This document shows positions 1 to 64,000 of a stretch of 64,000 nucleotides of DNA, piece after piece. The notes under the pieces were generated by a model, which had not been told where the DNA came from, made no database searches, and saw only the letters and a list, made by a program, of their open reading frames with translations. How positions within the stretch are numbered: the first letter of the stretch is position 1; each line of letters opens with the position of its first letter. The stretch comes from Escherichia coli (lineage in GTDB: Bacteria > Pseudomonadota > Gammaproteobacteria > Enterobacterales > Enterobacteriaceae): the NCBI RefSeq assembly GCF_003790525.1, contig NZ_CP033635.1, one strand, 5' to 3'. The position numbers were made by a program, and so were the translations under genes.

Positions 1-549
1 CTGGGTTGTTAATAGATCAGGTTGCCAACTACCGACCAGGTAAATAGAAAGAAATAAGAAATAGGCAATCAATGGGAATACCAAAAATCCCATTACCCGA
101 ATGGTTGCATGGCGTCCCATCAGAAAAATGAGATTCAGGATTAATACAACCCCCAGACTCACCAACATACGGATGCGAAGATCAATAACCATATGCTTTG
201 CCAGCTGTTCTGTAAGTGAGTTGGTAATTGCCACTGCATATATCAACACGACGACAAAAAAGGCGATGAAGTACAGCGTGGTAATCAGATTACCAATCTT
301 CTTGCCATAGTAGTGTGTTACCGCGCCCGTTATCCCTTCACCTGCTGATGTTTTTGATGAGAGGATGAACTGGCATAAGGCTTTATGTGGCCAATATGTT
401 AAAGGCCAGGCGACCAGAGCAGTAATAAACAGGACCACAGCCCCTGCCGAACCTAACTGAATAGGAAGGAAGAGCGTGCCTGCACCAACGGCTGTGCCGT
501 AGAGCGCGAAACTCCACAGAGTTTCTTCTTTTGACCAAATATTAGACAT
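1..549 (-). CDS. yqeG: Putative amino-acid/H+ symporter YqeG, 5' part only (gene runs off the window start)
   Basis: Reverse-complement translation from the ATG at 547-549 reads MSNIWSKEETLW... and stays open to position 1; hydrophobic membrane-protein composition; position next to yqeF matches the K-12 order. Confidence 0.8.
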   Translation of the reverse strand, partial: MSNIWSKEETLWSFALYGTAVGAGTLFLPIQLGSAGAVVLFITALVAWPLTYWPHKALCQFILSSKTSAGEGITGAVTHYYGKKIGNLITTLYFIAFFVVVLIYAVAITNSLTEQLAKHMVIDLRIRMLVSLGVVLILNLIFLMGRHATIRVMGFLVFPLIAYFLFLSIYLVGSWQPDLLTTQ

Positions 550-803
550 TATCTGAACGTATCATCTACAAATTAAACAAAATGGAGGGCAATTTACCAT
601 AAACCAGGTTAAGTATGGGAGATTAACGCCCTATCTACCTCTCTATTGGTGGGTTAGTGGTTGCAAACCTTACGTGCCAGTTATGTCTCTGACTGCTACT
701 CAGGCGTATTTCCTTTGTGATAATAGTCACTTTTTTTAAACAATTAAGATAACTGTAATTAACAATCATTTACTATTGCACTGTTAATTGGTGCGAGGTT
801 GTG

Positions 804-1985
804 ATGAAAGACGTTGTGATTGTCGGGGCGTTACGGACACCTATCGGCTGCTTTCGTGGTGCGTTAGCGGGTCATTCCGCTGTGGAACTTGGCAGCCTGG
901 TCGTGAAAGCGTTAATAGAACGTACCGGCGTTCCTGCATATGCGGTGGATGAAGTAATTCTTGGTCAGGTGTTGACTGCAGGGGCAGGGCAGAATCCGGC
1001 AAGGCAATCGGCTATTAAAGGTGGTCTTCCTAACAGCGTTTCTGCAATCACTATTAATGACGTTTGCGGTTCCGGGCTTAAAGCACTGCATCTGGCTACT
1101 CAGGCGATCCAGTGTGGCGAGGCGGATATTGTCATCGCCGGTGGCCAGGAAAACATGAGCCGCGCACCACACGTTCTGACTGATAGCCGCACCGGTGCAC
1201 AGCTTGGCAATAGCCAGTTGGTTGATAGTCTGGTGCATGACGGCTTGTGGGATGCCTTCAATGATTATCATATTGGTGTCACCGCCGAAAATCTGGCTCG
1301 CGAATATGGCATCAGCCGTCAGTTGCAGGATGCTTACGCACTTAGCTCGCAACAAAAAGCGCGAGCGGCGATTGACGCCGGACGATTTAAAGATGAAATC
1401 GTCCCGGTAATGACCCAAAGTAACGGTCAGGCGTTGGTTGTTGATACCGATGAACAGCCACGCACTGACGCCAGTGCAGAAGGCTTGGCCCGTTTAAATC
1501 CTTCATTTGATAGTCTCGGTTCTGTGACAGCGGGTAATGCATCATCCATAAACGATGGCGCAGCTGCGGTAATGATGATGAGCGAAGCCAAAGCGCGAGC
1601 GTTGAATTTACCCGTGCTTGCCCGCATTCGCGCATTTGCCAGCGTTGGTGTAGATCCGGCATTAATGGGAATTGCGCCGGTGTATGCGACACGCCGTTGC
1701 CTGGAACGTGTCGGCTGGCAGTTGGCTGATGTCGATCTTATTGAGGCTAATGAAGCGTTTGCTGCTCAGGCGCTTTCGGTTGGCAAGATGCTTGAATGGG
1801 ATGAGCGTCGGGTCAATGTTAATGGTGGTGCGATCGCGCTCGGTCACCCAATAGGCGCGTCCGGTTGCCGAATCCTGGTTTCTCTGGTTCATGAAATGGT
1901 GAAACGTAATGCCCGCAAAGGACTGGCTACGCTTTGTATCGGCGGGGGCCAGGGCGTGGCATTGACCATTGAACGTGACGAATAG
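804..1985 (+). CDS. yqeF: Acetyl-CoA C-acetyltransferase (thiolase II family)
   Basis: ORF track 801..1985 (394 aa, GTG then ATG at 804); thiolase motifs (NDVCGSGL active-site Cys region, C-terminal GHPIGASGCR); starts MKDVVIVGALRTPIG as K-12 YqeF. Confidence 0.9.
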   Translation: MKDVVIVGALRTPIGCFRGALAGHSAVELGSLVVKALIERTGVPAYAVDEVILGQVLTAGAGQNPARQSAIKGGLPNSVSAITINDVCGSGLKALHLATQAIQCGEADIVIAGGQENMSRAPHVLTDSRTGAQLGNSQLVDSLVHDGLWDAFNDYHIGVTAENLAREYGISRQLQDAYALSSQQKARAAIDAGRFKDEIVPVMTQSNGQALVVDTDEQPRTDASAEGLARLNPSFDSLGSVTAGNASSINDGAAAVMMMSEAKARALNLPVLARIRAFASVGVDPALMGIAPVYATRRCLERVGWQLADVDLIEANEAFAAQALSVGKMLEWDERRVNVNGGAIALGHPIGASGCRILVSLVHEMVKRNARKGLATLCIGGGQGVALTIERDE

Positions 1986-2142
1986 CTCTGCATTTCCTCC
2001 TTACCGATAAATATCAGCCGTCATTAATCTGTTGAATAATGGTGGCTGGCGAGTCGACATACATTTTCAGGGCTCCCTGATTTTTCCATTCCCATGACAT
2101 ATTCGTGATCGACACTGCACTTTTTTCAGTCTTTACCTTAAA

Positions 2143-2161
2143 AATGAAACATTGTTTTATT
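2143..2161. promoter_or_regulatory. KdgR operator-like near-palindrome upstream of kduI
   Basis: AATGAAACATTGTTTTATT fits the KdgR box pattern AATRAAAYRNYRTTTYATT as I recall it; lies about 110 bp upstream of the kduI start. Confidence 0.5.
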
Positions 2162-2271
2162 TTTAATTGAAAACCCTATCCCGTGGGCATATCATCCCCT
2201 TATAGAGAAAACGAAACAGCGTTTCACTATCGTTTTCTATTTTCACGCTTCACTGATTATCGGAGGTTGAT

Positions 2272-3108
2272 GTGGACGTAAGACAGAGCATCCACAGTGC
2301 GCATGCAAAAACGCTGGATACCCAGGGGTTGCGCAATGAATTTTTGGTTGAAAAGGTATTTGTCGCCGATGAGTACACCATGGTTTACAGCCACATTGAC
2401 CGTATTATTGTTGGCGGCATTATGCCGGTAACTAAAACGGTTTCCGTTGGCGGGGAAGTTGGTAAACAACTCGGGGTAAGCTATTTCCTGGAACGTCGCG
2501 AGTTAGGTGTTATCAATATTGGCGGTGCCGGTACGATTACCGTCGATGGTCAATGCTATGAAATCGGTCACCGCGAAGCCCTGTATGTTGGTAAAGGCGC
2601 AAAAGAAGTTGTCTTTGCCAGTATTGATACCGCTACTCCGGCGAAGTTTTATTACAATTGCGCACCTGCGCATACGACGTATCCCACCAAAAAAGTCACA
2701 CCAGACGAAGTATCTCCAGTCACGTTAGGCGATAACCTCACCAGTAACCGTCGCACGATTAACAAATATTTTGTCCCGGATGTGCTGGAAACCTGCCAAT
2801 TGAGTATGGGGCTGACGGAGCTGGCTCCAGGTAACTTGTGGAACACCATGCCGTGTCACACCCACGAGCGCCGGATGGAAGTTTATTTCTATTTCAATAT
2901 GGATGATGACGCCTGCGTTTTCCACATGATGGGGCAGCCGCAAGAAACGCGTCATATTGTGATGCATAACGAGCAGGCGGTGATCTCCCCGAGCTGGTCG
3001 ATCCATTCCGGCGTCGGAACCAAAGCTTATACCTTTATCTGGGGCATGGTCGGTGAAAACCAGGTTTTTGATGATATGGACCATGTGGCCGTTAAAGATT
3101 TGCGCTAG
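2272..3108 (+). CDS. kduI: 5-dehydro-4-deoxy-D-glucuronate isomerase
   Basis: 278-aa ORF starting [20 protein letters not shown] (GTG start); matches K-12 KduI; followed 29 bp later by kduD. Confidence 0.9.
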
Positions 3109-3137
3109 TTGTGGGCATAAACGAATAAGGTATTGTT

Positions 3138-3899
3138 ATGATTTTAAGTGCATTTTCTCTCGAAGGTAAAGTTGCGGTCGTCACTGGTTGTGATACTGGG
3201 CTGGGCCAGGGGATGGCGTTGGGGCTGGCGCAAGCGGGCTGTGACATTGTTGGCATTAACATCGTTGAACCGACTGAAACCATCAAGCAGGTCACGGCGC
3301 TGGGGCGTCGTTTTTTAAGCCTGACCGCCGATCTGCGAAAGATTGATGGCATTCCAGCACTGCTGGATCGCGCGGTAGCGGAGTTTGGTCATATTGATAT
3401 CCTGGTGAATAACGCCGGATTGATTCGCCGCGAAGACGCTCTCGAGTTCAGCGAAAAAGACTGGGACGATGTCATGAACCTGAATATCAAGAGCGTATTC
3501 TTCATGTCTCAGGCAGCGGCGAAACACTTTATCGCGCAAGGCAATGGCGGCAAGATTATCAATATCGCGTCAATGCTCTCCTTCCAGGGCGGGATCCGTG
3601 TGCCTTCTTATACCGCATCAAAAAGCGGCGTGATGGGCGTGACGCGATTGATGGCGAATGAATGGGCTAAACACAACATTAATGTTAATGCGATAGCTCC
3701 GGGTTACATGGCGACCAACAATACTCAACAACTACGGGCAGATGAACAACGTAGCGCGGAAATTCTCGACCGCATTCCAGCTGGCCGTTGGGGACTGCCG
3801 AGTGACCTGATGGGGCCGGTAGTGTTTCTTGCCTCCAGTGCTTCAGATTATGTGAATGGTTATACCATTGCCGTGGATGGCGGTTGGCTGGCTCGTTAA
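3138..3899 (+). CDS. kduD: 2-dehydro-3-deoxy-D-gluconate 5-dehydrogenase (SDR family)
   Basis: 253-aa ORF with SDR Rossmann motif (VTGCDTGLG) and catalytic YTASK; matches K-12 KduD. Confidence 0.9.
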   Translation: MILSAFSLEGKVAVVTGCDTGLGQGMALGLAQAGCDIVGINIVEPTETIKQVTALGRRFLSLTADLRKIDGIPALLDRAVAEFGHIDILVNNAGLIRREDALEFSEKDWDDVMNLNIKSVFFMSQAAAKHFIAQGNGGKIINIASMLSFQGGIRVPSYTASKSGVMGVTRLMANEWAKHNINVNAIAPGYMATNNTQQLRADEQRSAEILDRIPAGRWGLPSDLMGPVVFLASSASDYVNGYTIAVDGGWLAR

Positions 3900-3920
3900 T
3901 CCATTCTTCTTACTTTTATG

Positions 3921-3946
3921 ACCCTGCCGCATGGCAGGGTTTTTTA
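3921..3946 (+). terminator. Intrinsic terminator after kduD
   Basis: Hairpin ACCCTGCC-gcatg-GGCAGGGT followed by a T-run, 22 bp after the kduD stop. Confidence 0.6.
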
Positions 3947-4213
3947 TACCTGTAGATCATCATAATCCATATCATGGTTATGAAATAATCCATATCAATT
4001 ATCAATTAATGAACTTTATGAATTTTATCTGCTTTAAAATTAGTTGGTTAATAATAATCTCAATAATTCAACTTAATTTGAAAATTGGAATATCCATCAC
4101 ATAACGACATGTCGCAGCAATTTAATCCATATTTATGCTATTTCCGACCTGACACCTGTGTGAATTGTTCACGTATTTTTTCACTATGTCTTACTCTCTG
4201 CTGGCAGGAAAAA

Positions 4214-5632
4214 ATGGTTACTATCAATACGGAATCTGCTTTAACGCCACGTTCTTTGCGGGATACGCGGCGTATGAATATGTTTGTTTCGGTAGCTGCT
4301 GCGGTCGCAGGATTGTTATTTGGTCTTGATATCGGCGTAATCGCCGGAGCGTTGCCGTTCATTACCGATCACTTTGTACTGACCAGTCGTTTGCAGGAAT
4401 GGGTGGTCAGTAGCATGATGCTCGGCGCAGCAATTGGTGCGCTGTTTAATGGTTGGCTGTCGTTCCGCCTGGGGCGTAAATACAGCCTGATGGCGGGGGC
4501 CATCCTGTTTGTACTCGGTTCGATAGGGTCCGCTTTTGCGACCAGCGTAGAGATGTTAATCGCCGCTCGTGTGGTGTTGGGCATTGCTGTCGGGATCGCG
4601 TCTTACACCGCTCCTCTGTATCTTTCTGAAATGGCAAGTGAAAACGTTCGCGGTAAGATGATCAGCATGTACCAGTTGATGGTCACTCTCGGCATCGTGC
4701 TGGCGTTTTTATCCGATACAGCGTTCAGTTATAGCGGTAACTGGCGCGCAATGTTGGGGGTTCTTGCTTTACCAGCAGTTCTGCTGATTATTCTGGTGGT
4801 CTTCCTGCCAAATAGCCCGCGCTGGCTGGCGGAAAAGGGGCGTCATATTGAGGCGGAAGAAGTATTGCGTATGCTGCGCGATACGTCGGAAAAAGCGCGA
4901 GAAGAACTCAACGAAATTCGTGAAAGCCTGAAGTTAAAACAGGGCGGTTGGGCACTGTTTAAGATCAACCGTAACGTCCGTCGTGCTGTGTTTCTCGGTA
5001 TGTTGTTGCAGGCGATGCAGCAGTTTACCGGTATGAACATCATCATGTACTACGCGCCGCGTATCTTCAAAATGGCGGGCTTTACGACCACAGAACAACA
5101 GATGATTGCGACTCTGGTCGTGGGGCTGACCTTTATGTTCGCCACCTTCATTGCGGTCTTTACGGTAGATAAAGCAGGGCGTAAACCGGCTCTGAAAATT
5201 GGTTTCAGCGTGATGGCGTTAGGCACTCTGGTGCTGGGTTACTGCCTGATGCAGTTTGATAACGGTACGGCTTCCAGTGGCTTGTCCTGGCTCTCTGTTG
5301 GCATGACGATGATGTGTATTGCCGGTTATGCGATGAGCGCCGCGCCAGTGGTGTGGATCCTGTGCTCTGAGATTCAGCCGCTGAAATGCCGCGATTTTGG
5401 CATCACCTGTTCGACGACGACAAACTGGGTGTCGAATATGATTATCGGCGCGACCTTCCTGACACTGCTTGATAGCATTGGCGCTGCCGGTACGTTCTGG
5501 CTCTACACTGCGTTGAACATTGCGTTTGTGGGCATTACTTTCTGGCTCATTCCGGAAACCAAAAATGTCACGCTGGAACATATCGAGCGCAAACTGATGG
5601 CAGGCGAAAAGTTGAGAAATATCGGCGTCTGA
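4214..5632 (+). CDS. araE: Arabinose:H+ symporter (MFS sugar porter)
   Basis: ORF 4085..5632; the true start is most likely the internal ATG at 4214 ([15 protein letters not shown]..., the K-12 AraE N-terminus); the upstream 43 codons are an in-frame extension. Confidence 0.9.
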
Positions 5633-5638
5633 TTTCAC

Positions 5639-5671
5639 GGGCCGGATGTGCTGTACATCCGGCCCTTTTTT
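5639..5671 (+). terminator. Intrinsic terminator after araE
   Basis: GGGCCGGATG-tgctgta-CATCCGGCCC followed by TTTTTT, immediately after the araE stop. Confidence 0.7.
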
Positions 5672-5760
5672 CGTTAATAGAGATTAGGCACCTGGCCGTT
5701 GAGGCGTTTGTCTCGTTCCTTATTCAGCCTTGTTGCGGTAACACACATCAGGAGAGAGGA

Positions 5761-6337
5761 ATGAAAACAATTGGTTTGCTGGGAGGAATGAGCTGGGAAT
5801 CCACTATTCCTTACTATCGTCTGATAAATGAAGGCATTAAACAGCGGCTTGGTGGGCTTCACTCTGCGCAAGTGCTGCTACATAGCGTCGATTTTCATGA
5901 AATAGAAGAGTGCCAGCGTCGCGGTGAGTGGGACAAAACCGGGGATATTCTGGCTGAGGCGGCGCTTGGCTTACAGCGGGCGGGCGCAGAAGGCATTGTG
6001 TTATGTACCAATACGATGCACAAAGTGGCGGATGCCATTGAGTCTCGTTGCTCTCTGCCTTTCTTACATATAGCGGATGCCACTGGACGTGCAATTACCG
6101 GGGCAGGAATGACTCGTGTGGCGCTGCTGGGTACGCGTTACACCATGGAACAGGATTTTTATCGCGGGCGGCTGACGGAACAATTTTCCATCAACTGTCT
6201 TATTCCTGAAGCGGATGAACGGGCGAAAATTAATCAGATTATTTTTGAAGAACTGTGTCTGGGGCAATTTACCGAAGCGTCACGCGCTTATTATGCGCAA
6301 GTGATTGCTCGCCTTGCAGAACAGGGCGCACAGGGCG
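5761..6337 (+). pseudogene. ygeA: ygeA (Asp/Glu-racemase family amino-acid racemase), 5' fragment interrupted by IS4
   Basis: ORF 5761..6354 reads [21 protein letters not shown]... up to ...AEQGAQG, then enters the IS4 left end where the last four codons and stop are IS-derived; the native continuation ([11 protein letters not shown]...) resumes after the element. Confidence 0.85.
6326..6337. repeat. 12-bp target-site duplication, left copy (GCGCACAGGGCG)
   Basis: Identical 12-mer directly abuts both ends of the IS4 element (6326-6337 and 7764-7775). Confidence 0.85.
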
Positions 6338-7763
6338 TAATGCCGATCAGTTAAGGATCAGTTGACCGATCCAGTGGCTGTGTAAGAATCCGGAAACGCT
6401 CACTTGTTTCCGGATTTTTTTATGCACATTGGACAGGCTCTTGATCTGGTATCCCGTTACGATTCTCTGCGTAACCCACTGACTTCTCTGGGGGATTACC
6501 TCGACCCCGAACTCATCTCTCGTTGCCTTGCCGAATCAGGTACTGTAACGCTACGCAAGCGCCGTCTTCCCCTCGAAATGATGGTCTGGTGTATTGTTGG
6601 CATGGCGCTTGAGCGTAAAGAACCTCTTCACCAGATTGTGAATCGCCTGGACATCATGCTGCCGGGCAATCGCCCCTTCGTTGCCCCCAGTGCCGTTATT
6701 CAGGCCCGCCAGCGCCTGGGAAGTGAGGCTGTCCGCCGCGTGTTCACGAAAACAGCGCAGCTCTGGCATAACGCCACGCCGCATCCGCACTGGTGCGGCC
6801 TGACCCTGCTGGCCATCGATGGTGTGTTCTGGCGCACACCGGATACACCAGAGAACGATGCAGCCTTCCCCCGCCAGACACATGCCGGGAACCCGGCGCT
6901 CTACCCGCAGGTCAAAATGGTCTGCCAGATGGAACTGACCAGCCATCTGCTGACGGCTGCAGCCTTCGGCACGATGAAGAACAGCGAAAATGAGCTTGCT
7001 GAGCAACTTATAGAACAAACCGGCGATAACACTCTGACGTTAATGGATAAAGGTTATTACTCACTGGGACTGTTAAATGCCTGGAGCCTGGCGGGAGAAC
7101 ACCGCCACTGGATGATACCTCTCAGAAAGGGAGCGCAATATGAAGAGATCAGAAAACTGGGTAAAGGCGATCATCTGGTGAAGCTGAAAACCAGCCCGCA
7201 GGCACGAAAAAAGTGGCCGGGACTGGGAAATGAAGTGACAGCCCGCCTGCTGACCGTGACGCGCAAAGGAAAAGTCTGCCATCTGCTGACGTCGATGACG
7301 GACGCCATGCGCTTCCCCGGAGGAGAAATGGCGGAACTGTACAGTCATCGCTGGGAAATCGAACTGGGATACAGGGAGATAAAACAGACGATGCAACTGA
7401 GCAGGCTGACGCTGAGAAGTAAAAAACCGGAGCTTGTGGAGCAAGAGCTGTGGGGTGTCTTACTGGCTTATAATCTGGTGAGATATCAGATGATTAAAAT
7501 GGCGGAACATCTGAAAGGTTACTGGCCGAATCAACTGAGTTTCTCAGAATCATGCGGAATGGTGATGAGAATGCTGATGACATTGCAGGGCGCTTCACCG
7601 GGACGTATACCGGAGCTGATGCGCGATCTTGCAAGTATGGGACAACTTGTGAAATTACCGACAAGAAGGGAAAGGGCCTTCCCGAGAGTGGTAAAGGAGA
7701 GGCCCTGGAAATACCCCACAGCCCCGAAAAAGAGCCAGTCAGTTGCTTAACTGACTGGCATTA
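6338..7763 (+). mobile_element. Insertion sequence IS4, complete copy (1426 bp)
   Basis: 18-bp terminal inverted repeats TAATGCCGATCAGTTAAG (6338-6355) and the reverse complement of CTTAACTGACTGGCATTA (7746-7763), one mismatch between them; single transposase ORF; flanked by a 12-bp direct repeat; length equals the known IS4 size. Confidence 0.9.
6422..7750 (+). CDS. insG: IS4 transposase (DDE family)
   Basis: 442-aa ORF from the ATG at 6422 ([19 protein letters not shown]...); the ORF track starts 18 bp earlier at a TTG. Confidence 0.9.
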
Positions 7764-7775
7764 GCGCACAGGGCG
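7764..7775. repeat. 12-bp target-site duplication, right copy (GCGCACAGGGCG)
   Basis: See left copy. Confidence 0.85.
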
Positions 7776-7891
7776 TCATTTTTGGCTGCACAGAAATTGG
7801 TTTACTGGTGCCAGAAGAGCGCAGTGTTCTGCCTGTGTTTGATACCGCGGCGATCCATGCCGAGGATGCTGTCGCTTTTATGCTGTCGTAG
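7764..7891 (+). pseudogene. ygeA: ygeA 3' fragment downstream of IS4
   Basis: In-frame continuation ...[41 protein letters not shown] ending at TAG 7889-7891; overlaps the convergent lysR 3' end. Confidence 0.8.
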
Positions 7892-8813
7892 CTGACGACA
7901 AAATAGCGTCAAGAGAAGTGACCAGTTTCGGTAATCCCGCTTGTAAATGCTCACTAAACGCCTGCACCAGCGCTGATGACGGGCGGTGCAGGGGGCGGAT
8001 CAGGCTGACAGTGAACGGAACCGCAATGCTGAACCGCCGCACCACTAAACCGCTTGCCGCATAATCCAGTGCGGTGAGTGGGTTAACTACCGAAACGCCT
8101 ACCCCCGCCCGTACCATTGCGCAGACTGACGCGGCGCTGTGGGTTTCTACGATCATGCGTCGTTTAACCTGATTCTCAGTAAACAATTGATCCAGGAACT
8201 GGCGATAGCTGTCAGTACGGGAAAGGCTGATGTAGTTTTCACCGTGAAAATCATCCGGCGTTAATACCTTTTTTACCGCCAGCGGATGGCCCGGAGGTAA
8301 CACACACACTTCATCTAAAGAGAGTAATTCGGTACGTTCTGTTCCCGCAGGCGTATGGAGTGTCTCAGTGAGTCCTAAATCATGACGCTGGGCCGAGAGC
8401 CACTCTTCAAGTAGCGGTGATTCCTGGGGCACGATGTTTAAGCTGACATCGGGATAACGTGCCAGAAAGGGTTGCAGGAGCTGCGGTAAAAAAGATTGCG
8501 AAAAGACCGGCAGGCAGGCAATAGACAGTTCTCCCTGGCGAAACTCGCGCAGACTTTCTGCGGCACTGACAATGCGATCCAGTCCGTACCAGGATCGTTG
8601 CACTTCTTCAAACAGACGCAGTCCTTGCACGGTAGGATGTAATCGTCCACGTATGCGCTCAAACAATTTCAGCCCGATAACCTTCTCAAAGCGCGCCAGT
8701 TCGCGGCTGACGGTTGGCTGTGAGGTGTGTAGCAGGTGTGCCGCCTCAGTCAGGCTTCCGGCGGTCATTACCGCATGAAAAATTTCAATATGACGTAAGT
8801 TAACGGCGGCCAT
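7878..8813 (-). CDS. lysR: LysR transcriptional activator of lysA
   Basis: 311-aa [31 protein letters not shown]... with N-terminal HTH; divergent from lysA. Confidence 0.9.
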
Positions 8814-8934
8814 TAGCGCTCTCTCGCAATCCGGTAATCCATATCATTTTTGCATAGACTCGACATAAATCGATATTTTTTATTCTTTTTATGATGTGGC
8901 GTAATCATAAAAAAGCACTTATCTGGAGTTTGTT

Positions 8935-10197
8935 ATGCCACATTCACTGTTCAGCACTGATACCGATCTCACCGCCGAAAATCTGCTGCGTTTGCCCGCA
9001 GAATTTGGCTGCCCGGTGTGGGTCTACGATGCGCAAATTATTCGTCGGCAGATTGCAGCGCTGAAACAGTTTGATGTGGTGCGCTTTGCACAGAAAGCCT
9101 GTTCCAATATTCATATTTTGCGCTTAATGCGTGAGCAGGGCGTGAAAGTGGATTCCGTCTCGTTAGGCGAAATAGAGCGTGCACTGGCGGCGGGTTACAA
9201 TCCGCAAACGCACCCCGATGATATTGTTTTTACGGCAGATGTTATCGATCAGGCGACGCTTGAACGCGTCAGTGAATTGCAAATTCCGGTGAATGCGGGT
9301 TCTGTTGATATGCTCGACCAACTGGGTCAGGTTTCGCCAGGGCATCGGGTATGGCTGCGTGTTAATCCGGGGTTTGGTCACGGGCATAGCCAAAAAACCA
9401 ATACCGGTGGCGAAAACAGCAAGCACGGTATCTGGTACACCGATCTGCCCGCCGCACTGGACGTGATACAACGTCATCATCTACAGCTGGTCGGCATTCA
9501 CATGCACATTGGTTCTGGCGTTGATTATGCCCATCTGGAACAGGTATGTGGTGCTATGGTGCGTCAGGTCCTCGAATTCGGTCAGGATTTACAGGCTATT
9601 TCTGCGGGCGGTGGGCTTTCTATTCCTTATCAACAGGGTGAAGAGGCGGTTGATACCGAACATTATTATGGTCTGTGGAATGCCGCGCGTGAGCAAATCG
9701 CCCGCCATTTGGGCCATCCTGTGAAACTGGAAATTGAACCGGGTCGCTTTCTGGTAGCGCAGGCTGGCGTATTAATTACTCAAGTGCGGAGCGTCAAACA
9801 AATGGGTAGCCGCCACTTTGTGCTGGTTGATGCCGGGTTCAACGATCTGATGCGCCCGGCAATGTACGGTAGTTACCACCATATCAGTGCCCTGACAGCT
9901 GATGGTCGTTCTCTGGAATACGCGCCAACGGTGGAAACCGTCGTCGCCGGGCCGTTATGTGAATCGGGCGATGTCTTTACCCAGCAAGAAGGGGGAAATG
10001 TTGAAACCCGCGTCTTACCGGAAGTGAAGGCGGGTGATTATCTGGTACTGCATGATACGGGGGCATATGGCGCATCAATGTCATCCAACTACAACAGTCG
10101 TCCGCTGTTACCAGAAGTTCTGTTTGATAATGGTCAGGCGCGGTTGATTCGCCGTCGCCAGACCATTGAAGAATTACTGGCGCTGGAATTGCTTTAA
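8935..10197 (+). CDS. lysA: Diaminopimelate decarboxylase
   Basis: 420-aa ORF; PLP fold III decarboxylase; matches K-12 LysA. Confidence 0.9.
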   Translation: MPHSLFSTDTDLTAENLLRLPAEFGCPVWVYDAQIIRRQIAALKQFDVVRFAQKACSNIHILRLMREQGVKVDSVSLGEIERALAAGYNPQTHPDDIVFTADVIDQATLERVSELQIPVNAGSVDMLDQLGQVSPGHRVWLRVNPGFGHGHSQKTNTGGENSKHGIWYTDLPAALDVIQRHHLQLVGIHMHIGSGVDYAHLEQVCGAMVRQVLEFGQDLQAISAGGGLSIPYQQGEEAVDTEHYYGLWNAAREQIARHLGHPVKLEIEPGRFLVAQAGVLITQVRSVKQMGSRHFVLVDAGFNDLMRPAMYGSYHHISALTADGRSLEYAPTVETVVAGPLCESGDVFTQQEGGNVETRVLPEVKAGDYLVLHDTGAYGASMSSNYNSRPLLPEVLFDNGQARLIRRRQTIEELLALELL

Positions 10198-10203
10198 CTG
10201 CGG

Positions 10204-11235
10204 TTAGTCGCTGGTTGCATGATGACTTGCCTCCAGCGACGGAGTTGACACTGAATGGCGACGTACCAGCGTCGGACTAAAGACATTAGTGATTTCCGGG
10301 AGAGGGCGATTATCCGCCAGCGCCAAAGCCAGTTCGGCAGCCTGCGTCGCCATCGTCACGATTGGGTAACGCACGGTGGTCAGACGCGGACGCACATAGC
10401 GTGACACCAGCACATCATCAAAGCCAATTAACGAAATCTCACCCGGTACATCAATACCATTATCATTGAGAACGCCCATCGCGCCCGCCGCCATTGAATC
10501 GTTATAACAGGCTACCGCAGTGAAATTTCTTCCTCGTCCCAAAAGCTCGGTCATTGCCTGTTCACCGCCGCTTTCGTCTGGTTCGCCAAATGTCACCAGC
10601 CGATCATTGGTCGGAATACCACTTTCAGCAAGGGCATCGTAATACCCTTGCAGACGATCTTCGGCGTCAGAAATAGAGTGGTTAGAGCACAGATAACCAA
10701 TGCGGGTATGACCTTGCTGAATTAAATGACGCGTTGCCAGCCAGGCACCGTAACGATCGTCCAGAGCAATACAACGGTTTTCAAAGCCAGGCAGGATACG
10801 GTTGATCAGCACCATACCGGGCATTTGTTTCATTAATGAGGCTAAATCGGCATCCGGGATCATTTTGGCATGGACAACCAGCGCAGCACAGCGATGGCGG
10901 ATCAGTTGCTCAATGGCCTGACGCTCTTTTTGTTCGTTGTGGTAACCGTTGCCAATCAATAAAAAATTACCAGTGTGATAAGCCACCTGTTCGACCGCTT
11001 TCACCATTGCACCGAAAAACGGATCGGAAACATCACCAACGACCAGACCGACCGTTTCAGTGGTCTGCTGCGCCAGCGCACGGGCGTTGGCGTTCGGGTG
11101 ATAGCTAAGAGACTCCATTGCACTATGCACAGCAAGCCGGGAAGCTTCGCTGGCTTTGGGTGAATTATTAATGACGCGGGAAACGGTGGCGACTGAAACG
11201 CCTGCCAGTCGGGCTACATCCTTTATGGTCGCCAT
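10204..11235 (-). CDS. galR: Galactose operon repressor (LacI family)
   Basis: 343-aa ORF MATIKDVARLAGVSVATVSRVIN... with LacI-type HTH. Confidence 0.9.
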   Translation of the reverse strand: MATIKDVARLAGVSVATVSRVINNSPKASEASRLAVHSAMESLSYHPNANARALAQQTTETVGLVVGDVSDPFFGAMVKAVEQVAYHTGNFLLIGNGYHNEQKERQAIEQLIRHRCAALVVHAKMIPDADLASLMKQMPGMVLINRILPGFENRCIALDDRYGAWLATRHLIQQGHTRIGYLCSNHSISDAEDRLQGYYDALAESGIPTNDRLVTFGEPDESGGEQAMTELLGRGRNFTAVACYNDSMAAGAMGVLNDNGIDVPGEISLIGFDDVLVSRYVRPRLTTVRYPIVTMATQAAELALALADNRPLPEITNVFSPTLVRRHSVSTPSLEASHHATSD

Positions 11236-11448
11236 GAAAATACCTTAGTGGGTAAACGCTTACATTCTTTCAGTGTTACGGAAAACGCCCGTTGGTTCAA
11301 GGGGGGGCGTGTTTTCATCGTGGGAATGTGAGCCAAACGCAAATAAGTAAGACAAAAAAAGAGATTGCAAACCTTTGGTTACACTTTGCGAAACGCTGTT
11401 GCGATTGACCGCTGGTGGCGTTTGGCTTCAGGTTGCTAAAGTGGTGAT

Positions 11449-11530
11449 CCCAGAGGTATTGATAGGTGAAGTCAACTTCGGGTTGAGCACATGAATTACA
11501 CCAGCCTGCGCAGATGCGCAGGTTTTTTTT
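11449..11530 (+). ncRNA. omrB: OmrB small RNA
   Basis: Starts CCCAGAGGTATTGATAGGTGAAGTC..., ends with GC-rich hairpin GCGCAGATGCGCAGG plus a T-run; shares 5' and 3' ends with the copy about 200 bp downstream; sits between galR and aas as in K-12. Confidence 0.85.
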
Positions 11531-11645
11531 TGCCGGTCATCAATCTGTAACAGTAACCGACAATTTACACACCTCGTTGCATTTCCCTTCATTCCTTTGC
11601 GTTTTCTCGCTGGCGAAGAGTCGTTGTGCAGACCACAATCAAGAT

Positions 11646-11733
11646 CCCAGAGGTATTGATTGGTGAGATTATTCGGTACGCTCTTCGTACCCTGTCTCTT
11701 GCACCAACCTGCGCGGATGCGCAGGTTTTTTTT
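11646..11733 (+). ncRNA. omrA: OmrA small RNA
   Basis: Starts CCCAGAGGTATTGATTGGTGAGATTATTCGG..., ends with hairpin GCGCGGATGCGCAGG plus a T-run; paralog of omrB. Confidence 0.85.
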
Positions 11734-11799
11734 CGCACCTAATTTACTGTCGCTCGCGTTCTTTATCTCGTGTAATCTCCCTCCATTCGCTTTTACTGA

Positions 11800-15166
<3,367 letters not shown>

Positions 15167-15204
15167 GCTTTCACCAGATGGCATATTCCGCCATCTGGTG
15201 AACG

Positions 15205-16860
15205 TCACATTCCCGAAGGGTGCATACCTTTCGGATACTTCACGCTGTATGAGAATGGCAGACTCACGTTCTCTTTACCTGACAGTTTCAGCGTCCAGGA
15301 CAGTTCACCCGTTTTCGCATCAAACTGCGCCTGACCATACTGCATTTTTTCCACCGTAATATCACTATTAGCACTGACTGGGATCTGGTCGAGCAGAGTG
15401 ATATCCACCGCGTCGCCGTAGCTGTTCTTTACATTAAGGGTGTAACTGAAGTTGCGCACCGCGCTGTCATTAAAGATAGATAACGCATTCTCTTTTTTGA
15501 GTACGGCTTTACGTTGAATAATCAGCTTGGGATCGCGGTTAAGCTGAATATCCAGCGACTTGCCATCTTCCGGCGGCTGCAAATAGCCCACGCCGGTACG
15601 ATTGTTACCAAAGAAGATCTGACTTTCGCCGGGGATTAAATTTAACTGTTCCCACTCTTTAATTTGCACCTGGAGATAAGCGTCATTACTGATCTTCGGA
15701 ATAGCAAAGAAGCGATATTCACCGCTGACCGATTCCTCCTTAATGACCACCGTGCGCGCGGTGTTGTCGCTGTCGATTTGCCACGGCAGCGAAAGCGCAT
15801 AGCGAACATTTTGCGCGGTGAAACTTTCTGGTCGCGCCGAAGCTGGTGCTGCCTGTGCGGCATACTTGCGCCCGGCTGGTCGCTCCCTTGATTTTTGCAT
15901 CTCTGCCTCCAGGGATTTCTGCAATTCTGATGCATCCTGGTCAGACGAATATTCCGAACGCTGTTTCATCACGGGTGTTGCTGAAAGCGAGCCGCTTACA
16001 CCACCATACTCAGTCACATCCACATACAGAGGTTCCAGGTGTGGCAGCGTGAGATGAGTATCAGGTTCACTGGTCGAGAGCACGAGATTAACGTTTTTCC
16101 ATGGCAACCCCGTATACTGGCGAATATTAGCCTTGTAAACCAGACGCAGCGGTTGGTTTATGCCCGTGGCGTGAATATCATAGATCGGCGTCCATGTAGC
16201 ATCAGGAGTTATATAATGCACCACCGCTTTCGCAGTGACGGCTTTTGGGACATATACCTTAGCGATGATAACCTGCGGATCATCGGATGCCTCTGAATCA
16301 CCGTTATTCATACTCTCGCGTTGCTCCAACTTTTCAATTCCAAGCTGGTTATCAGCAAGTTTCTGCGTCAACTCATTGTCAGCCCGTAATAACTCACCAT
16401 TTTTCTCTTTCACCATTTGCAGATACTTGCCAACTTCGGCGGCACTTTTATTGGTTAATGTGCTATTTGCCTCTAATACCTTAATTTGAGCCGCGATATT
16501 GTTTTTCTCGGCGGTCAGTTTTGCCTGTTCCACCTTTACTGCTTTTAACTGTTGCTGAGTATCTGACGGCAGCGCATTCGGCTGTGTTTCCATTAGCGCG
16601 ATACGTGAGGAAAGCACCGTCACTCCGTTATCGATAGAAATGGCGATGCTGTCGTCGGTTACCGAATTGGCGATATTAGTGAAAATAATTTCGCTTTCAC
16701 CTGCCGGTAAGTTGAGTGTCTCTTCACCTTGTAGGCTGGCACCATGCAGATAAACAGTGACGTCTTTGAGTGTTAGCGCTTGAGTTAACTGCGCCCCCCA
16801 GGCGGAGGACAGGCACCCGGTAAGCAACATGGCGAGGGGAATAGGTTTGAAAATCAACAT
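15205..16860 (-). CDS. Hypothetical secreted or lipo-protein with central coiled coil (DUF4139/DUF4140-like architecture, tentative); not recalled in K-12
   Basis: ORF track 15205..16875 (556 aa, TTG); likelier start is the ATG at 16858-16860 preceded by AAGGA (MLIFKPIPLAMLLTGCLSSAWGAQ...); N-terminal signal peptide with possible lipobox LTGC; heptad-like QQQLKAVKVEQAKLTAEKNNIAAQIKVLEAN...; domain assignment is from memory. Confidence 0.7.
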   Translation of the reverse strand: MLIFKPIPLAMLLTGCLSSAWGAQLTQALTLKDVTVYLHGASLQGEETLNLPAGESEIIFTNIANSVTDDSIAISIDNGVTVLSSRIALMETQPNALPSDTQQQLKAVKVEQAKLTAEKNNIAAQIKVLEANSTLTNKSAAEVGKYLQMVKEKNGELLRADNELTQKLADNQLGIEKLEQRESMNNGDSEASDDPQVIIAKVYVPKAVTAKAVVHYITPDATWTPIYDIHATGINQPLRLVYKANIRQYTGLPWKNVNLVLSTSEPDTHLTLPHLEPLYVDVTEYGGVSGSLSATPVMKQRSEYSSDQDASELQKSLEAEMQKSRERPAGRKYAAQAAPASARPESFTAQNVRYALSLPWQIDSDNTARTVVIKEESVSGEYRFFAIPKISNDAYLQVQIKEWEQLNLIPGESQIFFGNNRTGVGYLQPPEDGKSLDIQLNRDPKLIIQRKAVLKKENALSIFNDSAVRNFSYTLNVKNSYGDAVDITLLDQIPVSANSDITVEKMQYGQAQFDAKTGELSWTLKLSGKENVSLPFSYSVKYPKGMHPSGM

Positions 16861-16974
16861 GGTTATCCTTAACAATGGGCACAGACATTGAAACGCGCGC
16901 TGGCGTTGACCAAAAGAGTCTATTGCGCTTTGTCAGGAAAGATGCGGCGAAAAGTAGTGAATACATTCTGAAAA

Positions 16975-17011
16975 GTGGAGAAAAGAGACGCCTGGCGCAA
17001 AACACCAGGCG
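16975..17011 (-). terminator. Intrinsic terminator after tas
   Basis: On the minus strand: CGCCUGGUG-uuuug-CGCCAGGCG followed by UCUCUUUUCUCC, just downstream of the tas stop; implies the downstream unknown gene has its own promoter. Confidence 0.5.
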
Positions 17012-17017
17012 AAAGGA

Positions 17018-18058
17018 TCACGGTGCCGGATACGTATAAACCTGATGCACCGCTTCAATTTCAGCTAATACGTCTTCGCTTAACTCCAGATGCAAACTTT
17101 CGACGTTAGTTTTCAGCTGCTCCATCGTGGTTGCGCCCAGCAGAGTGCTGGCAACAAACGGTTGACGGCGTACAAAAGCGAGCGCCATCTGAGCAGGATC
17201 CAGGCCATGACGTCTGGCGATATCAACATACGCCGCGACGGCTTTTTGCGTTTGCTCACCGCTATAGCGGGTGAACCGACTAAAGAGCGTATTACGTGCG
17301 CCAGCGGGTTTTGCACCATTGAGATATTTCCCGGTCAGCGTGCCGAAACCCAGGCACGAATAGGCCAGCAGTTCGACCCCTTCATACTGACTGACTTCTG
17401 CCAGACCTACTTCAAAACTGCGGTTTAACAGACTGTAGGGATTTTGAATGGTGACAATACGCGGCAGATCGTGTTTGTCCGCCAGATGCAGGTAGCGCAT
17501 TACGCCAAATGCAGTTTCGTTCGACACGCCGATATAACGAATTTTTCCCGCGCGTTGGTACTCTGCCAGTGCGTCCAGTGTATCCAGCAGCGAAACCGCA
17601 GGCGCAGAATCTGTCCAGCTATAACCGAGTTTGCCGAAGCAGTTGGTTGGGCGCTGCGGCCAGTGCACCTGATAGAGATCGAGGTAATCAGTCTGCAGAC
17701 GCTTGAGGCTGTCATGCAGCGCTTCGCGGATATTCTTCCGATCCAGCGCCTGATCCGGGCGGATGCCTTTGTCATTATTGCGCGACGGTCCGCTCACTTT
17801 GGAGGCGATAATTAACTTTTCGCGGCTGCCATGTTTCGCCAGCCAGTTGCCGACGTAGGTTTCGGTTAGCCCTTGAGTTTCGGGGCGCGGAGGTACTGGG
17901 TACATTTCGGCAACGTCGATAAGGTTAATGCCCTGAGCGACGGCATAGTCGAGTTGTGCGTGGGCGTCGGCTTCGCTGTTCTGTTCACCAAACGTCATCG
18001 TGCCAAGCCCCAGCGTGCTGACTTCCAGCGAACTGTGGGGTATACGGTGATATTGCAT
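17018..18058 (-). CDS. tas: NADP(H)-dependent aldo-keto reductase
   Basis: 346-aa ORF MQYHRIPHSSLEVSTLGLGTMTFG...; matches K-12 Tas. Confidence 0.9.
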   Translation of the reverse strand: MQYHRIPHSSLEVSTLGLGTMTFGEQNSEADAHAQLDYAVAQGINLIDVAEMYPVPPRPETQGLTETYVGNWLAKHGSREKLIIASKVSGPSRNNDKGIRPDQALDRKNIREALHDSLKRLQTDYLDLYQVHWPQRPTNCFGKLGYSWTDSAPAVSLLDTLDALAEYQRAGKIRYIGVSNETAFGVMRYLHLADKHDLPRIVTIQNPYSLLNRSFEVGLAEVSQYEGVELLAYSCLGFGTLTGKYLNGAKPAGARNTLFSRFTRYSGEQTQKAVAAYVDIARRHGLDPAQMALAFVRRQPFVASTLLGATTMEQLKTNVESLHLELSEDVLAEIEAVHQVYTYPAP

Positions 18059-18165
18059 AGCCGTTTCCTTTTTATAATCACAACATAAGGAATATAAAAA
18101 TGGCAGAGGGAAGGGAAAAGTGAAAGAGAAAAATCTTAAGGCCAGCCGGATGCTGACCTTATTTG

Positions 18166-18384
18166 TTAACGTTCAATAATTTGCGAAACATCATCACGGT
18201 TAATTTGCATCGCGTTACCTTGCTGATCGTGATAACTCACCAGCCCGGTATCATCATCAATTTCAGGTTTTCCATCGGTCAAAATCATACGGCCATCTTT
18301 GGTCGCCATGACGTAATCACTGGAACACCCGGAAACAGCAAACGCCAGTCCGACTGCAGAAATTATTACTGCCCATTTTTTCAT
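18166..18384 (-). CDS. ygdR: Small lipoprotein (DUF903 family)
   Basis: 72-aa ORF with lipobox AVSGC; paralog of ygdI in this window. Confidence 0.85.
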
Positions 18385-18521
18385 CCGGTTATCCTCATTT
18401 GGCCCACCTATGATAATAGTCTGTTTATAAACCGACGTTATATATCTTGAAAGCAGGAAAATCTTAAACTGTGAGGGTAACAGGAGTGAGTACGCCCTCC
18501 CGCAGGAGAGCGTACGGAGTA

Positions 18522-19235
18522 TCAGAGCGGATTCTTTTTGTTGCGAATCAGGTTGAGGCTTTCAACCGCAATAGAGAAGAACATCGCAAAGTAGATGTAA
18601 CCTTTCGGTACGTGGATGTCGAAACTTTCCAGAATCAAGGTAAAGCCCACCAGAATCAGGAAAGAGAGCGCCAGCATTTTTACCGAAGGATGGCGTTCGA
18701 CAAAATCACCAATCGAGCGTGCGGCGAACATCATCACGCCTACGGCAATCACCACGGCGGCCATCATAATAAACAGGTGATCTGACAGACCCACAGCGGT
18801 AATCACCGAGTCGAGGCTGAAGATAATATCCAGCAGCATAATCTGCACGATAGCGCCGAGGAATGATGAAACGCGTGTTTTCAGCCCTTCTTCTTCACCT
18901 TCAATGGATTCGTGGATTTCCTTGCTGGCTTTCCAGATAAGGAACAAGCCACCCAGAAGCAGAATCAAATCACGGGCGGAAATTTCCTGGCTGAATATTG
19001 TAAAAAGCGGATTTGTCAGGCGCGTAACCCAGGCGATGGATGCCAGCAGCGCCAGACGCATAACCATGGCTCCCGCCAACCCCAGACGGCGCGCATGAGC
19101 ACGTTGTGCTGTGGGGAGCTTTGCCACCACCAGAGAAAGGAAAATAATATTGTCGATCCCAAGAACGATCTCCAGCAGCGTCAGCGTACCGAGCGCAAGC
19201 CAGGCGTTAGGATCGGTTATCCATGCAAATAACAT
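18522..19235 (-). CDS. ygdQ: TerC-family integral membrane protein
   Basis: 237-aa hydrophobic ORF; matches K-12 YgdQ. Confidence 0.85.
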
Positions 19236-19303
19236 CTAAAAAGCCCTGCCAAAAAAATGAAGCGGTAATTATATGCCCGGAAAGCGGCAGGTCAAAGCGA
19301 TGG

Positions 19304-19993
19304 CTACTGGATCAGAAAATGACGGGCCAGTAGCGCACTGGTGAAATTCTTCTTCAAATAAAAGCCGCGCGGCAGCGTCAGAATCCGTTCGCCCCGGACA
19401 CCAATGGCTTCGGTAAGCGCTTTCGCATTCGCTGCTTTCGGTCGTATCTGTAAATATTCCCCGTGACGAGCGGTGATCCGCTCAACCTGACCGAGAACAA
19501 TCATATCCATTAATTCTTCCCAGTCTTCGCGCAGTTGCCGGTCTTCCTCTTCATTCGGGCTCCACAGTAACGGTGATCCTACGCGACGCTGCGCCAGCGG
19601 GATGCTGCGCTCGCCTTCAACCGGTATCCACAGTACGCGTTTGAGCTTGTGGCGCACGTGGCTGGTTTCCCAGGTCACCCCGCTATTACCCGTTAACGGG
19701 GCAACACAAACGAATGTTGTTTCCAGCGGACGACCAAGACTATCCACAGGGATAGTTTTAAGTTCCACGCCCAGAGCAGCAAAATCTTGCTCAGGTTTAC
19801 TCCCTGCGCTGGCACCTAGCCAGATCTCCAGTAACACGCCAATCCAGCCCTTATCGCGTTTTAAATTCTCCGGCGTCACCAGCCCAGCAAGTGCCGCCAG
19901 TTCTCCCAATGTATAACCAGAAAGTTGTTGTGCTTGCGCTAACAATTGTTCTTCAGTTTCGGGAGGAGAGAGCAGTGGGCGAGGTTGGGACAT
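19304..19993 (-). CDS. mutH: Methyl-directed mismatch repair endonuclease
   Basis: 229-aa [36 protein letters not shown]...; matches K-12 MutH. Confidence 0.9.
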
Positions 19994-20149
19994 GTCACGA
20001 TACCTTGGTTAAAAAACAAACAGCAATTATGTGCCGAATATTCGCAGTGTAACTTTTTCCACAGGCGTTGTTCAATTCTCTGATTTATATTGCTTTTTAG
20101 GTTGCCGGTAATCGAGTTGCGCAACACTGCAATGGGTTTTCCAAATCTG

Positions 20150-20540
20150 GTCACTGAAAATAAACAGGATCTTACACCATGTTATCCACAGAAAGCTGGG
20201 ATAACTGTGAAAAACCTCCACTACTGTTTCCATTTACAGCCTTGACGTGCGACGAAACTCCAGTTTTTAGTGGTTCAGTGCTTAACTTAGTGGCACATTC
20301 TGTGGATAAATACGGCATTGGTTGATCTTTCGCCAACCCGTAAATGAGAGGTGTGACCTGGGTCACGAATTACTCTTTTTTATTACTAAAATTACATGTA
20401 ATGCATTGACTGATAATGAATATTTTAAAATGTCCATATCGGGCTTATTCAGAATGCTCCGGGTTTTCCCGTAGTAATTCCGTAGTTCTTCACAACTCTA
20501 TCCACAGAAAAGGTGAATAAAAACGGCTATCCACCCCTTC
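20150..20540. promoter_or_regulatory. DARS2-like DnaA-box cluster in the mutH-rppH intergenic region
   Basis: Perfect DnaA boxes TTATCCACA at 20182-20190 (+) and 20301-20309 (-), near-consensus CTATCCACA at 20498-20506, inside a ~680-bp AT-rich non-coding gap; DARS2 is reported at this locus in K-12. Confidence 0.5.
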
Positions 20541-20677
20541 CTCTGTTTATAACTCTGCACATAACTGTGAGTTATTCAATTGTTATTAGTGTGTAATGCC
20601 CTGCAGAGAGTGGTTTACCGTCTTCCTGGAGTATGAAACAATCATTCGTATATAAAGCTTTATTTTGAGGTAGTCCG

Positions 20678-21208
20678 GTGATTGATGACGATGGCTACCG
20701 CCCAAACGTAGGTATCGTGATTTGTAATCGCCAGGGGCAGGTAATGTGGGCCCGGCGATTTGGTCAGCACTCCTGGCAATTTCCGCAAGGCGGAATCAAC
20801 CCCGGAGAATCCGCAGAGCAGGCGATGTACCGTGAATTGTTTGAAGAAGTAGGATTAAGCCGTAAAGACGTTCGAATCCTTGCTTCAACGCGTAACTGGT
20901 TGCGCTACAAATTACCGAAACGTTTGGTGCGTTGGGACACGAAGCCGGTTTGTATCGGCCAAAAACAAAAATGGTTTCTCTTGCAGCTGGTGAGCGGCGA
21001 TGCAGAAATCAATATGCAAACCAGCAGTACACCAGAGTTTGACGGCTGGCGATGGGTAAGTTACTGGTATCCGGTCAGACAGGTGGTGTCATTTAAACGT
21101 GATGTCTACCGTAGAGTAATGAAAGAGTTCGCGAGTGTGGTGATGTCACTGCAGGAAAATACGCCAAAACCACAAAACGCATCTGCTTATCGACGTAAAA
21201 GAGGTTAA
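20678..21208 (+). CDS. rppH: RNA pyrophosphohydrolase (Nudix)
   Basis: 176-aa ORF, GTG start, Nudix box [22 protein letters not shown]. Confidence 0.9.
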
Positions 21209-21220
21209 GTCACGCCAATT

Positions 21221-23467
21221 ATGCTCACTCGCCTGCGCGAAATAGTCGAAAAGGTAGCCAGCGCACCACGCCTGAATGAGGCGTTAAATATTCTGGTTAC
21301 CGACATCTGTCTTGCGATGGATACCGAGGTCTGTTCGGTTTACCTTGCCGATCATGATCGACGTTGTTACTACCTGATGGCGACCCGGGGGCTGAAAAAA
21401 CCACGCGGTCGCACTGTAACGCTCGCGTTTGATGAAGGGATCGTCGGCCTGGTTGGCAGGCTGGCGGAACCGATAAACCTTGCAGATGCGCAAAAGCACC
21501 CCAGCTTCAAATACGTCCCCTCCGTAAAAGAAGAACGTTTCCGCGCATTTTTAGGCGTACCAATTATTCAACGTCGCCAGTTGCTTGGTGTACTGGTGGT
21601 ACAGCAACGAGAGTTGCGCCAGTATGACGAAAGTGAAGAATCCTTCCTGGTGACGCTTGCCACCCAGATGGCAGCTATTCTTTCTCAGTCGCAGTTGACT
21701 GCCTTGTTTGGACAATATCGCCAGACGCGAATCCGCGCATTACCGGCAGCACCTGGTGTGGCGATTGCCGAAGGCTGGCAGGATGCCACGTTACCTTTAA
21801 TGGAACAGGTGTATCAGGCATCAACGCTGGATCCAGCTCTGGAACGCGAACGACTGACCGGGGCGCTGGAAGAAGCGGCAAACGAGTTTCGCCGCTACAG
21901 CAAACGCTTTGCCGCCGGTGCACAAAAAGAAACGGCGGCTATTTTCGATCTTTACTCGCACCTGCTTTCGGACACCCGGCTGCGTCGCGAATTGTTTGCC
22001 GAGGTTGATAAAGGCTCGGTGGCAGAGTGGGCGGTAAAAACGGTCATTGAAAAATTTGCCGAACAGTTTGCCGCGCTAAGCGATAACTATCTCAAAGAGC
22101 GGGCTGGCGATTTACGTGCGCTGGGCCAGCGATTGCTGTTTCATCTTGATGACGCTAATCAAGGGCCGAACGCCTGGCCGGAACGTTTCATTCTGGTGGC
22201 AGATGAACTGTCAGCGACAACGCTTGCTGAGCTGCCCCAGGATCGCTTAGTCGGTGTTGTCGTGCGCGATGGCGCTGCCAACTCCCATGCTGCGATCATG
22301 GTACGTGCGCTGGGGATACCTACCGTGATGGGCGCGGATATTCAGCCTTCGGTACTGCATCGTCGGACGCTGATCGTCGATGGTTATCGCGGTGAATTGC
22401 TGGTCGATCCGGAGCCGGTACTGCTGCAAGAATATCAGCGGCTAATTAGTGAAGAGATCGAGCTTAGCCGTCTGGCGGAAGATGACGTCAATTTACCCGC
22501 CCAGTTAAAAAGCGGCGAACGCATTAAAGTCATGCTCAATGCCGGTTTAAGCCCGGAACATGAAGAAAAACTGGGCAGCCGTATTGATGGCATAGGACTT
22601 TATCGCACTGAAATCCCATTCATGCTGCAAAGTGGTTTTCCGTCGGAAGAAGAACAGGTGGCGCAGTATCAGGGGATGCTGCAAATGTTCAATGATAAAC
22701 CCGTCACCTTGCGTACGCTGGATGTCGGAGCAGATAAGCAGCTGCCTTACATGCCGATCAGCGAAGAGAATCCATGCCTGGGTTGGCGTGGGATTCGCAT
22801 TACGCTCGATCAGCCGGAGATCTTCTTGATCCAGGTGCGGGCGATGCTGCGTGCTAATGCCGCTACGGGCAACCTGAATATTCTGTTGCCGATGGTCACA
22901 AGCCTCGATGAAGTTGACGAAGCACGCCGCCTGATTGAACGTGCCGGACGTGAAGTCGAGGAGATGATCGGTTACGAAATTCCCAAACCACGTATCGGCA
23001 TCATGCTGGAAGTGCCGTCAATGGTATTTATGCTGCCGCATCTGGCAAAGCGGGTCGATTTCATCTCTGTTGGCACCAACGATCTGACGCAATACATCCT
23101 GGCTGTTGATCGCAACAATACCCGGGTGGCGAACATTTATGACAGTCTTCATCCTGCAATGTTACGAGCTCTGGCGATGATCGCCCGGGAAGCGGAAATA
23201 CATGGAATCGATCTCCGTTTGTGCGGTGAAATGGCGGGCGATCCCATGTGCGTGGCAATCCTCATTGGGCTTGGGTATCGCCATCTGTCTATGAACGGAC
23301 GTTCTGTAGCGCGCGTAAAATACCTGCTGCGGCGCATTGATTTTGCTGAAGCAGAAAATCTTGCGCAGCGTAGTCTGGAAGCGCAACTGGCGACCGAAGT
23401 TCGCCATCAGGTTGCAGCCTTTATGGAGCGTCGCGGCATGGGCGGGCTGATTCGCGGAGGGTTATAG
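21221..23467 (+). CDS. ptsP: Phosphoenolpyruvate-protein phosphotransferase PtsP (EI-Ntr) with N-terminal GAF domain
   Basis: 748-aa ORF 13 bp after rppH; PEP-utilising enzyme I motifs. Confidence 0.9.
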   Translation: MLTRLREIVEKVASAPRLNEALNILVTDICLAMDTEVCSVYLADHDRRCYYLMATRGLKKPRGRTVTLAFDEGIVGLVGRLAEPINLADAQKHPSFKYVPSVKEERFRAFLGVPIIQRRQLLGVLVVQQRELRQYDESEESFLVTLATQMAAILSQSQLTALFGQYRQTRIRALPAAPGVAIAEGWQDATLPLMEQVYQASTLDPALERERLTGALEEAANEFRRYSKRFAAGAQKETAAIFDLYSHLLSDTRLRRELFAEVDKGSVAEWAVKTVIEKFAEQFAALSDNYLKERAGDLRALGQRLLFHLDDANQGPNAWPERFILVADELSATTLAELPQDRLVGVVVRDGAANSHAAIMVRALGIPTVMGADIQPSVLHRRTLIVDGYRGELLVDPEPVLLQEYQRLISEEIELSRLAEDDVNLPAQLKSGERIKVMLNAGLSPEHEEKLGSRIDGIGLYRTEIPFMLQSGFPSEEEQVAQYQGMLQMFNDKPVTLRTLDVGADKQLPYMPISEENPCLGWRGIRITLDQPEIFLIQVRAMLRANAATGNLNILLPMVTSLDEVDEARRLIERAGREVEEMIGYEIPKPRIGIMLEVPSMVFMLPHLAKRVDFISVGTNDLTQYILAVDRNNTRVANIYDSLHPAMLRALAMIAREAEIHGIDLRLCGEMAGDPMCVAILIGLGYRHLSMNGRSVARVKYLLRRIDFAEAENLAQRSLEAQLATEVRHQVAAFMERRGMGGLIRGGL

Positions 23468-23617
23468 CGCGGATCATATACATATCTTTTAACGGTATCC
23501 GGCAACCAGCCTGGTCCCCTTGTGCTATTATTCGCACCTTTGGAGCGCCTGAAACCTGCGGCGCGCATTTCAATCGCTGTTCTCTTTCAGCGAAATAACA
23601 AGAACTTGTGGTGACAG

Positions 23618-24493
23618 ATGACCAGTAGCTATCTGCATTTTCCGGAGTTTGATCCGGTCATTTTCTCAATAGGACCCGTAGCGCTTCACTGGTACGGCCT
23701 GATGTATCTGGTGGGTTTCATTTTTGCAATGTGGCTGGCAACACGTCGGGCGAATCGTCCGGGCAGCGGCTGGACCAAAAATGAAGTTGAAAACTTACTC
23801 TATGCGGGCTTCCTCGGCGTCTTCCTCGGTGGACGTATTGGTTATGTTCTGTTCTACAATTTCCCGCAGTTTATGGCCGATCCGCTGTATCTGTTCCGTG
23901 TCTGGGACGGCGGCATGTCCTTCCACGGCGGCCTGATTGGCGTTATCGTGGTGATGATTATCTTCGCCCGCCGTACTAAACGTTCCTTCTTCCAGGTTTC
24001 TGATTTTATCGCCCCACTCATTCCGTTTGGTCTTGGTGCCGGGCGTCTGGGCAACTTTATTAACGGTGAATTGTGGGGCCGCGTTGACCCAAACTTCCCG
24101 TTTGCCATGCTGTTCCCTGGCTCCCGTACAGAAGATATTTTGCTGCTGCAAACCAACCCGCAGTGGCAATCCATTTTCGACACTTACGGTGTGCTGCCGC
24201 GCCACCCATCACAGCTTTACGAGCTGCTGCTGGAAGGTGTGGTGCTGTTTATTATCCTCAACCTGTATATTCGTAAACCGCGCCCAATGGGAGCTGTCTC
24301 AGGTTTGTTCCTGATTGGTTACGGCGCGTTTCGCATCATTGTTGAGTTTTTCCGCCAGCCCGACGCGCAGTTTACCGGTGCCTGGGTGCAGTACATTAGC
24401 ATGGGGCAAATTCTTTCCATCCCGATGATTGTCGCGGGTGTGATCATGATGGTCTGGGCATATCGTCGCAGCCCACAGCAACACGTTTCCTGA
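23618..24493 (+). CDS. lgt: Prolipoprotein diacylglyceryl transferase
   Basis: 291-aa membrane [37 protein letters not shown]... Confidence 0.9.
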
Positions 24494-24499
24494 GGAACC

Positions 24500-25294
24500 A
24501 TGAAACAGTATTTAGAACTGATGCAAAAAGTGCTCGACGAAGGCACACAGAAAAACGACCGTACCGGAACCGGAACGCTTTCCATTTTTGGTCATCAGAT
24601 GCGTTTTAACCTGCAGGATGGATTCCCGCTGGTGACAACCAAACGTTGCCACCTGCGTTCCATCATCCACGAACTGCTGTGGTTCCTGCAGGGCGACACT
24701 AACATTGCTTATCTACACGAAAACAATGTCACCATCTGGGACGAATGGGCCGATGAAAACGGCGACCTCGGGCCAGTGTATGGTAAACAGTGGCGCGCCT
24801 GGCCAACGCCAGATGGTCGTCATATTGACCAGATCACTACGGTACTGAACCAGCTGAAAAACGACCCGGATTCGCGCCGCATTATTGTTTCAGCGTGGAA
24901 CGTAGGCGAACTGGATAAAATGGCGCTGGCACCGTGCCATGCATTCTTCCAGTTCTATGTGGCAGACGGCAAACTCTCTTGCCAGCTTTATCAGCGCTCC
25001 TGTGACGTCTTCCTCGGCCTGCCGTTCAACATTGCCAGCTACGCGTTACTGGTGCATATGATGGCGCAGCAGTGCGATCTGGAAGTGGGTGATTTTGTCT
25101 GGACCGGTGGCGACACGCACCTGTACAGCAACCATATGGATCAAACTCATCTGCAATTAAGCCGCGAACCGCGTCCGCTGCCGAAGTTGATTATCAAACG
25201 TAAACCCGAATCCATCTTCGACTACCGTTTCGAAGACTTTGAGATTGAAGGCTACGATCCACATCCGGGCATTAAAGCGCCGGTGGCTATCTAA
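24500..25294 (+). CDS. thyA: Thymidylate synthase
   Basis: 264-aa [34 protein letters not shown]..., catalytic Cys region [13 protein letters not shown]. Confidence 0.9.
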
Positions 25295-25315
25295 TTACGA
25301 AACATCCTGCCAGAG

Positions 25316-25343
25316 CCGACGCCAGTGTGCGTCGGTTTTTTTT
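25316..25343 (+). terminator. Intrinsic terminator after thyA
   Basis: CCGACGC-cagtgt-GCGTCGG followed by TTTTTTTT. Confidence 0.65.
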
Positions 25344-25478
25344 ACCCTCCGTTAAATTCTTCGAGACGCCTTCCCGAAATTTTGCAATGTCCTGCAACGG
25401 CGTAAATAGTCCGGAAGATGCGCCGAAGAAATAGAAACTGGCCCTCGTCTTTTTTTCTCCTCGCTCCATACTGCCGGC

Positions 25479-25949
25479 ATGAAAACACAACGTGGTTATA
25501 CGCTGATTGAAACGCTGGTCGCGATGCTGATTCTGGTCATGCTAAGCGCAAGTGGGCTCTATGGCTGGCAATATTGGCAGCAGTCGCAACGGCTTTGGCA
25601 AACCGCCAGCCAGGCGCGGGACTATTTGCTCTATTTACGTGAAGATGCCAACTGGCATAACCGCGACCACAGTATCAGTGTTATCAGGGAGGGGACGTTA
25701 TGGTGCCTTGTGAGTTCCGCTGCTGGGGCCAATACCTGTCATGGCAGTTCACCATTGGTCTTTGTGCCACGCTGGCCCGAAGTCGAAATGAGCGATCTGA
25801 CACCTTCGCTTGCTTTCTTTGGCCTGCGCAATACCGCATGGGCCGGGCATATTCGCTTCAAAAACTCAACGGGCGAGTGGTGGCTGGTGGTTTCGCCGTG
25901 GGGAAGACTCCGGCTTTGTCAGCAAGGAGAAACAGAAGGATGCCTGTAA
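25479..25949 (+). CDS. ppdA: Prepilin-peptidase-dependent protein A (type IV pilin-like)
   Basis: 156-aa ORF with N-terminal prepilin motif [13 protein letters not shown]. Confidence 0.85.
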
Positions 25950-26503
25950 AAGAGCAAGGTTTTTCTCTGCTGGAAGTGTTGATTGCTATGGCGATCAGTA
26001 GCGTATTGTTGCTGGGGGCTGCACGCTTTCTGCCTGCGTTACAGCGTGAAAGTTTAACGAGCACCCGTAAGCTGGCGCTGGAAGATGAAATCTGGCTGCG
26101 GGTATTTACCGTCGCGAAGCATCTCCAGAGGGCGGGTTATTGTCATGGCAGCTGTACCGGCGAAGGGCTGGAAATTGTCGGACAGGGTGACTGTGTCATT
26201 GTGCAGTGGGATGCGAACAGTAACGGTATCTGGGATCGCGAACCGGTAAAAGAGTCCGACCAGATTGGATTTCGTCTGAAGGAGCATGTGCTGGAAACGC
26301 TACGCGGTGCGACATCCTGTGAAGGTAAGGGCTGGGATAAAGTGACTAATCCGGATGCCATCATTATCGACACTTTTCAGGTCGTACGTCAGGATGTCAG
26401 CGGCTTCTCGCCGGTGTTGACGGTTAATATGCGTGCTGCCAGTAAGTCTGAACCGCAAACCGTGGTGAATGCCAGCTATAGCGTGACAGGATTCAACCTG
26501 TGA
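25940..26503 (+). CDS. ppdB: Prepilin-peptidase-dependent protein B
   Basis: ORF 25700..26503; chosen start is the internal ATG at 25940 ([26 protein letters not shown], prepilin-like N-terminus), overlapping the ppdA stop. Confidence 0.8.
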
Positions 26504-26907
26504 ACCGCGAAAAGGGGGGCTCGTCACTGGCTCTGGTCCTGATGCTGCTGATTTTGGGTAGCTTGCTATTACAAGGAATGAGTCAGCAGGATCGCAGTTT
26601 TGCCTCTCGCGTGAGCATGGAAAGTCAGTCATTGCGCCGCCAGGCCATCGTTCAGTCGACGCTGGAGTGGGGAAAAATGCACTCCTGGCAGACACAGCCC
26701 GCAGTTCAGTGCTTACTGTACGCTGCCACCGGTGCCCGGGTTTGTCTGCGTTTATTGGCAGATAATGAGGCTTTATTGATTGCCGGTTATGAAGGCGTTT
26801 CGTTGTGGCGAACAGGCGAAGTCATCGATGGAAACATTGTTTTTTCGCCACGCGGCTGGAGCGATTTTTGTCCGCTGAAAGAGAGGGCGTTATGTCAGCT
26901 TCCCTGA
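26500..26907 (+). CDS. ygdB: Pilin-like hypothetical protein YgdB
   Basis: 135-aa ORF overlapping the ppdB stop; N-terminal hydrophobic segment. Confidence 0.8.
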
Positions 26908-27215
26908 AGAATCAACAAGGCTTTAGTCTGCCGGAGGTAATGTTGGCGATGGTGTTGATGGTGATGATTGTCACTGCGTTATCGGGTTTCCAGCGAACAT
27001 TAATGAACAGTCTTGCCAGCAGAAACCAGTACCAACAGCTCTGGCGGCATGGCTGGCAGCAAACGCAACTGCGTGCGATTTCGCCACCTGCCAACTGGCA
27101 GGTCAACCGAATGCAGACATCGCAGGCGGGATGTGTCAGCATCAACGTTACGCTAGTTTCACCCGGGGGCAGAGAAGGCGAGATGACCCGCCTGCATTGC
27201 CCGAATCGTCAGTAG
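26892..27215 (+). CDS. ppdC: Prepilin-peptidase-dependent protein C
   Basis: Internal ATG at 26892 of ORF 26805..27215 gives [21 protein letters not shown] (prepilin motif). Confidence 0.8.
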
Positions 27216-27227
27216 TCAGGAGCCGCT

Positions 27228-30200
27228 ATGTTAAGGGTCTACCATTCCAATCGTCTGGACGTGCTGGAAGCGTTGATGGAGTTTATTGTCGAACGCGAAC
27301 GGCTGGACGATCCTTTCGAACCAGAGATGATTCTGGTGCAAAGTACCGGTATGGCGCAGTGGCTGCAAATGACCCTGTCGCAAAAGTTTGGTATTGCGGC
27401 AAACATTGATTTTCCGCTGCCAGCGAGCTTTATCTGGGATATGTTCGTCCGGGTGTTACCGGAAATCCCCAAAGAGAGCGCCTTTAACAAACAGAGCATG
27501 AGCTGGAAACTGATGACTCTGCTGCCGCAACTGTTGGAGCGCGAAGACTTTACCCTGTTGCGGCATTATCTGACTGACGATAGTGACAAGCGAAAACTGT
27601 TCCAGCTTTCTTCAAAAGCGGCGGACCTGTTTGACCAGTATCTGGTCTATCGTCTGGACTGGCTGGCACAGTGGGAAACAGGACATCTGGTAGAAGGGTT
27701 GGGAGAAGCACAGGCCTGGCAAGCGCCGTTGTGGAAGGCGTTGGTGGAATATACCGACGAACTCGGGCAACCGCGCTGGCACCGCGCCAATCTCTATCAG
27801 CGCTTTATCGAAACGCTGGAGTCCGCGACGACCTGCCCGCCGGGGCTACCTTCGCGCGTCTTTATATGCGGTATTTCCGCGTTACCGCCTGTTTATCTCC
27901 AGGCGCTACAGGCGCTGGGTAAACATATTGAAATCCATCTCCTGTTTACCAACCCCTGCCGTTATTACTGGGGCGACATTAAAGATCCTGCTTATCTGGC
28001 GAAACTGCTGACTCGCCAGCGCCGACACAGTTTTGAAGATCGCGAATTACCGTTATTTCGCGACAGCGAAAATGCCGGACAGCTCTTTAACAGCGATGGT
28101 GAACAGGATGTCGGTAACCCGCTGCTGGCCTCATGGGGCAAGCTTGGGCGCGACTACATTTATCTTCTTTCTGACCTGGAGGGCAGCCAGGAGCTGGACG
28201 CTTTTGTCGATGTGACGCCAGACAACCTGCTGCATAACATTCAGTCTGACATTCTGGAACTGGAAAACCGCGCCGTTGCGGGTGTGAACATCGAAGAGTT
28301 TTCCCGTAGCGATAACAAACGCCCGCTTGATCCACTGGATAGCAGTATCACCTTCCACGTTTGCCATAGCCCGCAGCGTGAAGTTGAAGTTTTACACGAT
28401 CGCTTGCTGGCGATGCTGGAGGAAGACCCGACACTTACTCCGCGCGACATCATCGTGATGGTGGCCGACATCGACAGCTACAGTCCGTTTATTCAGGCAG
28501 TGTTTGGTAGCGCACCTGCGGATCGTTACCTGCCTTACGCCATTTCCGACCGTCGTGCGCGGCAGTCACATCCGGTACTGGAAGCGTTTATCAGCCTGTT
28601 ATCACTGCCTGACAGTCGCTTTGTGTCAGAGGATGTGCTGGCGCTGCTGGATGTGCCGGTGCTGGCGGCGCGGTTTGACATCACCGAAGAAGGGCTGCGT
28701 TATTTACGTCAGTGGGTCAACGAATCTGGCATTCGTTGGGGGATAGATGACGACAACGTTCGCGAGCTGGAACTCCCCGCCACCGGACAACACACCTGGC
28801 GATTTGGCCTGACGCGTATGTTACTAGGCTACGCGATGGAGAGCGCGCAGGGCGAGTGGCAATCGGTTCTACCTTATGATGAATCGAGCGGCTTAATTGC
28901 AGAACTGGTGGGGCATCTGGCTTCACTGCTAATGCAGCTAAACATCTGGCGTCGCGGGCTGGCGCAGGAGCGTCCGCTGGAAGAGTGGTTGCCGGTTTGT
29001 CGCGATATGCTCAACGCCTTCTTCCTGCCGGATGCGGAAACCGAAGCGGCGATGACGCTGATCGAACAACAATGGCAGGCGATTATCGCCGAAGGTTTAG
29101 GTGCGCAGTATGGCGACGCGGTGCCGCTGTCACTATTGCGTGATGAACTGGCACAGCGCCTGGATCAGGAACGTATCAGCCAGCGTTTTCTCGCCGGACC
29201 GGTTAACATTTGTACTCTGATGCCAATGCGTTCCATCCCATTCAAAGTGGTTTGCCTGCTGGGAATGAACGACGGCGTTTATCCACGCCAGCTTGCGCCA
29301 TTGGGCTTTGACCTGATGAGCCAGAAACCGAAGCGTGGCGACCGTAGCCGTCGCGATGACGACCGCTATCTGTTCCTGGAAGCGTTAATTTCCGCGCAGC
29401 AAAAACTCTATATCAGCTATATCGGGCGTTCTATTCAGGATAACAGTGAACGTTTCCCGTCGGTACTGGTGCAGGAACTGATCGACTACATCGGGCAAAG
29501 CCATTATCTACCGGGCGATGAAGCGCTCAACTGTGATGAAAGCGAGGCAAGGGTAAAAGCACATCTTACTTGCCTCCATACCCGAATGCCGTTTGATCCA
29601 CAAAACTACCAGCCAGGCGAACGACAAAGCTATGCTCGTGAATGGCTACCCGCGGCCAGCCAGGCTGGTAAAGCACATTCTGAATTTGTTCAGCAGCTGC
29701 CGTTTACCTTACCGGAAACCGTGCCGCTGGAAACGCTACAACGATTCTGGGCACATCCGGTGCGGGCATTTTTCCAGATGCGTTTGCAGGTGAACTTCCG
29801 TACCGAAGACAGCGAAATCCCCGACACCGAGCCATTTATTCTGGAAGGACTTAGCCGTTATCAAATCAATCAGCAGTTATTGAATGCACTGGTTGAGCAG
29901 GATGATGCCGAACGCTTGTTCCGCCGCTTCCGGGCGGCAGGGGATTTACCGTATGGCGCTTTTGGTGAAATTTTCTGGGAAACACAGTGCCAGGAGATGC
30001 AGCAGCTTGCCGACAGAGTCATTGCCTGTCGCCAGCCGGGGCAGAGTATGGAAATTGACCTCGCCTGCAACGGTGTGCAGATAACTGGCTGGTTGCCGCA
30101 GGTGCAGTCGGATGGCCTGTTGCGCTGGCGTCCCTCTTTATTAAGTGTGGCGCAGGGAATGCAACTTTGGCTGGAACACCTTGTCTACTGTGCCAGCGGT

Positions 30201-30596
30201 GGTAATGGTGAAAGTCGCCTTTTTCTACGCAAAGACGGCGAGTGGCGTTTTCCGCCGCTTGCAGCCGAACAGGCTTTACATTACCTCTCACAGCTGATTG
30301 AAGGGTATCGTGAAGGAATGTCCGCGCCATTGCTGGTGTTACCTGAAAGTGGCGGCGCGTGGCTAAAAACCTGTTATGACGCGCAAAACGATGCCATGCT
30401 GGATGACGATTCCACGTTGCAAAAAGCCCGAACGAAATTCCTTCAGGCTTACGAAGGCAACATGATGGTGCGTGGCGAAGGTGATGATATCTGGTATCAA
30501 CGGCTCTGGCGGCAATTAACACCAGAGACAATGGAGGCCATCGTTGAACAGTCGCAACGTTTCCTGTTACCGCTGTTTCGCTTTAATCAGTCATGA
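27228..30596 (+). CDS. recC: Exodeoxyribonuclease V gamma subunit
   Basis: 1122-aa ORF MLRVYHSNRLDVLEALMEF... Confidence 0.9.
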   Translation: MLRVYHSNRLDVLEALMEFIVERERLDDPFEPEMILVQSTGMAQWLQMTLSQKFGIAANIDFPLPASFIWDMFVRVLPEIPKESAFNKQSMSWKLMTLLPQLLEREDFTLLRHYLTDDSDKRKLFQLSSKAADLFDQYLVYRLDWLAQWETGHLVEGLGEAQAWQAPLWKALVEYTDELGQPRWHRANLYQRFIETLESATTCPPGLPSRVFICGISALPPVYLQALQALGKHIEIHLLFTNPCRYYWGDIKDPAYLAKLLTRQRRHSFEDRELPLFRDSENAGQLFNSDGEQDVGNPLLASWGKLGRDYIYLLSDLEGSQELDAFVDVTPDNLLHNIQSDILELENRAVAGVNIEEFSRSDNKRPLDPLDSSITFHVCHSPQREVEVLHDRLLAMLEEDPTLTPRDIIVMVADIDSYSPFIQAVFGSAPADRYLPYAISDRRARQSHPVLEAFISLLSLPDSRFVSEDVLALLDVPVLAARFDITEEGLRYLRQWVNESGIRWGIDDDNVRELELPATGQHTWRFGLTRMLLGYAMESAQGEWQSVLPYDESSGLIAELVGHLASLLMQLNIWRRGLAQERPLEEWLPVCRDMLNAFFLPDAETEAAMTLIEQQWQAIIAEGLGAQYGDAVPLSLLRDELAQRLDQERISQRFLAGPVNICTLMPMRSIPFKVVCLLGMNDGVYPRQLAPLGFDLMSQKPKRGDRSRRDDDRYLFLEALISAQQKLYISYIGRSIQDNSERFPSVLVQELIDYIGQSHYLPGDEALNCDESEARVKAHLTCLHTRMPFDPQNYQPGERQSYAREWLPAASQAGKAHSEFVQQLPFTLPETVPLETLQRFWAHPVRAFFQMRLQVNFRTEDSEIPDTEPFILEGLSRYQINQQLLNALVEQDDAERLFRRFRAAGDLPYGAFGEIFWETQCQEMQQLADRVIACRQPGQSMEIDLACNGVQITGWLPQVQSDGLLRWRPSLLSVAQGMQLWLEHLVYCASGGNGESRLFLRKDGEWRFPPLAAEQALHYLSQLIEGYREGMSAPLLVLPESGGAWLKTCYDAQNDAMLDDDSTLQKARTKFLQAYEGNMMVRGEGDDIWYQRLWRQLTPETMEAIVEQSQRFLLPLFRFNQS

Positions 30597-30771
30597 GTGC
30601 TGTATAAAAATTGCGCAATATATCTGCTTGCTTTATGATGCGCACCAGTCACGGACTGATGGATATATAGACATAGGCTGACTCGTGCAGCACAAGATTA
30701 AATTCTGGCAGATGATTTGCGTTAACCTGTTGAATCTGGCCAGAAAATAAAGTTGATTATGAGGTCCGTGA

Positions 30772-33660
30772 ATGCCCCGCAGCATCTGGTTCAAAGCATT
30801 ATTGTTGTTTGTTGCCCTTTGGGCACCCTTAAGTCAGGCAGAAACGGGATGGCAGCCGATTCAGGAAACCATCCGTAAAAGTGATAAAGATAACCGCCAG
30901 TATCAGGCTATACGTCTGGATAACGGTATGGTGGTCTTGCTGGTTTCTGATCCGCAGGCGGTTAAATCGCTCTCGGCGCTGGTGGTGCCCGTTGGGTCGC
31001 TGGAAGATCCCGAGGCGTATCAGGGGCTGGCGCATTACCTTGAACACATGAGTCTGATGGGGTCGAAAAAGTACCCGCAGGCTGACAGTCTGGCCGAATA
31101 TCTCAAAATGCACGGCGGCAGTCACAATGCCAGCACGGCACCGTATCGCACGGCTTTCTATCTGGAAGTTGAGAACGACGCCTTGCCCGGTGCGGTAGAC
31201 CGCCTGGCGGACGCTATTGCAGAACCCTTGCTCGACAAGAAATACGCCGAACGTGAACGTAATGCAGTGAATGCCGAATTAACCATGGCGCGTACGCGTG
31301 ACGGGATGCGCATGGCACAGGTCAGCGCAGAAACCATTAACCCGGCACACCCCGGTTCAAAGTTTTCTGGTGGTAACCTCGAAACCTTAAGCGACAAACC
31401 AGGTAATCCGGTACAGCAGGCGCTGAAAGATTTCCACGAGAAGTACTATTCCGCCAATCTGATGAAGGCGGTTATTTACAGTAATAAACCGTTGCCGGAG
31501 TTGGCAAAAATGGCGGCGGACACCTTTGGTCGCGTGCCGAACAAAGAGAGCAAAAAACCGGAAATCACCGTGCCGGTAGTCACCGACGCGCAAAAGGGCA
31601 TTATCATTCATTACGTCCCGGCGTTGCCGCGTAAAGTTCTGCGCGTTGAGTTTCGCATCGATAACAATTCAGCGAAGTTCCGTAGTAAAACGGATGAATT
31701 GATTACCTATCTGATTGGTAATCGCAGCCCAGGTACACTTTCTGACTGGCTGCAAAAGCAGGGATTAGTTGAGGGTATTAGCGCCAATTCCGATCCTATC
31801 GTCAACGGCAACAGCGGCGTATTAGCGATCTCTGCGTCTTTAACCGATAAAGGTCTGGCGAATCGCGATCAGGTTGTGGCGGCCATTTTTAGCTACCTCA
31901 ATCTGTTACGCGAAAAAGGGATTGATAAACAATACTTCGATGAACTGGCGAATGTGCTGGATATCGACTTCCGTTATCCGTCAATCACCCGTGATATGGA
32001 TTACGTCGAATGGCTGGCAGATACCATGATTCGCGTTCCTGTTGAGCATACGCTGGATGCAGTCAATATTGCCGATCGGTACGACGCTAAAGCAGTAAAA
32101 GAACGCCTGGCGATGATGACGCCGCAGAATGCGCGTATCTGGTATATCAGCCCGAAAGAGCCGCACAACAAAACGGCTTACTTTGTCGATGCGCCGTATC
32201 AGGTCGATAAAATTAGCGCACAAACTTTCGCTGACTGGCAGAAAAAAGCCGCCGACATTGCGCTCTCTTTGCCAGAGCTTAACCCCTATATTCCTGACGA
32301 TTTCTCGCTGATTAAGTCAGAGAAGAAATATGACCATCCAGAGCTGATTGTTGATGAGTCGAATCTGCGTGTGGTGTATGCGCCAAGCCGTTATTTTTCC
32401 AGCGAACCCAAAGCTGATGTCAGCCTGATTTTGCGTAATCCAAAAGCCATGGATAGCGCCCGCAATCAGGTGATGTTTGCGCTCAATGATTATCTCGCAG
32501 GGCTGGCGCTTGATCAGTTAAGCAACCAGGCGTCGGTTGGTGGCATAAGTTTTTCCACCAATGCTAACAACGGCCTTATGGTTAATGCCAATGGTTACAC
32601 CCAGCGCCTGCCGCAGCTGTTCCAGGCATTGCTCGAGGGGTACTTTAGCTATACCGCTACGGAAGATCAGCTTGAGCAGGCGAAGTCCTGGTATAACCAG
32701 ATGATGGATTCTGCAGAAAAGGGCAAAGCGTTCGAGCAGGCGATTATGCCCGCGCAGATGCTCTCGCAAGTACCATACTTCTCGCGAGATGAACGGCGCA
32801 AAATTTTGCCCTCCATTACTTTGAAAGAGGTGATGGCCTATCGCGACGCCTTAAAATCAGGGGCTCGACCAGAGTTTATGGTTATCGGCAACATGACCGA
32901 GGCCCAGGCAACAACGCTGGCACGCGATGTGCAAAAACAGTTGGGCGCTGATGGTTCGGAGTGGTGTCGTAACAAAGATGTCGTGGTCGATAAAAAACAA
33001 TCCGTCATCTTTGAAAAAGCCGGTAACAGCACCGACTCCGCACTGGCAGCGGTATTTGTACCGACTGGCTACGATGAATACACCAGTTCAGCGTATAGTT
33101 CTCTGTTGGGGCAGATCGTACAGCCGTGGTTCTACAATCAGTTGCGTACCGAAGAACAGTTGGGCTATGCCGTGTTTGCGTTTCCAATGAGCGTGGGGCG
33201 TCAGTGGGGCATGGGCTTCCTGTTGCAAAGCAATGATAAACAGCCTTCATTCTTGTGGGAGCGTTACAAGGCGTTTTTCCCGACCGCAGAAGCGAAACTG
33301 CGGGCGATGAAGCCAGAAGAGTTTGCGCAAATCCAGCAGGCGGTAATTACCCAGATGCTGCAGGCACCGCAAACGCTCGGCGAAGAAGCATCGAAGTTAA
33401 GTAAAGATTTCGATCGCGGCAATATGCGCTTCGATTCGCGTGATAAAATCGTGGCCCAGATAAAACTGCTGACGCCGCAAAAACTTGCTGATTTCTTCCA
33501 TCAGGCGGTGGTCGAGCCGCAAGGTATGGCTATTCTGTCGCAGATTTCCGGCAGCCAGAACGGGAAAGCCGAATATGTGCATCCTGAAGGCTGGAAAGTG
33601 TGGGAGAACGTCAGCGCGTTGCAGCAAACAATGCCCCTGATGAGTGAAAAGAATGAGTGA
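30772..33660 (+). CDS. ptrA: Protease III (pitrilysin), periplasmic M16 zinc metalloprotease
   Basis: 962-aa ORF with signal peptide and inverted zinc motif HYLEHM. Confidence 0.9.
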   Translation: MPRSIWFKALLLFVALWAPLSQAETGWQPIQETIRKSDKDNRQYQAIRLDNGMVVLLVSDPQAVKSLSALVVPVGSLEDPEAYQGLAHYLEHMSLMGSKKYPQADSLAEYLKMHGGSHNASTAPYRTAFYLEVENDALPGAVDRLADAIAEPLLDKKYAERERNAVNAELTMARTRDGMRMAQVSAETINPAHPGSKFSGGNLETLSDKPGNPVQQALKDFHEKYYSANLMKAVIYSNKPLPELAKMAADTFGRVPNKESKKPEITVPVVTDAQKGIIIHYVPALPRKVLRVEFRIDNNSAKFRSKTDELITYLIGNRSPGTLSDWLQKQGLVEGISANSDPIVNGNSGVLAISASLTDKGLANRDQVVAAIFSYLNLLREKGIDKQYFDELANVLDIDFRYPSITRDMDYVEWLADTMIRVPVEHTLDAVNIADRYDAKAVKERLAMMTPQNARIWYISPKEPHNKTAYFVDAPYQVDKISAQTFADWQKKAADIALSLPELNPYIPDDFSLIKSEKKYDHPELIVDESNLRVVYAPSRYFSSEPKADVSLILRNPKAMDSARNQVMFALNDYLAGLALDQLSNQASVGGISFSTNANNGLMVNANGYTQRLPQLFQALLEGYFSYTATEDQLEQAKSWYNQMMDSAEKGKAFEQAIMPAQMLSQVPYFSRDERRKILPSITLKEVMAYRDALKSGARPEFMVIGNMTEAQATTLARDVQKQLGADGSEWCRNKDVVVDKKQSVIFEKAGNSTDSALAAVFVPTGYDEYTSSAYSSLLGQIVQPWFYNQLRTEEQLGYAVFAFPMSVGRQWGMGFLLQSNDKQPSFLWERYKAFFPTAEAKLRAMKPEEFAQIQQAVITQMLQAPQTLGEEASKLSKDFDRGNMRFDSRDKIVAQIKLLTPQKLADFFHQAVVEPQGMAILSQISGSQNGKAEYVHPEGWKVWENVSALQQTMPLMSEKNE

Positions 33661-36600
33661 TGTCGCCGAGACACTAGATCCTTTGCGCTTGCCCTTACAG
33701 GGCGAGCGCCTGATTGAAGCCTCTGCCGGCACAGGCAAAACCTTTACGATTGCGGCGCTCTATTTGCGCCTGTTACTTGGACTAGGCGGTTCTGCCGCCT
33801 TTCCCCGCCCGCTGACCGTTGAAGAACTGCTGGTGGTCACCTTTACCGAGGCTGCCACGGCAGAATTGCGCGGTCGTATCCGTAGCAATATCCACGAGTT
33901 GCGCATCGCCTGTCTGCGTGAAACCACCGACAATCCACTGTACGAACGCCTGCTGGAAGAGATCGACGATAAAGCGCAAGCCGCGCAGTGGTTGTTGTTA
34001 GCCGAGCGGCAGATGGATGAAGCGGCAGTCTTTACTATTCACGGCTTTTGCCAGCGCATGCTCAACCTGAATGCCTTTGAATCCGGCATGCTGTTTGAGC
34101 AGCAGCTGATTGAAGATGAGTCTCTGCTACGCTACCAGGCCTGCGCCGATTTCTGGCGTCGCCACTGCTACCCGCTGCCGCGTGAAATTGCCCAGGTCGT
34201 CTTTGAAACCTGGAAAGGGCCGCAGGCGTTACTGCGCGATATTAATCGTTATCTGCAAGGCGAAGCGCCGGTTATCAAAGCGCCGCCGCCCGATGATGAA
34301 ACGCTGGCTTCCCGCCACGCGCAAATTGTGGCGCGTATTGATACGGTAAAACAGCAGTGGCGCGACGCGGTGGGTGAACTGGATGCGCTGATCGAATCTT
34401 CTGGTATTGATCGACGCAAGTTTAACCGTAGCAATCAGGCTAAATGGATCGACAAGATCAGCGCCTGGGCAGAAGAAGAGACCAACAGCTATCAGTTGCC
34501 AGAGTCGCTGGAAAAATTCTCTCAGTGTTTCTTAGAAGATCGCACGAAAGCCGGGGGGGAAACCCCGCGACATCCACTGTTTGAGGCGATCGATCAACTG
34601 CTTGCAGAACCATTGTCGATCCGCGATCTGGTGATCACTCGCGCATTAGCTGAGATCCGCGAAACAGTAGCGCGTGAAAAACGCCGCCGTGGCGAATTGG
34701 GTTTTGATGACATGTTAAGTCGGCTCGATTCCGCGCTGCGTAGTGAAAGCGGCGAGGTATTGGCAGCGGCGATCCGTACGCGATTCCCGGTGGCAATGAT
34801 CGATGAATTTCAGGATACCGACCCCCAGCAGTACCGAATTTTTCGCCGTATCTGGCACCATCAGCCGGAAACCGCATTGTTGCTGATTGGCGACCCGAAA
34901 CAGGCCATTTATGCATTCCGGGGTGCGGATATCTTCACTTATATGAAGGCGCGTAGCGAAGTTCACGCCCACTACACCTTAGACACCAACTGGCGTTCCG
35001 CACCGGGAATGGTGAACAGCGTTAACAAACTTTTCAGCCAGACTGATGACGCGTTCATGTTTCGTGAAATACCGTTTATTCCTGTGAAATCTGCCGGGAA
35101 AAATCAGGCGTTACGTTTTGTGTTTAAAGGTGAAACGCAGCCTGCGATGAAAATGTGGCTGATGGAAGGCGAAAGCTGCGGCGTTGGCGACTATCAAAGT
35201 ACCATGGCGCAGGTATGTGCTGCGCAAATCCGCGACTGGTTACAGGCTGGGCAGCGCGGGGAAGCGTTGCTGATGAACGGCGATGATGCACGTCCGGTAC
35301 GTGCTTCGGACATCAGTGTGCTGGTGCGCAGCCGCCAGGAGGCCGCTCAGGTGCGCGATGCCTTAACGCTGCTGGAAATCCCTTCCGTTTACCTTTCGAA
35401 CCGCGACAGTGTTTTTGAAACTCTGGAAGCACAGGAGATGCTTTGGCTGTTGCAGGCGGTGATGACACCCGAACGTGAGAACACCCTGCGCAGTGCGCTG
35501 GCAACGTCAATGATGGGGCTGAATGCGCTGGATATTGAAACGCTGAATAATGACGAACATGCGTGGGATGCGGTAGTCGAAGAGTTCGATGGTTATCGGC
35601 AAATCTGGCGCAAACGTGGCGTTATGCCGATGCTGCGGGCGCTGATGTCGGCGCGTAACATTGCAGAAAACTTGCTGGCAACAGCAGGCGGTGAGCGGCG
35701 TCTTACCGATATCTTGCATATCAGCGAATTGCTACAAGAAGCCGGCACGCAGCTGGAAAGTGAACATGCGCTGGTACGCTGGTTATCGCAACATATCCTC
35801 GAGCCAGACAGTAATGCCTCCAGCCAACAAATGCGTCTCGAAAGTGATAAACATCTCGTGCAGATTGTCACGATCCACAAATCGAAAGGGCTGGAATATC
35901 CATTGGTCTGGCTGCCGTTTATCACCAATTTCCGCGTCCAGGATCAGGCGTTTTATCACGATCGCCACTCGTTTGAGGCTGTTCTGGATCTTAATGCTGC
36001 GCCAGAAAGCGTCGACCTCGCGGAGGCCGAACGTCTGGCGGAAGATCTGCGTTTGCTTTACGTGGCGCTGACGCGTTCGGTTTGGCATTGCAGTCTCGGC
36101 GTTGCACCGCTGGTGCGCCGTCGTGGCGATAAAAAAGGTGATACCGACGTCCACCAAAGTGCGCTCGGGCGTTTGCTGCAAAAAGGGGAACCGCAAGATG
36201 CGGCAGGGCTTCGCACCTGTATTGAAGCGTTATGCGATGATGATATTGCCTGGCAAACGGCACAAACTGGTGATAACCAGCCCTGGCAGGTTAATGATGC
36301 ATTAACTGCAGAACTGAATGCGAGGACGCTACAACGATTGCCCGGCGATAACTGGCGTGTCACCAGCTACTCCGGTTTGCAGCAGCGTGGTCACGGTATC
36401 GCTCAGGATCTGATGCCACGGTTGGATGTTGATGCCGCAGGCGTGGTCAGCGTCGTTGAAGAACCGACGTTAACACCGCATCAGTTCCCGCGCGGTGCGT
36501 CACCGGGGACATTCTTGCACAGTTTGTTTGAAGACCTCGATTTTACCCAGCCGGTTGACCCGAACTGGGTACAGGAAAAACTGGAGCTCGGTGGCTTTGA

Positions 36601-37195
36601 ACCGCAGTGGGAACCGGTGTTGACTGAGTGGATCACGGCTGTCCTCCAGGCACCTCTCAATGAAACGGGTGTTAGCCTGAATCAGCTTTCCGATCGCGAT
36701 AAACAGGTGGAGATGGAGTTTTACCTGCCGATTAGTGAACCGCTTATCGCCAGCCAGCTTGATGCACTAATTCGCCAGTTTGACCCGCTATCCGCTGGCT
36801 GCCCGCCGCTGGAGTTCATGCAGGTACGCGGCATGTTAAAAGGCTTTATCGACCTGGTATTCCGCCACGAAGGGCGTTATTACCTGCTCGACTATAAATC
36901 CAACTGGTTGGGTGAAGACAGTTCGGCTTACACCCAACAGGCTATGGCAGCGGCAATGCAGGCACACCGCTATGATCTGCAATATCAGCTTTATACCCTG
37001 GCGCTGCACCGTTATCTGCGCCATCGCATTGCTGATTATGACTATGAGCGCCACTTTGGCGGCGTTATTTATCTGTTCCTGCGTGGCGTTGATAAAGAAC
37101 ATCCGCAACAAGGGATCTACGCGACCCGACCCAACGCCGGGTTGATTGACCTGATGGATGAGATGTTTGCCGGTATGACCCTGGAGGAGGCGTAA
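33653..37195 (+). CDS. recB: Exodeoxyribonuclease V beta subunit (helicase/nuclease)
   Basis: Start ATG at 33653 ([30 protein letters not shown], Walker A) overlapping the ptrA stop; the ORF track begins 9 bp earlier. Confidence 0.9.
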
Positions 37196-39021
37196 TGAAA
37201 TTGCAAAAGCAATTACTGGAAGCTGTGGAGCACAAACAGCTACGCCCGCTGGACGTGCAGTTTGCCCTGACCGTGGCGGGAGATGAACATCCTGCCGTCA
37301 CCCTCGCGGCGGCACTGTTAAGTCATGATGCCGGAGAGGGACACGTTTGTTTGCCGCTTTCACGACTGGAAAATAACGAGGCATCGCATCCGCTGTTGGC
37401 GACCTGTGTCAGTGAAATCGGTGAGCTACAAAATTGGGAAGAATGCTTGCTGGCTTCACAAGCGGTCAGCCGGGGAGATGAACCAACGCCGATGATCCTC
37501 TGTGGCGATCGTCTTTATTTGAATCGCATGTGGTGTAACGAGCGCACAGTGGCACGCTTTTTCAACGAAGTGAATCATGCCATTGAGGTTGATGAAGCTC
37601 TACTGGCGCAAACCCTGGACAAACTTTTTCCAGTAAGCGATGACATTAACTGGCAAAAAGTGGCGGCGGCAGTGGCGCTGACGCGGCGGATTTCGGTGAT
37701 TTCCGGCGGTCCTGGCACCGGTAAAACGACCACCGTAGCGAAGTTGCTGGCAGCCTTAATTCAAATGGCCGACGGAGAACGCTGCCGTATCCGTCTGGCT
37801 GCACCAACGGGTAAAGCTGCCGCGCGCTTAACCGAATCTCTCGGCAAGGCTTTGCGCCAGTTACCGCTGACCGATGAACAAAAGAAACGCATTCCGGAAG
37901 ATGCCAGTACTTTGCACCGATTGCTGGGCGCACAGCCGGGTAGCCAGCGTTTACGTCATCATGCCGGTAACCCGCTGCATCTTGATGTGCTGGTAGTAGA
38001 TGAAGCGTCAATGATCGATCTGCCGATGATGTCGAGACTGATAGACGCCTTGCCCGATCATGCGCGAGTGATCTTTCTCGGCGATCGTGATCAACTGGCC
38101 TCGGTTGAGGCTGGGGCTGTGCTGGGCGATATTTGTGCTTATGCCAATGCCGGCTTTACCGCCGAGCGTGCCGGGCAGCTAAGCCGCCTGACGGGAACTC
38201 ACATTCCGTCAGGAACTGGCACAGAAGCGGCATCTTTGCGCGACAGTCTCTGCCTGCTGCAAAAAAGCTATCGTTTCGGCAGCGATTCTGGCATTGGTCA
38301 GTTAGCTGCGGCGATTAACCGTGGTGATAAAATGGCAGTGAAAACCGTTTTTCAGCAGGATTTTACTGATATCGAAAAACGGCTTTTACAGAGCGGCGAA
38401 GATTATATTGCGATGCTTGAGGAAGCTCTTTCGGGTTACGGACGTTATCTGGATCTGCTGCAAGCGCGTGCCGAGCCGGATTTAATCATTCAGGCGTTCA
38501 ATGAGTACCAGCTTTTGTGCGCCCTGCGGGAAGGGCCGTTTGGCGTGGCTGGACTGAATGAGCGAATTGAGCAGTTTATGCAACAGAAGCGCAAAATTCA
38601 TCGTAATCCGCACTCTCGTTGGTACGAAGGCCGACCGGTGATGATTGCCCGTAATGACAGCGCGCTTGGGTTGTTTAATGGCGATATCGGTATTGCGCTG
38701 GATCGCGGGCAGGGGACGCGCGTCTGGTTTGCGATGCCGGACGGCAATATTAAGTCTGTGCAACCGAGTCGCTTGCCAGAGCACGAAACGACGTGGGCGA
38801 TGACGGTACATAAATCGCAGGGATCGGAGTTCGACCATGCGGCGTTGATTTTACCGAGCCAACGCACGCCAGTAGTAACACGAGAGCTGGTTTACACTGC
38901 GGTGACCCGCGCGCGTCGCCGTCTGTCGCTGTATGCCGATGAGCGCATTTTAAGTGCGGCAATTGCCACGCGCACCGAGCGGCGCAGCGGTCTGGCGGCG
39001 TTGTTTAGTTCACGGGGATAA
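37195..39021 (+). CDS. recD: Exodeoxyribonuclease V alpha subunit
   Basis: 608-aa ORF; ATG overlaps the recB TAA (TAATG); Walker [11 protein letters not shown]. Confidence 0.9.
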
Positions 39022-39029
39022 ACGTAATT

Positions 39030-39070
39030 GCCGGATGCGACGCACGAGTGTTACGCATGTCGCATCCGGC
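39030..39070. repeat. REP-like palindrome between the convergent recD and argA
   Basis: GCCGGATGCGAC ... GTCGCATCCGGC inverted repeat with 12-bp arms. Confidence 0.5.
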
Positions 39071-39082
39071 GATTTTCATCGC

Positions 39083-40414
39083 TTACCCTAAATCCGCCAT
39101 CAAAACTTTGGATTTACGCTGGTAGTTGTACAACTGCTTTTTGCTCTCGGGCAGTAAATCAATATCCACTGGGGTAAATCCACGTTCCTGGAACCAGTGA
39201 ATACTGCGCGTGGTCAGCACAAACAATTTGCTTAAGCCGCTCTGCTTCGCCTGAGCGGCAATGCGTTCCAGCAGAACCTCGCCCCGTGATGAGCTGCGGT
39301 AATCCGGGTGAACTGCCACACAGGCCATTTCCCCAATCTTCTCTTCCGGGAACGGATAGAGCGCGGCGCAGGCAATAGTCGTGTTATCGCGCTGAATAAT
39401 GGTGAATTTGTCGATTTCCATCTCCAGCTGCTCGCGAGAACGGCGTACCAGAATACCTTGCTGCTCCAGTGGGCGAATCAACTCCAGAATGCCGCCAATA
39501 TCGTTGATTGTTGCGCGACGAATTTGCTCGGCGCTTTCCATCACAATCTGCGTACCGATACCGTCACGTGAGAACAACTCTTGCAACAGCGCGCCATCTT
39601 CCTGATAACTGATTAAATGACAGCGACGCACGCCGCTGCGGCAGGCTTTCACTGCGCCACGCAAAAAGCGCACCGTACCGGAGTTGTAATCGCCTTTCTC
39701 TTCCTGGGCTTCTACCCGCGCTTGCGCTTCGTTAGGGAAAAGTTCTGAGACAATATCACCGTCGTCATTAGTGACGCCCTGTGAAGAGCAAAAACCAATC
39801 ATCTTCTCAGCTTTCAGTTTGATGGCCAGTTGAGTGGCAATCTCTTCCGAGGTCAGATTAAAGCTCTCGCCAGTGACTGAAACCGCGACCGGCCCCAGCA
39901 GCACTATCGCACCGCTGTCCAGTTGACGATGAATCGCATCTTCGTCAATCCGCCGGATACGCCCGCTATGGCAGTAATCCACACCGTCATCCACGCCCAG
40001 CGGCTGGGCAATAATAAAATTGCCACTGACGACGTTGATATGCGCGCCCTGCAGCGGCGTGTTATTGAGACTCATCGACAGGCGAGCAGTAATATCCAGT
40101 TGCAATGTTCCCGCAGCCTGCTTCACCAGTTCCAGTGTTTTGGCGTCGGTCACGCGTATATTTTTGTGATATAGCGGTTCGTGGTGATGCGCTGCCAGAT
40201 TTGCATCGATCTGCGGGCGCGCTCCATAGACCACGACCAGACGGATGCCGAGGCTGTGCAGCAACCCGATATCATTAACGATACTGGAGAAATTCTCATG
40301 CTCAATGGCTTCACCGCCGAGCATTATGACAAACGTTTTTCCCCGGTGGGTATTGATATAGGGAACCGAATGGCGGAATCCCTCGACCAACTCGGTTTTA
40401 CGTTCCTTTACCAC
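39083..40414 (-). CDS. argA: N-acetylglutamate synthase
   Basis: ORF track 39083..40480; annotated start is the GTG at 40412-40414, giving (M)[33 protein letters not shown]...; amino-acid kinase plus GNAT domains. Confidence 0.9.
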
Positions 40415-40645
40415 GGCACACCTCTTTGCATGATTATTCGAAATTATTGTATTTTTATTCTGTTTTTTCGCAGGGTGCAAGTGTAAATTTTATGCGGGAG
40501 CGACTTTTTTATCAGTAATACCGTGAATATAAAAAGAATGTTTACCGTTTTATAGATGACAGATTATGCGTCTTTCGCTAAAGTTTCCGGTCAAATTGGT
40601 CGTTTACTTGTTACACAGCTTAGATTTCTTTTGCTCGGGAGAGGC

Positions 40646-41899
40646 ATGTCAGGATCCAACACTGCAATCAGCCGTCGTCGTTTACTGCAAGGCGCGGGTG
40701 CCATGTGGCTATTGAGCGTAAGTCAGGTCAGCCTGGCTGCGGTCAGCCAGGTCGTGGCGGTGCGCGTCTGGCCTGCGTCCAGCTACACCCGCGTGACGGT
40801 AGAATCTAATCGTCAGCTGAAATATAAGCAGTTCGCGTTGAGTAATCCTGAACGCGTGGTGGTGGATATCGAAGATGTAAACCTGAACTCGGTGCTCAAG
40901 GGGATGGCTGCGCAAATCCGCGCTGACGACCCGTTCATCAAGTCGGCGCGCGTCGGGCAATTTGACCCGCAAACCGTACGTATGGTTTTTGAATTAAAGC
41001 AAAACGTAAAACCGCAGCTGTTTGCCCTTGCGCCGGTCGCCGGGTTTAAAGAGCGTCTGGTGATGGATCTCTATCCTGCCAATGCACAGGATATGCAGGA
41101 CCCGCTGCTGGCGCTGCTGGAGGATTACAACAAAGGCGACCTCGAAAAGCAGGTGCCGCCAGCACAAAGTGGTCCACAACCGGGTAAAGCTGGGCGGGAT
41201 CGTCCGATTGTCATTATGCTTGACCCTGGTCACGGTGGCGAAGACTCCGGTGCGGTGGGGAAATACAAAACACGCGAAAAAGACGTAGTATTGCAAATAG
41301 CTCGCCGTCTGCGCTCTCTGATCGAGAAAGAGGGCAATATGAAGGTGTACATGACGCGCAATGAAGACATCTTCATTCCGTTGCAAGTGCGCGTAGCAAA
41401 AGCCCAGAAACAGCGTGCTGACTTGTTTGTCTCTATCCATGCCGACGCCTTTACCAGTCGCCAGCCGAGCGGTTCCTCGGTGTTTGCGCTCTCAACCAAA
41501 GGCGCAACCAGTACTGCGGCAAAATATCTGGCACAAACCCAGAACGCCTCGGACTTGATTGGTGGCGTAAGCAAAAGCGGTGACCGCTATGTCGACCACA
41601 CTATGTTCGATATGGTGCAGTCGCTGACCATTGCTGACAGCCTGAAGTTTGGTAAAGCGGTGCTGAATAAGCTCGGTAAAATCAACAAGCTGCATAAAAA
41701 TCAAGTTGAACAGGCCGGGTTTGCCGTACTAAAGGCACCAGATATTCCCTCCATTCTGGTCGAAACGGCGTTTATCAGTAACGTTGAGGAAGAGCGTAAA
41801 CTGAAAACGGCGACTTTCCAGCAGGAAGTTGCGGAGTCTATTCTTGCGGGAATTAAAGCGTATTTTGCCGATGGGGCGACGCTGGCGAGAAGGGGATAA
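40646..41899 (+). CDS. amiC: N-acetylmuramoyl-L-alanine amidase AmiC (Tat-exported)
   Basis: Internal ATG at 40646 gives [23 protein letters not shown] (twin-arginine signal); amidase_3 C-terminal domain. Confidence 0.9.
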
Positions 41900-42070
41900 T
41901 GTTTTTATTTATTCAATGAATTTATATTTCGTTGAATAGATAACATTTACCTGAATATTAGACGCTGGTTTTGTGACTGATGTCGGATATTTGAATGTCG
42001 GCTTGAAAAATAAGCCGACCATCTCTTTAATTAAGCACAATTCCGTGTAATGTATACGCATTAGTTAATC

Positions 42071-42145
42071 ATCTTGTAACTGTTAAATCAGGCAAGGCAA
42101 TGTTTGAAGTAATCATTACTTCTGACGTGCCTTGCCTTTTTTTTT
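42071..42145 (+). promoter_or_regulatory. RAT-like element overlapping an intrinsic terminator in the leader of the islet antiterminator gene
   Basis: CTTGTAACTGTTAAATCAGGCAAGGC resembles BglG/SacY-type RAT sequences (TTGTTACTG...CAGGCAAAACC); it overlaps the 5' arm of an extended hairpin (GGCAAGGCA 42091-42099 / TGCCTTGCC 42128-42136, with inner GAAGTAAT/ATTACTTC pairing) followed by nine Ts; GGAG lies about 8 bp before the ATG at 42157. Confidence 0.55.
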
Positions 42146-42156
42146 GGAGCCATGAA

Positions 42157-42981
42157 ATGATCATCGAAAAAGTCATGAACAATAATTGTGTACAGGCATC
42201 GATGAATGGACAGGAGGTTATCATTTCTGGGCCTGGCGTCGGTTACAACAAAAAATATGGAATGTCGGTCCCTGAGCATCCGGCTAACCGGATTTTTTAT
42301 GTCAGAAATGAACAAAAAAATAAACTCTACAAATTGATTGAACATGTGGATATTGAGTATGTTTTTGTTGCCGAAAAAATAGTGCAATATGCGGAGAACA
42401 ATCTCGAAAAAAATCTCAATCCATCGCTACTATTGATTCTTGCTGATCACATTTCGAATGCAATATCCCGAGTCGCTTCAGGCATACAAATTAATAATGT
42501 TTTCCTTGATGAAATCAAAGCGTTGTACAAAGCAGAGTATGCGATAAGTCGCGATGCATTAACTATCATTAATGAGCAATTCAGCGTTCAACTTCCTGAT
42601 GATGAGATTGGTTTTATAGCATTGCATATTTTAAATAATTATGAAAATTCAGTTGATTATGAATCAGTACGGATTATTGAGTTGTCGCAAATAATCACGG
42701 GGCTTATTGAAGTTGTTTATAACAGAAAGGTGGACAGAAGTTCATTTAATTATTCCAGGTTCATGATACACCTTAAATATTTTTCAAGTCGCGTATTATG
42801 TAATGAAAAGATAAAACAAAAAGATATTGGTGACATCTATGAGCAGTTTCTTGAGAAAGACATCCTGTTACAGCGCGCAATTCATGAAATTGAACGGTAT
42901 CTGTATGCCACTTTTAAATATGAATTAATTTTAGAAGAAAAACTATATCTCTCAATTCGTACCAAAGTATTAATGGACTAA
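42157..42981 (+). CDS. BglG/LicT-family PRD-containing transcription antiterminator
   Basis: ORF track 42100..42981; start taken at the ATG at 42157; N-terminal CAT-like region (IEKVMNNNCVQASMNGQEVIISGPGVGY) and PRD regions with conserved His contexts (LPDDEIGFIALHIL, RFMIHLKYFSSRV) resembling BglG (LPKDEVGFIAMHL, RLVTHLKFLSWRI). Confidence 0.8.
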   Translation: MIIEKVMNNNCVQASMNGQEVIISGPGVGYNKKYGMSVPEHPANRIFYVRNEQKNKLYKLIEHVDIEYVFVAEKIVQYAENNLEKNLNPSLLLILADHISNAISRVASGIQINNVFLDEIKALYKAEYAISRDALTIINEQFSVQLPDDEIGFIALHILNNYENSVDYESVRIIELSQIITGLIEVVYNRKVDRSSFNYSRFMIHLKYFSSRVLCNEKIKQKDIGDIYEQFLEKDILLQRAIHEIERYLYATFKYELILEEKLYLSIRTKVLMD

Positions 42982-43012
42982 TTATATATAACATTTATAT
43001 GAGATAACCCAC

Positions 43013-44593
43013 ATGAAACAAAAGAAAGCCTGGAGTTTTTTTCAGAGCCTGGGAAAGGCATTCATGTATCCCATTGCTCTGCTAAGTGTATGTGGCATGA
43101 TGCTAGGGCTGGGAAGTGGTTTAGCCAGTGATGATATGGCAAAGTTAATTCCATTTCTGGCTATTCCAATAATTAAAACCATACTTGATTTCATTGTTAG
43201 TCTTGGTTTGTTTGCCTTTGTTAATTTACCTGTATTGTTTGCGATAGCGATTCCCTTAGGATTATTAAAAGATAAAGAGGATAAAGCCTATGGTGCTTTT
43301 TCTGGCTTAATTGGTTTTATGGCGATGCATCTGGGAACGAACTTTTATCTTAAACAGCACGACTTATTGGTCGCTGCTGACCAAATGTCGACACATGGGC
43401 AAACCATCATTCTGGGGATCCAGTCCTACAATACCAGCGTGTTAGGGGGAATTGTTGCTGGGTTATTAGTCGCCAGCATGTATAAAAAGATCGTTAATTT
43501 ACGCATTCCTGAATCATTAGGTTTTTATAGCGGCCCACGTCTGGTGCCTATCATTACACTGATTGTGATGAGTGGATTTGGTCTGATCATCCCTTTTATC
43601 TGGCCGCCGTTTTTCAATCTTTTCATGCTCATTGGCCACTGGATTTCAACTTCCGGTCCTGTTGGCTATTTTTTCTATGCAGTCGCCGAACGCGTGACGA
43701 TACCTTTTGGTTTAAATCACCTGGTGACGTCAGTTTTCCGCTTTACCCCCATCGGCGGATCGGCAGTGATCGGCGGCGAAGAGTATTATGGCACCCTGAA
43801 CATGTTTATGGCGTACGTCAAAGAGAATGCGGTCATTCCGCTGGATTTGGCGGGGAAAATGGAACAGGGCAAACTGATGATTCAGTATGGTCTGGCTGGT
43901 GCCGCGCTGGCGATGTATCGCACTGCTCATGCTCAAAACAGAAAAGCTATCAAAGCATTGCTTATTTCCGGGGTGCTTACAGTCATTATTGGCGGCGTCA
44001 GCGAACCGATTGAGTTTCTGTTCTTATTTGTCAGTCCACTGCTGTTTGTCTTCCATGCATTTATGAATGGATTCGCCAACATGGTCTTGCCATATATGGG
44101 CGTGAAGATGGGATTTACTGGCGATCTGATTCAATTTATTAGCTTTGGCGTATTGCGTGGCACAAGAACAGGTTGGCCAATAGCGGTGTGTGTCGAAGTG
44201 GCCTATTTCTTTATTTATTACTTTGTGTTCCGTTGGACTATTCTCAAATTTAACCTGATGACGGTAGGCCGTGAAGAGTCCAGTCCTGTCACGCTGAACG
44301 CTCATGAGGATACGGCTATAGCGGATATCCCAACTCCTGATAAATCAGAGCTGCAAGCGGCGGAGCAGATGGTTAAGGCACTTGGTGGTAAAGAGAATAT
44401 TAAGTCACTGGATAATTGCGTAACTCGTTTACGTTTAACAATCGCAGATATGGGATTGCTTGACGAGGCTGCAATAAAAAGAGCCGGCGGAATTGCGGTT
44501 GTTAAACTTGATCAAAATACCCTACAAGTCATTATCGGTACTAAAGTCATCGCCTTGCGTCGGGATATGGATAACTACATGGGGATATGCTGA
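43013..44593 (+). CDS. PTS glucose-family EIICB component, MalX-like
   Basis: 526-aa polytopic ORF with C-terminal EIIB motif NCVTRLR; collinear similarity to K-12 MalX (SYDLGKAFMYPIALLS vs FQQLGKTFMLPVALLS; EPIEFLFLFVSP vs EPLEFLFLFVAP). Confidence 0.85.
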   Translation: MKQKKAWSFFQSLGKAFMYPIALLSVCGMMLGLGSGLASDDMAKLIPFLAIPIIKTILDFIVSLGLFAFVNLPVLFAIAIPLGLLKDKEDKAYGAFSGLIGFMAMHLGTNFYLKQHDLLVAADQMSTHGQTIILGIQSYNTSVLGGIVAGLLVASMYKKIVNLRIPESLGFYSGPRLVPIITLIVMSGFGLIIPFIWPPFFNLFMLIGHWISTSGPVGYFFYAVAERVTIPFGLNHLVTSVFRFTPIGGSAVIGGEEYYGTLNMFMAYVKENAVIPLDLAGKMEQGKLMIQYGLAGAALAMYRTAHAQNRKAIKALLISGVLTVIIGGVSEPIEFLFLFVSPLLFVFHAFMNGFANMVLPYMGVKMGFTGDLIQFISFGVLRGTRTGWPIAVCVEVAYFFIYYFVFRWTILKFNLMTVGREESSPVTLNAHEDTAIADIPTPDKSELQAAEQMVKALGGKENIKSLDNCVTRLRLTIADMGLLDEAAIKRAGGIAVVKLDQNTLQVIIGTKVIALRRDMDNYMGIC

Positions 44594-45768
44594 TGGATGT
44601 TTTTAATACTCCTATTTCCCGCAAAGGAACATATTGTACCCAATGGGACTTTTGCGAGGACAGATTTGGTGTAAAAGATGTATTACCATTCTCTATTTCA
44701 GATATGGATCTTCCGATACCAGACGCTATCACCAGAGCATTAAAAAAACGTCTGGAACACCCGATTTTAGGGTACAGCCGTTGGCAGCATGATGACTATC
44801 TGAATGCGATAGTCAATTGGTATCATCAACAATATAAAACTGAAATCAAACCAGAATGGATCACCTATAGCCCAAGCGTGATGTACTCCATTGCTAAAGC
44901 AATAGAGTTATTGACATCGCATGGTGATAATATTCTCGTTTTTACACCTGTCTATAATGCATTTTTTGATATAATTAAACATAGCGAGAGAAATATTCTG
45001 ACAGCCTCTTTGATTATAAAAAATGAGGGGGGCTACGCTATCAATTGGCAAGATTTTGATCTTAAGATTCAAAGCGCAAAGATGGTGTTATTATGTAATC
45101 CTCATAACCCGACAGGAACAGTCTGGTCGGAAGAAGAACTGCATAAAATCGCTGCAAGCTGTACAAGGCATAATGTCTGGTTATGTTCAGATGAAATCCA
45201 TAGTGATTTTGTTTTTAATCGTAGCTTTACATCCGCGCTTAAAATAAAAAAAGAAAAAGTAGTAGTATTTAACTCGATATCGAAAACATTTAATGTTCCT
45301 GCACTAACAGGATCGTATATGATTTCAACTGACGATAATTTTAATCATAAGTTCAGAACGATATCGAGGTATCGCGATTTTGTAAACTCCCCATCAGTAC
45401 TGAATATAATTGCAACTATTATTGCCTATAACGAATGTGAGGGATGGTTAAAGTCATTAAAGGCACATATTGCCTCTAACATTCAATTCACCCAGCAGTA
45501 TCTGAACGAAAACACTCCAGAATTGATCGTAAGGCCAGCTGATGGTTGCTATTTTTCGTGGATAGATTGCTCTGCTATTGGTTATCCCTTTGATGAATTC
45601 TACAGTCGATTAATTCATGAAGGCAAAGTGGGCATTATGGCGGGGAATGTCTATGGAACGGAGGGGGAGGGCTACCTTCGTCTGAACCTGGCCTGCGGTC
45701 GAGAAAAATTATATATGGGGCTTACGCGTCTTGCGAGTGTAATTAAAAATATTAATCAAGGAAAATAA
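44587..45768 (+). CDS. PLP-dependent C-S lyase / aminotransferase class I-II, MalY-like
   Basis: 393-aa ORF overlapping the PTS stop; GTYCTQWDF vs MalY GTWCTQWDY; PLP-lysine context SISKTFNVPALTG vs MalY SGSKSFNIPALTG. Confidence 0.85.
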   Translation: MLMDVFNTPISRKGTYCTQWDFCEDRFGVKDVLPFSISDMDLPIPDAITRALKKRLEHPILGYSRWQHDDYLNAIVNWYHQQYKTEIKPEWITYSPSVMYSIAKAIELLTSHGDNILVFTPVYNAFFDIIKHSERNILTASLIIKNEGGYAINWQDFDLKIQSAKMVLLCNPHNPTGTVWSEEELHKIAASCTRHNVWLCSDEIHSDFVFNRSFTSALKIKKEKVVVFNSISKTFNVPALTGSYMISTDDNFNHKFRTISRYRDFVNSPSVLNIIATIIAYNECEGWLKSLKAHIASNIQFTQQYLNENTPELIVRPADGCYFSWIDCSAIGYPFDEFYSRLIHEGKVGIMAGNVYGTEGEGYLRLNLACGREKLYMGLTRLASVIKNINQGK

Positions 45769-45770
45769 AA

Positions 45771-46367
45771 ATGAACAGCACGGATCTTATCCATCTCATT
45801 AAACATTTTATGCGTAACGAACATAAAGCAGTTGAAGAAGTTATTGATTCCCCCCTTTCGGAGGTCGCAAATTTAATTAAAGTATTACAGTCTTGTCAGG
45901 GGAAAGTTGTTTTTATTGGTGTCGGTAAGTCCGGTATTATTGCCCGAAAACTCGCCGCAACATTTGCCAGCACTGGAACTCCCTCGTTTTTTGTTCACGG
46001 TACGGAAGCGGTACACGGCGACCTTGGAATGGTGGCGAAAGACGATGTTGTTATTCTTATTTCAAACAGTGGTGAGACGGCGGAAATCCTGGCGACACTG
46101 CCTAGTCTGAAAAAAATGGGTAATTATTTGATCTCTTTTACACGCAGTCATCACTCATCGCTTGCGATAAGTTGTGATTTATCCGTTGAAATTCCCGTAA
46201 AAAGTGAGGCGGATAATTTAGGTTTAGCGCCGTCATGCTCATCAACAGTCGTTCTGGTTGTTGGTGATGCGGTGGCGCTTGCGCTCTCCGAATTGAAAAA
46301 GTTTACTCGTGCTGATTTCGGCTTATATCATCCAGGAGGTGCGCTCGGTATTAAAGCAAACTCATAA
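45771..46367 (+). CDS. SIS-domain sugar-phosphate isomerase (KdsD/GutQ-like, no CBS domains)
   Basis: 198-aa ORF; GVGKSGIIARKLAATFASTGTPSFFVH and LISNSGETAEIL closely resemble the SIS core of arabinose-5-phosphate isomerases. Confidence 0.75.
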   Translation: MNSTDLIHLIKHFMRNEHKAVEEVIDSPLSEVANLIKVLQSCQGKVVFIGVGKSGIIARKLAATFASTGTPSFFVHGTEAVHGDLGMVAKDDVVILISNSGETAEILATLPSLKKMGNYLISFTRSHHSSLAISCDLSVEIPVKSEADNLGLAPSCSSTVVLVVGDAVALALSELKKFTRADFGLYHPGGALGIKANS

Positions 46368-46429
46368 TTTCAAAATATAAATACAGTAACCGGTCACGCC
46401 ATCTTTTGGGGTGGCGTTCTTTGAAGTGA

Positions 46430-47386
46430 GTGTCAGCTATGAAAAATGTTCTGGTCACCGTCCCCAGCTTTTCAGCACGCTGTGTTTCCGCCAGCAAGTT
46501 GCTAAGAGAGAATAATTTTAATCTTATTATTAAGAATAATGTGGAGCATCTGCTTAAATCAGAATCCACTGCATTACGAGAATCTATTTGCGCGGTCATC
46601 GCCGGAAAAGATTGTTATCAGGCGGACACGCTATCATTGCTGTCTGGTGTGAAAATAATATCGAGATTCGGGACGGGGATAGACAATATTGATCTTCGTG
46701 CGGCACAGCAATCCGGTATTGTTGTCAATAATGCGGTTGGGATTAATTCAAATGCGGTTGCGGAATTTATCATTGGACTTATCTTCGCGAGCATGAGAAA
46801 TATCCCCGGTAGCTATCATGCGATGCAAAATGGTTATTGGGGCGAGTCGCATGGCTGCGAGTTACAAGGTAAACGTATTGGCCTGCTTGGCTACGGCAAT
46901 ATTGGCAAAACACTGGCGAAAAGGTTATCTGGTTTTGATGTTGAGCTTTTAGCTTTTGACAAACAACCCGATTTCCAGGCCGCAGGCAAAGATGGAGTTC
47001 AGTTCGTATCAATTGAAGATATCTTTATGCAGTCTCATGTCATCATCGTTCTTTTGCCATTTTCTCCGGAGCTGGAGAACTTCATTAGTCATAAATATTT
47101 GTCGATGATGCGCAATGGTGCTCTGATCATCAACGCCGCAAGGGGAAAGTTGCTGGATGAGGGTGCTTTACTTCAGGTAATTGAAGAACGAAATGTTTTT
47201 GCAGCACTGGATGTGTTTAGCTCTGAACCGCTAGCGCAATTTAGCCCATTGCTACATGCCAAGAATATCATTACAACGCCGCATATTGCGGCCGCCACCG
47301 TTGAGTCATACCAGCAAACCGGGATATACGTTGCCCAGTCGATAATTGATTACTTCGCAGGAAGGGAGATAAAAAACGTGCTGTGA
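46430..47386 (+). CDS. D-isomer-specific 2-hydroxyacid dehydrogenase family protein (NAD-binding)
   Basis: 318-aa ORF with dinucleotide-binding motif GLLGYGNIGKTLAKRL and family-typical C-terminal TPHIAAAT. Confidence 0.75.
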   Translation: MSAMKNVLVTVPSFSARCVSASKLLRENNFNLIIKNNVEHLLKSESTALRESICAVIAGKDCYQADTLSLLSGVKIISRFGTGIDNIDLRAAQQSGIVVNNAVGINSNAVAEFIIGLIFASMRNIPGSYHAMQNGYWGESHGCELQGKRIGLLGYGNIGKTLAKRLSGFDVELLAFDKQPDFQAAGKDGVQFVSIEDIFMQSHVIIVLLPFSPELENFISHKYLSMMRNGALIINAARGKLLDEGALLQVIEERNVFAALDVFSSEPLAQFSPLLHAKNIITTPHIAAATVESYQQTGIYVAQSIIDYFAGREIKNVL

Positions 47387-47411
47387 GTTCAGCTAAGGAA
47401 TATTTCAGGTA

Positions 47412-47445
47412 CAAAAAAACCGCAATTTGTGAAACACATTGCGGT
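47412..47445 (-). terminator. Intrinsic terminator of the metZWV tRNA operon
   Basis: On the minus strand, hairpin ACCGCAAT/ATTGCGGT followed by a U-run, immediately 3' of the last tRNA copy. Confidence 0.5.
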
Positions 47446-47464
47446 TTATCAGCATCATAAGTGT

Positions 47465-47541
<77 letters not shown>

Positions 47542-47575
47542 TCACCGTACTGCTTTTACTTCATCAAATTTTGAT

Positions 47576-47652
<77 letters not shown>

Positions 47653-47685
47653 TCACCGTACTGCTTTACTTCATCAAATTTTAAT

Positions 47686-47762
<77 letters not shown>

Positions 47763-47970
47763 TCCGTGGATGCGCACTATACTCTGCTCGCGTTTTCATG
47801 CAACCTTTTTTTTACCCCGATCACGGATTTGGCATGATTTTGAACAAAAACAAATCACTAAAGCCTATTTTTTGTGCAAAATTTGCGTCGGGGAGAGGCT
47901 GCTCATTTCATTAAACGCGGCGGTTTGTTATCTTCGTTGCGCCTTATTTTTTAACCTGAAGAAGAGAACA

Positions 47971-49068
47971 ATGAAAGGACGTTGGGTAAAGTACCTTCTT
48001 ATGGGCACGGTTGTGGCAATGCTTGCCGCCTGCTCTTCCAAACCAACCGATCGCGGACAGCAATATAAAGACGGGAAATTTACCCAGCCTTTCTCTCTGG
48101 TGAACCAGCCAGATGCCGTTGGCGCGCCGATTAACGCCGGTGATTTTGCCGAGCAAATTAACCATATCCGTAATTCGTCACCGCGTCTGTATGGCAACCA
48201 GAGTAATGTTTATAACGCGGTGCAAGAGTGGCTGCGCGCAGGCGGTGATACCCGCAATATGCGCCAGTTCGGCATTGATGCCTGGCAGATGGAAGGTGCC
48301 GACAACTATGGTAACGTGCAGTTTACCGGTTATTACACGCCAGTAATTCAGGCGCGCCATACCCGCCAGGGCGAGTTTCAGTATCCGATTTACCGTATGC
48401 CGCCAAAACGTGGTCGTCTGCCGTCTCGTGCGGAGATCTACGCGGGGGCATTGAGCGATAAATACATCCTCGCTTACAGCAACTCTCTGATGGATAACTT
48501 CATTATGGATGTGCAGGGTAGTGGGTATATCGACTTTGGTGATGGCAGTCCGCTTAACTTTTTCAGCTATGCAGGGAAAAACGGTCATGCCTATCGCAGC
48601 ATTGGTAAGGTGCTGATCGACCGTGGCGAAGTGAAAAAAGAAGATATGTCGATGCAGGCGATTCGTCACTGGGGTGAAACACACAGTGAAGCCGAGGTTC
48701 GCGAGCTGCTGGAACAGAACCCGTCTTTCGTCTTCTTTAAACCGCAATCTTTTGCTCCGGTGAAAGGGGCAAGTGCGGTGCCGCTGGTTGGTCGCGCTTC
48801 AGTTGCGTCCGATCGTTCCATTATCCCGCCTGGTACAACCTTACTGGCAGAAGTGCCGCTGCTGGATAATAACGGCAAATTTAACGGTCAGTACGAACTA
48901 CGGCTGATGGTGGCGTTGGATGTCGGTGGTGCAATCAAAGGCCAACACTTCGATATTTATCAAGGTATCGGGCCGGAAGCCGGACACCGCGCAGGTTGGT
49001 ACAACCACTATGGACGTGTTTGGGTGCTGAAAACCGCCCCGGGCGCAGGTAACGTCTTTAGCGGCTGA
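47971..49068 (+). CDS. mltA: Membrane-bound lytic murein transglycosylase A (lipoprotein)
   Basis: Internal ATG at 47971 of ORF 47689..49068 gives MKGRWVKYLLMGTVVAMLAACSS (lipobox); the upstream in-frame extension runs through the tRNA genes and is not coding. Confidence 0.9.
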   Translation: MKGRWVKYLLMGTVVAMLAACSSKPTDRGQQYKDGKFTQPFSLVNQPDAVGAPINAGDFAEQINHIRNSSPRLYGNQSNVYNAVQEWLRAGGDTRNMRQFGIDAWQMEGADNYGNVQFTGYYTPVIQARHTRQGEFQYPIYRMPPKRGRLPSRAEIYAGALSDKYILAYSNSLMDNFIMDVQGSGYIDFGDGSPLNFFSYAGKNGHAYRSIGKVLIDRGEVKKEDMSMQAIRHWGETHSEAEVRELLEQNPSFVFFKPQSFAPVKGASAVPLVGRASVASDRSIIPPGTTLLAEVPLLDNNGKFNGQYELRLMVALDVGGAIKGQHFDIYQGIGPEAGHRAGWYNHYGRVWVLKTAPGAGNVFSG

Positions 49069-49144
49069 TGTGTTATTCTGTATACCGTTTTGACGGATAC
49101 GACAGGGTGAGGGATAACCTCGCCCTTTTTAATTCTGAGGTGCT

Positions 49145-49951
49145 ATGTCTGTGGTAATTAGTGATGCATGGCGTCAGCGTTTTGGTGGCACAGCGCGTCT
49201 GTATGGTGAAAAAGCATTGCAACTGTTTGCTGACGCGCATATTTGTGTGGTTGGTATCGGTGGTGTCGGTTCCTGGGCGGCGGAAGCGCTGGCGCGCACG
49301 GGGATTGGCTCAATCACGCTTATCGATATGGATGATGTGTGCGTCACCAATACCAATCGGCAAATTCATGCCCTGCGCGATAACGTTGGGCTGGCAAAAG
49401 CGGAAGTTATGGCGGAGCGTATTCGCCAGATTAACCCGGAGTGCCGTGTAACGGTGGTGGATGATTTCGTGACGCCGGATAACGTAGCGCAGTATATGAG
49501 CGTGGGTTATTCGTACGTGATTGATGCCATTGATAGTGTACGGCCCAAAGCGGCGCTGATTGCTTATTGTCGGCGCAATAAAATCCCACTGGTCACAACC
49601 GGTGGCGCGGGTGGGCAGATTGACCCGACGCAGATTCAGGTTACCGATCTGGCGAAAACGATTCAGGACCCGCTGGCGGCGAAGTTGCGTGAGCGCCTGA
49701 AAAGCGATTTTGGCATAGTGAAAAACAGTAAAGGTAAGCTCGGCGTGGATTGCGTGTTCTCTACCGAAGCGCTGGTGTACCCGCAGTCAGATGGCACGGT
49801 CTGTGCAATGAAAGCTACGGCGGAAGGGCCAAAGCGGATGGATTGTGCATCTGGATTTGGTGCCGCGACGATGGTGACCGCCACCTTTGGTTTTGTTGCG
49901 GTTTCTCATGCGCTGAAGAAGATGATGGCGAAAGCGGCGCGTCAGGGGTAA
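49145..49951 (+). CDS. tcdA: tRNA threonylcarbamoyladenosine dehydratase (E1-like)
   Basis: 268-aa ORF with ThiF/MoeB-type nucleotide-binding motif VVGIGGVGSWAAEALAR. Confidence 0.9.
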   Translation: MSVVISDAWRQRFGGTARLYGEKALQLFADAHICVVGIGGVGSWAAEALARTGIGSITLIDMDDVCVTNTNRQIHALRDNVGLAKAEVMAERIRQINPECRVTVVDDFVTPDNVAQYMSVGYSYVIDAIDSVRPKAALIAYCRRNKIPLVTTGGAGGQIDPTQIQVTDLAKTIQDPLAAKLRERLKSDFGIVKNSKGKLGVDCVFSTEALVYPQSDGTVCAMKATAEGPKRMDCASGFGAATMVTATFGFVAVSHALKKMMAKAARQG

Positions 49952-49957
49952 ACAATC

Positions 49958-49990
49958 AGGTCGGATGCGACGCAAACGTCCTTTCCGACC
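49958..49990. repeat. REP-like palindrome between tcdA and csdE
   Basis: GGTCGGATGCGACGC...CCTTTCCGACC inverted repeat. Confidence 0.4.
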
Positions 49991-50001
49991 CGGTTCTGTG
50001 C

Positions 50002-50445
50002 TTAAACCTGCTTCGCCGCAGCGATAATCGCCTCGCTTAACGCATTCAACCCCTGGCTGCGTGAGGCGCTAAGTTGCGCACGCAATCCCAGCTCATCAAA
50101 CAATGCCAGCGGCGACTGTGCCTGCAATTCGGCGGCGGTTTTGCCCTCAACGGCAGTCAACAACACCGCAAGCAGGCCGCGCACAATGCGTCCTTCGCTG
50201 TCGCCAAAGAAATGCATCTTGCCGTTTTCAGCCATGGTATATCCCAGCCAGACGCGGTTTTCGCATCCGGCAATCTCTTTAGCCTGCGCTTTTAACTCGT
50301 CTGGCAAAGCCGGCAGCTGTTTCCCCAGCATGATCAACTGGCGATATTTATCTTCCCATTGCGACAACGGTGCGAAGGTATTGCGTAACGTTTCTGCGGT
50401 TACGGTTGTGCCGAACGGATGTCCGGCGAATTGCGGGTTCGTCAT
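50002..50445 (-). CDS. csdE: Sulfur acceptor protein CsdE (SufE-like)
   Basis: 147-aa ORF; start overlaps the csdA stop (TAATG on the coding strand). Confidence 0.85.
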
Positions 50446-51650
50446 TAATCCACCAATAATTCCAGCGCGCGGTCAACGGCATTCACCAGCGCATCCACAT
50501 CACTCTTTGTATTATATGGCGCAAAAGAGGCGCGCAGTGTGCCGGTTACGCCTAATTCTGCCAGTAGCGGCTGAGCGCAATGCTGCCCGGCCCGCAGGGC
50601 AATACCGTACTCCGCCAGCAGTGTCACCATATCGCTGTGATGAACTCCAGCAAAATCAAAGGCCAGCAGGCTGGAATCCTGGCAGCGGAATGAACGAAAG
50701 CCTGGACGTTTCGCCAGCGCTTCTTCTGCAAGCGTTGCTAAGCTACGGCTCCAGCTTTCGGCCTGGTTGATATCGTAATCTGTCAGCCATTCCAGCGCCG
50801 CGCTTAATCCTATGACGCCAGCGACATTTGGCGTTCCTGCTTCCAGTTTCCACGGCGCAGATTGAGTCGTGAAGCCGTCAAAACTCACTTCGTGAACCAT
50901 TTTGCCGCCGCCCAGCCAGGGCGACATCGCTTCCAGCAGTTCTGGTTTGCCATACAGCACGCCGATGCCTGTCGGGCCATACAGTTTGTGACCTGAAAAA
51001 GCATAGAAATCAATATCCAGTTGCTGAACATCCGCGGGGAAATGCACCGCCCCCTGAGCACCATCAACCATCACCACCATCCCGGCTGAATGAGCAAAAG
51101 TAATCGCTCTCGCCAGATCCGGGCAACCGCCAGTGACGTTCGACATCTGGCCCAACGCCAGAATCCGACTACGGGGAGTAATCAGTTCTGGCAACAAATC
51201 GACATCCGGCAGTCGCTGCGCATTAAGCGGCAATTTCACCACTTTGGCCCCCGTTTGTTGGGCGACCATCAGCCAGGGGACGAGGTTGGCGTGGTGTTCT
51301 GCCACACTGACAATAATTTCATCGCCCGGTTGCAGACGCGGACGCGCATAGCATTGTGCCACCATGTTGATGGATTCAGTGGTGCCGCGCGTCCAGACGA
51401 TAGTTTTATCATCCGGTGCATTCAGTAATTGTGCCACTTTTTCCCGCGCAGCTTCGTAACGCGCGGTCAGGCGTTGGGCTTCGGCAAACTGGCTGCGATG
51501 GACGTTTCCGGCGCTCAGGCTATAAAACTGTCGGGTGGCTTCAACCACGGCTTCAGGTTTAAGCGCGGTCGCGGCGCTGTCGAGATAGACGCCCGCATCC
51601 TGTAGCGCGGGAAACTGGGCGCGAAACTGCGCGGGATTAAAAACGTTCAT
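50445..51650 (-). CDS. csdA: Cysteine desulfurase CsdA (PLP-dependent)
   Basis: Start taken at the ATG at 51648-51650 giving [16 protein letters not shown]...; the ORF track extends 12 codons further. Confidence 0.9.
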
Positions 51651-51841
51651 GGTACTCCTCGGCTTGATGCACCGATCGTGACGCAAAATTCACTTTGATA
51701 CAAGGAGAGTGCTAACCATCAGAATTATCTGGATATCCTGGCGAAGCCGCGTCAGTAACATATGCTGAATAGTGTTAGGCGTTAATTTTAGCCTGTTAAT
51801 CAATACTATTAAGATTTATTAATCGCTTTAAGGAGAAGATG

Positions 51842-52069
51842 ATGAAAAAGACTGCCGCAATTATTTCTGCCTGTATGCTGACTTTTGCCCTGAGCGCCTG
51901 TTCCGGTTCGAACTATGTGATGCACACCAATGACGGACGTACCATCGTCTCTGACGGCAAACCACAGACTGATAACGATACCGGTATGATTTCGTATAAA
52001 GACGCTAATGGCAACAAACAGCAGATCAACCGTACTGACGTGAAAGAGATGGTCGAACTGGATCAGTAA
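51842..52069 (+). CDS. ygdI: Small lipoprotein (DUF903 family)
   Basis: 75-aa [36 protein letters not shown]...; clear paralog of ygdR. Confidence 0.85.
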
Positions 52070-52086
52070 TTCGCGATCGCAAGGTA

Positions 52087-52292
52087 AAAAAAAAGCACCG
52101 CAATTAGGCGGTGCTACATTAATCACTATGGACAGACAGGGTAAATGTACAGGAAGTGAAAAAAGGTAGCTTTGCTACCATGGTCTGAATCGCAGACCAA
52201 TTGCAAACACAACAACACAACATCACAACCGTAAGCCAAAAGTTCACCAGAACACGCATTCCGATAAAACTTTTCGTTCCGGCTCAGGAAGT
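52087..52292 (-). ncRNA. gcvB: GcvB small RNA
   Basis: Minus-strand sequence starts ACTTCCTGAGCCGGAACGAAAAGTTTTATCGGAATGCGTGTTCTGGTGAACTTTTGGCTTACGGTTGTGATGTTGTGTTGTTGTGTTTGC and ends in hairpin GCACCGCCTAATTGCGGTGC plus a U-run; divergent from gcvA. Confidence 0.85.
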
Positions 52293-52420
52293 GCCGCCAC
52301 TATAGGTATTTGCTGGTAGAAGCTCAACGGACAATTTATAATGGCTCAGATTAAAAAAACTAATAGGTTACACAGTGTGATCTAATTGTTAAATTCATTT
52401 AACATCAAAGTTTAAAAGCC

Positions 52421-53338
52421 ATGTCTAAACGATTACCACCGCTAAATGCCTTACGAGTTTTTGATGCCGCAGCACGCCATTTAAGTTTCACTCGCGCAGC
52501 AGAAGAGCTTTTTGTGACCCAGGCCGCAGTAAGTCATCAAATCAAGTCTCTTGAGGATTTTTTGGGGCTAAAACTGTTCCGCCGCCGTAATCGTTCACTC
52601 CTGCTGACCGAGGAAGGGCAAAGCTATTTCCTCGATATCAAAGAGATATTTTCGCAATTAACCGAAGCGACGCGTAAACTCCAGGCCCGTAGCGCTAAGG
52701 GGGCGTTGACGGTCAGTTTACTCCCCAGTTTCGCCATTCATTGGTTGGTTCCGCGACTTTCCAGCTTTAATTCAGCTTATCCGGGAATTGACGTTCGAAT
52801 CCAGGCGGTTGATCGTCAGGAAGATAAGCTGGCGGATGATGTTGATGTGGCGATATTTTATGGTCGGGGCAACTGGCCGGGGCTACGGGTGGAAAAACTG
52901 TACGCCGAATATTTATTGCCGGTGTGCTCGCCGCTACTGCTGACTGGCGAAAAACCCTTGAAGACCCCGGAAGATCTGGCTAAACATACGTTATTACATG
53001 ATGCGTCACGCCGTGACTGGCAGACATATACCCGACAGTTGGGGTTAAATCATATCAACGTTCAGCAAGGGCCAATTTTTAGCCATAGCGCCATGGTGCT
53101 GCAAGCGGCTATCCACGGGCAGGGAGTGGCGCTGGCAAATAACGTGATGGCGCAATCTGAAATTGAAGCCGGACGTCTTGTTTGCCCGTTTAATGATGTT
53201 CTGGTCAGTAAAAACGCTTTTTATCTGGTTTGTCATGACAGCCAGGCAGAACTGGGTAAAATAGCCGCCTTTCGCCAATGGATCCTGGCGAAAGCCGCTG
53301 CTGAACAAGAAAAATTCCGCTTTCGTTATGAACAATAA
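52421..53338 (+). CDS. gcvA: Glycine cleavage system transcriptional activator (LysR family)
   Basis: 305-aa ORF MSKRLPPLNALRVFDAAARHLSFTRAAEELFVTQAAVSHQIK... Confidence 0.9.
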   Translation: MSKRLPPLNALRVFDAAARHLSFTRAAEELFVTQAAVSHQIKSLEDFLGLKLFRRRNRSLLLTEEGQSYFLDIKEIFSQLTEATRKLQARSAKGALTVSLLPSFAIHWLVPRLSSFNSAYPGIDVRIQAVDRQEDKLADDVDVAIFYGRGNWPGLRVEKLYAEYLLPVCSPLLLTGEKPLKTPEDLAKHTLLHDASRRDWQTYTRQLGLNHINVQQGPIFSHSAMVLQAAIHGQGVALANNVMAQSEIEAGRLVCPFNDVLVSKNAFYLVCHDSQAELGKIAAFRQWILAKAAAEQEKFRFRYEQ

Positions 53339-53356
53339 TTTACGTAGGGTACGACC

Positions 53357-53752
53357 ATGACCAGCCGTTTTATGCTGATTTTCGCCGCCATTAGCGGCTT
53401 CATTTTTGTGGCTCTGGGCGCTTTTGGCGCGCATGTGTTAAGTAAAACCATGGGGGCCGTTGAGATGGGCTGGATCCAGACCGGCCTCGAATACCAGGCG
53501 TTTCATACGCTGGCGATCTTAGGTCTGGCGGTGGCAATGCAGCGTCGCATCAGTATCTGGTTTTACTGGAGTAGCGTTTTCCTCGCGTTAGGCACGGTGC
53601 TGTTCAGCGGCAGCCTTTATTGCCTGGCGCTGTCCCATCTGCGTTTGTGGGCGTTTGTCACACCGGTTGGCGGTGTGAGCTTCCTTGCGGGCTGGGCGTT
53701 AATGTTAGTTGGTGCTATCCGTTTAAAGCGCAAGGGCGTAAGTCATGAATAA
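53357..53752 (+). CDS. ygdD: DUF423 inner-membrane protein
   Basis: 131-aa hydrophobic ORF overlapping the rlmM start. Confidence 0.85.
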
Positions 53753-54845
53753 GGTTGTATTGCTGTGCCGTCCGGGCTTTGAAAAAGAGTGCGCCGCAGA
53801 AATTACCGATAAAGCCGGCCAGCGGGAAATTTTCGGTTTTGCCCGCGTGAAAGAGAATGCGGGTTATGTCATTTATGAATGTTATCAACCTGATGATGGC
53901 GATAAGTTAATCCGTGAGCTGCCGTTCAGTTCATTAATTTTTGCCCGCCAGTGGTTTGTGGTGGGGGAACTCCTGCAGCATTTGCCGCCTGAAGATCGTA
54001 TTACCCCCATTGTCGGTATGTTACAGGGCGTAGTAGAGAAGGGCGGTGAACTGCGTGTTGAAGTTGCCGATACCAACGAAAGCAAAGAGTTGCTGAAATT
54101 CTGCCGTAAATTCACCGTGCCGCTACGCGCTGCCTTGCGTGATGCGGGTGTGCTGGCGAACTATGAAACGCCGAAGCGTCCGGTTGTGCATGTATTCTTT
54201 ATTGCACCAGGCTGTTGCTATACCGGTTACTCATACAGCAACAATAATTCGCCGTTCTATATGGGCATTCCGCGCCTGAAATTTCCGGCAGATGCGCCGA
54301 GTCGTTCCACGCTCAAACTGGAAGAGGCATTTCATGTGTTTATTCCCGCGGATGAGTGGGATGAACGCCTGGCGAACGGGATGTGGGCGGTGGATTTGGG
54401 CGCTTGCCCAGGCGGCTGGACCTACCAACTGGTGAAGCGCAACATGTGGGTTTATTCCGTCGACAACGGCCCGATGGCGCAAAGTCTGATGGATACCGGG
54501 CAGGTAACGTGGCTGCGGGAAGACGGTTTCAAATTCCGTCCGACACGCAGCAATATCTCCTGGATGGTATGCGATATGGTTGAAAAACCGGCGAAAGTTG
54601 CGGCATTGATGGCGCAGTGGCTGGTTAATGGCTGGTGCCGTGAAACCATTTTCAACCTCAAACTGCCGATGAAAAAACGCTACGAAGAAGTGTCACACAA
54701 TCTGGCGTATATTCAGGCACAGCTTGATGAACATGGCATAAATGCTCAGATCCAGGCGCGGCAGTTGTATCACGATCGCGAAGAAGTGACGGTGCACGTC
54801 CGCCGTATCTGGGCTGCGGTGGGTGGTCGTCGCGACGAGCGATAA
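53745..54845 (+). CDS. rlmM: 23S rRNA 2'-O-ribose C2498 methyltransferase
   Basis: 366-aa [28 protein letters not shown]... Confidence 0.9.
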
Positions 54846-54888
54846 CAGGCAAGGCCGGGGCGTCGTCTCCGGCCTGCTACCCTTTCCG

Positions 54889-55620
54889 TCAGGCTGTTAC
54901 CAAAGAAGCCGCAACCTGGCGCTCATCAGAAATAATGTGCGTGACCTCATCCAGATGCCCGATGCGGGCTTCCCCTGAACGATTAAATTTACTTTTATCA
55001 ATCAATAACAACGATTGCGCGGCGCGTTTTAATAGCATTGATTTGTAATCAGCGTTGATGGCATTGGAGTCCCACAGTGCGCCGCTGCTATCGATCCCTT
55101 CACAAGAAAAAATAAACAGATCGATTTCCAGCGATTTAAGCTGGGAAATCAGCGAGGGATTGACGTAACAACCATATTTGCGCTCAAGTGTGCCGCCGGA
55201 ACTGATCAGTTGAATGCGTTCACGTTTACCGAGTTCATGGCAAATCGGATGGCTATTGGTGAAGACCTGGATGTTGATGTCAGGCAACTGGCGTGCCAGA
55301 TACCAGCAGGTTGAACTGGCGTCTAATGCTATTACCATCCCTTCTTCAATCCACGCGAGCGCCTCGCGCGCGATATCTGCTTTATGCGCATAATGGCTTT
55401 TCAACCGGATGTGAAAGGGATCGCCACTGTCTTGATTTTGACGGTGGATATATTTAGCGCGTCCATGATTGCGCAGAATTTTACCCTGCGTCTGTAATTC
55501 ATTGAGATCGCGACGAATGGTTTCTTTACTGACCTTTAGCTGTTCAGAGAGAGCTTCCGTGGTCAGGCTGGTATGGTTCAGCAGCAGGTCGACTATCGCT
55601 TGCTGGCGTGCCGCTTTCAT
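54889..55620 (-). CDS. fucR: L-fucose operon activator (DeoR family)
   Basis: Start at the third in-frame ATG giving MKAARQQAIVDLLLNHTSLTTEALSEQLKVSKETIRRDL (DeoR HTH). Confidence 0.9.
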   Translation of the reverse strand: MKAARQQAIVDLLLNHTSLTTEALSEQLKVSKETIRRDLNELQTQGKILRNHGRAKYIHRQNQDSGDPFHIRLKSHYAHKADIAREALAWIEEGMVIALDASSTCWYLARQLPDINIQVFTNSHPICHELGKRERIQLISSGGTLERKYGCYVNPSLISQLKSLEIDLFIFSCEGIDSSGALWDSNAINADYKSMLLKRAAQSLLLIDKSKFNRSGEARIGHLDEVTHIISDERQVAASLVTA

Positions 55621-55677
55621 ATTTTTCACCCCATCATTCGATAACCGCCCGCGTCATGCGGGCGTACCGGTATGAGA

Positions 55678-56100
55678 TTACGGTGTTACCCCTTTTTTTA
55701 AAAGAATATTCCCGTACTTCGCTCGTTCGCCTGTGATAACGATCGCAAAGGCTTTTTGCGCCCGTTCATAAAACGCAAAACGATTGATGCGGATGATGTC
55801 AGGACAGGGGGCTTGTAGTGAAAGCGCATTACGATAACGTCGTTCTACTTCAGGATCGAGAGTGTCACCTTCTACCGCCGCCATCATCACCAGCGGCGGT
55901 GCATAACTGTCCAGTTCAAATAACGGGATAATCGCCTGGAGCAAGTCACTCACCAACAGGCCATCAGCGCGGATCACCTGCGGTCCCATCGAATGGGCGG
56001 GAAAGTGAGCATCGGAAAAAATAATTTCATCTCCATGTCCCATCTCTGCCAGCACTTTCAATAGTTCGGGAGAAATTAACGGCGAAATTGTTTTCAGCAT
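55678..56100 (-). CDS. fucU: L-fucose mutarotase
   Basis: 140-aa [38 protein letters not shown]... Confidence 0.9.
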
Positions 56101-56101
56101 T

Positions 56102-57520
56102 TCACACTTCCTCTATAAATTCAGGTTCAGTTTGCGGGTAGAAATAACGGTACTGATAATGAATCTGCGCGCGGGCTTCTTCCGGGCTGTTAAATTCCCC
56201 TACGCCATACCAACCGAACAGCGCAGCTCCTGCGACGGTCGTTTCTGCGTCGTCGAGAACTTTTACCGGAATATCAAGCATATTGGCTTTAATCTGATTC
56301 CACAATGTGTTGCGACTTCCTCCGCCAACTAACAATAATTCAGAGGCTTTAAAGTGCCCGATTTTTTCCAGCATCTGTAGATTGCGCTGTAATTGCGTGG
56401 TTAACCCTTCCAGCGCCGCGCGATAGAAATGCCCCCGCGTGGTATTAAGCGTCACTCCTTGCCAGCCAGCGTTCTGACACGACAATAAATCACACTGCAT
56501 TTTCACTCCATCTGCGCCAGGAGCGATCAGACGAGCTTCTTCAATCAACATTTGCCAGGGAGTTTCAGCCGTCCAGAACAGTTTTCTCACCCATTCCAGC
56601 ACGCCGGATGCCAGCCATTGCATACCTGGGTTATACAACCCTGCCTGGCTATCCAGTTCGCAGGTAGAACCGGCGTACTGACTTAACAGCGAAGTATCAA
56701 CCTGGGCGCTGCGGACCATTAAAATTTCCCATGTACCGGAAGAGAGCACGGGTTCATTTTGTTCGGCACCAGCGCCAAAAAGGGCGAACTGGGTATCGTG
56801 ACCTGCGGAAATCACCGGTATGCCAACGGGTAAGCCGAGCATTGCTGCGGCGCTGTTCTGTAGCGTACCAATCTGTTCACCCGCTTCCACCAGACGAGGG
56901 AAGAGTCGGCGTGGAATACCGGTGGCTTGTAAAATTTGCGGACTGAAATCGCGTTGCTGGATATCCAGCATCTGGCTGGTTCCGGCCATCGTAATATCAG
57001 TAGTGAATTCGCCGGTTAAACGGTGGTTAATCAGCGACGAAATAAAGAGCCAGGCGTGCGCGCGTTCCAGCAGTTGTGGATGATTTTCTTTCAACCACAC
57101 CAACTTATATAACGTATTGAAACTAAAGGCTCCGACTCCAGAAATAGCCTGCAACTGCTGTGCGGAGATCAACCGTTCAATATTGTCCATTACCGCGGCT
57201 GTTCGCGGACATTTCCAGCTAATGATCGGATAGAGCAGATTGCCTTGCTTATCTACCAGAGCGCCATCCACACCAAAGGTGGTGACGGCGATACCGCGGA
57301 TGTGGCAATCAGTCAGTTCACTATTGATTTGCCGACAGCAATCAGCAAAGCGTTGCAAAATGGCGTCTAAAGACCACTGGTGCCAGGTGTTGTTTTCCAT
57401 CGCGATATCGCTGGCATTAGGCGTTGAGGCGCGGGCAACAATTTTTCCCTGCCGATTAACCGCGATGGCCCTGACATTGGTCGCGCCACAGTCGAGTACC
57501 AGGATAACTTCTTGTTTCAT
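56102..57520 (-). CDS. fucK: L-fuculokinase
   Basis: FGGY-family kinase; start placed at the ATG at 57518-57520 ([21 protein letters not shown]) because a palindrome just upstream would otherwise fall inside the coding region; the ORF track allows a start 30 bp further up (57550). Confidence 0.85.
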
Positions 57521-57538
57521 AATCGCTCCTGCAATATA

Positions 57539-57607
57539 GCCGGATAACATTGCTTATCCGGCTAACCACTCTTGCTTGTTCAGGCCCGGTAGCCGGAGCG
57601 ACCGGGC
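57539..57607. repeat. REP-like palindromes in the fucI-fucK intergenic spacer
   Basis: GCCGGATAA-cattgc-TTATCCGGC and GCCCGGT-agccggagcg-ACCGGGC hairpins. Confidence 0.4.
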
Positions 57608-57628
57608 ATCACATCAGGGAGTAATGTA

Positions 57629-59404
57629 TTAACGCTTGTACAACGGGCCGTAGTTCTGGCAAGCGCGGTAATCCTGGCCTTCAATATCCATGCCGTGCGC
57701 GGCCCAGGCAGAAGGACGATACACTTTGGTCTCTTCAACGTTGTGCATACATACCGGGATACGCAGCATGGAGGCAAGAGTGATAAAGTCTGCGCCAACG
57801 TGGCCGATGGTCAGAACCCCGTGGTTAGCGCCCCAGTTCGCCATTACCGAGTACACATCCGTAAACGGCCCTTTACCGGTGAGGCGCGGTGCAAACCAGG
57901 TGGTTGGCCAGGTTGAGTTGGTGCGTTTGTTGAGGATGTCATGCACATCCTTCGGCAATTCCACGCTCCAGCCTTCCGCGATTTGCAGTACCGGTCCCAG
58001 GCCTTTGATGATGTTGACACGAGTCATGGTGAACGGGACGCCGCCTTCGGTAAGGAAGCGGGAAGAGTAACCGCCGCCACGGAAGTATTCGTGGATCGCC
58101 GGGCACCATTCGGTAGCGGCGAGGCAAGCGTCAGCCTCTTGCTGAGAGATTTCCCAGTGCGGCTTCATCGTCGGGTTACCTTCGCTGTCGCGTTGTTTAC
58201 AGGAACCGTCCAGCGCAGCAGAACCGGAGTTGATCAAATGGATGATGCCGTGTTCTGCCAGTCCATCGAGTTTATGCCCCGTTACACGCTCAATTGCTTC
58301 TGGTGACCAGTAGGTACGCACATCGGCAAATACCTGAGCGGTGCCGGTGAGTTGGTGACCCATTAGCATTGCCACGCCGTTAAGACTGTCGTTTTCGGTC
58401 GCCACGACAAAGGGTTCGCGCACGCCATTCCAGTCAAATGAACTGTTGAGGAGCGCTTCGGCGGTGTCACCATTGGGATATTGATCGGTCCAGTGGCGTT
58501 GTCCCTGGAAGCCCGCAGCGATGGCGTTGTAGCCAAGTGATTCTTCCACGCGACCAATATCGGCCAGTTTGCTGTTGCCTTGCATCATGTCGCGGATACA
58601 CATCGCCATCAGTAAACTTTCGCGCAGAACTGCGCGGCTTTGCTCGGCATTGCGTTGATACTGTTTGTTATTTTCATCTTCGCCATAACGGAAGTTTTTA
58701 TCAGCCCAGGCCAGCGCCATTTCCAGTTCGGCTTCGTCGTAAATCTTCTGATCGATACGGCGACGCAGTTCGGTCATATCCACCGCCTGGACTTTCATTC
58801 CCAGCCAGGATTCAAAGAAGTTGTGATCAACAATAGAACCGGCGATACCCATCGAAACGCCGCCCAGCGACAGATAGCTTTTACCTTTCATGCTGGCGAC
58901 GGCCAAACCGGCGCGGGCAAAGCGCAGCAGTTTTTCTTCAACATCAGCAGGAATCGATGTGTCATCGGCATCCTGAACGTCATGACCGTAAATGGAGAAT
59001 GCCGGGATGCCTTTCTGGCTGTGAGCTGCCAGAGCCGCTGCCAGGTAAACAGCGCCGGGACGTTCGGTGCCGTTAAAGCCCCAAATGGCTTTCGGGCGGG
59101 TTGGATCCATGTCGATGGTTTCACTGCCATAGCACCAGCAAGGGGTTACCGTAATGGTGAGGCCTACATTCTGACTGCTGAATTTTTCTTCGCAAGCAGC
59201 GGCTTCAGCCATACCCGCGATACAGGTATCGGAAATGACACACTCGACGGCAGCTCCACAGGCATGGCGCAGTTTCTCGGTCAGCAGTGCGGCCGTGGCT
59301 TTCGCCATATTCATTGTTTGTTCTTCAAGCGACTCACGAACACCCATGCGACGACCGTCAATAACCGGGCGGATACCAATTTTCGGTAAGCTGATTTTTT
59401 TCAT
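57629..59404 (-). CDS. fucI: L-fucose isomerase
   Basis: 591-aa [33 protein letters not shown]... Confidence 0.9.
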
Positions 59405-59436
59405 TACAGATTCCTCACTTTATTCGGAAAATATGT

Positions 59437-60753
59437 TCAGTTAGTTGCCGTTTGAGAACGGAAACGGGCAAAGATAAAGATGACTGCGAAGCAGAGTGCG
59501 GGGATCAGTTCAGCTGTGGGGATGTTGCCCGCAGCGTCACTGACAAAACCCATGACCGGAGTGACAATACCGCCGCCAATAATGGTCATAACGATGAAGG
59601 ACGAACCGTATTTGGTGTCCTGGCCGAGATTCTTAATGCCCAGCGAGAAGATTGTTGGGTACTGAATCGACATAAAGGCACTGCATAAAGTCAGGGCTAT
59701 TAAACCCACATGACCGCCAGCGAAGGCTGAGATCAGGCACAGTGCCATAGCAATTAATGCGTAGGCTGCCAGGACTTTGTGTGGTGCGAAGCGACTGATG
59801 AGCCAGGTACCGGTGAAACGACCAATAAAGAAGCACACCATGGTTCCGGTTAAATAGTTAGCGGCAAAGCCTGCTGTCATACCTGGAATTTCTTCTACAG
59901 CGTAGCGAATTAAATAGCTCCAGCAGGCCGTTTGTGCGCCAACGTAGCAGAATTGCGCTAATACTGCCCAGCGCCAGTGGCGAATACGCGCCAGGCGAGA
60001 AAGCGATGCGGAGAACGATCCTTGTTTGGCGTCACTGTGATTATCACTCTGCAATGCCGGGAATTTCGTCAGCATGATCAGCAGGGCGACCAGTAACACG
60101 ATAGCCACGATGATCATATAAGGTGTCTGTACCGATAATACCAGGCTGTGTTTATACGCACTCAATTGCTCTGGAGACATTTTATCGAGAACGTCTTGCG
60201 ATTGATGTGGCACGTTAGACAAAATAAGACTTTGCCCAAAGACAACCGCGATAATTGCGCCAAATGAGTTAAATGTTTGCGCAAGATTTAAGCGGAAGTG
60301 ACCACTGCTTTCCGGCCCTAATACCGTAACAAAAGGGTTTGCGGCAGTTTCCAGACAACCTAATCCGGCTGCAATAATAAATAGGCCAACTAAAAACAAG
60401 GTGTAGTTCATTATTTCTGCGGCGGGCCAGAATAATGCAGCGCCGAAGGCATATAAAAACAATCCGGTAATAATCCCTGCTTTATAACTGAGTTTTTTCA
60501 TCAATATCCCGGCAGGGATTGGGATAATGAAATAACCAAAGTAAAAGGCCGATTGGATCAGGCCAGCCTGGAAATTTGTCAGCGTAAAAGCCTGCTGGAA
60601 TTGAGGCAATAAAATGTCGTTAAGGTTATTGGCTACCGCCCAAAGAAAAAACAGTGAGCACAGCAGTGCAAATGGAATAATGTAACTTCTGCTTTGCCCT
60701 GCATCTTTATCTACCGCACGGTAACTCTGCGTTTGTATTGATGTGTTTCCCAT
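59437..60753 (-). CDS. fucP: L-fucose:H+ symporter (MFS)
   Basis: 438-aa polytopic ORF; first gene of the fucPIKUR operon. Confidence 0.9.
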   Translation of the reverse strand: MGNTSIQTQSYRAVDKDAGQSRSYIIPFALLCSLFFLWAVANNLNDILLPQFQQAFTLTNFQAGLIQSAFYFGYFIIPIPAGILMKKLSYKAGIITGLFLYAFGAALFWPAAEIMNYTLFLVGLFIIAAGLGCLETAANPFVTVLGPESSGHFRLNLAQTFNSFGAIIAVVFGQSLILSNVPHQSQDVLDKMSPEQLSAYKHSLVLSVQTPYMIIVAIVLLVALLIMLTKFPALQSDNHSDAKQGSFSASLSRLARIRHWRWAVLAQFCYVGAQTACWSYLIRYAVEEIPGMTAGFAANYLTGTMVCFFIGRFTGTWLISRFAPHKVLAAYALIAMALCLISAFAGGHVGLIALTLCSAFMSIQYPTIFSLGIKNLGQDTKYGSSFIVMTIIGGGIVTPVMGFVSDAAGNIPTAELIPALCFAVIFIFARFRSQTATN

Positions 60754-61299
60754 AGCATCCTCTTAGGTTCAGAAGCTTAAGCACGTAATCGGTTATGTTT
60801 TCAAAAGTGCAAAACCAGCGAGTTCGGGCTTCATATCAGTAAATATTTGCCTGTCTGAAATGAACTCATGGATTCATTTTCAAATAAAAAACGCTCTGTA
60901 ATATGACGGCGGTCACACTTATTAGCCGGAAGGTGACTTTATGTGACTACCATCACTTTAATAATCGAAATTTCATGCCCGTTTCAGAAAATAAATCATA
61001 AAAAACACAAACCAGATGACCGTATTAATTGTTTGTGCCGAAAACGGGCATTCCTGGCAGGGAAGAGTAGAAAAATGACCGTTTTGATAAATATTTTTAA
61101 GAGCGGTCATTTTTAATGGGGTTATAAAAAGAGAAATTGCAGTTATTTACTGTGATTAGTTGAACCAGGTCACAAAATATAAGCTTGTGAATTTCTTTCT
61201 GGTTAATCAGGAAGAATATGGTGAGTAATTAAACGGCTAATTCAATAGTGTGAAAGGAACAACATTATTGCCCTGTTTTGAATCAGAGAGAGGTAGCTA

Positions 61300-61947
61300 A
61301 TGGAACGAAATAAACTTGCTCGTCAGATTATTGACACTTGCCTGGAAATGACTCGCCTGGGGCTGAACCAGGGGACAGCGGGTAACGTCAGTGTACGTTA
61401 TCAGGATGGGATGCTGATTACGCCTACAGGTATTCCATATGAAAAACTGACGGAGTCGCATATTGTCTTTATTGATGGCAACGGCAAACATGAGGAAGGA
61501 AAACTCCCCTCAAGCGAGTGGCGTTTCCATATGGCGGCCTATCAAAGCAGACCGGATGCCAACGCGGTTGTTCACAATCATGCCGTTCATTGTACGGCAG
61601 TTTCCATTCTTAACCGACCGATCCCCGCTATTCACTACATGATTGCGGCGGCTGGCGGTAATTCTATTCCTTGCGCGCCTTATGCGACCTTTGGAACACG
61701 CGAACTTTCTGAACATGTTGCGCTGGCTCTCAAAATTCGTAAGGCAACTTTGTTACAACATCATGGGCTTATCGCTTGTGAGGCGAATCTGGAGAAAGCG
61801 TTATGGCTGGCGCATGAAGTTGAAGTGCTGGCACAACTTTACCTGACGACCCTGGCGATTACGGACCCGGTGCCAGTGCTGAGCGATGAAGAGATTGCCG
61901 TAGTGCTGGAGAAATTCAAAACCTACGGGTTACGGATTGAAGAGTAA
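61300..61947 (+). CDS. fucA: L-fuculose-1-phosphate aldolase
   Basis: 215-aa ORF MERNKLARQIIDTCLEMTRLGLNQGTAGNVSVRY... Confidence 0.9.
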   Translation: MERNKLARQIIDTCLEMTRLGLNQGTAGNVSVRYQDGMLITPTGIPYEKLTESHIVFIDGNGKHEEGKLPSSEWRFHMAAYQSRPDANAVVHNHAVHCTAVSILNRPIPAIHYMIAAAGGNSIPCAPYATFGTRELSEHVALALKIRKATLLQHHGLIACEANLEKALWLAHEVEVLAQLYLTTLAITDPVPVLSDEEIAVVLEKFKTYGLRIEE

Positions 61948-61974
61948 TTTCGTAAAGCAACAAGGAGAAGGATG

Positions 61975-63123
61975 ATGGCTAACAGAATGATTCTGAACGA
62001 AACGGCATGGTTTGGTCGGGGTGCTGTTGGGGCTTTAACCGATGAGGTGAAACGCCGTGGTTATCAGAAGGCGCTGATCGTCACCGATAAAACGCTGGTG
62101 CAATGCGGCGTGGTGGCGAAAGTGACCGATAAGATGGATGCTGCAGGGCTGGCATGGGCGATTTACGACGGCGTAGTGCCCAACCCAACAATTACTGTCG
62201 TCAAAGAAGGGCTCGGTGTATTCCAGAATAGCGGCGCGGATTACCTGATCGCTATTGGTGGCGGTTCTCCACAGGATACGTGTAAAGCGATTGGCATTAT
62301 CAGCAACAATCCGGAGTTTGCCGATGTGCGTAGCCTGGAAGGGCTTTCCCCGACCAATAAACCCAGTGTACCGATTCTGGCAATCCCCACCACAGCAGGT
62401 ACTGCGGCAGAAGTGACCATTAACTACGTGATCACTGACGAAGAAAAACGGCGCAAGTTTGTTTGCGTTGATCCGCATGATATCCCGCAGGTGGCGTTTA
62501 TTGACGCTGACATGATGGATGGTATGCCTCCAGCGCTGAAAGCCGCGACGGGTGTCGATGCGCTCACTCATGCTATTGAGGGGTATATTACCCGTGGCGC
62601 GTGGGCGCTAACCGATGCACTGCACATTAAAGCGATTGAAATCATTGCTGGGGCGCTGCGAGGATCGGTTGCTGGTGATAAGGATGCCGGAGAAGAAATG
62701 GCGCTCGGGCAGTATGTTGCGGGTATGGGCTTCTCGAATGTTGGGTTAGGGTTGGTGCATGGTATGGCGCATCCACTGGGCGCGTTTTACAACACGCCAC
62801 ACGGTGTTGCGAACGCCATCCTGTTACCGCATGTCATGCGCTATAACGCTGACTTTACCGGTGAGAAGTACCGCGATATCGCGCGCGTTATGGGCCTGAA
62901 AGTGGAAGGTATGAGCCTGGAAGAGGCGCGTAATGCCGCTGTTGAAGCGGTGTTTGCTCTCAACCGTGATGTCGGTATTCCGCCACATTTACGTGATGTT
63001 GGTGTACGCAAGGAAGACATTCCGGCACTGGCGCAGGCGGCACTGGATGATGTTTGTACCGGTGGCAACCCGCGTGAAGCAACGCTTGAGGATATTGTAG
63101 AGCTTTACCATACCGCCTGGTAA
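61975..63123 (+). CDS. fucO: L-1,2-propanediol oxidoreductase (lactaldehyde reductase, iron-containing ADH)
   Basis: ORF 61972..63123; start at the second ATG (MANRMILNETAWFGRGAVG...). Confidence 0.9.
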   Translation: MANRMILNETAWFGRGAVGALTDEVKRRGYQKALIVTDKTLVQCGVVAKVTDKMDAAGLAWAIYDGVVPNPTITVVKEGLGVFQNSGADYLIAIGGGSPQDTCKAIGIISNNPEFADVRSLEGLSPTNKPSVPILAIPTTAGTAAEVTINYVITDEEKRRKFVCVDPHDIPQVAFIDADMMDGMPPALKAATGVDALTHAIEGYITRGAWALTDALHIKAIEIIAGALRGSVAGDKDAGEEMALGQYVAGMGFSNVGLGLVHGMAHPLGAFYNTPHGVANAILLPHVMRYNADFTGEKYRDIARVMGLKVEGMSLEEARNAAVEAVFALNRDVGIPPHLRDVGVRKEDIPALAQAALDDVCTGGNPREATLEDIVELYHTAW

Positions 63124-63141
63124 ATGCGCTGATGTGATAAT

Positions 63142-63174
63142 GCCGGATGCGACGCTAGCCGTGTCTTATCCGGC
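63142..63174. repeat. REP element between the convergent fucO and xni
   Basis: GCCGGATGCGACGC...TTATCCGGC palindrome. Confidence 0.5.
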
Positions 63175-63227
63175 ATATAAGTGCATTAAATTCAATGTGT
63201 TGATAATCGTTTGCATCCGGCACGCCG

Positions 63228-63998
<771 letters not shown>

Positions 63999-64000
63999 GA

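Follow-up and report, generated by a model that had tools for sequence, protein, structure and literature searches.

The AT-rich five-gene islet between amiC and metV of Escherichia coli is the known c3405-c3410 PTS operon, predicted to be controlled by RNA antitermination and probably an old resident of its site

What is the AT-rich block of five genes that separates amiC from the metZWV tRNA operon in some Escherichia coli genomes, how might it be controlled, and how did it come to lie there? We addressed these questions in a 64-kb stretch of DNA (the window), which is 100% identical to E. coli SMS-3-5. As the initial annotation had expected, the islet is absent from K-12, where amiC and metV are separated by a 73-bp spacer only; in the window, this whole spacer is replaced. 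Downstream of the amiC stop codon (41897-41899), five intact, co-directional genes follow one another on the plus strand with gaps of 31, -1, 2 and 71 nt (Table 1). This tight packing had been described before, and only two start codons required revision: the RefSeq start of the lyase gene is the ATG at 44593, which has one base in common with the EIICB stop codon (44587 being an upstream in-frame ATG), and the dehydrogenase gene starts at 46439, with GTG 46430 as an alternative. The AT-richness is borne out by the GC content of 40.6% (41900-47464) versus 51.5% in the remaining window, a value below every one of 190 islet-sized windows elsewhere (minimum 48.5%, mean 51.7, sd 1.4), and by a GC3 of 0.34-0.46 in the islet genes versus 0.55-0.64 in the flanking genes. 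A hairpin in the left spacer (41997-42019; -13.3 kcal/mol, z = -3.6) is probably the amiC terminator. On the right, the terminator hairpin of the metZWV operon (z = -2.5 on the plus strand) may also stop the islet transcript; it is likewise present in the Nissle strain (EcN), just ahead of a 14-nt tRNA remnant.

Table 1 Features of the amiC-metV interval and its right flank (window coordinates)
Feature	Position	Strand	Basis
Islet-specific left spacer	41900..42071	+	no sequence common with the 73-bp K-12 spacer
RAT element, predicted CAT-domain binding site	42072..42099	+	sequence pattern
Intrinsic terminator	42090..42146	+	hairpin 42090-42137, then nine T
LicT/GlcT/BglG-type PRD antiterminator, 274 aa	42157..42981	+	NCBIfam, Pfam
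ExPEC 'PAI marker / malX' PCR target (RPAi-f, RPAi-r)	42858..43779	+	primer mapping
PTS EIICB, glucose family, MalX-like, 526 aa	43013..44593	+	NCBIfam, Pfam PTS_EIIC and EIIB
PatB/MalY-family PLP-dependent C-S beta-lyase, 391 aa	44593..45768	+	TIGR04350, Pfam Aminotran_1_2
SIS-only KpsF/GutQ-type sugar-phosphate isomerase (c3406-type arabinose-5-phosphate isomerase), 198 aa	45771..46367	+	PDB match, KdsD model
D-isomer-specific 2-hydroxyacid dehydrogenase (phosphoglycerate-dehydrogenase-like), 315 aa	46439..47386	+	Pfam 2-Hacid_dh and 2-Hacid_dh_C
metZWV tRNA operon terminator hairpin, T7 tail	47413..47447	-	fold -16 kcal/mol, z = -3.6
metV, initiator-type tRNA-Met, islet right boundary	47465-47541	-	ARAGORN, Rfam tRNA, K-12 annotation
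metW, initiator-type tRNA-Met	47576-47652	-	ARAGORN, Rfam tRNA, K-12 annotation
metZ, initiator-type tRNA-Met	47686-47762	-	ARAGORN, Rfam tRNA, K-12 annotation

The initial annotation had named no characterised E. coli operon with this gene combination, but the block is already known. It is c3405-c3410, the amiC-proximal end of PAI-CFT073-metV in uropathogenic strain CFT073, where it occupies the same locus and the same amiC-adjacent position as in SMS-3-5. Previous work placed c3405-c3410 in this island, labelled it a maltose/glucose PTS and named SMS-3-5 as retaining it (PMC2831201). Moreover, the RPAi primers, widely used for the 'malX / PAI marker' in ExPEC virulence genotyping (PMC4376973), lie inside the islet and enclose 922 bp comprising the 3' end of the antiterminator gene and the 5' part of the EIICB gene, and the crystal structure PDB 5UQI/5VHU matches the SIS protein along its entire length at 97% identity; the Nissle copy is identical to that chain. 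Judging from these primers and this structure, together with the SMS-3-5 match and the published placement, we conclude that the block is not new. An isomerase from the CFT073 island is also named in the title of a 2011 paper. The five SMS-3-5 proteins share 95.6-99.8% identity with the Nissle (B2) copy. While the SMS-3-5 islet abuts metV directly, B2 strains carry a T6SS island of ~27 kb between the islet and metV. A substrate, inducer or phenotype of the operon is not established in the literature found.

Among 100,044 species representatives, 13 orthologous loci were recovered. The order antiterminator-EIICB-lyase-SIS is kept in all of them, including Clostridioides difficile, whose locus CD630_30270-30310 is annotated as antiterminator, malX, malY, phosphosugar isomerase and EIIA (PMC4026244). 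Identities between the C. difficile and islet proteins amount to 68% for EIICB (CD630_30300), 49% for the lyase, 52% for the SIS protein and 38% for the antiterminator; unlike the islet, the C. difficile locus has its own EIIA gene and lacks the dehydrogenase. Of the six Firmicute species recovered, four (C. difficile, Terrisporobacter, Clostridium sp. KNHs214 and Massilicoli) have an EIIA-Glc-like gene next to the locus, called as PTS_EIIA_1 in C. difficile and by an N-terminus similar by eye in the other three; none was seen in Enterococcus termitis, where the contig breaks off right behind the SIS gene. Among the 13 loci, the dehydrogenase occurs only in the clade of E. coli, E. whittamii, Atlantibacter and Citrobacter and is absent from Enterobacter and from every Firmicute locus recovered. 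It is an enterobacterial add-on outside the conserved core. Outside the enterobacteria, the EIICB, the lyase and the isomerase have their closest relatives in Firmicutes. With its low GC, these nearest outside relatives and the same core operon in C. difficile, a foreign origin as proposed initially is plausible, and the module may stem from a low-GC, Firmicute-like source.

All five protein families had been named correctly, as judged by HMM and Pfam searches (CAT_RBD with PRD, PTS_EIIC with EIIB, Aminotran_1_2, a KdsD/KpsF-like SIS domain and 2-Hacid_dh). The EIICB reaches 539 bits against TIGR02004, under the cut-off of 632, and its EIIB motif C469-V-T-R-L-R is invariant. Its homologues fall into orthologues of at least 60% identity and generic MalX-type proteins of at most 46%, with an empty gap between. 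Because the EIICB contains no EIIA domain, its phosphate donor in E. coli is presumably the housekeeping EIIA-Glc (Crr); the EIICB would import and phosphorylate a putative glucoside-like compound. One could regard the islet as a second maltose/glucose PTS, i.e., a paralogue of K-12 malX-malY whose lyase-like protein is a regulator, as MalY is on MalT. This is how public annotation labels the system, MalX models are the best NCBIfam matches, and in K-12, too, a glucose-family EIICB without EIIA stands beside a PatB/MalY-type C-S lyase. However, the islet shares only 42% (MalX) and 36% (MalY) identity with this pair, remains under both MalX cut-offs and is much more similar to a discrete Firmicute orthologous group (62-71% identity). 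Furthermore, K-12 malXY is governed by the LacI-type repressor MalI instead of an antiterminator and has neither isomerase nor dehydrogenase, whereas the additional isomerase of the islet is conserved in 13 of 13 loci. We know of no MalT-type target in the Firmicutes that carry the module and consider a malXY paralogue very unlikely.

The lyase exceeds the TIGR04350 cut-off (368.8 versus 340 bits) and aligns end to end with the MalY structure 1D2F, including the SxSK PLP-lysine motif. The SIS protein matches the KdsD model (E = 4e-58) and aligns to the KdsD structure 2XHZ (E = 1e-40), yet consists of the SIS domain alone, while GutQ, KdsD and KpsF have tandem CBS domains. Some sources annotate it as arabinose-5-phosphate isomerase. 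The dehydrogenase stays under every NCBIfam equivalog cut-off. It is not obvious where an arabinose-5-phosphate isomerase would fit in after a hexose-type EIICB, and its role could be regulatory instead of catabolic. Along these lines, the isomerase might supply arabinose 5-phosphate, either for signalling or as a Kdo/capsule precursor, with the lyase moonlighting in cysteine/sulfur metabolism and ordinary sugar uptake coupled to both. GutQ of the gut/srl glucitol operon sets a precedent: like the islet SIS protein, this paralogue is an arabinose-5-phosphate isomerase inside a sugar PTS operon without an obvious catabolic role, and a signalling or Kdo/capsule role has been proposed for it. A passage of PMC10101034, citing Cech 2017, calls the Gram-positive enzyme a regulator of carbohydrate transport/metabolism, and C. 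difficile MalY is a cysteine desulfhydrase in vitro and reported to be essential (PMC6143707). Against this, Firmicutes with the operon isomerase are not known to make Kdo, and the strict four-gene synteny over two phyla, like the lyase-isomerase fusion ORFs that occur now and then, suggests that the steps are linked; members of the PatB family also stand last in PTS operons of three different PTS families, suggesting that they process the imported compound. We regard a signalling or precursor role as rather unlikely. In the reading that we prefer, a functional unit for sugar uptake, the lyase and an arabinose-5-phosphate/ribulose-5-phosphate isomerase would belong to one conserved unit and, as a working guess, might act on a sugar that bears an amino-acid moiety of the cysteine or serine type and channel carbon into the pentose-phosphate pathway. 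The dehydrogenase would be a later enterobacterial addition acting on a 2-hydroxy or 2-oxo acid. The single lyase-isomerase-dehydrogenase pathway envisaged initially is unproven, and its last enzyme lies outside the conserved core.

We then turned to the regulation of the operon. The antiterminator matches NCBIfam LicT with E = 6e-67 (score 226 against an equivalog cut-off of 300), and Pfam detects CAT_RBD, a strong PRD1 and a weak PRD2 (E = 0.033). His98, His157 and His205 are invariant across nine orthologues, and the residue matching LicT His269 is an arginine in the islet clade; C. difficile retains all four PRD histidines. Because PRD2 is weak and one of its histidines is replaced by arginine, HPr-dependent control may differ from LicT. 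The pattern TTGTWACTG-N-CAGGCA has a single match in the 64 kb (42074-42094; 0 expected by chance), confirming the RAT-like element noted initially ahead of the genes. Alone, the RAT folds weakly (-6.3 kcal/mol); it is kept in EcN and Citrobacter and nearly kept in Atlantibacter and Enterobacter. The strong terminator hairpin (-35.3 kcal/mol, z = -4.1), whose 5' arm overlaps the 3' half of the RAT, is structurally conserved in six sequences with two compensatory pairs. In C. difficile, the same type of RAT-terminator unit precedes the EIICB gene, but there it comes after the antiterminator gene and is repeated four times. The operon promoter would be expected in the left spacer, but a sigma-70 consensus scan gave no plus-strand site upstream of the RAT.

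This arrangement resembles BglG/SacY/LicT/GlcT systems such as E. coli bgl or B. subtilis licS and ptsG in its CAT-PRD1-PRD2 protein, in its RAT overlapping an intrinsic terminator and in that the operon also encodes the cognate EII. The terminator to be controlled precedes the antiterminator gene, as it does in bgl; unlike in bgl-type systems, no second terminator precedes the EII gene, with just 31 nt available there, and the islet antiterminator falls under all equivalog cut-offs of this family and lacks the second PRD2 histidine. From the CAT and PRD domains, the PRD histidines, the unique RAT overlapping a terminator, the compensatory changes and the C. difficile counterpart, we infer that the operon is switched on by RNA antitermination. 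The elements are evident in the sequence itself, and the mechanism is modelled on the BglG/LicT family. Transcription would start upstream of 42072 and stop at the terminator by default. When the cognate sugar is transported, the EIICB would cease to phosphorylate PRD1 (His98/His157), and the antiterminator would then dimerise, bind the RAT and block the overlapping terminator. The resulting read-through of all five genes, including that of the antiterminator, would amount to positive autoregulation.

The islet is carried by 1689 of 5426 complete E. coli genomes (31%). A census of the junction in these 5426 genomes found it empty in 3501 (64.5%), occupied by the islet adjoining metV in 595 and by the islet plus the T6SS island in 956. 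This frequent absence would suit a non-functional relic heading for loss, as would an IS3 insertion in one strain (H29) and a remnant at the site in HS-02, which is unannotated, has 27% GC and shares ~70% identity with the islet. Yet in 1686 of the 1689 carriers the match covers 80% or more of the query, five intact ORFs are present in the annotated or translated carriers SMS-3-5, EcN, E. whittamii and E69, and the leader structure is conserved. Moreover, dN/dS is 0.02-0.14 for each gene; all five are under purifying selection. A relic is thus disfavoured and hardly credible, and the decay considered initially does not agree with these values.

How did the islet reach its site? Since metV is a known island site, the initial annotation had suggested an insertion there. 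Accordingly, an integrase could have put a tRNA-targeted island into metV within E. coli, with the integrase and repeats since lost. The islet is AT-rich, variably present and abuts the metV 3' end, the complete K-12 spacer is replaced, and the five genes are found in Citrobacter directly beside the 3' end of a tRNA-Asp, in the same orientation, hence two tRNA sites are occupied. As already noted initially, however, no integrase was found among the window ORFs and no metV 3'-end repeat at the left border (best local score 14 versus a shuffle mean of 13.4). The same five genes also lie between amiC and metV in E. whittamii, in E69 (a divergent lineage labelled E. coli) and in Atlantibacter hermannii, with dS similar to that of the flanking amiC and mltA. 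In Nissle, 14 nt left over from the metV 3' end stand between the islet and the T6SS island, and an intact metV lies at the far end of the latter; because of this attachment-site remnant on its metV side, the Nissle islet is outside the repeat-bounded, integrated element. Insertion into metV within E. coli therefore appears distinctly unlikely. The different tRNA neighbour in Citrobacter shows that at least one relocation of the block has taken place. Should the dS values reflect its true age in Escherichia, the islet has a surprisingly un-ameliorated GC3.

Taken together, our analysis is best explained by the known c3405-c3410 operon being a RAT-regulated functional unit for a PTS sugar and an old resident of the amiC-metV site; we put the probability of this joint reading at about 0.85. 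The cross-phylum synteny of the core, the dehydrogenase add-on, the purifying selection, the shared site in E. whittamii and Atlantibacter and the placement relative to the Nissle T6SS island are newly found here. The islet, which roughly two in three E. coli genomes lack, would be selectively maintained in Escherichia; in B2 strains, the T6SS island would have integrated later at metV, beside it. Both RPAi primers match EcN exactly, while the SMS-3-5 allele has one mismatch to RPAi-f (42858-42879) and four to RPAi-r (43758-43779); with these mismatches, the 'PAI marker' PCR might fail on this allele.

The segment between amiC and metV (41900-47465) is identical (100%) to that of E. coli SMS-3-5 (NC_010498.1), where the same five genes are annotated between amiC and three tRNA-Met genes. 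The five ORFs delineated in the initial annotation were thus recovered in both our ORF table and that record, and family searches agreed with the gene families it had named. The genes are separated, in order, by gaps of 31, -1, 2 and 71 nt. As had also been remarked, the islet is AT-rich relative to its flanks, with 40.6% GC against 51.5% in the remaining window; the lowest value among 190 equal-sized windows outside it was 48.5%, and it forms the sole extended low-GC stretch of the 64 kb. Two short dips to a GC fraction of 0.42-0.45 lie beside ORFs that by eye resemble the core genes mutH-rppH and fucP-fucA. Both seem to fall in intergenic or regulatory DNA, with no further accessory DNA evident. 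An Rfam search of 41800-47900 at a permissive threshold matched the three tRNAs only, the leader being matched by no curated family. A hairpin in the gap between the SIS and dehydrogenase genes was rejected as a terminator, as it scored no better than shuffled sequence.

Positions of islet features and of related features in the window and other genomes
Feature	Sequence	Position	Remark
Antiterminator gene	window	42157-42981	ORF table
EIICB gene	window	43013-44593	ORF table
Lyase gene	window	44593-45768	ORF table; second in-frame ATG at 44587
SIS protein gene	window	45771-46367	ORF table
Dehydrogenase gene	window	46439-47386	ORF table; GTG also at 46430
RAT core motif	window	42074-42094	
Hairpin of RAT alone	window	42072-42097	-6.3 kcal/mol
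Terminator hairpin	window	42090-42137	followed by nine U
Overlap of RAT and terminator hairpin	window	42090-42099	
RPAi primer match	window	42858-42879	1 mismatch
RPAi primer match	window	43758-43779	4 mismatches
CRP half-match (rejected)	window	~41973-41988	
Hairpin tried as terminator (rejected)	window	46396-46417	z = -0.43
GC dip	window	20001-21000	
GC dip	window	60001-62000	
14-nt copy of metV 3' end	L002 (E. coli Nissle)	17567-17580	
tRNA-Asp beside the five genes	L009 (Citrobacter freundii)	10848-10924	
Tandem RAT-terminator units	L010 (C. difficile)	5999-6330	
Two ORFs 3' of the EIIA gene	L025 (Terrisporobacter mayombei)	10085-11833	
Unannotated stretch at the amiC-metV site	L026 (E. 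coli HS-02)	4678-8789	

The absence of the islet from K-12, which had been expected from the known gene layout, was confirmed: in MG1655, amiC is followed by a 73-bp spacer and metV. This spacer shares no sequence with either islet border, so that a simple deletion or insertion is unreadable from the junctions. Across 5426 complete E. coli genomes, the islet is present in 1689 (31.1%; 1686 at 80% or more of its length), while 3501 (64.5%) show the K-12-type empty junction. It abuts metV as in SMS-3-5 in 595 genomes, and the junction from the dehydrogenase gene to type VI secretion (T6SS) genes seen in E. coli Nissle occurs in 956. PLSDB yielded no plasmid copy; one plasmid place was counted among E. 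coli assemblies. At the amiC-metV site of E. coli HS-02 (NZ_CP172818.1), 4.1 kb of 27% GC without any annotated feature align to the islet at ~70% identity and with 696 gaps, and the proteins of the flanking genes are 98.6-100% identical. This stretch reflects either very unusual local decay or an assembly or polishing artefact.

The locus is already known, catalogued accessory DNA. "c3405-c3410, PTS system, maltose/glucose specific" was described in 2010 as a block inside PAI-CFT073-metV and as retained in all UPEC examined, E2348 and SMS-3-5 (PMC2831201). The initial statement that no characterised E. coli operon matches this gene combination therefore does not hold: the islet corresponds to c3405-c3410, contains the RPAi marker and encodes a 5UQI-like SIS protein. 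What stands of that reading is an accessory, foreign-looking, putatively self-regulated block absent from K-12; its cataloguing, partial characterisation and use as a marker had been missed. Deletion of c3405-10 reportedly led to a fitness defect in the mouse bladder in the work of Lloyd et al. in 2009.

EIICB is a glucose-family PTS protein closest to MalX models, with EIIC followed by EIIB models matching; its cluster representative (98% identical) carries PF02378 and PF00367, and the phosphorylatable-cysteine motif of EIIB, C469-V-T-R-L-R (C-x-T-R-L-R), is invariant in five orthologues. The protein scored 538.8 on TIGR02004 and 525.5 on NF007509, below the respective cut-offs of 632.2 and 665. 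It shares 42% identity with K-12 MalX and 68% with C. difficile CD630_30300, which is annotated as malX. Judging from the sub-cut-off scores and the 42% identity, the name 'malX' thus denotes resemblance and not orthology. The primers RPAi-f and RPAi-r, which define the 'PAI marker' by a 930-bp product, have published sequences (PMC4376973), and other papers pair "malX" with the phrase "pathogenicity island marker". In Nissle both primers have exact matches that span 922 bp, running from the antiterminator gene's 3' end into the EIICB gene; in SMS-3-5 they match at two sites with mismatches. The marker amplicon covers parts of an antiterminator gene and of the gene for a transporter with only 42% identity to K-12 MalX, and hundreds of epidemiological studies have scored this islet as the ExPEC "malX / PAI marker", its function not known to them.

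How the islet came to lie beside metV can be approached from its borders and relatives. In keeping with the initial remark that neither an integrase nor a convincing direct repeat is visible, no ORF or annotation for an integrase lies between amiC and metV in SMS-3-5, and neither at the left border nor within the islet did any stretch resemble the metV 3' end more than chance allows: the best local match scored 14, shuffled sequences averaged 13.4, and 474 of 1000 shuffles did at least as well as the real one. Traits of tRNA-associated islands that are present comprise the atypical GC content, the position abutting the metV 3' end and the variable presence among strains. Atlantibacter hermannii carries the five genes between amiC and metZWV-mltA, and its islet proteins share 68-85% identity with their SMS-3-5 counterparts, which lies within the 66-93% spanned by the flanking core proteins. 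Relative to E69, a divergent lineage labelled E. coli, and to E. whittamii, the islet genes have synonymous divergences of 0.20-0.67, a range that brackets the values of amiC and mltA (0.33-0.43), and dN/dS is 0.02-0.14 for all five genes.

In Nissle, the dehydrogenase stop is followed by the same terminator hairpin as in SMS-3-5 and then by 14 nt, TGGTTGCGGGGGCC, that repeat the 3' end of metV; T6SS genes come after this copy, and the intact metV lies ~27 kb further on. The copy is the scar left at the attachment site by the T6SS island, for which no integrase is annotated in the stretches viewed. As this scar sits between the islet and the T6SS genes, the T6SS island entered metV when the islet was already present, and the islet lies outside it; the marked block was there before the integrated T6SS island and adjoins it without being part of it. 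The proposal that the islet itself inserted into metV is not borne out by the divergence from E69, E. whittamii and Atlantibacter or by the Nissle junction; an old neighbour of metV was probably misread as an insertion. In Citrobacter freundii, the five-gene block stops ~50 nt short of the 3' end of a tRNA-Asp gene that lies on the opposite strand, apparently in the dnaQ-aspV region by gene content, and the block has therefore moved at least once. This adjacency mirrors that to metV in E. coli, where aspV is also a T6SS island site. In our reading, the islet was acquired long ago from a low-GC donor, has since resided here under purifying selection and has been lost or replaced in most E. coli lineages, although its un-ameliorated GC3 counts against great age.

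Upstream of the genes, the motif TTGTWACTG-N(3-9)-CAGGCA, which we take to be the core of the ribonucleic antiterminator (RAT) consensus, has its only match in the window, with 0 expected by chance. The RAT alone folds into a weak hairpin and overlaps a much stronger one, the 121-nt leader reaching -35.3 kcal/mol (z = -4.1). The 3' half of the RAT doubles as the 5' arm of the terminator hairpin, which is the standard arrangement of BglG/SacY (LicT-type) antitermination, with a RAT overlapping an intrinsic terminator upstream of the genes. Nissle, E69, E. whittamii, Atlantibacter and Citrobacter all retain this element, and two base pairs of the terminator stem show compensatory changes among them. 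Family searches identify the antiterminator as LicT/GlcT-like, with an RNA-binding CAT_RBD (Pfam, residues 1-55, E = 2.7e-14) plus regulatory PRD domains. PRD1 is strong (E = 1.6e-23) with both of its histidines conserved; PRD2 is only marginal in Pfam (E = 0.033) and keeps the equivalent of LicT His207. Across nine orthologues, three of the four canonical PRD histidines never vary, and the equivalent of LicT His269 is an arginine in the E. coli/Atlantibacter/Citrobacter clade, the one that carries the dehydrogenase.

Since its gene lies downstream of the terminator, the antiterminator is predicted to be autoregulated; by analogy, read-through would be sugar-dependent and under control of the cognate EII. 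A sigma-70 consensus scan found no + strand promoter upstream of the RAT, and a CRP half-match spotted by eye was judged too weak. The predicted regulatory logic of the islet is well supported by sequence, its metabolic logic not. In C. difficile, the gap between the antiterminator and EIICB genes holds, upstream of the latter, four tandem RAT-plus-terminator units with a period of ~104 nt, each formed by GGATTGTAACTG..CAGGCAAAACC, then a hairpin and a run of T, whereas the E. coli islet has a single unit. Such serial terminators would demand very efficient antitermination.

The lyase is a predicted C-S β-lyase of the PatB/MalY type. It scored 368.8 on TIGR04350 (PatB-family C-S lyase; cut-off 340), shares 36% identity with K-12 MalY, and its SISK motif lines up with SGSK in MalY (structure 1D2F), the motif that holds the PLP lysine. 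Within Escherichia, it is the most divergent of the islet genes, with 86% protein identity to the E69-type allele compared with 97% for EIICB, and its dN/dS of ~0.14 is the highest of the five. E. coli islets fall into two classes of allele and, over their whole length, are 91.5-100% identical to that of SMS-3-5. Within the more divergent class (86% identical), proteins of 550-592 aa from some E. coli and Shigella (P0122-P0125, P0129 and P0130) join lyase (Aminotran_1_2) and SIS in a single ORF; these could be real fusions or frameshift errors.

The SIS protein shows a KdsD/KpsF-like SIS domain (KdsD model, E = 3.9e-58), aligns to the KdsD structure 2XHZ and is 97% identical across all 198 residues to the chain in PDB 5UQI/5VHU, with which the Nissle copy is identical. 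The tandem CBS domains are absent, as the protein ends at residue 198 and covers positions 36-201 of 328 in the KdsD model; on TIGR00393 it scored 191.4 (cut-off 203.7). Some sources name it arabinose-5-phosphate (A5P) isomerase, and it is predicted to be a KpsF/GutQ/KdsD-type A5P isomerase lacking CBS domains. CFT073 c3406 was reportedly found by Mosberg et al. in 2011, in a paper whose title names an isomerase of this CFT073 island, to be an active A5P isomerase without CBS domains. Assignment as a MurQ-type etherase, FrlB-type deglycase or 6-phospho-3-hexuloisomerase was rejected at ~30-52 bits against 197 on KdsD. The last gene encodes a D-2-hydroxyacid dehydrogenase, closest to phosphoglycerate dehydrogenases and below all equivalog cut-offs.

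Among EIICB homologues in a search of 5.8 billion proteins, identity falls from at least 60% to at most 46%, and this sharp drop defines a small orthologous group. Scanning one genome per species over 100,044 species with two conserved peptides yielded 13 loci, a lower bound given that only two peptides were queried. Six are enterobacterial (E. coli E69, E. whittamii, Atlantibacter hermannii, two Citrobacter and one Enterobacter) and seven come from Firmicutes (three C. difficile-group genomes, Clostridium sp. KNHs214, Terrisporobacter mayombei, Massilicoli timonensis and Enterococcus termitis). The order antiterminator-EIICB-lyase-SIS is kept in all 13, and the dehydrogenase is added only in the E. 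coli/E. whittamii/Atlantibacter/Citrobacter group. An EIIA-Glc-like gene is adjacent in four of six Firmicute species and absent from the enterobacterial loci; E. coli EIICB therefore presumably uses Crr, the housekeeping EIIA-Glc. Directly 3' of the EIIA gene in Terrisporobacter mayombei, two ORFs have N-termini that by eye resemble split transketolase halves, which, if so, would be in line with a pentose-phosphate link. Outside the enterobacteria, the SIS protein is closest to SIS-only proteins of Firmicutes, and to our knowledge Firmicutes make no Kdo. The islet core belongs to a small, sharply bounded operon family common to C. difficile and a few other gut Firmicutes.

In Firmicutes, this core comprises only a transporter, a C-S β-lyase and an A5P/ribulose-5-phosphate isomerase, with no glycosidase, kinase or aldolase. 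Outside the orthologous group, the nearest PatB relatives, from Clostridium intestinale, Neobacillus drentensis, Granulicatella and Virgibacillus (loci L011, L028, L029 and L030), are 42-48% identical to the islet lyase and encoded by the last or near-last gene of PTS operons of differing families (glucose, fructose and lactose/cellobiose types), two of the four with M20, M24 or M42 peptidases. The content of the Firmicute core, the place of PatB at the ends of PTS operons and the joint lyase-SIS ORFs suggest the imported compound as the target of the lyase; this compound may be a sugar joined to a residue of the cysteine or serine type. In a speculative scheme, to which we assign a probability of only about 15%, the core would be an undescribed PTS catabolic route in which a PLP β-lyase, not a glycosidase, frees a sugar phosphate from a cysteine/serine S/O-conjugate or glyco-amino-acid, and the isomerase passes it to the pentose-phosphate pathway. 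As an alternative, the isomerase may supply A5P as a signal, for which GutQ is a precedent, with the lyase moonlighting in cysteine metabolism; the C. difficile MalY orthologue is a cysteine desulfhydrase in vitro and reported to be essential (PMC6143707). The literature on the c34xx genes, PAI-metV and malY of C. difficile yielded no substrate or phenotype.

If true, the β-lyase route would explain the 30-year-old pairing of malX with malY, as well as why PatB homologues end varied PTS operons, often together with peptidases. The antitermination leader offers a direct reporter for finding the inducer. The wider question raised by the islet is why C-S lyases travel with PTS transporters; should the β-lyase route hold, the 'malX marker' would mark the use of a specific host- or diet-derived conjugate.

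Follow-up and report, generated by a model that had tools for sequence, protein, structure and literature searches.

What starts transcription of the paf operon, a PTS gene set lying beside amiC in Escherichia coli, and does catabolite control take part? The original prediction, made from sequence within the window (the whole 64,000-nucleotide stretch of contig NZ_CP033635.1 that we analysed), placed a sigma70-like promoter and a CRP half-site upstream of the leader of this gene islet at 41960-42060, and proposed that the islet may be under catabolite control like other PTS operons. The position of the promoter, together with the action of CRP and H-NS on it, would tell how a pathogen-associated sugar sensor switches on in the host. 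Overall, we find it plausible, though weakly so, that the interval is the upstream half of a bgl-like paf control region. Its motifs are a weakly supported candidate promoter and CRP site for an operon already described in pathogenic E. coli, ordinary in kind and without departure from known designs.

Evaluating the locus, we found the gene order recD, argA (- strand), amiC (+ strand), a 5.57-kb islet, the metV/W/Z tRNA genes (- strand) and mltA, in a region 100% identical to E. coli strain SMS-3-5. The islet spans 41898-47464, its left junction (41898) falling within the amiC stop codon (TAA, 41897-41899, + strand), and its G+C content is 29-47% versus 51-54% in the flanks. Identity with K-12 is lost within the amiC stop codon and regained at the metV 3' end, with K-12 carrying at the same junction a TGA followed by an unrelated 73-bp spacer to metV. 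Five proteins are encoded: a CAT-RBD/PRD antiterminator, a MalX-like EIICB permease, a MalY/PatB-family lyase, a SIS isomerase and a 2-hydroxyacid dehydrogenase. The antiterminator gene (pafR, 42157-42981, + strand) belongs to the BglG/LicT family, carries the Pfam CAT_RBD and PRD domains and matches NCBIfam LicT at 6e-67, below the family cut-off, while the PTS permease gene (pafP, 43013-44593, + strand) matches TIGR02004 at 1e-161, also below cut-off. The annotated pafR start at 42157, with GGAG at 42146-49, is credible. A 293-aa ORF from ATG 42100 is not, being an in-frame extension that traverses the leader terminator, and we rejected it as pafR. At the islet's right end, a hairpin at 47417-47449 is preceded on the + strand by A7, which on the - strand is T7 after the stem, so the islet supplies its own replacement terminator for the metZWV tRNA operon; the same hairpin is probably also the terminator for the islet's last gene.

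The paf locus of uropathogenic strain CFT073 (PAI-CFT073-metV) is the same locus as the one in the window, with equal gene order and adjoining amiC; between the amiC stop and the end of the leader's RAT hairpin, the CFT073 spacer shows 100% identity to ours. The known "paf" PTS operon of the metV island, c3405-c3410, begins with pafR. In CFT073, a type VI secretion cluster of 27 kb, which the window lacks, separates this operon from metZWV. By report of the abstract of the original study, no expression from the promoter ahead of the paf genes was detected under many in vitro conditions, and pafR and pafP are said to contribute to the urinary-tract virulence of CFT073. According to a synteny survey, UPEC strains, E2348/69 and SMS-3-5 share the PTS genes c3405-c3410 of PAI-CFT073-metV (PMC2831201), and the names PafR for the antiterminator (BglG family) and PafP for the permease come from Baum et al. 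2014 (Infect Immun 82:4241) as relayed by the papers that cite it. One of these, in the passage citing Baum et al. 2014, states that PafR expression seems confined to the in vivo setting and was absent in urine (PMC4468546). Such in vivo-only expression is not what a simple catabolite-controlled promoter would show; H-NS silencing or the leader terminator could hide catabolite control. The literature yielded no transcription start data for islet-carrying strains and no genome-wide start table for CFT073, UTI89 or Nissle. Across complete E. coli genomes, the spacer between amiC and pafR is found in 1688 of 5426, with 1 of the 1688 matches on a plasmid record rather than a chromosome.

In the leader, the RAT hairpin, CUUGU-AA-CUG-loop-CAG-GCAAG (42072-42097, + strand), is invariant in orthologs and matches the bgl RAT at 16 of 29 positions in a hand alignment, and the terminator (42090-42145, + strand) is a long stem with a nine-T run (-28.8 kcal/mol, z -4.8) whose 5' arm shares 8 nt with the RAT. 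A RAT that overlaps a terminator, upstream of a gene with CAT-RBD and PRD domains, makes this a BglG/SacY-type antitermination leader. Folding of 42036-42100 revealed no significant structure beyond the RAT (z -0.7), and an Rfam search over 41500-48000 returned nothing but three tRNAs. In E. coli ES7, an IS5-like element, ISEc68 (L024 300-1507), has landed between amiC and pafR at TTAG, duplicating 4 bp (the insertion corresponding to window 42061-42064), 8 nt upstream of the RAT and co-directional with pafR; all the promoter candidates considered below, the hairpin and the CRP-like site are thereby cut off from the leader. Only 1 of the 1688 islet-carrying genomes has this insertion, which is reminiscent of how IS elements activate bgl.

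Upstream of the RAT, the amiC-pafR spacer (257 bp, 67% A+T) holds both predicted motifs. The sigma70-like pair was located correctly in position and sequence: TTGAAA at 42003-42008 and TTTAAT at 42026-42031, separated by a 17-bp spacer (42009-42025). Facing pafR, the pair (42003-42031, + strand) matches 10 of 12 consensus positions, with a predicted start at ~42037-42040; the -35 candidate is 5/6 to TTGACA, and the -10 candidate is TATAAT with A-11T, such that T rather than A stands at -11. Scored with a simple hexamer sigma70 PWM, whose consensus-base frequencies follow Harley & Reynolds and are approximate, the pair reached 12.6 bits, the top score in the spacer and third among ~128,000 window positions. 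Under a matrix giving -11 and -7 more weight it reached 10.1 bits, and a consensus promoter scan that demands A at the second position of the -10 omitted it. Dinucleotide-preserving shuffles of the spacer gave a 10/12 pair on the + strand in 14.2% of cases, and the AT-rich islet contains 9 further intragenic PWM matches of at least 10 bits. On fork-junction probes, A-11T cuts RNA polymerase binding ~300-fold to nearly 1000-fold, and T-7 substitutions cost about as much (PMC3753650). Because of this A-11T defect the pair, if a real promoter, should be very weak alone, and T42027A alone would bring it to 11/12. A crippled -10 fits the reported in vitro silence of PafR; it is no proof of promoter identity.

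The predicted CRP half-site is likewise present, TGTGA at 41972-76 being a 5/5 match. It forms the left half of a CRP-like 16-mer, TGTGACTGATGTCGGA (41972-41987, centre 41979.5, no strand assigned), in which CTGATG leads to a right half TCGGA (41983-87) matching 3/5, for a total of 8/10. These scores are half-site match counts to TGTGA-N6-TCACA, with the bgl and fuc regions as positive controls, and the site is the sole match of at least 7/10 in the Escherichia spacer. Matches of 8/10 occur in the window at chance frequency (27 versus 26.05 expected), and one arose in 13.6% of spacer shuffles. Eleven of the 27 are intergenic, although non-coding DNA makes up only 10.6% of the window, and 4 lie in the fucA-fucP control region. 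That divergent region (60902-60957 and 61159-61264), which is CRP-regulated, contains two matches at 9/10 among its four. A further 9/10 match to the CRP core, TGTGACCTGGGTCACG (20352-20367), is intergenic upstream of rppH-ptsP. An imperfect direct repeat, ATGTCGGATATTTGA / ATGTCGGCTTGA, at 41980-42006 takes in the 3/5-matching half of the CRP-like site as well as the 5' arm of the 41997-42019 hairpin discussed below.

Class I CRP sites are centred near -61.5, -71.5, -82.5 or -92.5 (Busby & Ebright 1999). Given a start at 42037-42040, the CRP-like centre would lie at -58.5 to -60.5, 1-3 bp off -61.5, and it is 23.5 bp upstream of the -35 TTGAAA. Of 4000 shuffles, 0.175% contained both motifs with the CRP-like site at most 3 bp from a class I/II position, a rate whose thresholds were set post hoc. 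Thus the positions and sequences of the predicted motifs are right and each motif alone is unremarkable against shuffles, while the combination with its spacing is suggestive. Catabolite control of paf via the predicted CRP site is possible, and we hold CRP control through 41972-87 as a tentative reading, with somewhat less than an even chance of being right.

Two hairpins lie between amiC and the leader. The first, IR1 (41905-41943, + strand; -15.4 kcal/mol, z -5.8), is an AU-rich hairpin with a 16-bp stem directly 3' of amiC and without a U-tail. It is kept in all Escherichia lineages, with compensatory TT->CC / AA->GG changes in the E69 lineage, and is absent in Citrobacter; it could be a palindrome bound by a protein, or a stabilising element for the 3' end of amiC. 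The second (41997-42019, + strand; -13.3 kcal/mol, z -4.1), also flagged by a terminator scan, has the form GTCGGCTTG-AAAAA-TAAGCCGAC with 9 pairs, 5 of them G-C and the last G-U, followed by a T-rich tail, CATCTCTTTAATT, that is interrupted (CAUCUCUUUAAUU). A function as weak intrinsic terminator or insulator for amiC is probable. This second hairpin overlaps the promoter candidate: TTGAAA runs from the two uppermost pairs of its stem (T42003, T42004) into its loop, and TTTAAT lies within its T-rich tail. Of 4 Escherichia lineages, 2 have it in strong form and the others in weak form, Atlantibacter lacks it, and E. whittamii forms an equally strong hairpin in a shifted register through multiple substitutions that lose the -35. 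RNAalifold across genera found no common-register structure or covariation for 41997-42019, so we claim retention in shifted registers and no covariation.

These hairpins, with the shuffle rates above, bear on an account in which the motifs are fortuitous features of AT-rich acquired DNA and the leader is fed by amiC read-through over two leaky hairpins, or by scattered weak starts, with H-NS silencing and the PafR/RAT step providing all specific control. In its favour, both hairpins lack a proper U-tract, each of the three genomic contexts of the islet has an upstream gene in the same orientation, each motif turns up in ~14% of shuffles, 8/10 CRP-like matches sit at chance frequency in the window, and the islet contains the 9 further intragenic PWM matches of at least 10 bits. 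However, joint occurrence of the two motifs with suitable spacing is rare (0.175%). Furthermore, since amiC is a housekeeping gene, read-through would make leader transcription constitutive, a poor fit to in vivo-only expression, though leader termination might hide that transcription. We consider this account improbable, and comparison across genera adds a point on each side.

Orthologous control regions were drawn from E. whittamii, a divergent Escherichia lineage labelled E. coli E69, two metagenome Escherichia alleles, Atlantibacter hermannii and four Citrobacter. In Atlantibacter the islet adjoins amiC, as in E. coli, and its dehydrogenase gene is split into two ORFs, a likely pseudogene; in Citrobacter the same operon, with a nearly identical leader, is found in the context fadE, yafV-like, cpxP/spy-like, islet, dnaQ. 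Almost no gaps interrupt the alignment between ~41967 and the start codon, and the share of variable columns increases with distance upstream of the RAT, from 29% in the RAT/terminator (across genera) to 42% at 42020-42069, 70-73% at 41967-42019 and 87% in the spacer further upstream. The 42020-42069 segment (+ strand) is the most conserved block outside the RAT, and it and the TGTGA half, which is invariant in five Escherichia lineages and Atlantibacter, are more conserved than their surroundings, which speaks against purely fortuitous motifs. The right half of the CRP-like site is poor, and outside Escherichia, Citrobacter included, the whole site drops to 6-7/10. Across all genera there is no promoter candidate that is both strong and conserved, a point in favour of fortuitous motifs.

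The sigma70-like pair itself fares poorly in this comparison. Its -35 region is the most variable stretch among the Escherichia orthologs, with 3 of 6 positions variable in Escherichia, including all three of TTG (TTAAAA, CAGAAA); elsewhere it reads TCCCAA or TCCAAA, and neither E. whittamii nor Citrobacter nor Atlantibacter keeps the hexamer, although their leader and 42020-42069 block are conserved. The -10 varies at 1 of 6 positions in Escherichia and 3 of 6 overall, reading TTTTAT, ATTTAT or TGTTAT in other sequences, and no ortholog has A at -11. Scores accordingly fall to 4.1 bits in E. whittamii and to between 3.4 and -0.7 bits in Atlantibacter and Citrobacter. Within E. coli, the CFT073/UTI89/SMS-3-5 allele (~1430 genomes) carries TTGAAA/TTTAAT, and the E2863/ES7 allele (220 genomes, 89.9% identity) carries TTAAAA/TTTTAT, an 8/12 match. 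The candidate promoter of the original prediction therefore survives as the best sigma70-like match in the spacer, but it lacks A at -11 and its hexamers are not conserved in orthologs.

Conservation may instead point to an ancestral paf promoter ~22-27 bp further downstream, inside 42020-42069. Its -10 would lie at 42048-53 (TAATGT here), or would be a TATAxx at 42053-58 (TATACG here) paired with TT.A.. at 42031-36, and transcription would start at A42060, ~12 nt before the RAT; TTGAAA would then just form the loop and upper stem of the hairpin that terminates amiC, whose T-rich tail, or else the -35 region, would include TTTAAT. In the block, 58% of columns are invariant across three genera, versus ~30% for 41967-42019. 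The 42048-53 element reads TA(A/G)(T/G)GT, its T-12, A-11 and T-7 invariant in 12/12 sequences and its changes confined to the least important -10/-9 positions; at the right distance from it stands a CAT (42059-61), also invariant in 12/12. The TATA of 42053-58 is invariant, and the seven consensus-matching positions of TT.A../TATA.. are invariant in 12/12, with 4.6-6.6 bits in every ortholog. Moreover, having moved between contexts (amiC-metV in Escherichia, yafV-dnaQ in Citrobacter), the operon would be expected to bring its own promoter along in the conserved unit, and the hairpin containing TTGAAA is significant and retained by multiple substitutions in E. whittamii. Against this stand PWM scores of 2-5 bits, which 2-3% of random positions reach, and a -35 so nearly absent that none is recognisable and an activator would be needed; the absence of T at -7 in TATAxx costs as much as A-11T, and the register was chosen after viewing the conservation. 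A start at 42060 would also leave the CRP-like centre at ~-80.5, 2 bp off -82.5. On balance we regard this downstream promoter as rather unlikely.

Constraint on 42020-42069 is more likely to act at the DNA level than through an RNA fold, because no significant or covarying RNA structure was found there, and the block may also be a functional 5' UTR. Other promoter candidates were rejected. A sigma54 promoter is suggested only by a TGGCAC in Citrobacter, which by eye is 15 rather than 12 from GC; for sigma28, GCCGACCA resembles GCCGATAA and, by eye, lacks a suitably spaced TAAA element. The invariant TTG of 41991-93, taken as a -35, has no -10 15-19 bp away, and the Citrobacter combination AGGACA-18-GATAAT (window-equivalent 42012/42036) is not shared by E. 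coli, which has AAGCCG/CACAAT.

Weighing these observations, we tentatively take TTGAAA-17-TTTAAT, with help from CRP, as the working paf promoter in this allele, a choice to which we give a little under an even chance. The bgl precedent, the CRP-like spacing, the AT-rich islet and the 0.175% joint shuffle rate count for it; against it, the conserved 42020-42069 block would become an unexplained 5' UTR. To summarize the proposed sequence of events, the CFT073/UTI89-type allele would start transcription weakly from this pair at ~42037-42040. The T at -11 would cripple the promoter and make it depend on CRP-cAMP bound at 41972-87 (~-59.5, class I-like), with an additional in vivo signal probably needed as well. 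H-NS acting on the AT-rich acquired DNA would also keep the promoter down, as in bgl. The transcript would then meet the RAT/terminator leader (42072-42145), where PafR, controlled by PafP, would decide on read-through, and the hairpin and T-rich tail of the same DNA would dampen read-through from amiC. The motifs, hairpins, RAT/terminator, gene content and identity with the CFT073 paf locus are observed, and the start site, CRP binding, H-NS silencing and the hairpin's terminator function are inferred. A stronger version, in which paf is a second bgl-type cryptic operon silenced by A-11T and H-NS and switchable by mutation, by an IS or by an in vivo factor with CRP, strikes us as a long shot.

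Among known systems, the malX-malY genes of K-12 resemble paf in gene content, a MalX-like EIICB being followed by a MalY/PatB-family lyase, and paf has SIS and dehydrogenase genes besides. The promoter of malX depends on CRP. Control of malXY is by the MalI repressor, whereas that of paf is by an antiterminator, and comparison of the paf and malXY control regions detected no similarity. The bglGFB control region of K-12 has the order of elements that is proposed for paf: a CRP site, a weak sigma70 promoter, a RAT overlapping a terminator, a CAT/PRD antiterminator and a PTS permease. In bgl, a Crp-dependent, H-NS-repressed promoter feeds the RAT/terminator leader, and BglG stabilises the mRNA 5' end (PMC9499468). 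We read the bgl region as TTGCTA-17-TAAATT with a CRP site at -61.5 and a 130-nt leader, combining sequence with textbook values. Sequence similarity between paf and bgl is confined to the RAT, and CRP and H-NS roles at paf are putative. There are differences of detail: the bgl -10, TAAATT, has A at -11 where paf has T, the CRP centre lies 25.5 bp from the -35 in bgl versus 23.5 bp in paf, the predicted distance from start to RAT is ~32 nt in paf versus ~40 nt in bgl on our own reading, and paf has no second terminator between pafR and pafP, which are 31 bp apart. The proven wild-type bgl CRP site, TGCGAGCATGGTCATA, is also an 8/10 match, equal to the CRP-like site of paf, and both operons lie in AT-rich DNA and are silent in the laboratory. 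A located paf promoter on which CRP and H-NS act would give a second natural example of the bgl design.

Follow-up and report, generated by a model that had tools for sequence, protein, structure and literature searches.

Certain Escherichia coli strains carry, between amiC and the metV tRNA gene, a five-gene islet whose first gene encodes an antiterminator and is preceded by a RAT-like sequence that runs into a terminator. The question raised by this arrangement is whether the leader is a switch operated by the adjacent antiterminator, as proposed in a preliminary description of this DNA, or an element of some other kind. The evidence presented below makes it probable that this element serves as the attenuator in the paf operon leader, acting by classical antitermination through PafR that is controlled by substrate and autoregulated. 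The RAT-terminator element itself is real, conserved and unannotated in RefSeq; it is of a well-known kind, with a lower stem that is modestly unusual.

Genomic setting of the islet

The window analyzed, a 64-kb stretch of the E. coli chromosome, was 100% identical to strain SMS-3-5 and contained in order recD, argA (minus strand), amiC, the five-gene islet, the three tRNA-fMet genes metV, metW and metZ (minus strand), mltA and tcdA. In K-12, 73 bp separate amiC from the metV gene that comes next, and the homology between K-12 and the window ended exactly at the amiC stop codon. The G+C content of the islet was 32-47% versus 51-54% for the flanks. The islet corresponds to a known locus of the UPEC metV island, paf or c3405-c3410 (pafR-pafP and following genes), and the paf locus is typical of extraintestinal pathogenic lineages, urinary-tract pathogens included. 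Genes c3405-c3410 of PAI-CFT073-metV, which correspond to this islet, are retained in UPEC strains, E2348/69 and SMS-3-5 (PMC2831201). Of 5426 complete E. coli genomes, 1687-1690 (∼31%) carried the islet, and the paf operon was intact in ∼1,690. Among the ∼1,690 matches of the leader in E. coli, one came from a record labelled as a plasmid.

The islet began directly after the amiC stop codon, where it replaced the K-12 amiC terminator GGCGCTGAATGGCGCTTTTTT (window positions 41900-41996 compared with K-12). Transcripts of amiC probably continue into the paf leader in strains that carry the islet. A hairpin located upstream in the leader, GTCGGCTTGAAAAATAAGCCGAC at 41997-42019 (plus strand), was detected by terminator scan with 9 pairs and a weak T-rich tail, and a hairpin with an AAAAnA loop recurred at this position in most orthologous islets; it is possibly a weak terminator or an insulator ahead of the paf promoter. 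Since the islet removed the terminator belonging to amiC, and the T tail of the 41997-42019 hairpin is poor, the paf terminator described below probably stops amiC transcripts as well.

The RAT hairpin

A 29-nt hairpin, AUCUUGUAACUGUUAAAUCAGGCAAGGCA, occupied positions 42071-42099 of the plus strand and was identified by fold, sequence pattern, covariance model and conservation; the RefSeq annotation shows no feature at the site. A resemblance to the RAT targets of the BglG/SacY family had been noted beforehand and was borne out by the searches. The core of the hairpin, UUGUAACUG-N6-CAGGCAA, matches RAT sites of this family, with CTTGTAACTGTTAAATCAGGCAAGGC located at 42073-42098 and an exact match to the conserved UUGU-N-ACUG...CAGGCAA core at 42074-42096. 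The pattern TTGTWACTG-N6-CAGGCAWR had a single match with 0 mismatches in the 64 kb, with 0.01 matches expected at ≤1 mismatch. A covariance model was built from seven RATs of other systems only, comprising the two of K-12 bgl and five from licT loci of Clostridium tertium and Thermoanaerobacterium that were reached via PafR homologues. With this model, positions 42074-42095 ranked first in the window with 16.3 bits (rough E ∼0.016), the next match scoring 11.0 bits. The likeness to other RATs held for positions 4-26, the only ones that the model aligned, but did not extend to the lower third of the hairpin, which is noncanonical. The upper two thirds are canonical, with 15 of the 16 core positions equal to those of bgl t1.

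The 29-mer folded alone at -6.3 kcal/mol with a topology like that of bgl t1 and t2, the E. coli bgl t1 RAT folding at -6.4 kcal/mol. The helix comprised the pairs U2-G27, C3-G26, U4-A25, U5-A24, G6-C23 and U7-G22 followed by C10-G21, U11-A20 and G12-C19; A8 and A9 bulge out opposite G22 to make the upper loop, and UUAAAU forms the apical one. The base of the hairpin reads AUC...GGCA, with C at position 3 and G at position 26. In the fold of the 29-mer C3-G26 and U2-G/A27 pair and positions 1/29 and 2/28 cannot, and the covariance-model alignment revealed neither the canonical G1G2/C28C29 basal stem nor the A-rich lower loop in the paf RAT. The lower loop of LicT targets is needed for high-affinity RAT binding, and canonical RATs are 29-33 nt long and share 6-10 nt with the terminator (PMC5393181). 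Judged by its sequence, the paf site is a genuine member of the RAT lineage with a remodelled lower part. An extension of the base by two more pairs beneath a 2x2 loop (C0 A1 / C28 A29) is possible; these were paired in 6/8 and 8/8 sequences, but the helix was not significant, its score being reached by 64 of 500 shuffles, and it was rejected as a basal stem.

The 34-nt RAT segment was present once per genome in 1688 of the 5426 complete E. coli genomes, 1677 copies being at least 99% identical, and no second close copy was found in any of the 5426 genomes searched. Searches by pattern (≤3 mismatches), regular expression and covariance model detected no second RAT, either in the window as a whole or in the gap from pafR to pafP. 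A scan of 41000-52000 against Rfam (E ≤ 10) returned the three tRNA-fMet genes and noise with no match in the leader, a result that says little about RAT membership.

The terminator and the alternative folds

The minimum free energy structure of the leader was an intrinsic terminator hairpin at 42090-42137 (plus strand) with ∼-28 kcal/mol when folded alone. Its basal helix pairs 42090-42099 (AGGCAAGGCA) with 42128-42137 and comprises 10 bp of which 6 are G-C, and the inner helices are formed by 42101-42104 with 42124-42127 and 42106-42112 with 42116-42122. A U9 tract at 42137-42145 (plus strand), exactly nine T in the sequence and invariant in 8 of 9 alignment columns, begins at the last pair of the basal helix, an anatomy that qualifies the structure as an intrinsic terminator. 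The nine Ts end 12 bp before the antiterminator start annotated at 42157, as had been described. The hairpin was missed by a simple terminator scan because the stem is long and interrupted rather than a simple stem with a loop of 3-8 nt. The 91-nt leader folded at -29.6 kcal/mol compared to -15.2±2.9 kcal/mol for shuffled sequences (z = -4.87), and none of 200 shuffles was as good.

The 5′ arm of the terminator (42090-42099) is identical with RAT positions 20-29, an overlap of 10 nt that constitutes the 3′ third of the RAT. The pairing of this segment with 42128-42137 confirms the earlier statement that the 3′ part of the RAT forms the 5′ arm of a long hairpin, and folding revealed that the RAT and terminator conformers are each stable, share the 10 nt and are mutually exclusive. 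When the RAT was forced to form, only the apical part of the terminator remained as an 8-bp helix located 14 nt from the U tract, with no stem adjoining the tract. The forced-RAT fold was 13.2 kcal/mol above the terminated minimum; the same calculation gave 9.1 kcal/mol for bgl t1 and 7.4 kcal/mol for t2. In these models the paf switch is plausible and leans to termination more than that of bgl.

A hairpin of this stability adjoining nine Ts could instead be a plain constitutive terminator that ends amiC transcripts and insulates the islet, with the RAT-like sequence a decayed relic and the operon driven otherwise. The position of the islet directly after the amiC stop codon, where it displaces the K-12 amiC terminator, agrees with such a role, as do the weak T tail of the first hairpin after amiC and, for the relic, the absence of a canonical lower loop and basal stem. 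However, a constitutive terminator placed 12 nt before the first gene would silence an operon that is nonetheless intact in ∼1,690 complete genomes. The conservation and the chromosomal location of the leader in other genera also bear on this explanation and are described below.

PafR and the genes of the operon

The first gene of the islet (42157-42981, plus strand) encodes a BglG/SacY-family antiterminator of 274 aa, the homologue of CFT073 c3405, assigned by NCBIfam, Pfam and PDB matches. We take this antiterminator to be PafR and the PTS gene to be pafP, the names reportedly used by Baum et al. in 2014. The Shine-Dalgarno sequence of pafR, an invariant GGAG at 42146-42149 (plus strand), precedes the ATG at 42157 by 7 nt. 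The list of open reading frames called the gene at 42100-42981, adding 19 codons from inside the hairpin; the ATG at 42100 is not conserved and this start was rejected as an artefact. The same ATG raises an explanation in which termination is set by translation of a leader peptide from within the hairpin rather than by an RNA-binding protein. The ATG is in frame with pafR and the open reading frame extends to it, but Atlantibacter, Citrobacter MGH106 and two metagenome copies have ACG or AGG in its place, a usable Shine-Dalgarno sequence is missing, and RefSeq places the start at 42157. Control by a leader peptide is therefore extremely improbable.

The domains CAT_RBD (PF03123) and PRD (PF00874), the latter as PRD1 and PRD2, were identified in the representative of the 93%-identical cluster and in orthologues of PafR. 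Full-length alignments to structures in the PDB were obtained with LicT CAT-PRD1 (6TWR), the LicT PRDs (1TLV and 1H99), GlcT (3RIO) and the LicT CAT domain (1L1C). NCBIfam scores were 225.7 bits for LicT (cutoff 300), 178 for GlcT and 104 for BglG. Judged by the score below the cutoff and by the 35-36% identity of the nearest relatives outside the enterobacteria, PafR is a separate subfamily and not an orthologue of LicT (NF046042). With reference to the LicT histidines His100, His159, His207 and His269, PafR keeps His98 and His157 of PRD1 and His205, the first of PRD2, and has Arg268 at the position of LicT His269. The position of the fourth PRD histidine is Asn in BglG, and three of four in PafR is compatible with the family.

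The second gene, pafP (43013-44593, plus strand), begins 32 nt after pafR and encodes a PTS EIICB that belongs to the glucose/maltose family and lacks an EIIA domain (TIGR02004 MalX, 538.8 bits, below cutoff); the product is 42% identical to MalX of K-12. Since PafP has no EIIA domain of its own it presumably depends on EIIA-Glc. PafP is presumed to be the sensor that phosphorylates PafR. It is followed by a PLP-dependent C-S lyase of the MalY/PatB family (44593-45768, plus strand) that is 36% identical to K-12 MalY and scored 368.8 bits with TIGR04350, above the cutoff of 340. The segment 43013-45768 is thus a paralogous copy of the K-12 malX-malY pair, with an antiterminator in the place of the MalI repressor. 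The fourth gene (45771-46367, plus strand) encodes, by profile matches, a KpsF/GutQ-like sugar-phosphate isomerase of 198 aa with a SIS domain only; enzymes of ∼320-330 aa are its full-size counterparts, and its matches to the KdsD and GutQ profiles are confined to their first ∼200 positions. The gene that ends the islet (46439-47386, plus strand) encodes a D-2-hydroxyacid or phosphoglycerate-dehydrogenase-like protein according to profile matches and RefSeq. The sequence of a gene with CAT and PRD domains followed by a gene for a PTS EIICB, together with the exclusive folds, the conserved core and the compensatory changes in the terminator, upholds the antitermination reading of the preliminary description, in which binding of PafR to the RAT is a prediction.

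Conservation and horizontal movement of the leader

Outside E. coli, close orthologues of PafR (77-80% identity) were confined to Atlantibacter hermannii, two species of Citrobacter and a small number of metagenome contigs; PafR of E. whittamii is 93% identical. The next relatives were LicT proteins of Firmicutes with ∼35% identity. In five lineages (Escherichia, Citrobacter and Atlantibacter among them) the RAT core from C3 to G26 was invariant at 23 of 24 positions with a mean pairwise identity of 98%, and was the most conserved non-coding block of the leader. The other parts of the leader were less alike, with 47% identity in the region of the upstream hairpin, 71-73% in the promoter-like segments, 78% in the inner terminator and 60% in the terminator 3′ arm. 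Every orthologue folded, with -6.3 to -7.2 kcal/mol for the RAT and -26 to -29 kcal/mol for the terminator. Compensatory changes from G-C to A-U were observed in the terminator at columns 32/65 (three sequences), 41/57 and 36/62, and the terminator of Atlantibacter is a perfect 21-bp stem of different composition. In the RAT consensus fold of 8 orthologues, 96.6% of cells were paired and 9 of 11 pairs were invariant. The RAT helix gave no covariation signal because it never varies, and the support for this helix is its conservation. Among the sampled E. coli lineages, the RAT and both arms of the terminator were invariant, the differences being located in the apical part of the terminator and upstream.

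The five-gene operon was syntenic in most copies. In Atlantibacter it is located between amiC and mltA; in Citrobacter it is located elsewhere, near dnaQ-rnhA (L005, L009, L010), and the leader accompanies the operon. In one metagenome contig (L007:6500-8450) the operon adjoins IS1 and a fragment of a P4-type integrase. The location at dnaQ-rnhA and that beside IS1 and an integrase indicate that the unit moved horizontally. The dehydrogenase gene of Atlantibacter hermannii is split into pieces of 132 and 119 aa (L003:11225-13002) and was not called in L004:7237-8184; the gene is apparently decaying in this species.

A decayed relic would not have held 23 of 24 core positions, apical loop included, across genera amid a diverging leader, and insulation from amiC does not account for a RAT-terminator pair that accompanies the operon in Citrobacter, where the neighbour is not amiC. 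We consider it unlikely that the leader is a constitutive terminator with a decayed RAT, and control by antitermination is the reading pursued below.

Specificity of the RAT and comparison with known systems

The CAT residues that determine specificity in B. subtilis are Arg27/Gln32 in LicT, Pro26/Gln31 in SacT and Ala26/Asn31 in SacY (PMC3105407). Recognition of the LicT type needs a purine at RAT position 3 and A26, SacY prefers U3, and the sac RATs have G26 (PMC1635312). PafR has Pro26/Asn31, different from the Arg/Gln of both LicT and BglG (‘MGRGIGFQKR’), and combines the specificity residue Pro26 of SacT with Asn31 of SacY. The paf RAT has C3 and G26, with G at position 27 in Escherichia and A in Citrobacter and Atlantibacter. 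PafR and its RAT thus depart jointly from BglG and bgl in a sac-like direction, which suggests a private specificity insulated from BglG.

The bglGFB operon of E. coli has the same order of promoter, RAT, overlapping terminator, antiterminator gene and PTS permease gene as paf. It differs by a second RAT and terminator, t2, between bglG and bglF, a position where paf has 32 nt and neither element. The bgl RATs have a GG/CC base and a lower loop of A3/A26/A27, whereas the paf RAT has C3/G26/G27 without that base. PafR and BglG are 30% identical, with the fourth PRD histidine missing in both, and the permease is a Glc/Mal-family EIICB in paf but a beta-glucoside EIIBCA in bgl. It is conceivable that the RAT is read by another antiterminator instead of or besides PafR, for example by BglG once bgl is activated, which would couple the islet to beta-glucoside sensing. 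The identity of 15 of 16 core positions in the upper two thirds with bgl t1 favors such reading, and cross-talk within the family is documented in B. subtilis (PMC1635312, PMC3105407). However, the A3/A26/A27 signature and GG/CC base of both bgl RATs are not found in paf, proteins with the LicT-type residues Arg27/Gln32 need a purine at position 3 and A26, and the Pro26/Asn31 of PafR suggest a matched private pair. Moreover, the RAT and pafR have stayed together in Citrobacter and Atlantibacter. Recognition by BglG or a similar protein is consequently judged very unlikely, leaving PafR as the predicted partner.

The sacB/SacY and sacPA/SacT systems of B. subtilis resemble paf in having RATs with a pyrimidine at position 3 and G26, and the A27 of the Citrobacter and Atlantibacter paf copies is that of the sacB RAT. 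The paf RAT differs in lacking a G-C basal stem under the lower loop, and the sugar class and gene content differ. Position 8 is A in paf (C in Atlantibacter) versus U or G in sac. In glcT-ptsG of B. subtilis an antiterminator is paired with a glucose-family PTS permease as in paf, and GlcT was the second-best NCBIfam and PDB match of PafR. The ptsG RAT's lower loop, like that of paf, departs from the bgl/sac type, a departure that gives complete insulation in B. subtilis. The symmetrical ‘triple base pairing’ of the ptsG RAT is not obviously formed by the lower region of the paf RAT. The B. subtilis RAT and terminator are located between glcT and ptsG, and glcT is not autoregulated by them, whereas the paf RAT precedes pafR.

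A scan of metagenomes with the 22-nt core and loop returned the enterobacterial leaders and about a dozen contigs of low G+C content. In the latter the identical 22 nt, UUGUAACUGUUAAAUCAGGCAA, are located inside a canonical GGR...AACC base, and each RAT overlaps a terminator and precedes an antiterminator gene. The antiterminator of contig L026 is a bona fide LicT (389.6 bits versus the cutoff of 300) with 36% identity to PafR, and its licT is followed by genes for a beta-glucoside EIIBCA and a GH1 phospho-beta-glucosidase. The LicT-bglP-GH1 operons (L020-L038) thus share with paf the 22-nt core and loop, the overlapping terminator and the antiterminator gene, and differ by the GGR...AACC base and by targets that are a beta-glucoside EIIBCA and a phospho-beta-glucosidase. 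The segment UUGU(A/C)ACUGUUAAAUCAGGCAA, apical loop included, was identical in unrelated low-G+C licT leaders (L020-L027, L029, L032, L035, L036 and L038), which is surprising for a loop described as variable. The Firmicute relatives of PafR were rejected as the source of the islet, their loci being ordinary licT-bglP-GH1 operons that are not malX-like.

Gordon et al. are said to have searched K-12 and UPEC genomes for RATs in 2015. A 2025 review credits this work with the finding that overlap with a terminator is absent from most putative RATs, and it makes no mention of paf. We tentatively propose, with considerable doubt, that the paf RAT constitutes a distinct subclass having the canonical upper loop and apical hairpin, a paired C3-G26 and neither the canonical lower loop nor the basal G-C stem, matched to a Pro26/Asn31 CAT domain; that it is the primary and unreported target of PafR; and that the tight terminator explains the absence of expression in vitro.

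Promoter region

A putative -10 sequence, TAATGT at 42048-42053 (plus strand), was assigned with low confidence from a TAnnGT present in all orthologues. Invariant columns of alignment A2 were G56 T57 G58 T59 A60, G63 T64 and C70 A71 T72. The conserved CAT at 42059-42061, located 7 nt downstream of the -10 sequence, is likely to be the transcription start, an assignment made from the sequence and with low confidence. A scan for a consensus sigma-70 promoter upstream of the RAT found none, from which the -35 sequence of paf is taken to be weak. Further upstream, a TGTGA-N6-TCGGA motif at 41972-41987 (plus strand) is possibly a CRP-like half-site, an assignment drawn from conservation. The right half of the motif is poorly conserved and the left half alone is kept, with TTTGTGA present in E. 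coli, A. hermannii and contig L007 and degenerate (TGTGG, TGAGG) in two Citrobacter copies that sit in different chromosomal contexts. The TGTGA motif and the hairpin with the AAAAnA loop (window positions 41972-42019) persist even where the islet occupies another chromosomal site.

Proposed mechanism

A weak promoter near 42060 would start transcription, to which read-through from amiC possibly adds in E. coli, and the RAT hairpin would emerge first. Without the PTS substrate, phosphorylated PafP would keep PafR phosphorylated on PRD1 (His98/His157) and inactive. The downstream arm would then capture the 3′ third of the RAT, the -28 kcal/mol hairpin with U9 would form, and RNA polymerase would release a leader of ∼85 nt just before the ribosome-binding site of pafR. 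With substrate present, we infer that PafR is dephosphorylated and dimerizes and that its CAT domain clamps the RAT, withholding 42090-42099 from the terminator. Only the 8-bp apical helix would remain, 14 nt from the U tract, and polymerase would continue into pafR, pafP and the genes encoding the MalY-like lyase, the SIS isomerase and the dehydrogenase. The single RAT precedes pafR itself, which implies a positive autoregulatory loop that would depend on basal read-through. The description of the islet as probably autoregulated follows from the position of the window's sole RAT, which precedes the antiterminator gene. Counted against antitermination by PafR are the missing canonical lower loop, the invariant RAT helix, a terminator stronger than those of bgl and the lack of a consensus promoter.

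The first two paf genes are reportedly necessary for full virulence in mouse urinary-tract infection. Baum et al., in 2014, are said to have reported that PafR can antiterminate, its targets being called unknown, and that no expression from the promoter before the paf genes could be detected in vitro. If the reporter fusions used in that work included 42090-42145 they would have read ‘off’ regardless of the promoter. Going by this report, the paf site was either unrecognized in the prior work on PafR or tried without success. The regulator encoded by pafR on the metV island is required in mouse urinary-tract infection (PMC8882828), and the report that expression of pafR seemed limited to in vivo conditions (PMC4468546) fits a strong terminator under control of an inducer.

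The leader supplies a concrete candidate target of PafR for testing. Fusions of promoter and reporter that span 42090-42145 are expected to read ‘off’ whatever the promoter does, and the attenuator offers a handle for finding the inducing sugar, either by a leader-reporter fusion or by a deletion of the terminator that unlocks the operon. The ‘Bgl-like sensory system’ logic of paf was already anticipated in the literature and would not surprise a specialist; for the study of RATs, the leader adds a natural enterobacterial example in which a divergent lower loop accompanies a matching change in two CAT specificity residues.

At the other end of the islet, the segment 47400-47450 between the last gene and metV contains a hairpin, ACCGCAAT...ATTGCGGT, bordered by A7 at one end and by TTTAT at the other; this has the look of a bidirectional terminator that serves the tRNA operon strongly and the islet less so.

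What the first reader, a model, noticed from the sequence alone, without database searches (positions are those of the whole stretch)
43013..45768. Second MalX/MalY-like gene pair with translational coupling
Seen in sequence: the islet PTS and C-S lyase proteins are collinear with K-12 MalX and MalY and share conserved blocks; the lyase start overlaps the PTS stop (ATGCTGATG...TGA). Established knowledge: K-12 MalY is both a beta-C-S lyase and a binding inhibitor of the MalT activator. Inference: a MalY paralog could add C-S lyase (cystathionase-like) capacity or interfere with maltose-regulon control; alternatively the pair handles a sulfur- or amino-containing glycoside.
Basis: partly seen in the sequence, partly recalled or inferred. 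Interest (0 to 1): 0.4.

Follow-up and report, generated by a model that had tools for sequence, protein, structure and literature searches.

The report
Known accessory PTS–lyase sugar operon
The two genes are the transporter and the PLP-dependent lyase of an already described, horizontally acquired five-gene sugar-uptake operon of E. coli (CFT073 c3405-c3410); it is only a distant cousin of malXY, its substrate is still unknown, and it very probably does not control the maltose regulon.

Summary
ORFs 43013-44593 (PTS EIICB, 526 aa) and 44593-45768 (PLP lyase, 391 aa) align end to end with K-12 MalX (42% identity) and MalY (36%). The lyase start overlaps the PTS stop.

The pair is not free-standing. 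It is the middle of a 5.6-kb low-GC islet (41898-47462) inserted between amiC and the tRNA-Met genes. The islet order is RAT/terminator leader, BglG/LicT-type antiterminator, EIICB, lyase, SIS-only arabinose-5-phosphate isomerase, then a phosphoglycerate-dehydrogenase-like enzyme. This is the published CFT073 c3405-c3410 cluster. It occurs in 1688 of 5426 complete E. coli genomes, whereas malXY itself is core.

Its true orthologue is the C. difficile CD3027-CD3031 operon (PTS 68% identity, lyase 49%). The order antiterminator-EIICB-lyase-SIS was kept in all 13 loci recovered from other genomes.

The lyase keeps the PLP lysine and other invariant MalY-family residues. None of the eight MalY residues that contact MalT is identical, so interference with the mal regulon is unlikely.

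The substrate remains unknown. No glycosidase is present, so I infer that the lyase removes an amino-acid moiety from a PTS-phosphorylated sugar conjugate.

Verdict: already known locus, modest interest.

The parts
41898..47462 (.). Whole islet. It replaces the 73-bp amiC-metV spacer of K-12. GC is 33-44% against 50.6% for the window.
   Evidence: Boundary walk against K-12; composition; annotation of identical DNA in strain XDL.
42074..42098 (+). RAT-like antiterminator target (TTGTAACTGTTAAATCAGGCAAGGC). Its 3' half is the 5' arm of the terminator.
   Evidence: Sequence; small hairpin. It is conserved with 0-3 mismatches upstream of the orthologous operons, with a compensatory G>A / C>T pair in Enterobacter and Enterococcus. 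The resemblance to the sacB/bgl RAT consensus is from memory.
42090..42146 (+). Intrinsic terminator in the leader: hairpin 42090-42137 followed by a run of nine U.
   Evidence: MFE -28.8 kcal/mol, z -4.81, 0 of 200 shuffles as good. In the alignment, 8 of 19 pairs show two-sided compensatory changes.
42157..42981 (+). BglG/LicT-type transcription antiterminator, 274 aa (the ORF list starts it at 42100, inside the terminator).
   Evidence: NCBIfam LicT 225 bits, GlcT 178 bits. Pfam CAT_RBD + PRD on the Citrobacter orthologue. RefSeq start. Invariant H98, H157 and H205 across 8 orthologues.
43013..44593 (+). PTS EIICB of the glucose family, MalX-like subfamily, 526 aa. It has no EIIA domain.
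   Evidence: 42% identity to MalX. TIGR02004 scores 538.8, below its cut-off of 632.2. 68% identity to C. difficile CD3030. EIIB motif DNCVTRLR with C469. Best solved relative is PtsG.
44593..45768 (+). MalY/PatB-family PLP-dependent lyase, 391 aa. Its start overlaps the PTS stop by 1 nt.
   Evidence: 36% identity to MalY. TIGR04350 scores 368.8, above its cut-off of 340. PDB best hits are MalY 1D2F and 4DGT. Catalytic residues invariant. Start codon.
45771..46367 (+). SIS-only sugar-phosphate isomerase, 198 aa, starting 2 nt after the lyase stop. It equals CFT073 c3406, a characterised arabinose-5-phosphate isomerase lacking CBS domains.
   Evidence: 194 of 198 residues identical to PDB 5UQI/5VHU. 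It matches KdsD positions 36-201 of 328. The Mosberg et al. 2011 title is seen in reference lists.
46439..47386 (+). Short D-2-hydroxyacid dehydrogenase resembling phosphoglycerate dehydrogenase, 315 aa. It is present only in the Escherichia/Citrobacter/Atlantibacter form of the operon.
   Evidence: NCBIfam PGDH scores 211.7, below its cut-off of 454. PDB best hit is 1WWK, followed by PHGDH catalytic domains. Distribution.
47465..47762 (-). Three tRNA-Met genes (metV/W/Z) forming the right border of the islet.
   Evidence: ARAGORN; Rfam.

Best explanation
The two genes are the uptake and first-processing steps of a self-contained, horizontally acquired PTS operon. It is the CFT073 c3405-c3410 cluster and the orthologue of C. 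difficile CD3027-CD3031. It is not a duplicate of malXY.

Shown here:
- A leader carries a RAT-like element overlapping a strong terminator.
- It is followed by a LicT/BglG-type antiterminator gene and then EIICB, lyase and SIS isomerase genes joined by stop/start overlaps or 2-nt gaps.
- In enterobacteria a 2-hydroxyacid dehydrogenase gene follows.

Inferred mechanism:
- Without substrate, the phosphorylated EIIB keeps the antiterminator inactive and transcription stops at 42146.
- With substrate, the antiterminator binds the RAT and the operon is read through.
- EIICB takes its phosphoryl group from the general EIIA-Glc (Crr), because no EIIA is encoded here. Firmicute versions carry their own EIIA-Glc gene.
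- EIICB imports and phosphorylates a glucose-family sugar derivative.
- The operon encodes no phospho-glycosidase, and MalY-like lyases recur next to PTS transporters and aminopeptidases. The lyase therefore most likely performs a PLP-dependent alpha,beta-elimination on an amino-acid moiety (Cys-S- or Ser-O-linked) of the phosphorylated substrate. This would release pyruvate, ammonia and a phosphosugar.
- The SIS enzyme has known in vitro arabinose-5-P/ribulose-5-P isomerase activity. It would convert the phosphosugar to a ketose phosphate for central metabolism.
- The dehydrogenase would handle a 2-oxo/2-hydroxy acid product.
- The lyase does not act on MalT.
For: Identity of the locus:
- The DNA is 100% identical to E. 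coli SMS-3-5, with the five genes between amiC and tRNA-Met.
- The literature places c3405-c3410 in all four UPEC genomes compared there, in E2348 and in SMS-3-5.
- The same five proteins are listed as GR19 of BEN2908, with 36.27% identity to MalY and 41.02% to MalX.
- The SIS protein is 98% identical to PDB 5UQI.

Orthology:
- PTS, lyase and SIS are 68%, 49% and 52% identical to the C. difficile operon. The PTS and lyase are only 42% and 36% identical to malXY.
- All 13 loci found through the PTS alone keep the order antiterminator-EIICB-lyase-SIS. They come from Escherichia, Atlantibacter, Citrobacter, Enterobacter, Clostridioides, Clostridium, Terrisporobacter, Massilicoli and Enterococcus.
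- A metagenomic Clostridium locus has the same order.
- Flanking genes are unrelated housekeeping genes.

Regulation:
- Terminator and RAT, with covariation.
- Invariant PRD histidines.

Functionality:
- dN/dS is 0.02-0.14 for all five genes between E. coli alleles.
- Catalytic residues are invariant.

Link between lyase and PTS:
- Other MalY-like lyases sit next to different PTS families together with M42, M24 or M20 peptidases.
- Another sits next to EIICB plus an RpiR-type regulator.
- L. sakei malY also lies in a PTS cluster.

No MalT role: 0 of 8 interface residues are identical.
Against: - No substrate is known for any member, including K-12 MalX/MalY.
- MalX-type transporters carry glucose or maltose when over-expressed. 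That would need no lyase.
- The only demonstrated activities of family lyases are on free amino acids (cystathionine, cysteine, racemisation).
- An arabinose-5-phosphate product is hard to derive from a hexose-type PTS substrate.
- The dehydrogenase is absent from the Enterobacter and Firmicute versions, so it is not part of the core chemistry.
- The promoter scan found no convincing sigma-70 site upstream of the leader.
- The dependence on Crr and the PRD phosphorylation logic are inferred from the family, not tested.
Confidence: 0.6

Rival explanations
1. The genes share an operon but not a substrate. On this view the EIICB is simply an extra glucose/maltose-type transporter. The lyase would be a general cysteine desulfhydrase/cystathionase feeding sulfur and pyruvate metabolism, co-expressed with sugar uptake.
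For: - The family name and best profile are maltose/glucose EIICB.
- C. difficile MalY is reported to be a cysteine desulfhydrase in vitro, and the operon is strongly induced in biofilm together with other sugar PTS genes.
- E. coli MalY is known as a cystathionase (established knowledge; reference seen).
Against: - The strict conservation of the EIICB-lyase-SIS order, with start/stop overlaps, across two phyla is hard to explain without a shared pathway.
- The PTS score lies below the malX family cut-offs.
- MalY-like lyases are also linked to PTS of other families and to peptidases.
Confidence: 0.2
2. One reading: the MalY paralogue moonlights as a binding inhibitor of MalT, or of another regulator, and so rewires maltose-regulon control in islet-bearing strains.
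For: It has the same fold family as MalY and is collinear with it at 36% identity. MalY shows that an active lyase can also be a repressor.
Against: - None of the eight MalT-contacting residues is identical. Seven changes are non-conservative, with charge reversals at N219K, A221K and E185H.
- These positions vary freely among orthologues.
- Orthologues occur in Firmicutes.
- A Vibrio MalY with two interface changes already fails to repress.
Confidence: 0.05
3. The operon is mainly a source or sensor of arabinose-5-phosphate. This could serve as a regulatory signal, or as extra supply for KDO or capsule synthesis in extraintestinal pathogens. The PTS and lyase would be accessory.
For: - c3406 is a bona fide A5P isomerase (titles; structure).
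- A regulatory role has been hypothesised for the Gram-positive enzyme.
- From memory: GutQ is a precedent for an A5P isomerase inside a PTS operon.
Against: - Firmicutes with the operon make no KDO.
- E. coli already has KdsD and GutQ.
- This reading does not explain the invariant coupling to a PLP lyase.
Confidence: 0.1

Closest known systems
E. coli CFT073 c3405-c3410 cluster of PAI-CFT073-metV (GR19 of APEC BEN2908)
   Same: - Same five genes, same order and same chromosomal site (amiC / tRNA-Met).
- Proteins are 96-99% identical to the UTI89 allele of the same cluster.
- The SIS protein is 98% identical to the crystallised protein 5UQI.
- The cluster is reported as present in SMS-3-5.
   Different: In the window the islet abuts the tRNA-Met genes directly. 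In UTI89 a type VI secretion island lies beside it. The window allele (25 genomes at 99% or more) differs by 3-9% in DNA from the two commoner alleles.
Clostridioides difficile CD3027-CD3031 operon (antiterminator, malX, malY, phosphosugar isomerase, EIIA-Glc)
   Same: Same order antiterminator-EIICB-lyase-SIS. Identities are PTS 68%, lyase 49%, SIS 52% and antiterminator 36%. It has RAT-like elements and an overlapping PTS stop and lyase start.
   Different: - It has its own EIIA-Glc gene and no dehydrogenase.
- The RAT/terminator units lie between the antiterminator and the PTS gene, in four tandem copies. In E. coli there is one copy upstream of the antiterminator gene.
E. coli K-12 malI-malXY
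   Same: An EIICB of the same subfamily followed by a MalY/PatB lyase, collinear over the full length. The substrate is likewise unknown.
   Different: - Identity is only 42% and 36%.
- It is controlled by a LacI-type repressor (MalI) instead of an antiterminator.
- It has no SIS isomerase and no dehydrogenase.
- A 9-nt gap replaces the start/stop overlap.
- It is a core gene pair.
- MalY carries the MalT-binding patch that the paralogue lacks.
BglG/SacY/LicT RAT-terminator antitermination systems
   Same: A CAT RNA-binding domain plus two PRDs, conserved PRD histidines, and a RAT hairpin overlapping an intrinsic terminator next to the cognate PTS gene.
   Different: All equivalog scores are below cut-off (LicT 225 < 300, BglG 105 < 322). 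The partner PTS is glucose/MalX-type rather than beta-glucoside or sucrose type.
KdsD/GutQ arabinose-5-phosphate isomerases
   Same: The SIS catalytic domain aligns with KdsD residues 36-201 (197 bits). In vitro A5P isomerase activity is published for c3406.
   Different: It lacks the C-terminal CBS pair (198 aa against 328 aa) and scores below the equivalog cut-offs. Its operon partners are a PTS transporter and a lyase, not LPS or glucitol genes.

Membership tests
MalX-type PTS EIICB (TIGR02004 / PRK10110) | EIIC membrane domain followed by an EIIB-Glc domain with the phosphorylatable cysteine, and no EIIA domain | tested here: met
   The profile match spans residues 6-521. EIIB_glc covers 412-509. 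The motif LDNCVTRLRL contains C469. Pfam PTS_EIIC + PTS_EIIB are recorded on orthologues.
MalX-type PTS EIICB (TIGR02004 / PRK10110) | Score at or above the curated family cut-off | tested here: not met
   538.8 bits against a cut-off of 632.2, and 525.5 against 665. RefSeq names it only 'PTS transporter subunit EIIC'.
MalX-type PTS EIICB (TIGR02004 / PRK10110) | Transport and phosphorylation of glucose or maltose | not testable with these tools
   Needs uptake assays.
MalY/PatB C-S lyase (TIGR04350) | Score above the curated cut-off over the full length | tested here: met
   368.8 bits against a cut-off of 340, residues 6-386 of 393. Best solved relatives are MalY 1D2F and 4DGT, both with E about 6e-85.
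MalY/PatB C-S lyase (TIGR04350) | PLP Schiff-base lysine and the conserved fold-type I active-site residues | tested here: met
   K231 aligns with MalY K233. D200, H203, Y121, Y61, N172 and R363 are invariant in 17 sequences.
MalY/PatB C-S lyase (TIGR04350) | Beta C-S lyase (cystathionase / cysteine desulfhydrase) activity | not testable with these tools
   The activity is reported only for K-12 MalY and, in vitro, for C. difficile MalY.
MalY as repressor of MalT | MalT-binding surface patch (A84, C181, D182, E185, S218, N219, A221, R222) | tested here: not met
   The paralogue has E, E, E, H, L, K, K, K at these positions, so 0 of 8 are identical.
BglG/LicT antiterminator system | CAT RNA-binding domain plus two PRDs with conserved histidines | tested here: met
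   The LicT profile matches positions 1-269 of 273. CAT_RBD + PRD are recorded on orthologues. H98, H157 and H205 are invariant.
BglG/LicT antiterminator system | RAT element overlapping an intrinsic terminator in the leader | tested here: met
   RAT at 42074-42098 overlaps the hairpin at 42090-42137, which is followed by U9. Covariation in orthologues. No Rfam family matches it.
BglG/LicT antiterminator system | Substrate-dependent read-through controlled by the cognate EIIB | not testable with these tools
   Needs reporter fusions.
c3405-c3410 islet of extraintestinal pathogenic E. coli | The same five genes in the same order between amiC and the tRNA-Met genes | tested here: met
   literature.
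KdsD/GutQ arabinose-5-phosphate isomerase | SIS domain plus a tandem CBS pair | tested here: not met
   Only the SIS part is present (198 aa, matching KdsD positions 36-201 of 328). This is the published peculiarity of c3406.

The most novel reading that the evidence does not exclude
The MalY-like lyase, rather than a phospho-glycosidase, may be the step that frees the sugar. On this reading the operon, and by extension K-12 malXY and other PTS-lyase-peptidase clusters, would catabolise glyco-amino acids. These would be Ser-O- or Cys-S-linked sugars left over from host or microbial glycopeptides. The steps would be PTS phosphorylation, PLP-dependent beta-elimination of the amino-acid aglycone, and then isomerisation of the released phosphosugar. 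That would finally give MalX/MalY a substrate class. It could also explain the reported urinary-tract fitness contribution of c3405-c3410 (from memory; the paper is not held).
Probability: 0.15. Interest if true: 0.7.

Novelty: already known. Interest (0 to 1): 0.25.

Why it matters
The locus is carried by about a third of sequenced E. coli (1688 of 5426 genomes), including the uropathogens UTI89 and CFT073. The same four-gene core occurs in C. difficile and other gut Firmicutes. One enzyme has been solved and characterised, yet nobody knows what the transporter imports or what the lyase cleaves. The same question has hung over K-12 malXY since 1991.

The useful outcomes here are these:
- The pair should be read as part of a conserved antiterminator-EIICB-lyase-SIS module orthologous to CD3027-CD3031.
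- Cross-talk with MalT can be set aside.
- The absence of any glycosidase, together with the recurrent PTS-lyase-peptidase linkage, points to sugar-amino-acid conjugates as candidate substrates.

As a genome-scan finding it is ordinary and already annotated.

Tried and rejected
- **Papers not held.** Lloyd et al. 2009 (PMC2681901) and Mosberg et al. 2011 (PMC3133213) are not in the library. Only their titles, seen in reference lists, and my memory could be used.
- **Literature searches.** Searches for c3405-c3410 and for a PTS/C-S-lyase substrate gave no functional assignment.
- **Narrow genome scan.** The genome-contig scan used only two exact peptide patterns and returned 13 loci. The 13-of-13 synteny therefore comes from a small sample biased towards close PTS relatives.
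- **Flanking genes.** In the Enterobacter, Enterococcus and Massilicoli loci they were housekeeping genes (nfo, fruA/fruK, dnaB/dnaI, pyrG) and gave no substrate hint.
- **RNA and promoter scans.** Rfam has no model matching the RAT. The promoter scan gave fewer hits than shuffles and none on the + strand upstream of the leader.
- **Discarded dN/dS value.** The value for the antiterminator against UTI89 (0.73) is an artefact of a 12-nt start difference in my coordinates.
- **Discarded sequence.** P0021 (62% identity) looks like an assembly chimera and was ignored.
- **Alternative chemistries considered.** Retro-aldol or decarboxylation-dependent transamination of an amino-sugar acid 6-phosphate could yield arabinose-5-phosphate directly. 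This is attractive on paper, but no family precedent or genomic evidence was found.
- **Not attempted.** I did not try structure prediction, because the tools return no coordinates with which to inspect the pocket.
Full report
**What is there**

The window is E. coli DNA, 100% identical over the tested 5.5 kb to strain SMS-3-5. The two ORFs named in the finding exist as stated. They are 43013-44593 (526 aa) and 44587/44593-45768 (393/391 aa).

I took MalX and MalY from the MG1655 record. The first protein aligns with MalX over residues 7-523 at 42% identity (E 5e-143). The second aligns with MalY over residues 4-387 at 36% identity (E 1e-96). The similarity is highly significant, but far too low for a misplaced malXY. 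malXY itself is found in 5423 of 5426 complete E. coli genomes, so this is a real second pair.

**Start codon and coupling**

The sequence ATGCTGATG spans the PTS stop (TGA, 44591-44593). The upstream ATG at 44587 is replaced by ATA, ACG or AAG in UTI89, E. coli E69, Citrobacter MGH106 and E. whittamii. The ATG at 44593 is conserved in all the Escherichia, Citrobacter and Atlantibacter loci examined. It has GGGGA 7 nt upstream and is the RefSeq start.

A stop/start overlap of 1, 4, 8 or 14 nt between the PTS and lyase genes occurs in 16 of 19 operon-type loci. K-12 malX and malY are separated by 9 nt. The lyase and the next gene are likewise separated by 2 nt or overlap by 1-32 nt in most loci. 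Translational coupling is therefore a reasonable inference, though it is not tested.

**The pair is part of a five-gene islet**

Annotation of identical DNA, NCBIfam profiles and the K-12 comparison agree. Positions 41898-47462 replace the 73-bp amiC-metV spacer of K-12. The islet contains, in order:
- a 257-bp leader;
- a BglG/LicT-type antiterminator (42157-42981);
- the EIICB;
- the lyase;
- a 198-aa SIS-only isomerase (45771-46367);
- a 315-aa phosphoglycerate-dehydrogenase-like 2-hydroxyacid dehydrogenase (46439-47386).

The three tRNA-Met genes follow. GC content is 33-44% against 50.6% for the window, which indicates horizontal origin.

PTS-lyase-SIS DNA is present in 1688 of 5426 complete E. 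coli genomes. It falls into three allele classes (99% or more, 95-99% and 90-95% nucleotide identity). All three examined examples lie at the same site. All five genes are under purifying selection between alleles, with dN/dS of 0.02-0.14. The lyase is the fastest evolving.

**Regulation**

The leader carries TTGTAACTGTTAAATCAGGCAAGGC (42074-42098). This forms a small imperfect hairpin. Its 3' half is the 5' arm of a strong hairpin (42090-42137) followed by nine U (-28.8 kcal/mol, z -4.8).

The element recurs upstream of the orthologous operons with 0-3 mismatches. In Enterobacter and Enterococcus a G>A change is matched by a C>T change that keeps the pair. The terminator stem shows two-sided compensatory changes in 8 of 19 pairs.

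Across eight orthologues the antiterminator keeps three invariant histidines, H98, H157 and H205. From memory, these correspond to the PRD phosphorylation sites of LicT. This is the classic RAT/terminator design of the bgl, sac and lic systems. Rfam has no model for it.

**It is already in the literature**

- Bryant et al. list c3405-c3410 ('PTS system, maltose/glucose specific') as a block inside PAI-CFT073-metV. They found it retained in all four UPEC genomes they compared, in E2348 and in SMS-3-5.
- A 2026 paper on strain BEN2908 lists the same five ORFs as GR19. It reports 36.27% identity to MalY, 41.02% to MalX, 52.43% to KdsD, 32% to SerA and 30% to BglG.
- The SIS protein is identical at 194 of 198 residues to PDB 5UQI/5VHU.
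- From memory, since the papers are not held: that work concerns c3406. Lloyd et al. 2009 attributed a urinary-tract fitness defect to deletion of c3405-c3410.

**True orthologues**

The closest non-enterobacterial relatives of the lyase are clostridial, at about 49-50% identity. The C. difficile locus has the order antiterminator-EIICB-lyase-SIS-EIIA. These are CD3031-CD3027, annotated malX and malY. Identities to the window proteins are 36%, 68%, 49% and 52% for the antiterminator, PTS, lyase and SIS.

A scan of one genome per species using the PTS alone gave 13 loci. They came from Escherichia, E. whittamii, Atlantibacter, Citrobacter, Enterobacter, Clostridioides, Clostridium, Terrisporobacter, Massilicoli and Enterococcus. 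Every one has antiterminator-EIICB-lyase-SIS in the same order.

The dehydrogenase is confined to the Escherichia, Citrobacter and Atlantibacter form. An EIIA-Glc gene accompanies most of the Firmicute loci. In Citrobacter the cassette sits at a different chromosomal site. In the other taxa the flanking genes are unrelated housekeeping genes. In C. difficile the operon also lies in a variable region. The unit of inheritance is therefore a mobile four-gene core, not a MalX/MalY pair.

**MalT question**

The cryo-EM study of MalT-MalY names the contacting MalY residues as A84, C181, D182, E185, S218, N219, A221 and R222. It also notes that a Vibrio MalY with D182C and S218V cannot repress.

In the paralogue these positions are E, E, E, H, L, K, K, K, and they vary freely among orthologues. 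By contrast the Schiff-base lysine (K231) and Y61, Y121, N172, D200, H203 and R363 are invariant. The protein passes the PatB C-S-lyase cut-off. An active lyase without the MalT patch is the best reading.

**What it does**

This part is inference. The operon encodes a transporter/kinase, a PLP lyase and an aldose-ketose isomerase, but no phospho-glycosidase.

Other MalY-like lyases at 42-48% identity lie in comparable settings:
- next to PTS transporters of other families together with M42, M24 or M20 aminopeptidases;
- next to an EIICB and an RpiR-type regulator;
- in a PTS cluster, in the case of L. sakei malY.

The recurring theme is a PTS transporter together with enzymes that act on amino acids or peptides. 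I therefore favour uptake and phosphorylation of a sugar carrying an amino-acid moiety. The lyase would then remove that moiety by beta-elimination, giving pyruvate, ammonia and a phosphosugar. The SIS enzyme would isomerise the phosphosugar. The enterobacterial dehydrogenase, whose nearest solved relatives are short phosphoglycerate dehydrogenases, would process a 2-oxo/2-hydroxy acid.

There are several weak points:
- The only proven activities are on free amino acids and on arabinose-5-phosphate.
- A pentose phosphate is not an obvious product of a hexose-type PTS substrate.
- MalX-type transporters can carry glucose or maltose.

The main rival is therefore co-expression without a shared substrate. 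A regulatory or A5P-supply role, as hypothesised for the Gram-positive isomerase, cannot be excluded.

**Verdict**

- The locus is already known and annotated, and one of its enzymes is solved and characterised. As a scan finding it is of modest interest.
- The open and testable question is the substrate of the conserved antiterminator-EIICB-lyase-SIS module.

Noticed in passing
L006 5994-6400 (C. difficile, between CD3031 and CD3030): Four tandem copies, about 104 nt apart, of a RAT-like element plus downstream hairpin lie between the antiterminator and PTS genes. The C. difficile loci L015 and L017 show three such RAT hits in the same fuzzy search, and L016 shows two. E. coli has a single copy upstream of the antiterminator gene.
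   Followed up: partly
L023 (Granulicatella) 2138-8277; L025 (Clostridium intestinale) 1-7179: MalY-like lyases at 43-48% identity sit in operons with PTS components of other families, PRD/Mga-type regulators and M42, M24 or M20 aminopeptidases. This suggests a wider and unexplained PTS-peptidase-lyase theme.
   Followed up: partly
L008 6081-7289 and L010 (91% E. coli allele); proteins P0003, P0005, P0009: In the divergent E. coli allele the lyase ORF is 402 aa and overlaps the SIS gene by 32 nt. Rare database entries of 550-592 aa fuse the lyase and SIS domains. This is probably a frameshift in the A-rich junction GGAAAATAAAAATG (window 45760-45773).
   Followed up: no
window 42157-47386 versus L008: Synonymous divergence between E. 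coli islet alleles (dS 0.23-0.48) is two to four times that of the flanking core gene amiC (0.13). The lyase is 86% identical in protein while its neighbours are 97-98%. This could reflect old allelic lineages or separate acquisitions at the same site.
   Followed up: partly
window 46396-46417: A short hairpin (ACGCCA ... TGGCGT) followed by TCTTTG lies in the 71-nt gap between the SIS and dehydrogenase genes. It may be an internal attenuator or a transcript-processing site.
   Followed up: no
L009 9176-12355 (UTI89): In UTI89 the islet is followed by type VI secretion genes (VasL-domain protein, tssE, tssJ, tssG) rather than directly by the tRNA-Met genes. The metabolic islet and the T6SS island are therefore separable modules at one hotspot.
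   Followed up: no
window 41997-42019: The hairpin GTCGGCTTGAAAAATAAGCCGAC lies just downstream of amiC, inside the islet. The K-12 amiC terminator is replaced along with the spacer, and amiC ends in TAA here against TGA in K-12.
   Followed up: no

Follow-up and report, generated by a model that had tools for sequence, protein, structure and literature searches.

The closest described counterparts of the two E. coli lipoproteins considered here, YgdI and YgdR, are the solved members of the DUF903 family (PF06004/NF033216), from which they differ in nothing. The chains of PDB entries 2jn0 and 3fif match YgdR residues 21-72 without a difference, and structures exist for five other DUF903 proteins (5cai, 2ra2, 2rd1, 3bdu and 2rb6). 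A second likeness is that to the small beta-barrels of the Sm/LSm/Hfq type, with 6-20 % identity to Hfq and Sm chains, but the N-terminal helix is absent from the YgdI model and the DUF903 protein is exported and lipid-anchored. Neither YgdI nor YgdR matched an LSM or Hfq profile, the Pfam scan at E <= 0.01 giving DUF903 alone, and because both proteins are exported RNA is implausible as their ligand. The RpoS/Rcs lipoproteins OsmB, OsmE, EcnB, YbaY and MliC, most of them without a known function, appear in the same induction lists as YgdI and YgdR (LolCDE inhibition and rpoS comparisons) and are like them in size and outer-membrane targeting; however, they are unrelated in sequence, as the Pfam scan returned only DUF903 for the present pair, and have another fold.

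The initial annotation had picked out, in the window (the whole 64-kb stretch of E. coli DNA analysed), two small lipoprotein genes about 33 kb apart and had read them as an ancient duplication of a DUF903-type gene of unknown function with both copies retained. The genes and their parts are as follows.

51842-52069, plus strand: ygdI coding sequence, 75 aa and a stop codon (ORF list, Pfam/NCBIfam matches, RefSeq annotation at the matching position)
51839, plus strand: upstream ATG of ygdI (the ORF list gives a 75/76-aa ORF at 51839/51842-52069)
51899-51901, plus strand: codon of Cys20 of YgdI, the predicted lipidation site, after a signal peptide of residues 1-19
about 51911-52057, plus strand: DUF903 barrel of YgdI, residues 24-72
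18166-18384, minus strand: ygdR coding sequence, 72 aa and a stop codon (ORF list, Pfam/NCBIfam matches, RefSeq annotation)
18327-18325, minus strand: codon of Cys20 of YgdR, the predicted lipidation site, after a signal peptide of residues 1-19
about 18318-18172, minus strand: DUF903 barrel of YgdR, residues 23-71

The second ATG of ygdI (51842) aligns with the start of the orthologues, lies 6 nt past AAGGAG and is the start given in RefSeq, where the two genes are labelled 'ygdI: YgdI/YgdR family lipoprotein' and 'ygdR: lipoprotein YgdR'. They are located on opposite strands with a spacing of about 33.5 kb (18384 to 51842), in agreement with the distance given initially. The protein sequences quoted at that time were exact and matched the ORF translations, and the claimed full-length homology was confirmed by pairwise alignment: 43 of 72 residues are identical (60 %), with 75 % positives, one gap and E = 1e-31 (BLASTP). 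Both proteins cover the whole 49-position Pfam profile PF06004 (83.9 bits for YgdI and 85.9 bits for YgdR, against a curated cut-off of 27 bits) and the whole 71-position NCBIfam profile NF033216, lipo_YgdI_YgdR (113.2 and 105.9 bits, respectively, curated cut-off 42 bits), which upholds the assignment to a DUF903-type family. Each N-terminus comprises MKK, a hydrophobic stretch and, as had been noticed, a lipobox at residues 17-20 (LSAC in YgdI and VSGC in YgdR, both conforming to the pattern [LVI][ASTVI][GAS]C), an arrangement also present in most full-length family representatives. A tblastn search of the 64-kb window gave no third DUF903 copy.

E. coli chromosomes such as that of strain 2D (NZ_CP059003.1) match the ygdI and ygdR regions at 100 % identity; annotated under these names, the two are present in 5425 and 5424, respectively, of 5426 complete E. 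coli genomes, in accordance with the earlier statement that both copies are retained. In the annotated region ygdI stands among gcvA, csdA and csdE, ygdR is found in the order mutH, ygdQ (TerC family), ygdR, tas, and recBCD, ptrA, thyA, lgt and ptsP are located between the two neighbourhoods. The product of lgt (window about 23618-24493, plus strand) is prolipoprotein diacylglyceryl transferase, which modifies the lipobox cysteine of all lipoproteins; its position between the two lipoprotein genes is probably a coincidence.

The mature domain of YgdI was modelled with AF2 on a 40-sequence alignment. The model has a mean pLDDT of 89.7 and five strands, the first of which begins at mature residue 5, so that only about three residues would link the lipidated cysteine to the barrel. 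As modelled, the fold is a generic five-strand Sm/SH3-like small beta-barrel, a single domain of about 50 residues. Sm-like barrels usually function as rings. The crystal entries of DUF903 proteins contain 2, 3, 6, 6, 7 and 8 chains, with 9 chains over the two YgdR entries, and counts as varied as these do not indicate one assembly. The mature N-termini are Cys-Ser-Gly in YgdI and Cys-Ser-Ser in YgdR; according to the +2 rule serine belongs to the residues Lol-sorted to the outer membrane, whereas aspartate, the inner-membrane retention signal, is found at +2 in neither protein. The Sm/SH3-like small-barrel fold is already recorded in InterPro (PMC5437024). His-tagged YgdI was reported in the outer membrane and vesicle fractions, with the vesicle share increased after peroxide (PMC8284480), and YgdI is listed as a 'verified lipoprotein' in a published gene table (PMC8767339).

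The sequences flanking the two genes contain the following elements.

51738-51766, plus strand: putative ygdI promoter, CTGGCG (51738-51743), a 17-nt spacer and TATGCT (51761-51766), proposed from conservation
51830-51835, plus strand: Shine-Dalgarno sequence AAGGAG of ygdI, read in the sequence and conserved in the upstream alignment
52094-52115, no strand assigned: G+C-rich hairpin, 25 nt past the ygdI stop codon (terminator scan, sequence, Rfam GcvB match)
52087-52292, minus strand: GcvB small RNA (Rfam RF00022, 199 bits), convergent with ygdI
18424-18467, minus strand: putative ygdR promoter region, TTAAGATTTTCCT (18467-18455), TTTCAA (18452-18447), a 17-nt spacer and TATAAA (18429-18424)
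18137-18161, minus strand: intrinsic-terminator-like hairpin directly past the ygdR stop codon, a 10-pair stem followed by AGATTTTTCT (terminator scan)

In an alignment of 12 genera TATGCT was the sole strongly conserved block upstream of ygdI, TATGCT or TATCCT occurred 80-136 nt before the ygdI start in 79 of 80 orthologous loci, and the sigma-70 scan gave no better promoter on the ygdI strand. TATGCT and CTGGCG are therefore proposed as the candidate ygdI promoter, which would leave a 5' UTR of about 70 nt. CAATACT (51801-51807) was also considered as a sigma-S -10 motif of ygdI and dropped, since it is E. coli-specific in the 12-genus alignment whereas TATGCT is conserved. The hairpin at 52094-52115 is the GcvB terminator on the minus strand, where T9 follows it; on the plus strand A9 precedes it and no T run follows. 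As a terminator of ygdI it would be weak at best, and because it has no T run on that strand ygdI transcripts may run antisense into gcvB, the 3' end of which is 17 nt from the ygdI stop codon. At ygdR the box at 18467-18455 presumably resembles an RcsB box, but with one base fewer between the half-sites. It is kept in Salmonella as TTAAGATTTTGCT and partly in Kosakonia; as the RcsB box of ygdR it is only a lead.

Two minor features of the ygdR flanks were observed. A 13-nt direct repeat surrounds the gene (18127-18139 and 18455-18467, AGAAAAATCTTAA / AGGAAAATCTTAA on the plus strand), one copy coinciding with the RcsB-box-like sequence of the promoter region and the other lying past the ygdR terminator, upstream of tas; the repeat may be due to chance or may represent a shared regulatory site. 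In the Salmonella ygdR leader (about 3930-3990 of the Salmonella locus) a motif of about 15 nt, CAGACTATTATCAGA, is tandemly duplicated, and it is single in E. coli.

Published expression data place both genes under stress control and agree with a different wiring of each copy. In Salmonella ygdI gave 1871 normalised reads in the wild type and 23 in an rpoS deletion strain (PMC4330354), and in the literature it counts among the most strongly RpoS-dependent genes. In Citrobacter it was down in a cpxRA deletion strain and was called RpoS-regulated (PMC6153362). A LolCDE inhibitor raised ygdI 25-fold and ygdR 7.8-fold, and ygdR is noted in a table of the same study as Rcs-induced upon peptidoglycan damage (PMC5105897); a cathelicidin-derived peptide increased both modestly (PMC6737244). 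The one genetic signal is a fitness gain of transposon insertions in ygdI under trimethoprim and sulfamethoxazole (PMC8767339). This signal is suspected to be a neighbour effect of gcvB/gcvA, given the proximity of the GcvB 3' end to the ygdI stop codon and the control of folate-linked glycine cleavage by gcvA and gcvB. The literature searched contained neither a deletion phenotype nor a partner of YgdI or YgdR, in line with the 'unknown function' of the initial annotation. YgdR has reportedly been linked to synthetic-peptide uptake, a link given no weight here.

The split between the two copies is old. At the DNA level ygdI and ygdR are 59 % identical, with an identity of 36 % at third codon positions; pS is 0.81, beyond the Jukes-Cantor saturation limit, and dN is 0.38. 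Between E. coli and Salmonella dN/dS is about 0.08 for ygdI and about 0.04 for ygdR, which indicates purifying selection on both and bears out their retention. In a scan of one genome per species YgdI orthologues were found at 80 loci, with 77-100 % identity, in Enterobacteriaceae, Erwiniaceae (Erwinia, Pantoea, Winslowiella) and Serratia. In all 80 loci ygdI is flanked upstream by csdA, which runs on the opposite strand, and directly downstream by gcvB; in 78 of them gcvA comes next, the remaining two stopping short of gcvA. In the homologue search with YgdR all the sequences listed were near-identical orthologues, belonging to Enterobacteriaceae and related genera; the order mutH-(terC)-ygdR-tas is held in Salmonella, Kosakonia, Rouxiella/Rahnella and Musicola (formerly Dickeya), with two genes inserted before tas in Rouxiella/Rahnella. 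Since each copy occupies its own locus across families, the two-copy state is older than the split of the Enterobacterales families, and the word 'ancient' was well chosen. The upstream regions of ygdI and ygdR bear no relation to each other, and within either orthologue group the upstream region is conserved. The dating of the two-copy state and the separately conserved, unrelated promoters are modest additions of this analysis. It is virtually certain that the pair consists of ygdI and ygdR, the two chromosomal DUF903 lipoprotein genes of E. coli, and that it is ancient.

The family extends beyond this pair. The DUF903 profile search gave 322 hits at E <= 0.001 among 1.84 billion cluster representatives, a family size that is only approximate because many of the hits are artefacts of assembly, with frameshifts or chimeras. 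At least four enterobacterial types were distinguished: YgdI, YgdR, type 3 (CSSNQxxKTTDGKTIVTDGKPQVD...ELDN), which is chromosomal in Enterobacter species, where carAB immediately precedes it, and type 4 (CTTNYVMTTKSGQTIV...). No copy of type 3 was found within the 64-kb window of E. coli. By tblastn against plasmids, family members were detected on 381 plasmid records, 278 of them mobilizable, the carriers being mostly Enterobacter, Pantoea, Klebsiella and Salmonella. Many of these plasmids are tiny. In Enterobacter, Klebsiella, Salmonella and Leclercia, mobilizable plasmids of the ColE1-like kind and of very small size were seen to carry one DUF903 lipoprotein gene or a tandem pair of two subtypes. 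Examples from outside the window are listed below.

1499-1726 of NZ_CP042498.1: DUF903 lipoprotein gene of pE61_005
2854-3081 and 3103-3336 of NZ_AP019693.1: tandem DUF903 lipoprotein genes of pSL180013-1
4954-5187 of its plasmid record: a further plasmid DUF903 lipoprotein gene
4001-4234 of an Enterobacter-type contig: type 3 DUF903 gene (CSSNQAVKTTDGKTIVTDGKPQVD...ELDN), directly downstream of carAB

pE61_005 (2495 bp) contains only rop, a 72-aa hypothetical ORF and the single DUF903 lipoprotein gene, and pSL180013-1 (4096 bp) carries mobC, mbeB and mbeD with the tandem pair on the opposite strand just past mbeD. A 4448-bp Klebsiella plasmid with two such lipoproteins has been described in a bioRxiv paper that makes no comment on their function. 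The plasmid relatives, often present as tandem pairs, are a third modest addition of this analysis. They show the mobility of the family and offer a simple experimental handle on its function; they leave the verdict on ygdI and ygdR unchanged.

Both the reality and the origin of the pair could be explained otherwise. Resemblance by chance, or an ORF that is no real gene, might be suggested by the shortness of the two ORFs and by the longer antisense ORF that overlaps each of them in the mechanical ORF list, but this explanation is already refuted and keeps a negligible probability: the E value of the alignment, the curated family matches, dN/dS far below 1, the solved structure and the protein seen in published proteomics and immunoblots all contradict it. 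A more serious question is whether the pair arose by the duplication that the initial annotation assumed, or whether ygdI and ygdR came in as two independent acquisitions, with the plasmid pool as one conceivable source, before the Enterobacterales radiated. The wide occurrence of the family on mobilizable plasmids would fit separate acquisition, as would the third chromosomal type adjoining carAB in Enterobacter and the G+C content of 0.47 (ygdI) and 0.44 (ygdR) compared to 0.506 for the window, although low G+C is common in short genes for secreted proteins. In a neighbour-joining tree of 54 mature domains (54 positions, 200 bootstraps) the YgdI-locus and YgdR-locus groups are kept apart by the plasmid, type 3 and type 4 lineages; however, the bootstrap was 40 % for the YgdI group and 2.5-3.5 % at deeper nodes, so that the topology carries no weight and does not order the duplication and transfer events. 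Both loci are stably syntenic across families, and mobile-element remnants are absent beside either gene, apart from the 13-nt repeat around ygdR, which may be due to chance. Separate acquisition is accordingly considered unlikely. The two genes can safely be called ancient paralogs, and in-place duplication is the simpler reading, not a proven one; of the earlier 'ancient duplication' the ancient paralogy thus stands, whereas duplication as opposed to separate acquisition cannot be demonstrated from 54 alignable positions with bootstrap values of 2.5-40 %.

As to the role of the pair, we tentatively propose that YgdI and YgdR, exported as lipoprotein precursors and Lol-sorted to the outer membrane, would be held flat on its periplasmic face as small binding modules, would be made under envelope stress or growth arrest, and would act by binding to a protein, glycan or lipid of the envelope and not as catalysts. 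This stress-induced, outer-membrane-anchored binding module is suggested by the fold, the anchor geometry and the expression data, with the periplasmic orientation assumed, and no catalytic-looking family match was obtained for either protein. Genomic context does not point to a partner. In every context read the gene stood by itself, in most cases with at least about 100 nt free on each side, and a conserved neighbour gene was found in none of the lineages; since four distant homologues have no neighbouring gene in common, guilt by association is of no help. Regulatory subfunctionalisation, with each copy answering to a stress regulon of its own, may account for the retention of two copies in addition to their 40 % divergence in sequence, an explanation to which we give an even chance. 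Functional redundancy, with both copies kept for dosage or robustness only, would agree with the common fold, anchor and predicted compartment, with the induction of both genes by the LolCDE inhibitor and the cathelicidin-derived peptide, and with the lack of a reported single-gene phenotype. It is nevertheless improbable: 40 % of positions differ between the copies while the orthologue groups are far tighter (YgdI 77-100 % across three families), the two upstream regions show no relationship, the reported regulators are RpoS and Cpx for ygdI and Rcs for ygdR, and over such a time span genuine redundancy seldom leaves both copies in nearly every genome.

A different role is suggested by the plasmids, namely that the DUF903 barrel serves in exclusion or protection at the outer membrane, where it would block the entry of DNA, phage, bacteriocin or another outside agent, and that the chromosomal copies are domesticated plasmid genes. 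Very small plasmids seldom keep useless genes, and one DUF903 lipoprotein gene or a tandem pair is found on ColE1-like plasmids of 2.5-4 kb. In the mob-bearing 4.1-kb pSL180013-1 the pair has the same position and orientation as exc1/exc2 of ColE1, and Exc2 is annotated as a lipoprotein, like the DUF903 proteins; in Serratia, moreover, a DUF903 orthogroup correlated with the presence of T6SS (PMC12165300). Exc1 and Exc2 are, however, proteins of 139 and 145 aa without detectable DUF903 similarity, and they were rejected as relatives because the ColE1 ORFs gave no DUF903 match in Pfam even at E <= 1. Exclusion by ColE1 is attributed to mbeD, the role of ExcI being reported as unknown (PMC2831885). 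YgdI, YgdR and two plasmid copies had no PADLOC match at E <= 0.1, and PHROG gave nothing meaningful, only weak N-terminal matches read as a signal-peptide effect. The stress regulation of the chromosomal genes is not required by such a role either, and we regard a function in exclusion as hardly probable. Still more speculative, and given only a slim chance, is a combined model in which DUF903 barrels would form Sm-like rings, set against the outer membrane from the inside, and would plug or shield an envelope entry route, the plasmid tandem pairs being a selfish form that protects or excludes and YgdI and YgdR chromosomal versions that RpoS or Rcs would turn on in response to a compromised envelope.

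The overall explanation preferred here, an ancient pair of DUF903 lipoprotein genes whose products may be stress-induced binding modules, is held with good confidence, the identity claim being weighted most. The observation and its interpretation are correct but already known, and as a finding the pair adds nothing: every E. coli genome has the two genes annotated under their names, curated profiles exist for the family, and the structures, including that of YgdR, are solved and deposited. The pair is rather a reminder that universally conserved, highly stress-induced outer-membrane lipoproteins with solved structures may still have no assigned function.

One further observation concerns the DNA between the two genes. 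In the matching strain the interval from three tRNA-Met genes to amiC, at about 42157-47386 of the window, is occupied by five genes, which encode a PRD-domain regulator, a PTS EIIC, a MalY/PatB-family protein, a KpsF/GutQ-type isomerase and a phosphoglycerate dehydrogenase. We take these five genes to be absent from the corresponding site in K-12, and the segment looks like a strain-specific sugar-utilisation islet adjoining the tRNA genes.

Follow-up and report, generated by a model that had tools for sequence, protein, structure and literature searches.

The window (the whole stretch of 64,000 nucleotides of Escherichia coli DNA analysed here) contains, on its minus strand between ygdI and gcvA, a small RNA gene that we identify as gcvB (Table 1). 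These flanking genes, which the original prediction had already named, are confirmed by NCBIfam models and by the RefSeq annotation: ygdI converges on gcvB from downstream, and gcvA, the product of which activates gcvB, diverges from it, with 128 bp between the gcvA start codon (52421, plus strand) and the gcvB start (52292, minus strand). A cmscan search of Rfam release 15 matched the GcvB family, RF00022, with a score of 199 bits (E 1e-47; the gathering score is 42), over model positions 1-204 of 204 and without truncation, and a scan of the whole window left this result unchanged. The match occupies 52087-52292 on the minus strand, precisely the limits that had been proposed for a minus-strand unit of about 206 nt, and in place of the missing Rfam GcvB match that had been named as the finding that would refute that proposal there is a full-length one at nearly five times the gathering score. 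From 52292 to 52087 the minus strand reads ACUUCCUGAGCCGG...GCGGUGCUUUUUUUU; in what follows, RNA nucleotide n is window position 52293 - n, and the structural elements are those of the RF00022 alignment and consensus structure. Transcription starts at the A at 52292 and the 3' end lies somewhere in the T run at 52094-52086, giving a length of 206 nt by the Rfam match and 207 nt up to the last T. The proposed 3' limit of 52087 agrees with the Rfam coordinates, but the run of nine T extends one base further, to 52086. The RNA folds at -62.1 kcal/mol, compared with -47.1 ± 4.1 kcal/mol for dinucleotide shuffles (z = -3.6; none of 200 shuffles was as good).

Table 1. Features of the gcvB locus, in window coordinates and, within the RNA, in nucleotides from the transcription start
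Feature	RNA nt	Window position	Strand	Basis
ygdI (YgdI/YgdR lipoprotein), convergent with gcvB		51842-52069	+	113 bits; RefSeq annotation
gcvB transcript		52086-52292	-	Rfam RF00022 at 199 bits; identity to K-12 b4443
Unpaired 5' end, ACUUCCUG	1-8	52285-52292	-	Rfam consensus structure
SL1	9-59	52234-52284	-	Rfam structure; fold; covariation
R1, G/U-rich single-stranded linker, main target seed	60-93	52200-52233	-	Unpaired in Rfam structure
SL2	94-112	52181-52199	-	Rfam structure; fold; hairpin kept in 33/33 orthologues with different stem sequences
SL3, followed by UUUUUU	114-128; U run 129-134	52179-52165; U run 52164-52159	-	Rfam structure; hairpin kept in 33/33 orthologues
R2, CACUUCCUGUACAUUU	135-150	52143-52158	-	Conservation; PMC9299463
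R3 seed, CCCUGUCUGUCC, in SL4 loop	152-163	52130-52141	-	Conservation; PMC9299463, PMC3536696
SL4 as drawn by Rfam	145-177 (145-149 pair with 173-177)	52116-52148	-	Rfam structure
SL5, rho-independent terminator	178-199; U tail 200-207	52115-52094; U tail 52093-52086 (whole 52086-52115)	-	Terminator scan
Sigma-70-type promoter of gcvB		52299-52327	-	Promoter scan; conserved hexamers
ATTAGTTTTTTTAAT, ATTA-N7-TAAT dyad, LysR-type T-N11-A box	about -72 to -58 from gcvB start	52350-52364	-	Conserved
gcvA (LysR-family activator of gcvB), divergent		52421-53338	+	NF008352 GcvA, 512.8 bits; RefSeq annotation

The identification is strengthened by comparison with E. coli K-12, the gcvB gene of which has been characterised experimentally. 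In the curated MG1655 record, the ncRNA gene gcvB (b4443) is given as 206 nt at 2942696-2942901, between gcvA and ygdI. An alignment of the gcvA-ygdI intergenic regions shows that the window's transcript is the same base for base, save that its tail is longer by one T (9 T against 8 T in K-12), and the two copies share the start site, SL1-SL5, R1, R2, R3, the promoter hexamers and the position relative to gcvA and ygdI. In the gcvA-gcvB control region two single bases differ, at 52373 and 52416; exact 60-mers carrying the window's bases at these sites occur in 2443 and 4119 E. coli genomes, respectively, and both are common alleles of the species. Together, the Rfam match and the sequence identity to K-12 support the claim that this is GcvB, and we put at about 0.98 the probability that 52086-52292 on the minus strand is the gcvB gene of an E. 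coli strain, encoding the trans-acting, Hfq-dependent small RNA GcvB of about 206 nt. It is an ordinary and well-studied GcvB: the annotation is correct, unsurprising and already known, as had been acknowledged when the locus was first listed as a known feature, and it matters here only as a correct annotation.

The gene is nearly universal in the species. The region with gcvB was found in 5425 of 5426 complete E. coli genomes, at an identity of at least 99% in 5389 of them, and the 1-kb region around it is 100% identical to that of several E. coli chromosomes. An isolate of bovine origin, OkiPb01677 (NZ_AP042483.1, L123 3001-4560), matches gcvB only over nt 1-125, after which comes the transposase gene of the IS4-like element ISVsa5; it appears to be a natural gcvB knock-out brought about by ISVsa5 insertion. 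An exact 60-mer around the 9-T tail was present in 303 of 5421 complete E. coli genomes (about 6%), a count that may reflect other nearby differences and not the T run alone, and the allele with nine T is a minority one; an Escherichia albertii locus also has 9 T. An additional T could alter the efficiency of termination or the binding of Hfq to the 3' end, and hence how much GcvB accumulates and where the lineage sets its amino-acid transport, but nothing positively suggests this, and we regard it as unlikely, with perhaps an outside chance of being right.

Upstream of the start, a promoter scan located a -35 hexamer, TTGAGC (52327-52322), and, after a 17-bp spacer, a -10 hexamer, TATAGT (52304-52299), which ends 6 bp before the start. 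Both hexamers are conserved in an alignment of 30 orthologous upstream regions, where they fall in a stretch (-75 to -7) of strong conservation that also includes the dyad ATTAGTTTTTTTAAT. The T-N11-A form of this dyad is typical of the sites recognized by LysR-family proteins, and on such general knowledge of the family the dyad is a candidate recognition site for GcvA. The conserved dyad and hexamers are consistent, if indirectly, with the activation of gcvB by GcvA.

Within the RNA, SL1 has a conserved outer stem (GCCGG/UUGGC) and an inner stem that varies with compensating changes; in helices 1-3, which make up SL1, seven of the 12 inner pairs change on both sides among 33 orthologues. The G/U-rich string GUUGUGUUGUUGUGUUUGC, to which attention had been drawn from the outset, has a single occurrence in the window, at nt 72-90 of the RNA (52221-52203, minus strand), and the 29-nt stretch around it consists of 26 G or U, two A and one C. 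It lies in R1, which also contains AUGUUGUG, the complement of the target-side core CACAACAU published for GcvB (PMC5900567). The R1 core is invariant in the 33 orthologues, partly by construction (the core was in the search pattern), and the mean predicted unpaired probability of nt 60-93 is intermediate, at 0.48. Further along, SL3 with its U run scores as terminator-like in a terminator scan (52179-52165); it looks like an internal terminator, and the UUUUUU is a possible Hfq-binding U-stretch. A shorter GcvB isoform of about 130 nt, ending at the SL3/U-run site, was reportedly described by Urbanowski in 2000.

R2 is invariant in the 33 orthologues except at nt 148 (at least 90% conserved), though it was in part selected by the search pattern, and R3, which lay outside that pattern, is invariant too; taken as one block, UUCACUUCCUGUACAUUUACCCUGUCUGUCCA-AGUGAUU is invariant across all 33 save for the near-invariant nt 148. 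The sites of published R3 mutations, G156, G160 and C162, have the same bases in the window copy. The 5'-terminal octamer ACUUCCUG is repeated exactly within R2, at nt 136-143 (52150-52157), and both copies are conserved in the orthologues. The strong terminator with which the unit had been said to end is SL5, which at 52115-52094 forms an 8-bp stem, six of its pairs being G-C, with a loop of 6 nt, and leads into the T run; its stem (helix 9) is invariant in the 33 orthologues, though outside the search pattern, and SL5 is named as the GcvB terminator in the literature (PMC5900567).

Orthologues were sought in a collection of species-representative genomes with a pattern combining R1 and R2, which gave at least 120 loci, all of them, among the matches listed, in Enterobacterales. 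When the window's GcvA was used as a tblastn query, gcvA was found upstream on the opposite strand in 108 of the 108 listed loci with enough flank (12 loci with less than about 220 nt of flank were left out of this count), so that the divergence from gcvA, which had been asserted for this one locus, is borne out here and proves universal among those orthologues. In most of the listed loci, 182-193 nt separate the gcvA start codon from R1. Among the same matches, ygdI is convergent downstream in Enterobacteriaceae, Yersiniaceae, Pectobacteriaceae and Hafniaceae, and it was not found downstream in the loci of Morganellaceae or Edwardsiella.

The structural comparison used 33 orthologues with pairwise identities below 93%, aligned with MAFFT. 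When the Rfam structure was projected onto them, 80.9% of cells could pair, compared with 34-50% when the partners were slid by 1-3 columns; 15 pairs changed on both sides, and the covariation score of 0.135 (0.095 for shuffles) was reached by none of 500 shuffles. The SL1, SL2, SL3 and SL5 hairpins are supported by compensatory change; the comparative support for SL4 is weak. Because MAFFT mis-registers SL2, the spacer between R1 and R2 was folded singly for each orthologue, and exactly two hairpins were obtained in 33 of 33, with stems that differ (GGUCUG/CAGACC, GUCCGG/CCGGAC and GGCGGC/GCUGCC are examples). RNAalifold applied to the plain MAFFT alignment gave only 27 pairs and a covariation term near 0; this poor result is attributable to mis-registration of the SL1 inner stem and SL2 between families, the pairs that remain being ones that never vary, and it was replaced by the projection and the per-sequence folding. 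SL4 is the least supported of the helices: for its stem (helix 8, ACAUU/AAUGU) only 70% of orthologue cells pair, and double changes are absent. This is in keeping with the published description of a Pasteurella multocida GcvB that is without SL4 (PMC5900567). RNAalifold offered an alternative to SL4 in which the invariant UCACU of R2 pairs with a downstream AGUGA, a helix that never varies and that covariation therefore cannot test.

In the other families of Enterobacterales (the genera include Yersinia, Serratia, Proteus, Photorhabdus, Edwardsiella and others), gcvB is likewise divergent from gcvA, with the same order of elements, and shares with the window copy the invariant R1 core, the R2/R3 block and the terminator stem. 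It differs in having an R1 linker shorter by 7-8 nt (UUUGUGGUUGUGAUGUUGUGUUUGC; the Enterobacteriaceae have UUACGGUUGUGAUGUUGUGUUGUUGUGUUUGC), and its SL2, its SL3 and the inner stem of its SL1 have other sequences, with changes that compensate each other.

Two other interpretations of the locus deserve consideration. An ATG-initiated open reading frame of 46 aa (MRVLVNFWLTVVMLCCCVCNWSAIQTMVAKLPFFTSCTFTLSVHSD) does exist within gcvB, at 52119-52259 on the minus strand, and Pluralibacter and Escherichia sp. ESNIH1, close relatives within the Enterobacteriaceae, keep it at full length, so it might be supposed that the locus encodes a small protein and that the RNA is an mRNA or has a dual function. 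However, the start codon falls in the variable loop of SL1 and is missing from most orthologues, and the frame shifts downstream even within Enterobacteriaceae, the C-termini being ...FHFLYIYPVCP in some and ...FTSCTFTLSVHSD in others, while outside that family the longest open reading frame at the locus is of 0-34 aa. Conservation of gcvB is at the level of nucleotides and structure, with no sign of conservation of a reading frame, and the G/U-rich composition is enough to explain an open frame by chance; moreover, the title of the paper by Urbanowski et al. (2000), as cited in PMC5900567, calls gcvB a 'small untranslated RNA'. With neither start codon nor reading frame conserved, we rejected the 46-aa product: the lack of frame conservation effectively refutes a coding role, which we consider extremely improbable.

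It might also be argued that gcvB has decayed or lost its activity here, or that the sequence between gcvA and ygdI is no more than a shared terminator and regulatory spacer, and that it plays no trans-acting part in the strain concerned. Such a view could draw on the lack of any gene at this position in the automated RefSeq annotation, and on the existence of natural knock-outs such as that in OkiPb01677. The silence of the annotation, though, reflects the pipeline: RefSeq (PGAP) places no feature under gcvB in the closest genome (NC_010498.1), nor in any of 15 records sampled across the ranking, all 15 of which have the identical sequence unannotated, and among the RefSeq records compared gcvB is named only in the curated K-12 one. 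Scans that rely on PGAP annotations would accordingly meet an 'empty' intergenic region of 350 bp here. The copy itself is intact and has the same sequence as the functional K-12 gene, down to the promoter hexamers, the three seed regions and the terminator, and the two upstream differences from K-12 are the common alleles mentioned above. That identity excludes an inactive copy, and the chance that the locus is a relic or a mere spacer is negligible.

In the literature, GcvB is an RNA of about 200 nt, divergent from gcvA, that is activated by GcvA at high glycine and repressed by GcvR when glycine is lacking, and also by Lrp (PMC9299463, PMC3536696, PMC5900567); it is Hfq-dependent, and R1 serves most of its targets, with R2/R3 serving a few, such as cycA, phoP and lrp (PMC9299463, PMC3536696). 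It is itself subject to decay by RNase E when SroC pairs with SL1 and R3 (PMC4474525, PMC9299463). The function given in the original prediction, that of a GcvA-activated repressor of amino-acid transporter mRNAs, agrees with these accounts (PMC9299463, PMC3536696, PMC4474525, PMC5900567). The published function can be carried over to the window copy because its RNA is identical to that of K-12, and it is from this identity that expression, Hfq binding, dependence on GcvA and repression of targets are to be expected in the strain concerned. Thus, when glycine is abundant, GcvA, the gene for which is adjacent and on the opposite strand, would activate the gcvB promoter, GcvR would block this in the absence of glycine, and Lrp would be repressive. 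The transcript would end at the SL5 intrinsic terminator, the hairpin and U tail of which would bind Hfq, and the single-stranded R1 would pair, within or close to the ribosome-binding site, with C/A-rich stretches of many mRNAs, dppA and oppA among them, that encode biosynthetic enzymes or transporters of amino acids and peptides, R2 or R3 taking its place with some targets. Such pairing would be expected to block translation and promote mRNA decay. The sponge RNA SroC, by pairing with SL1 and R3, would trigger the decay of GcvB by RNase E.

The pairing of R1 with a target was modelled with the C/A-rich leader of K-12 dppA (-44 to -11). With R1 represented by nt 63-92, the predicted duplex has an energy of -27.1 kcal/mol, compared with -20.1 ± 3.0 kcal/mol for shuffled leaders, and six of 500 shuffles were as good. 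The longest ungapped run of Watson-Crick and G-U pairs between R1 and the dppA leader (12 bp) was no better than in shuffles (214 of 1000), a statistic that does not discriminate, because a G/U-rich seed pairs with any A/C-rich sequence. An RNAduplex calculation with full-length GcvB gave -66 kcal/mol for an unrealistic duplex of nearly the whole RNA, a consequence of ignoring intramolecular structure, and was discarded in favour of R1 alone. Of the genes in the window, argA, lysA, yqeG, ygdR, ygdI and csdA were compared with the documented GcvB targets in the E. coli regulon paper, and none is among them.

Two further small RNA genes are found elsewhere in the window, as tandem matches to the OmrA-B family (RF00079) at 11449-11530 and 11646-11733 on the plus strand (86 and 97 bits); the pair fits the usual omrA-omrB arrangement and, by the gene order of E. 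coli SMS-3-5, would lie between aas and galR. Like GcvB, OmrA and OmrB use seed pairing near ribosome-binding sites and bind Hfq through the U tail of the terminator, but they are unrelated to it in sequence and structure, have different regulators (OmpR in their case) and regulons, and match RF00079, not RF00022.

The window as a whole is collinear with SMS-3-5, at 98.4-99.9% identity, plus two extra segments. One of these, of about 1.4 kb (6342-7763), contains an open reading frame of 448 aa (6404-7750, plus strand) that matches an IS4 family transposase model at 304 bits, and its insertion point is within the coding region of ygeA (amino-acid racemase). The other, of about 1.85 kb (15167-17021), lies between lplT and tas and contains a 556-aa open reading frame (15205-16875, minus strand) that belongs to the MuiA (mucoidy inhibitor A) family (TIGR02231, 215 bits). 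On the minus strand, 47465-47762 contains three tRNA-Met (CAT) genes in tandem, separated by about 34 bp; by the SMS-3-5 annotation they adjoin mltA. Between them and amiC (approximately 42157-47386, a stretch 99.94% identical to SMS-3-5), the same annotation gives a cluster of five genes, for a PRD-domain regulator, a PTS EIIC, a MalY/PatB-type enzyme, a KpsF/GutQ isomerase and a phosphoglycerate dehydrogenase. Finally, the csdA open reading frame (50445-51686, minus strand) extends for 413 aa from a TTG codon, 12 codons more than the annotated or model CsdA (401 aa); the NCBIfam CsdA match starts at residue 13, and the true csdA start is therefore probably a later codon.
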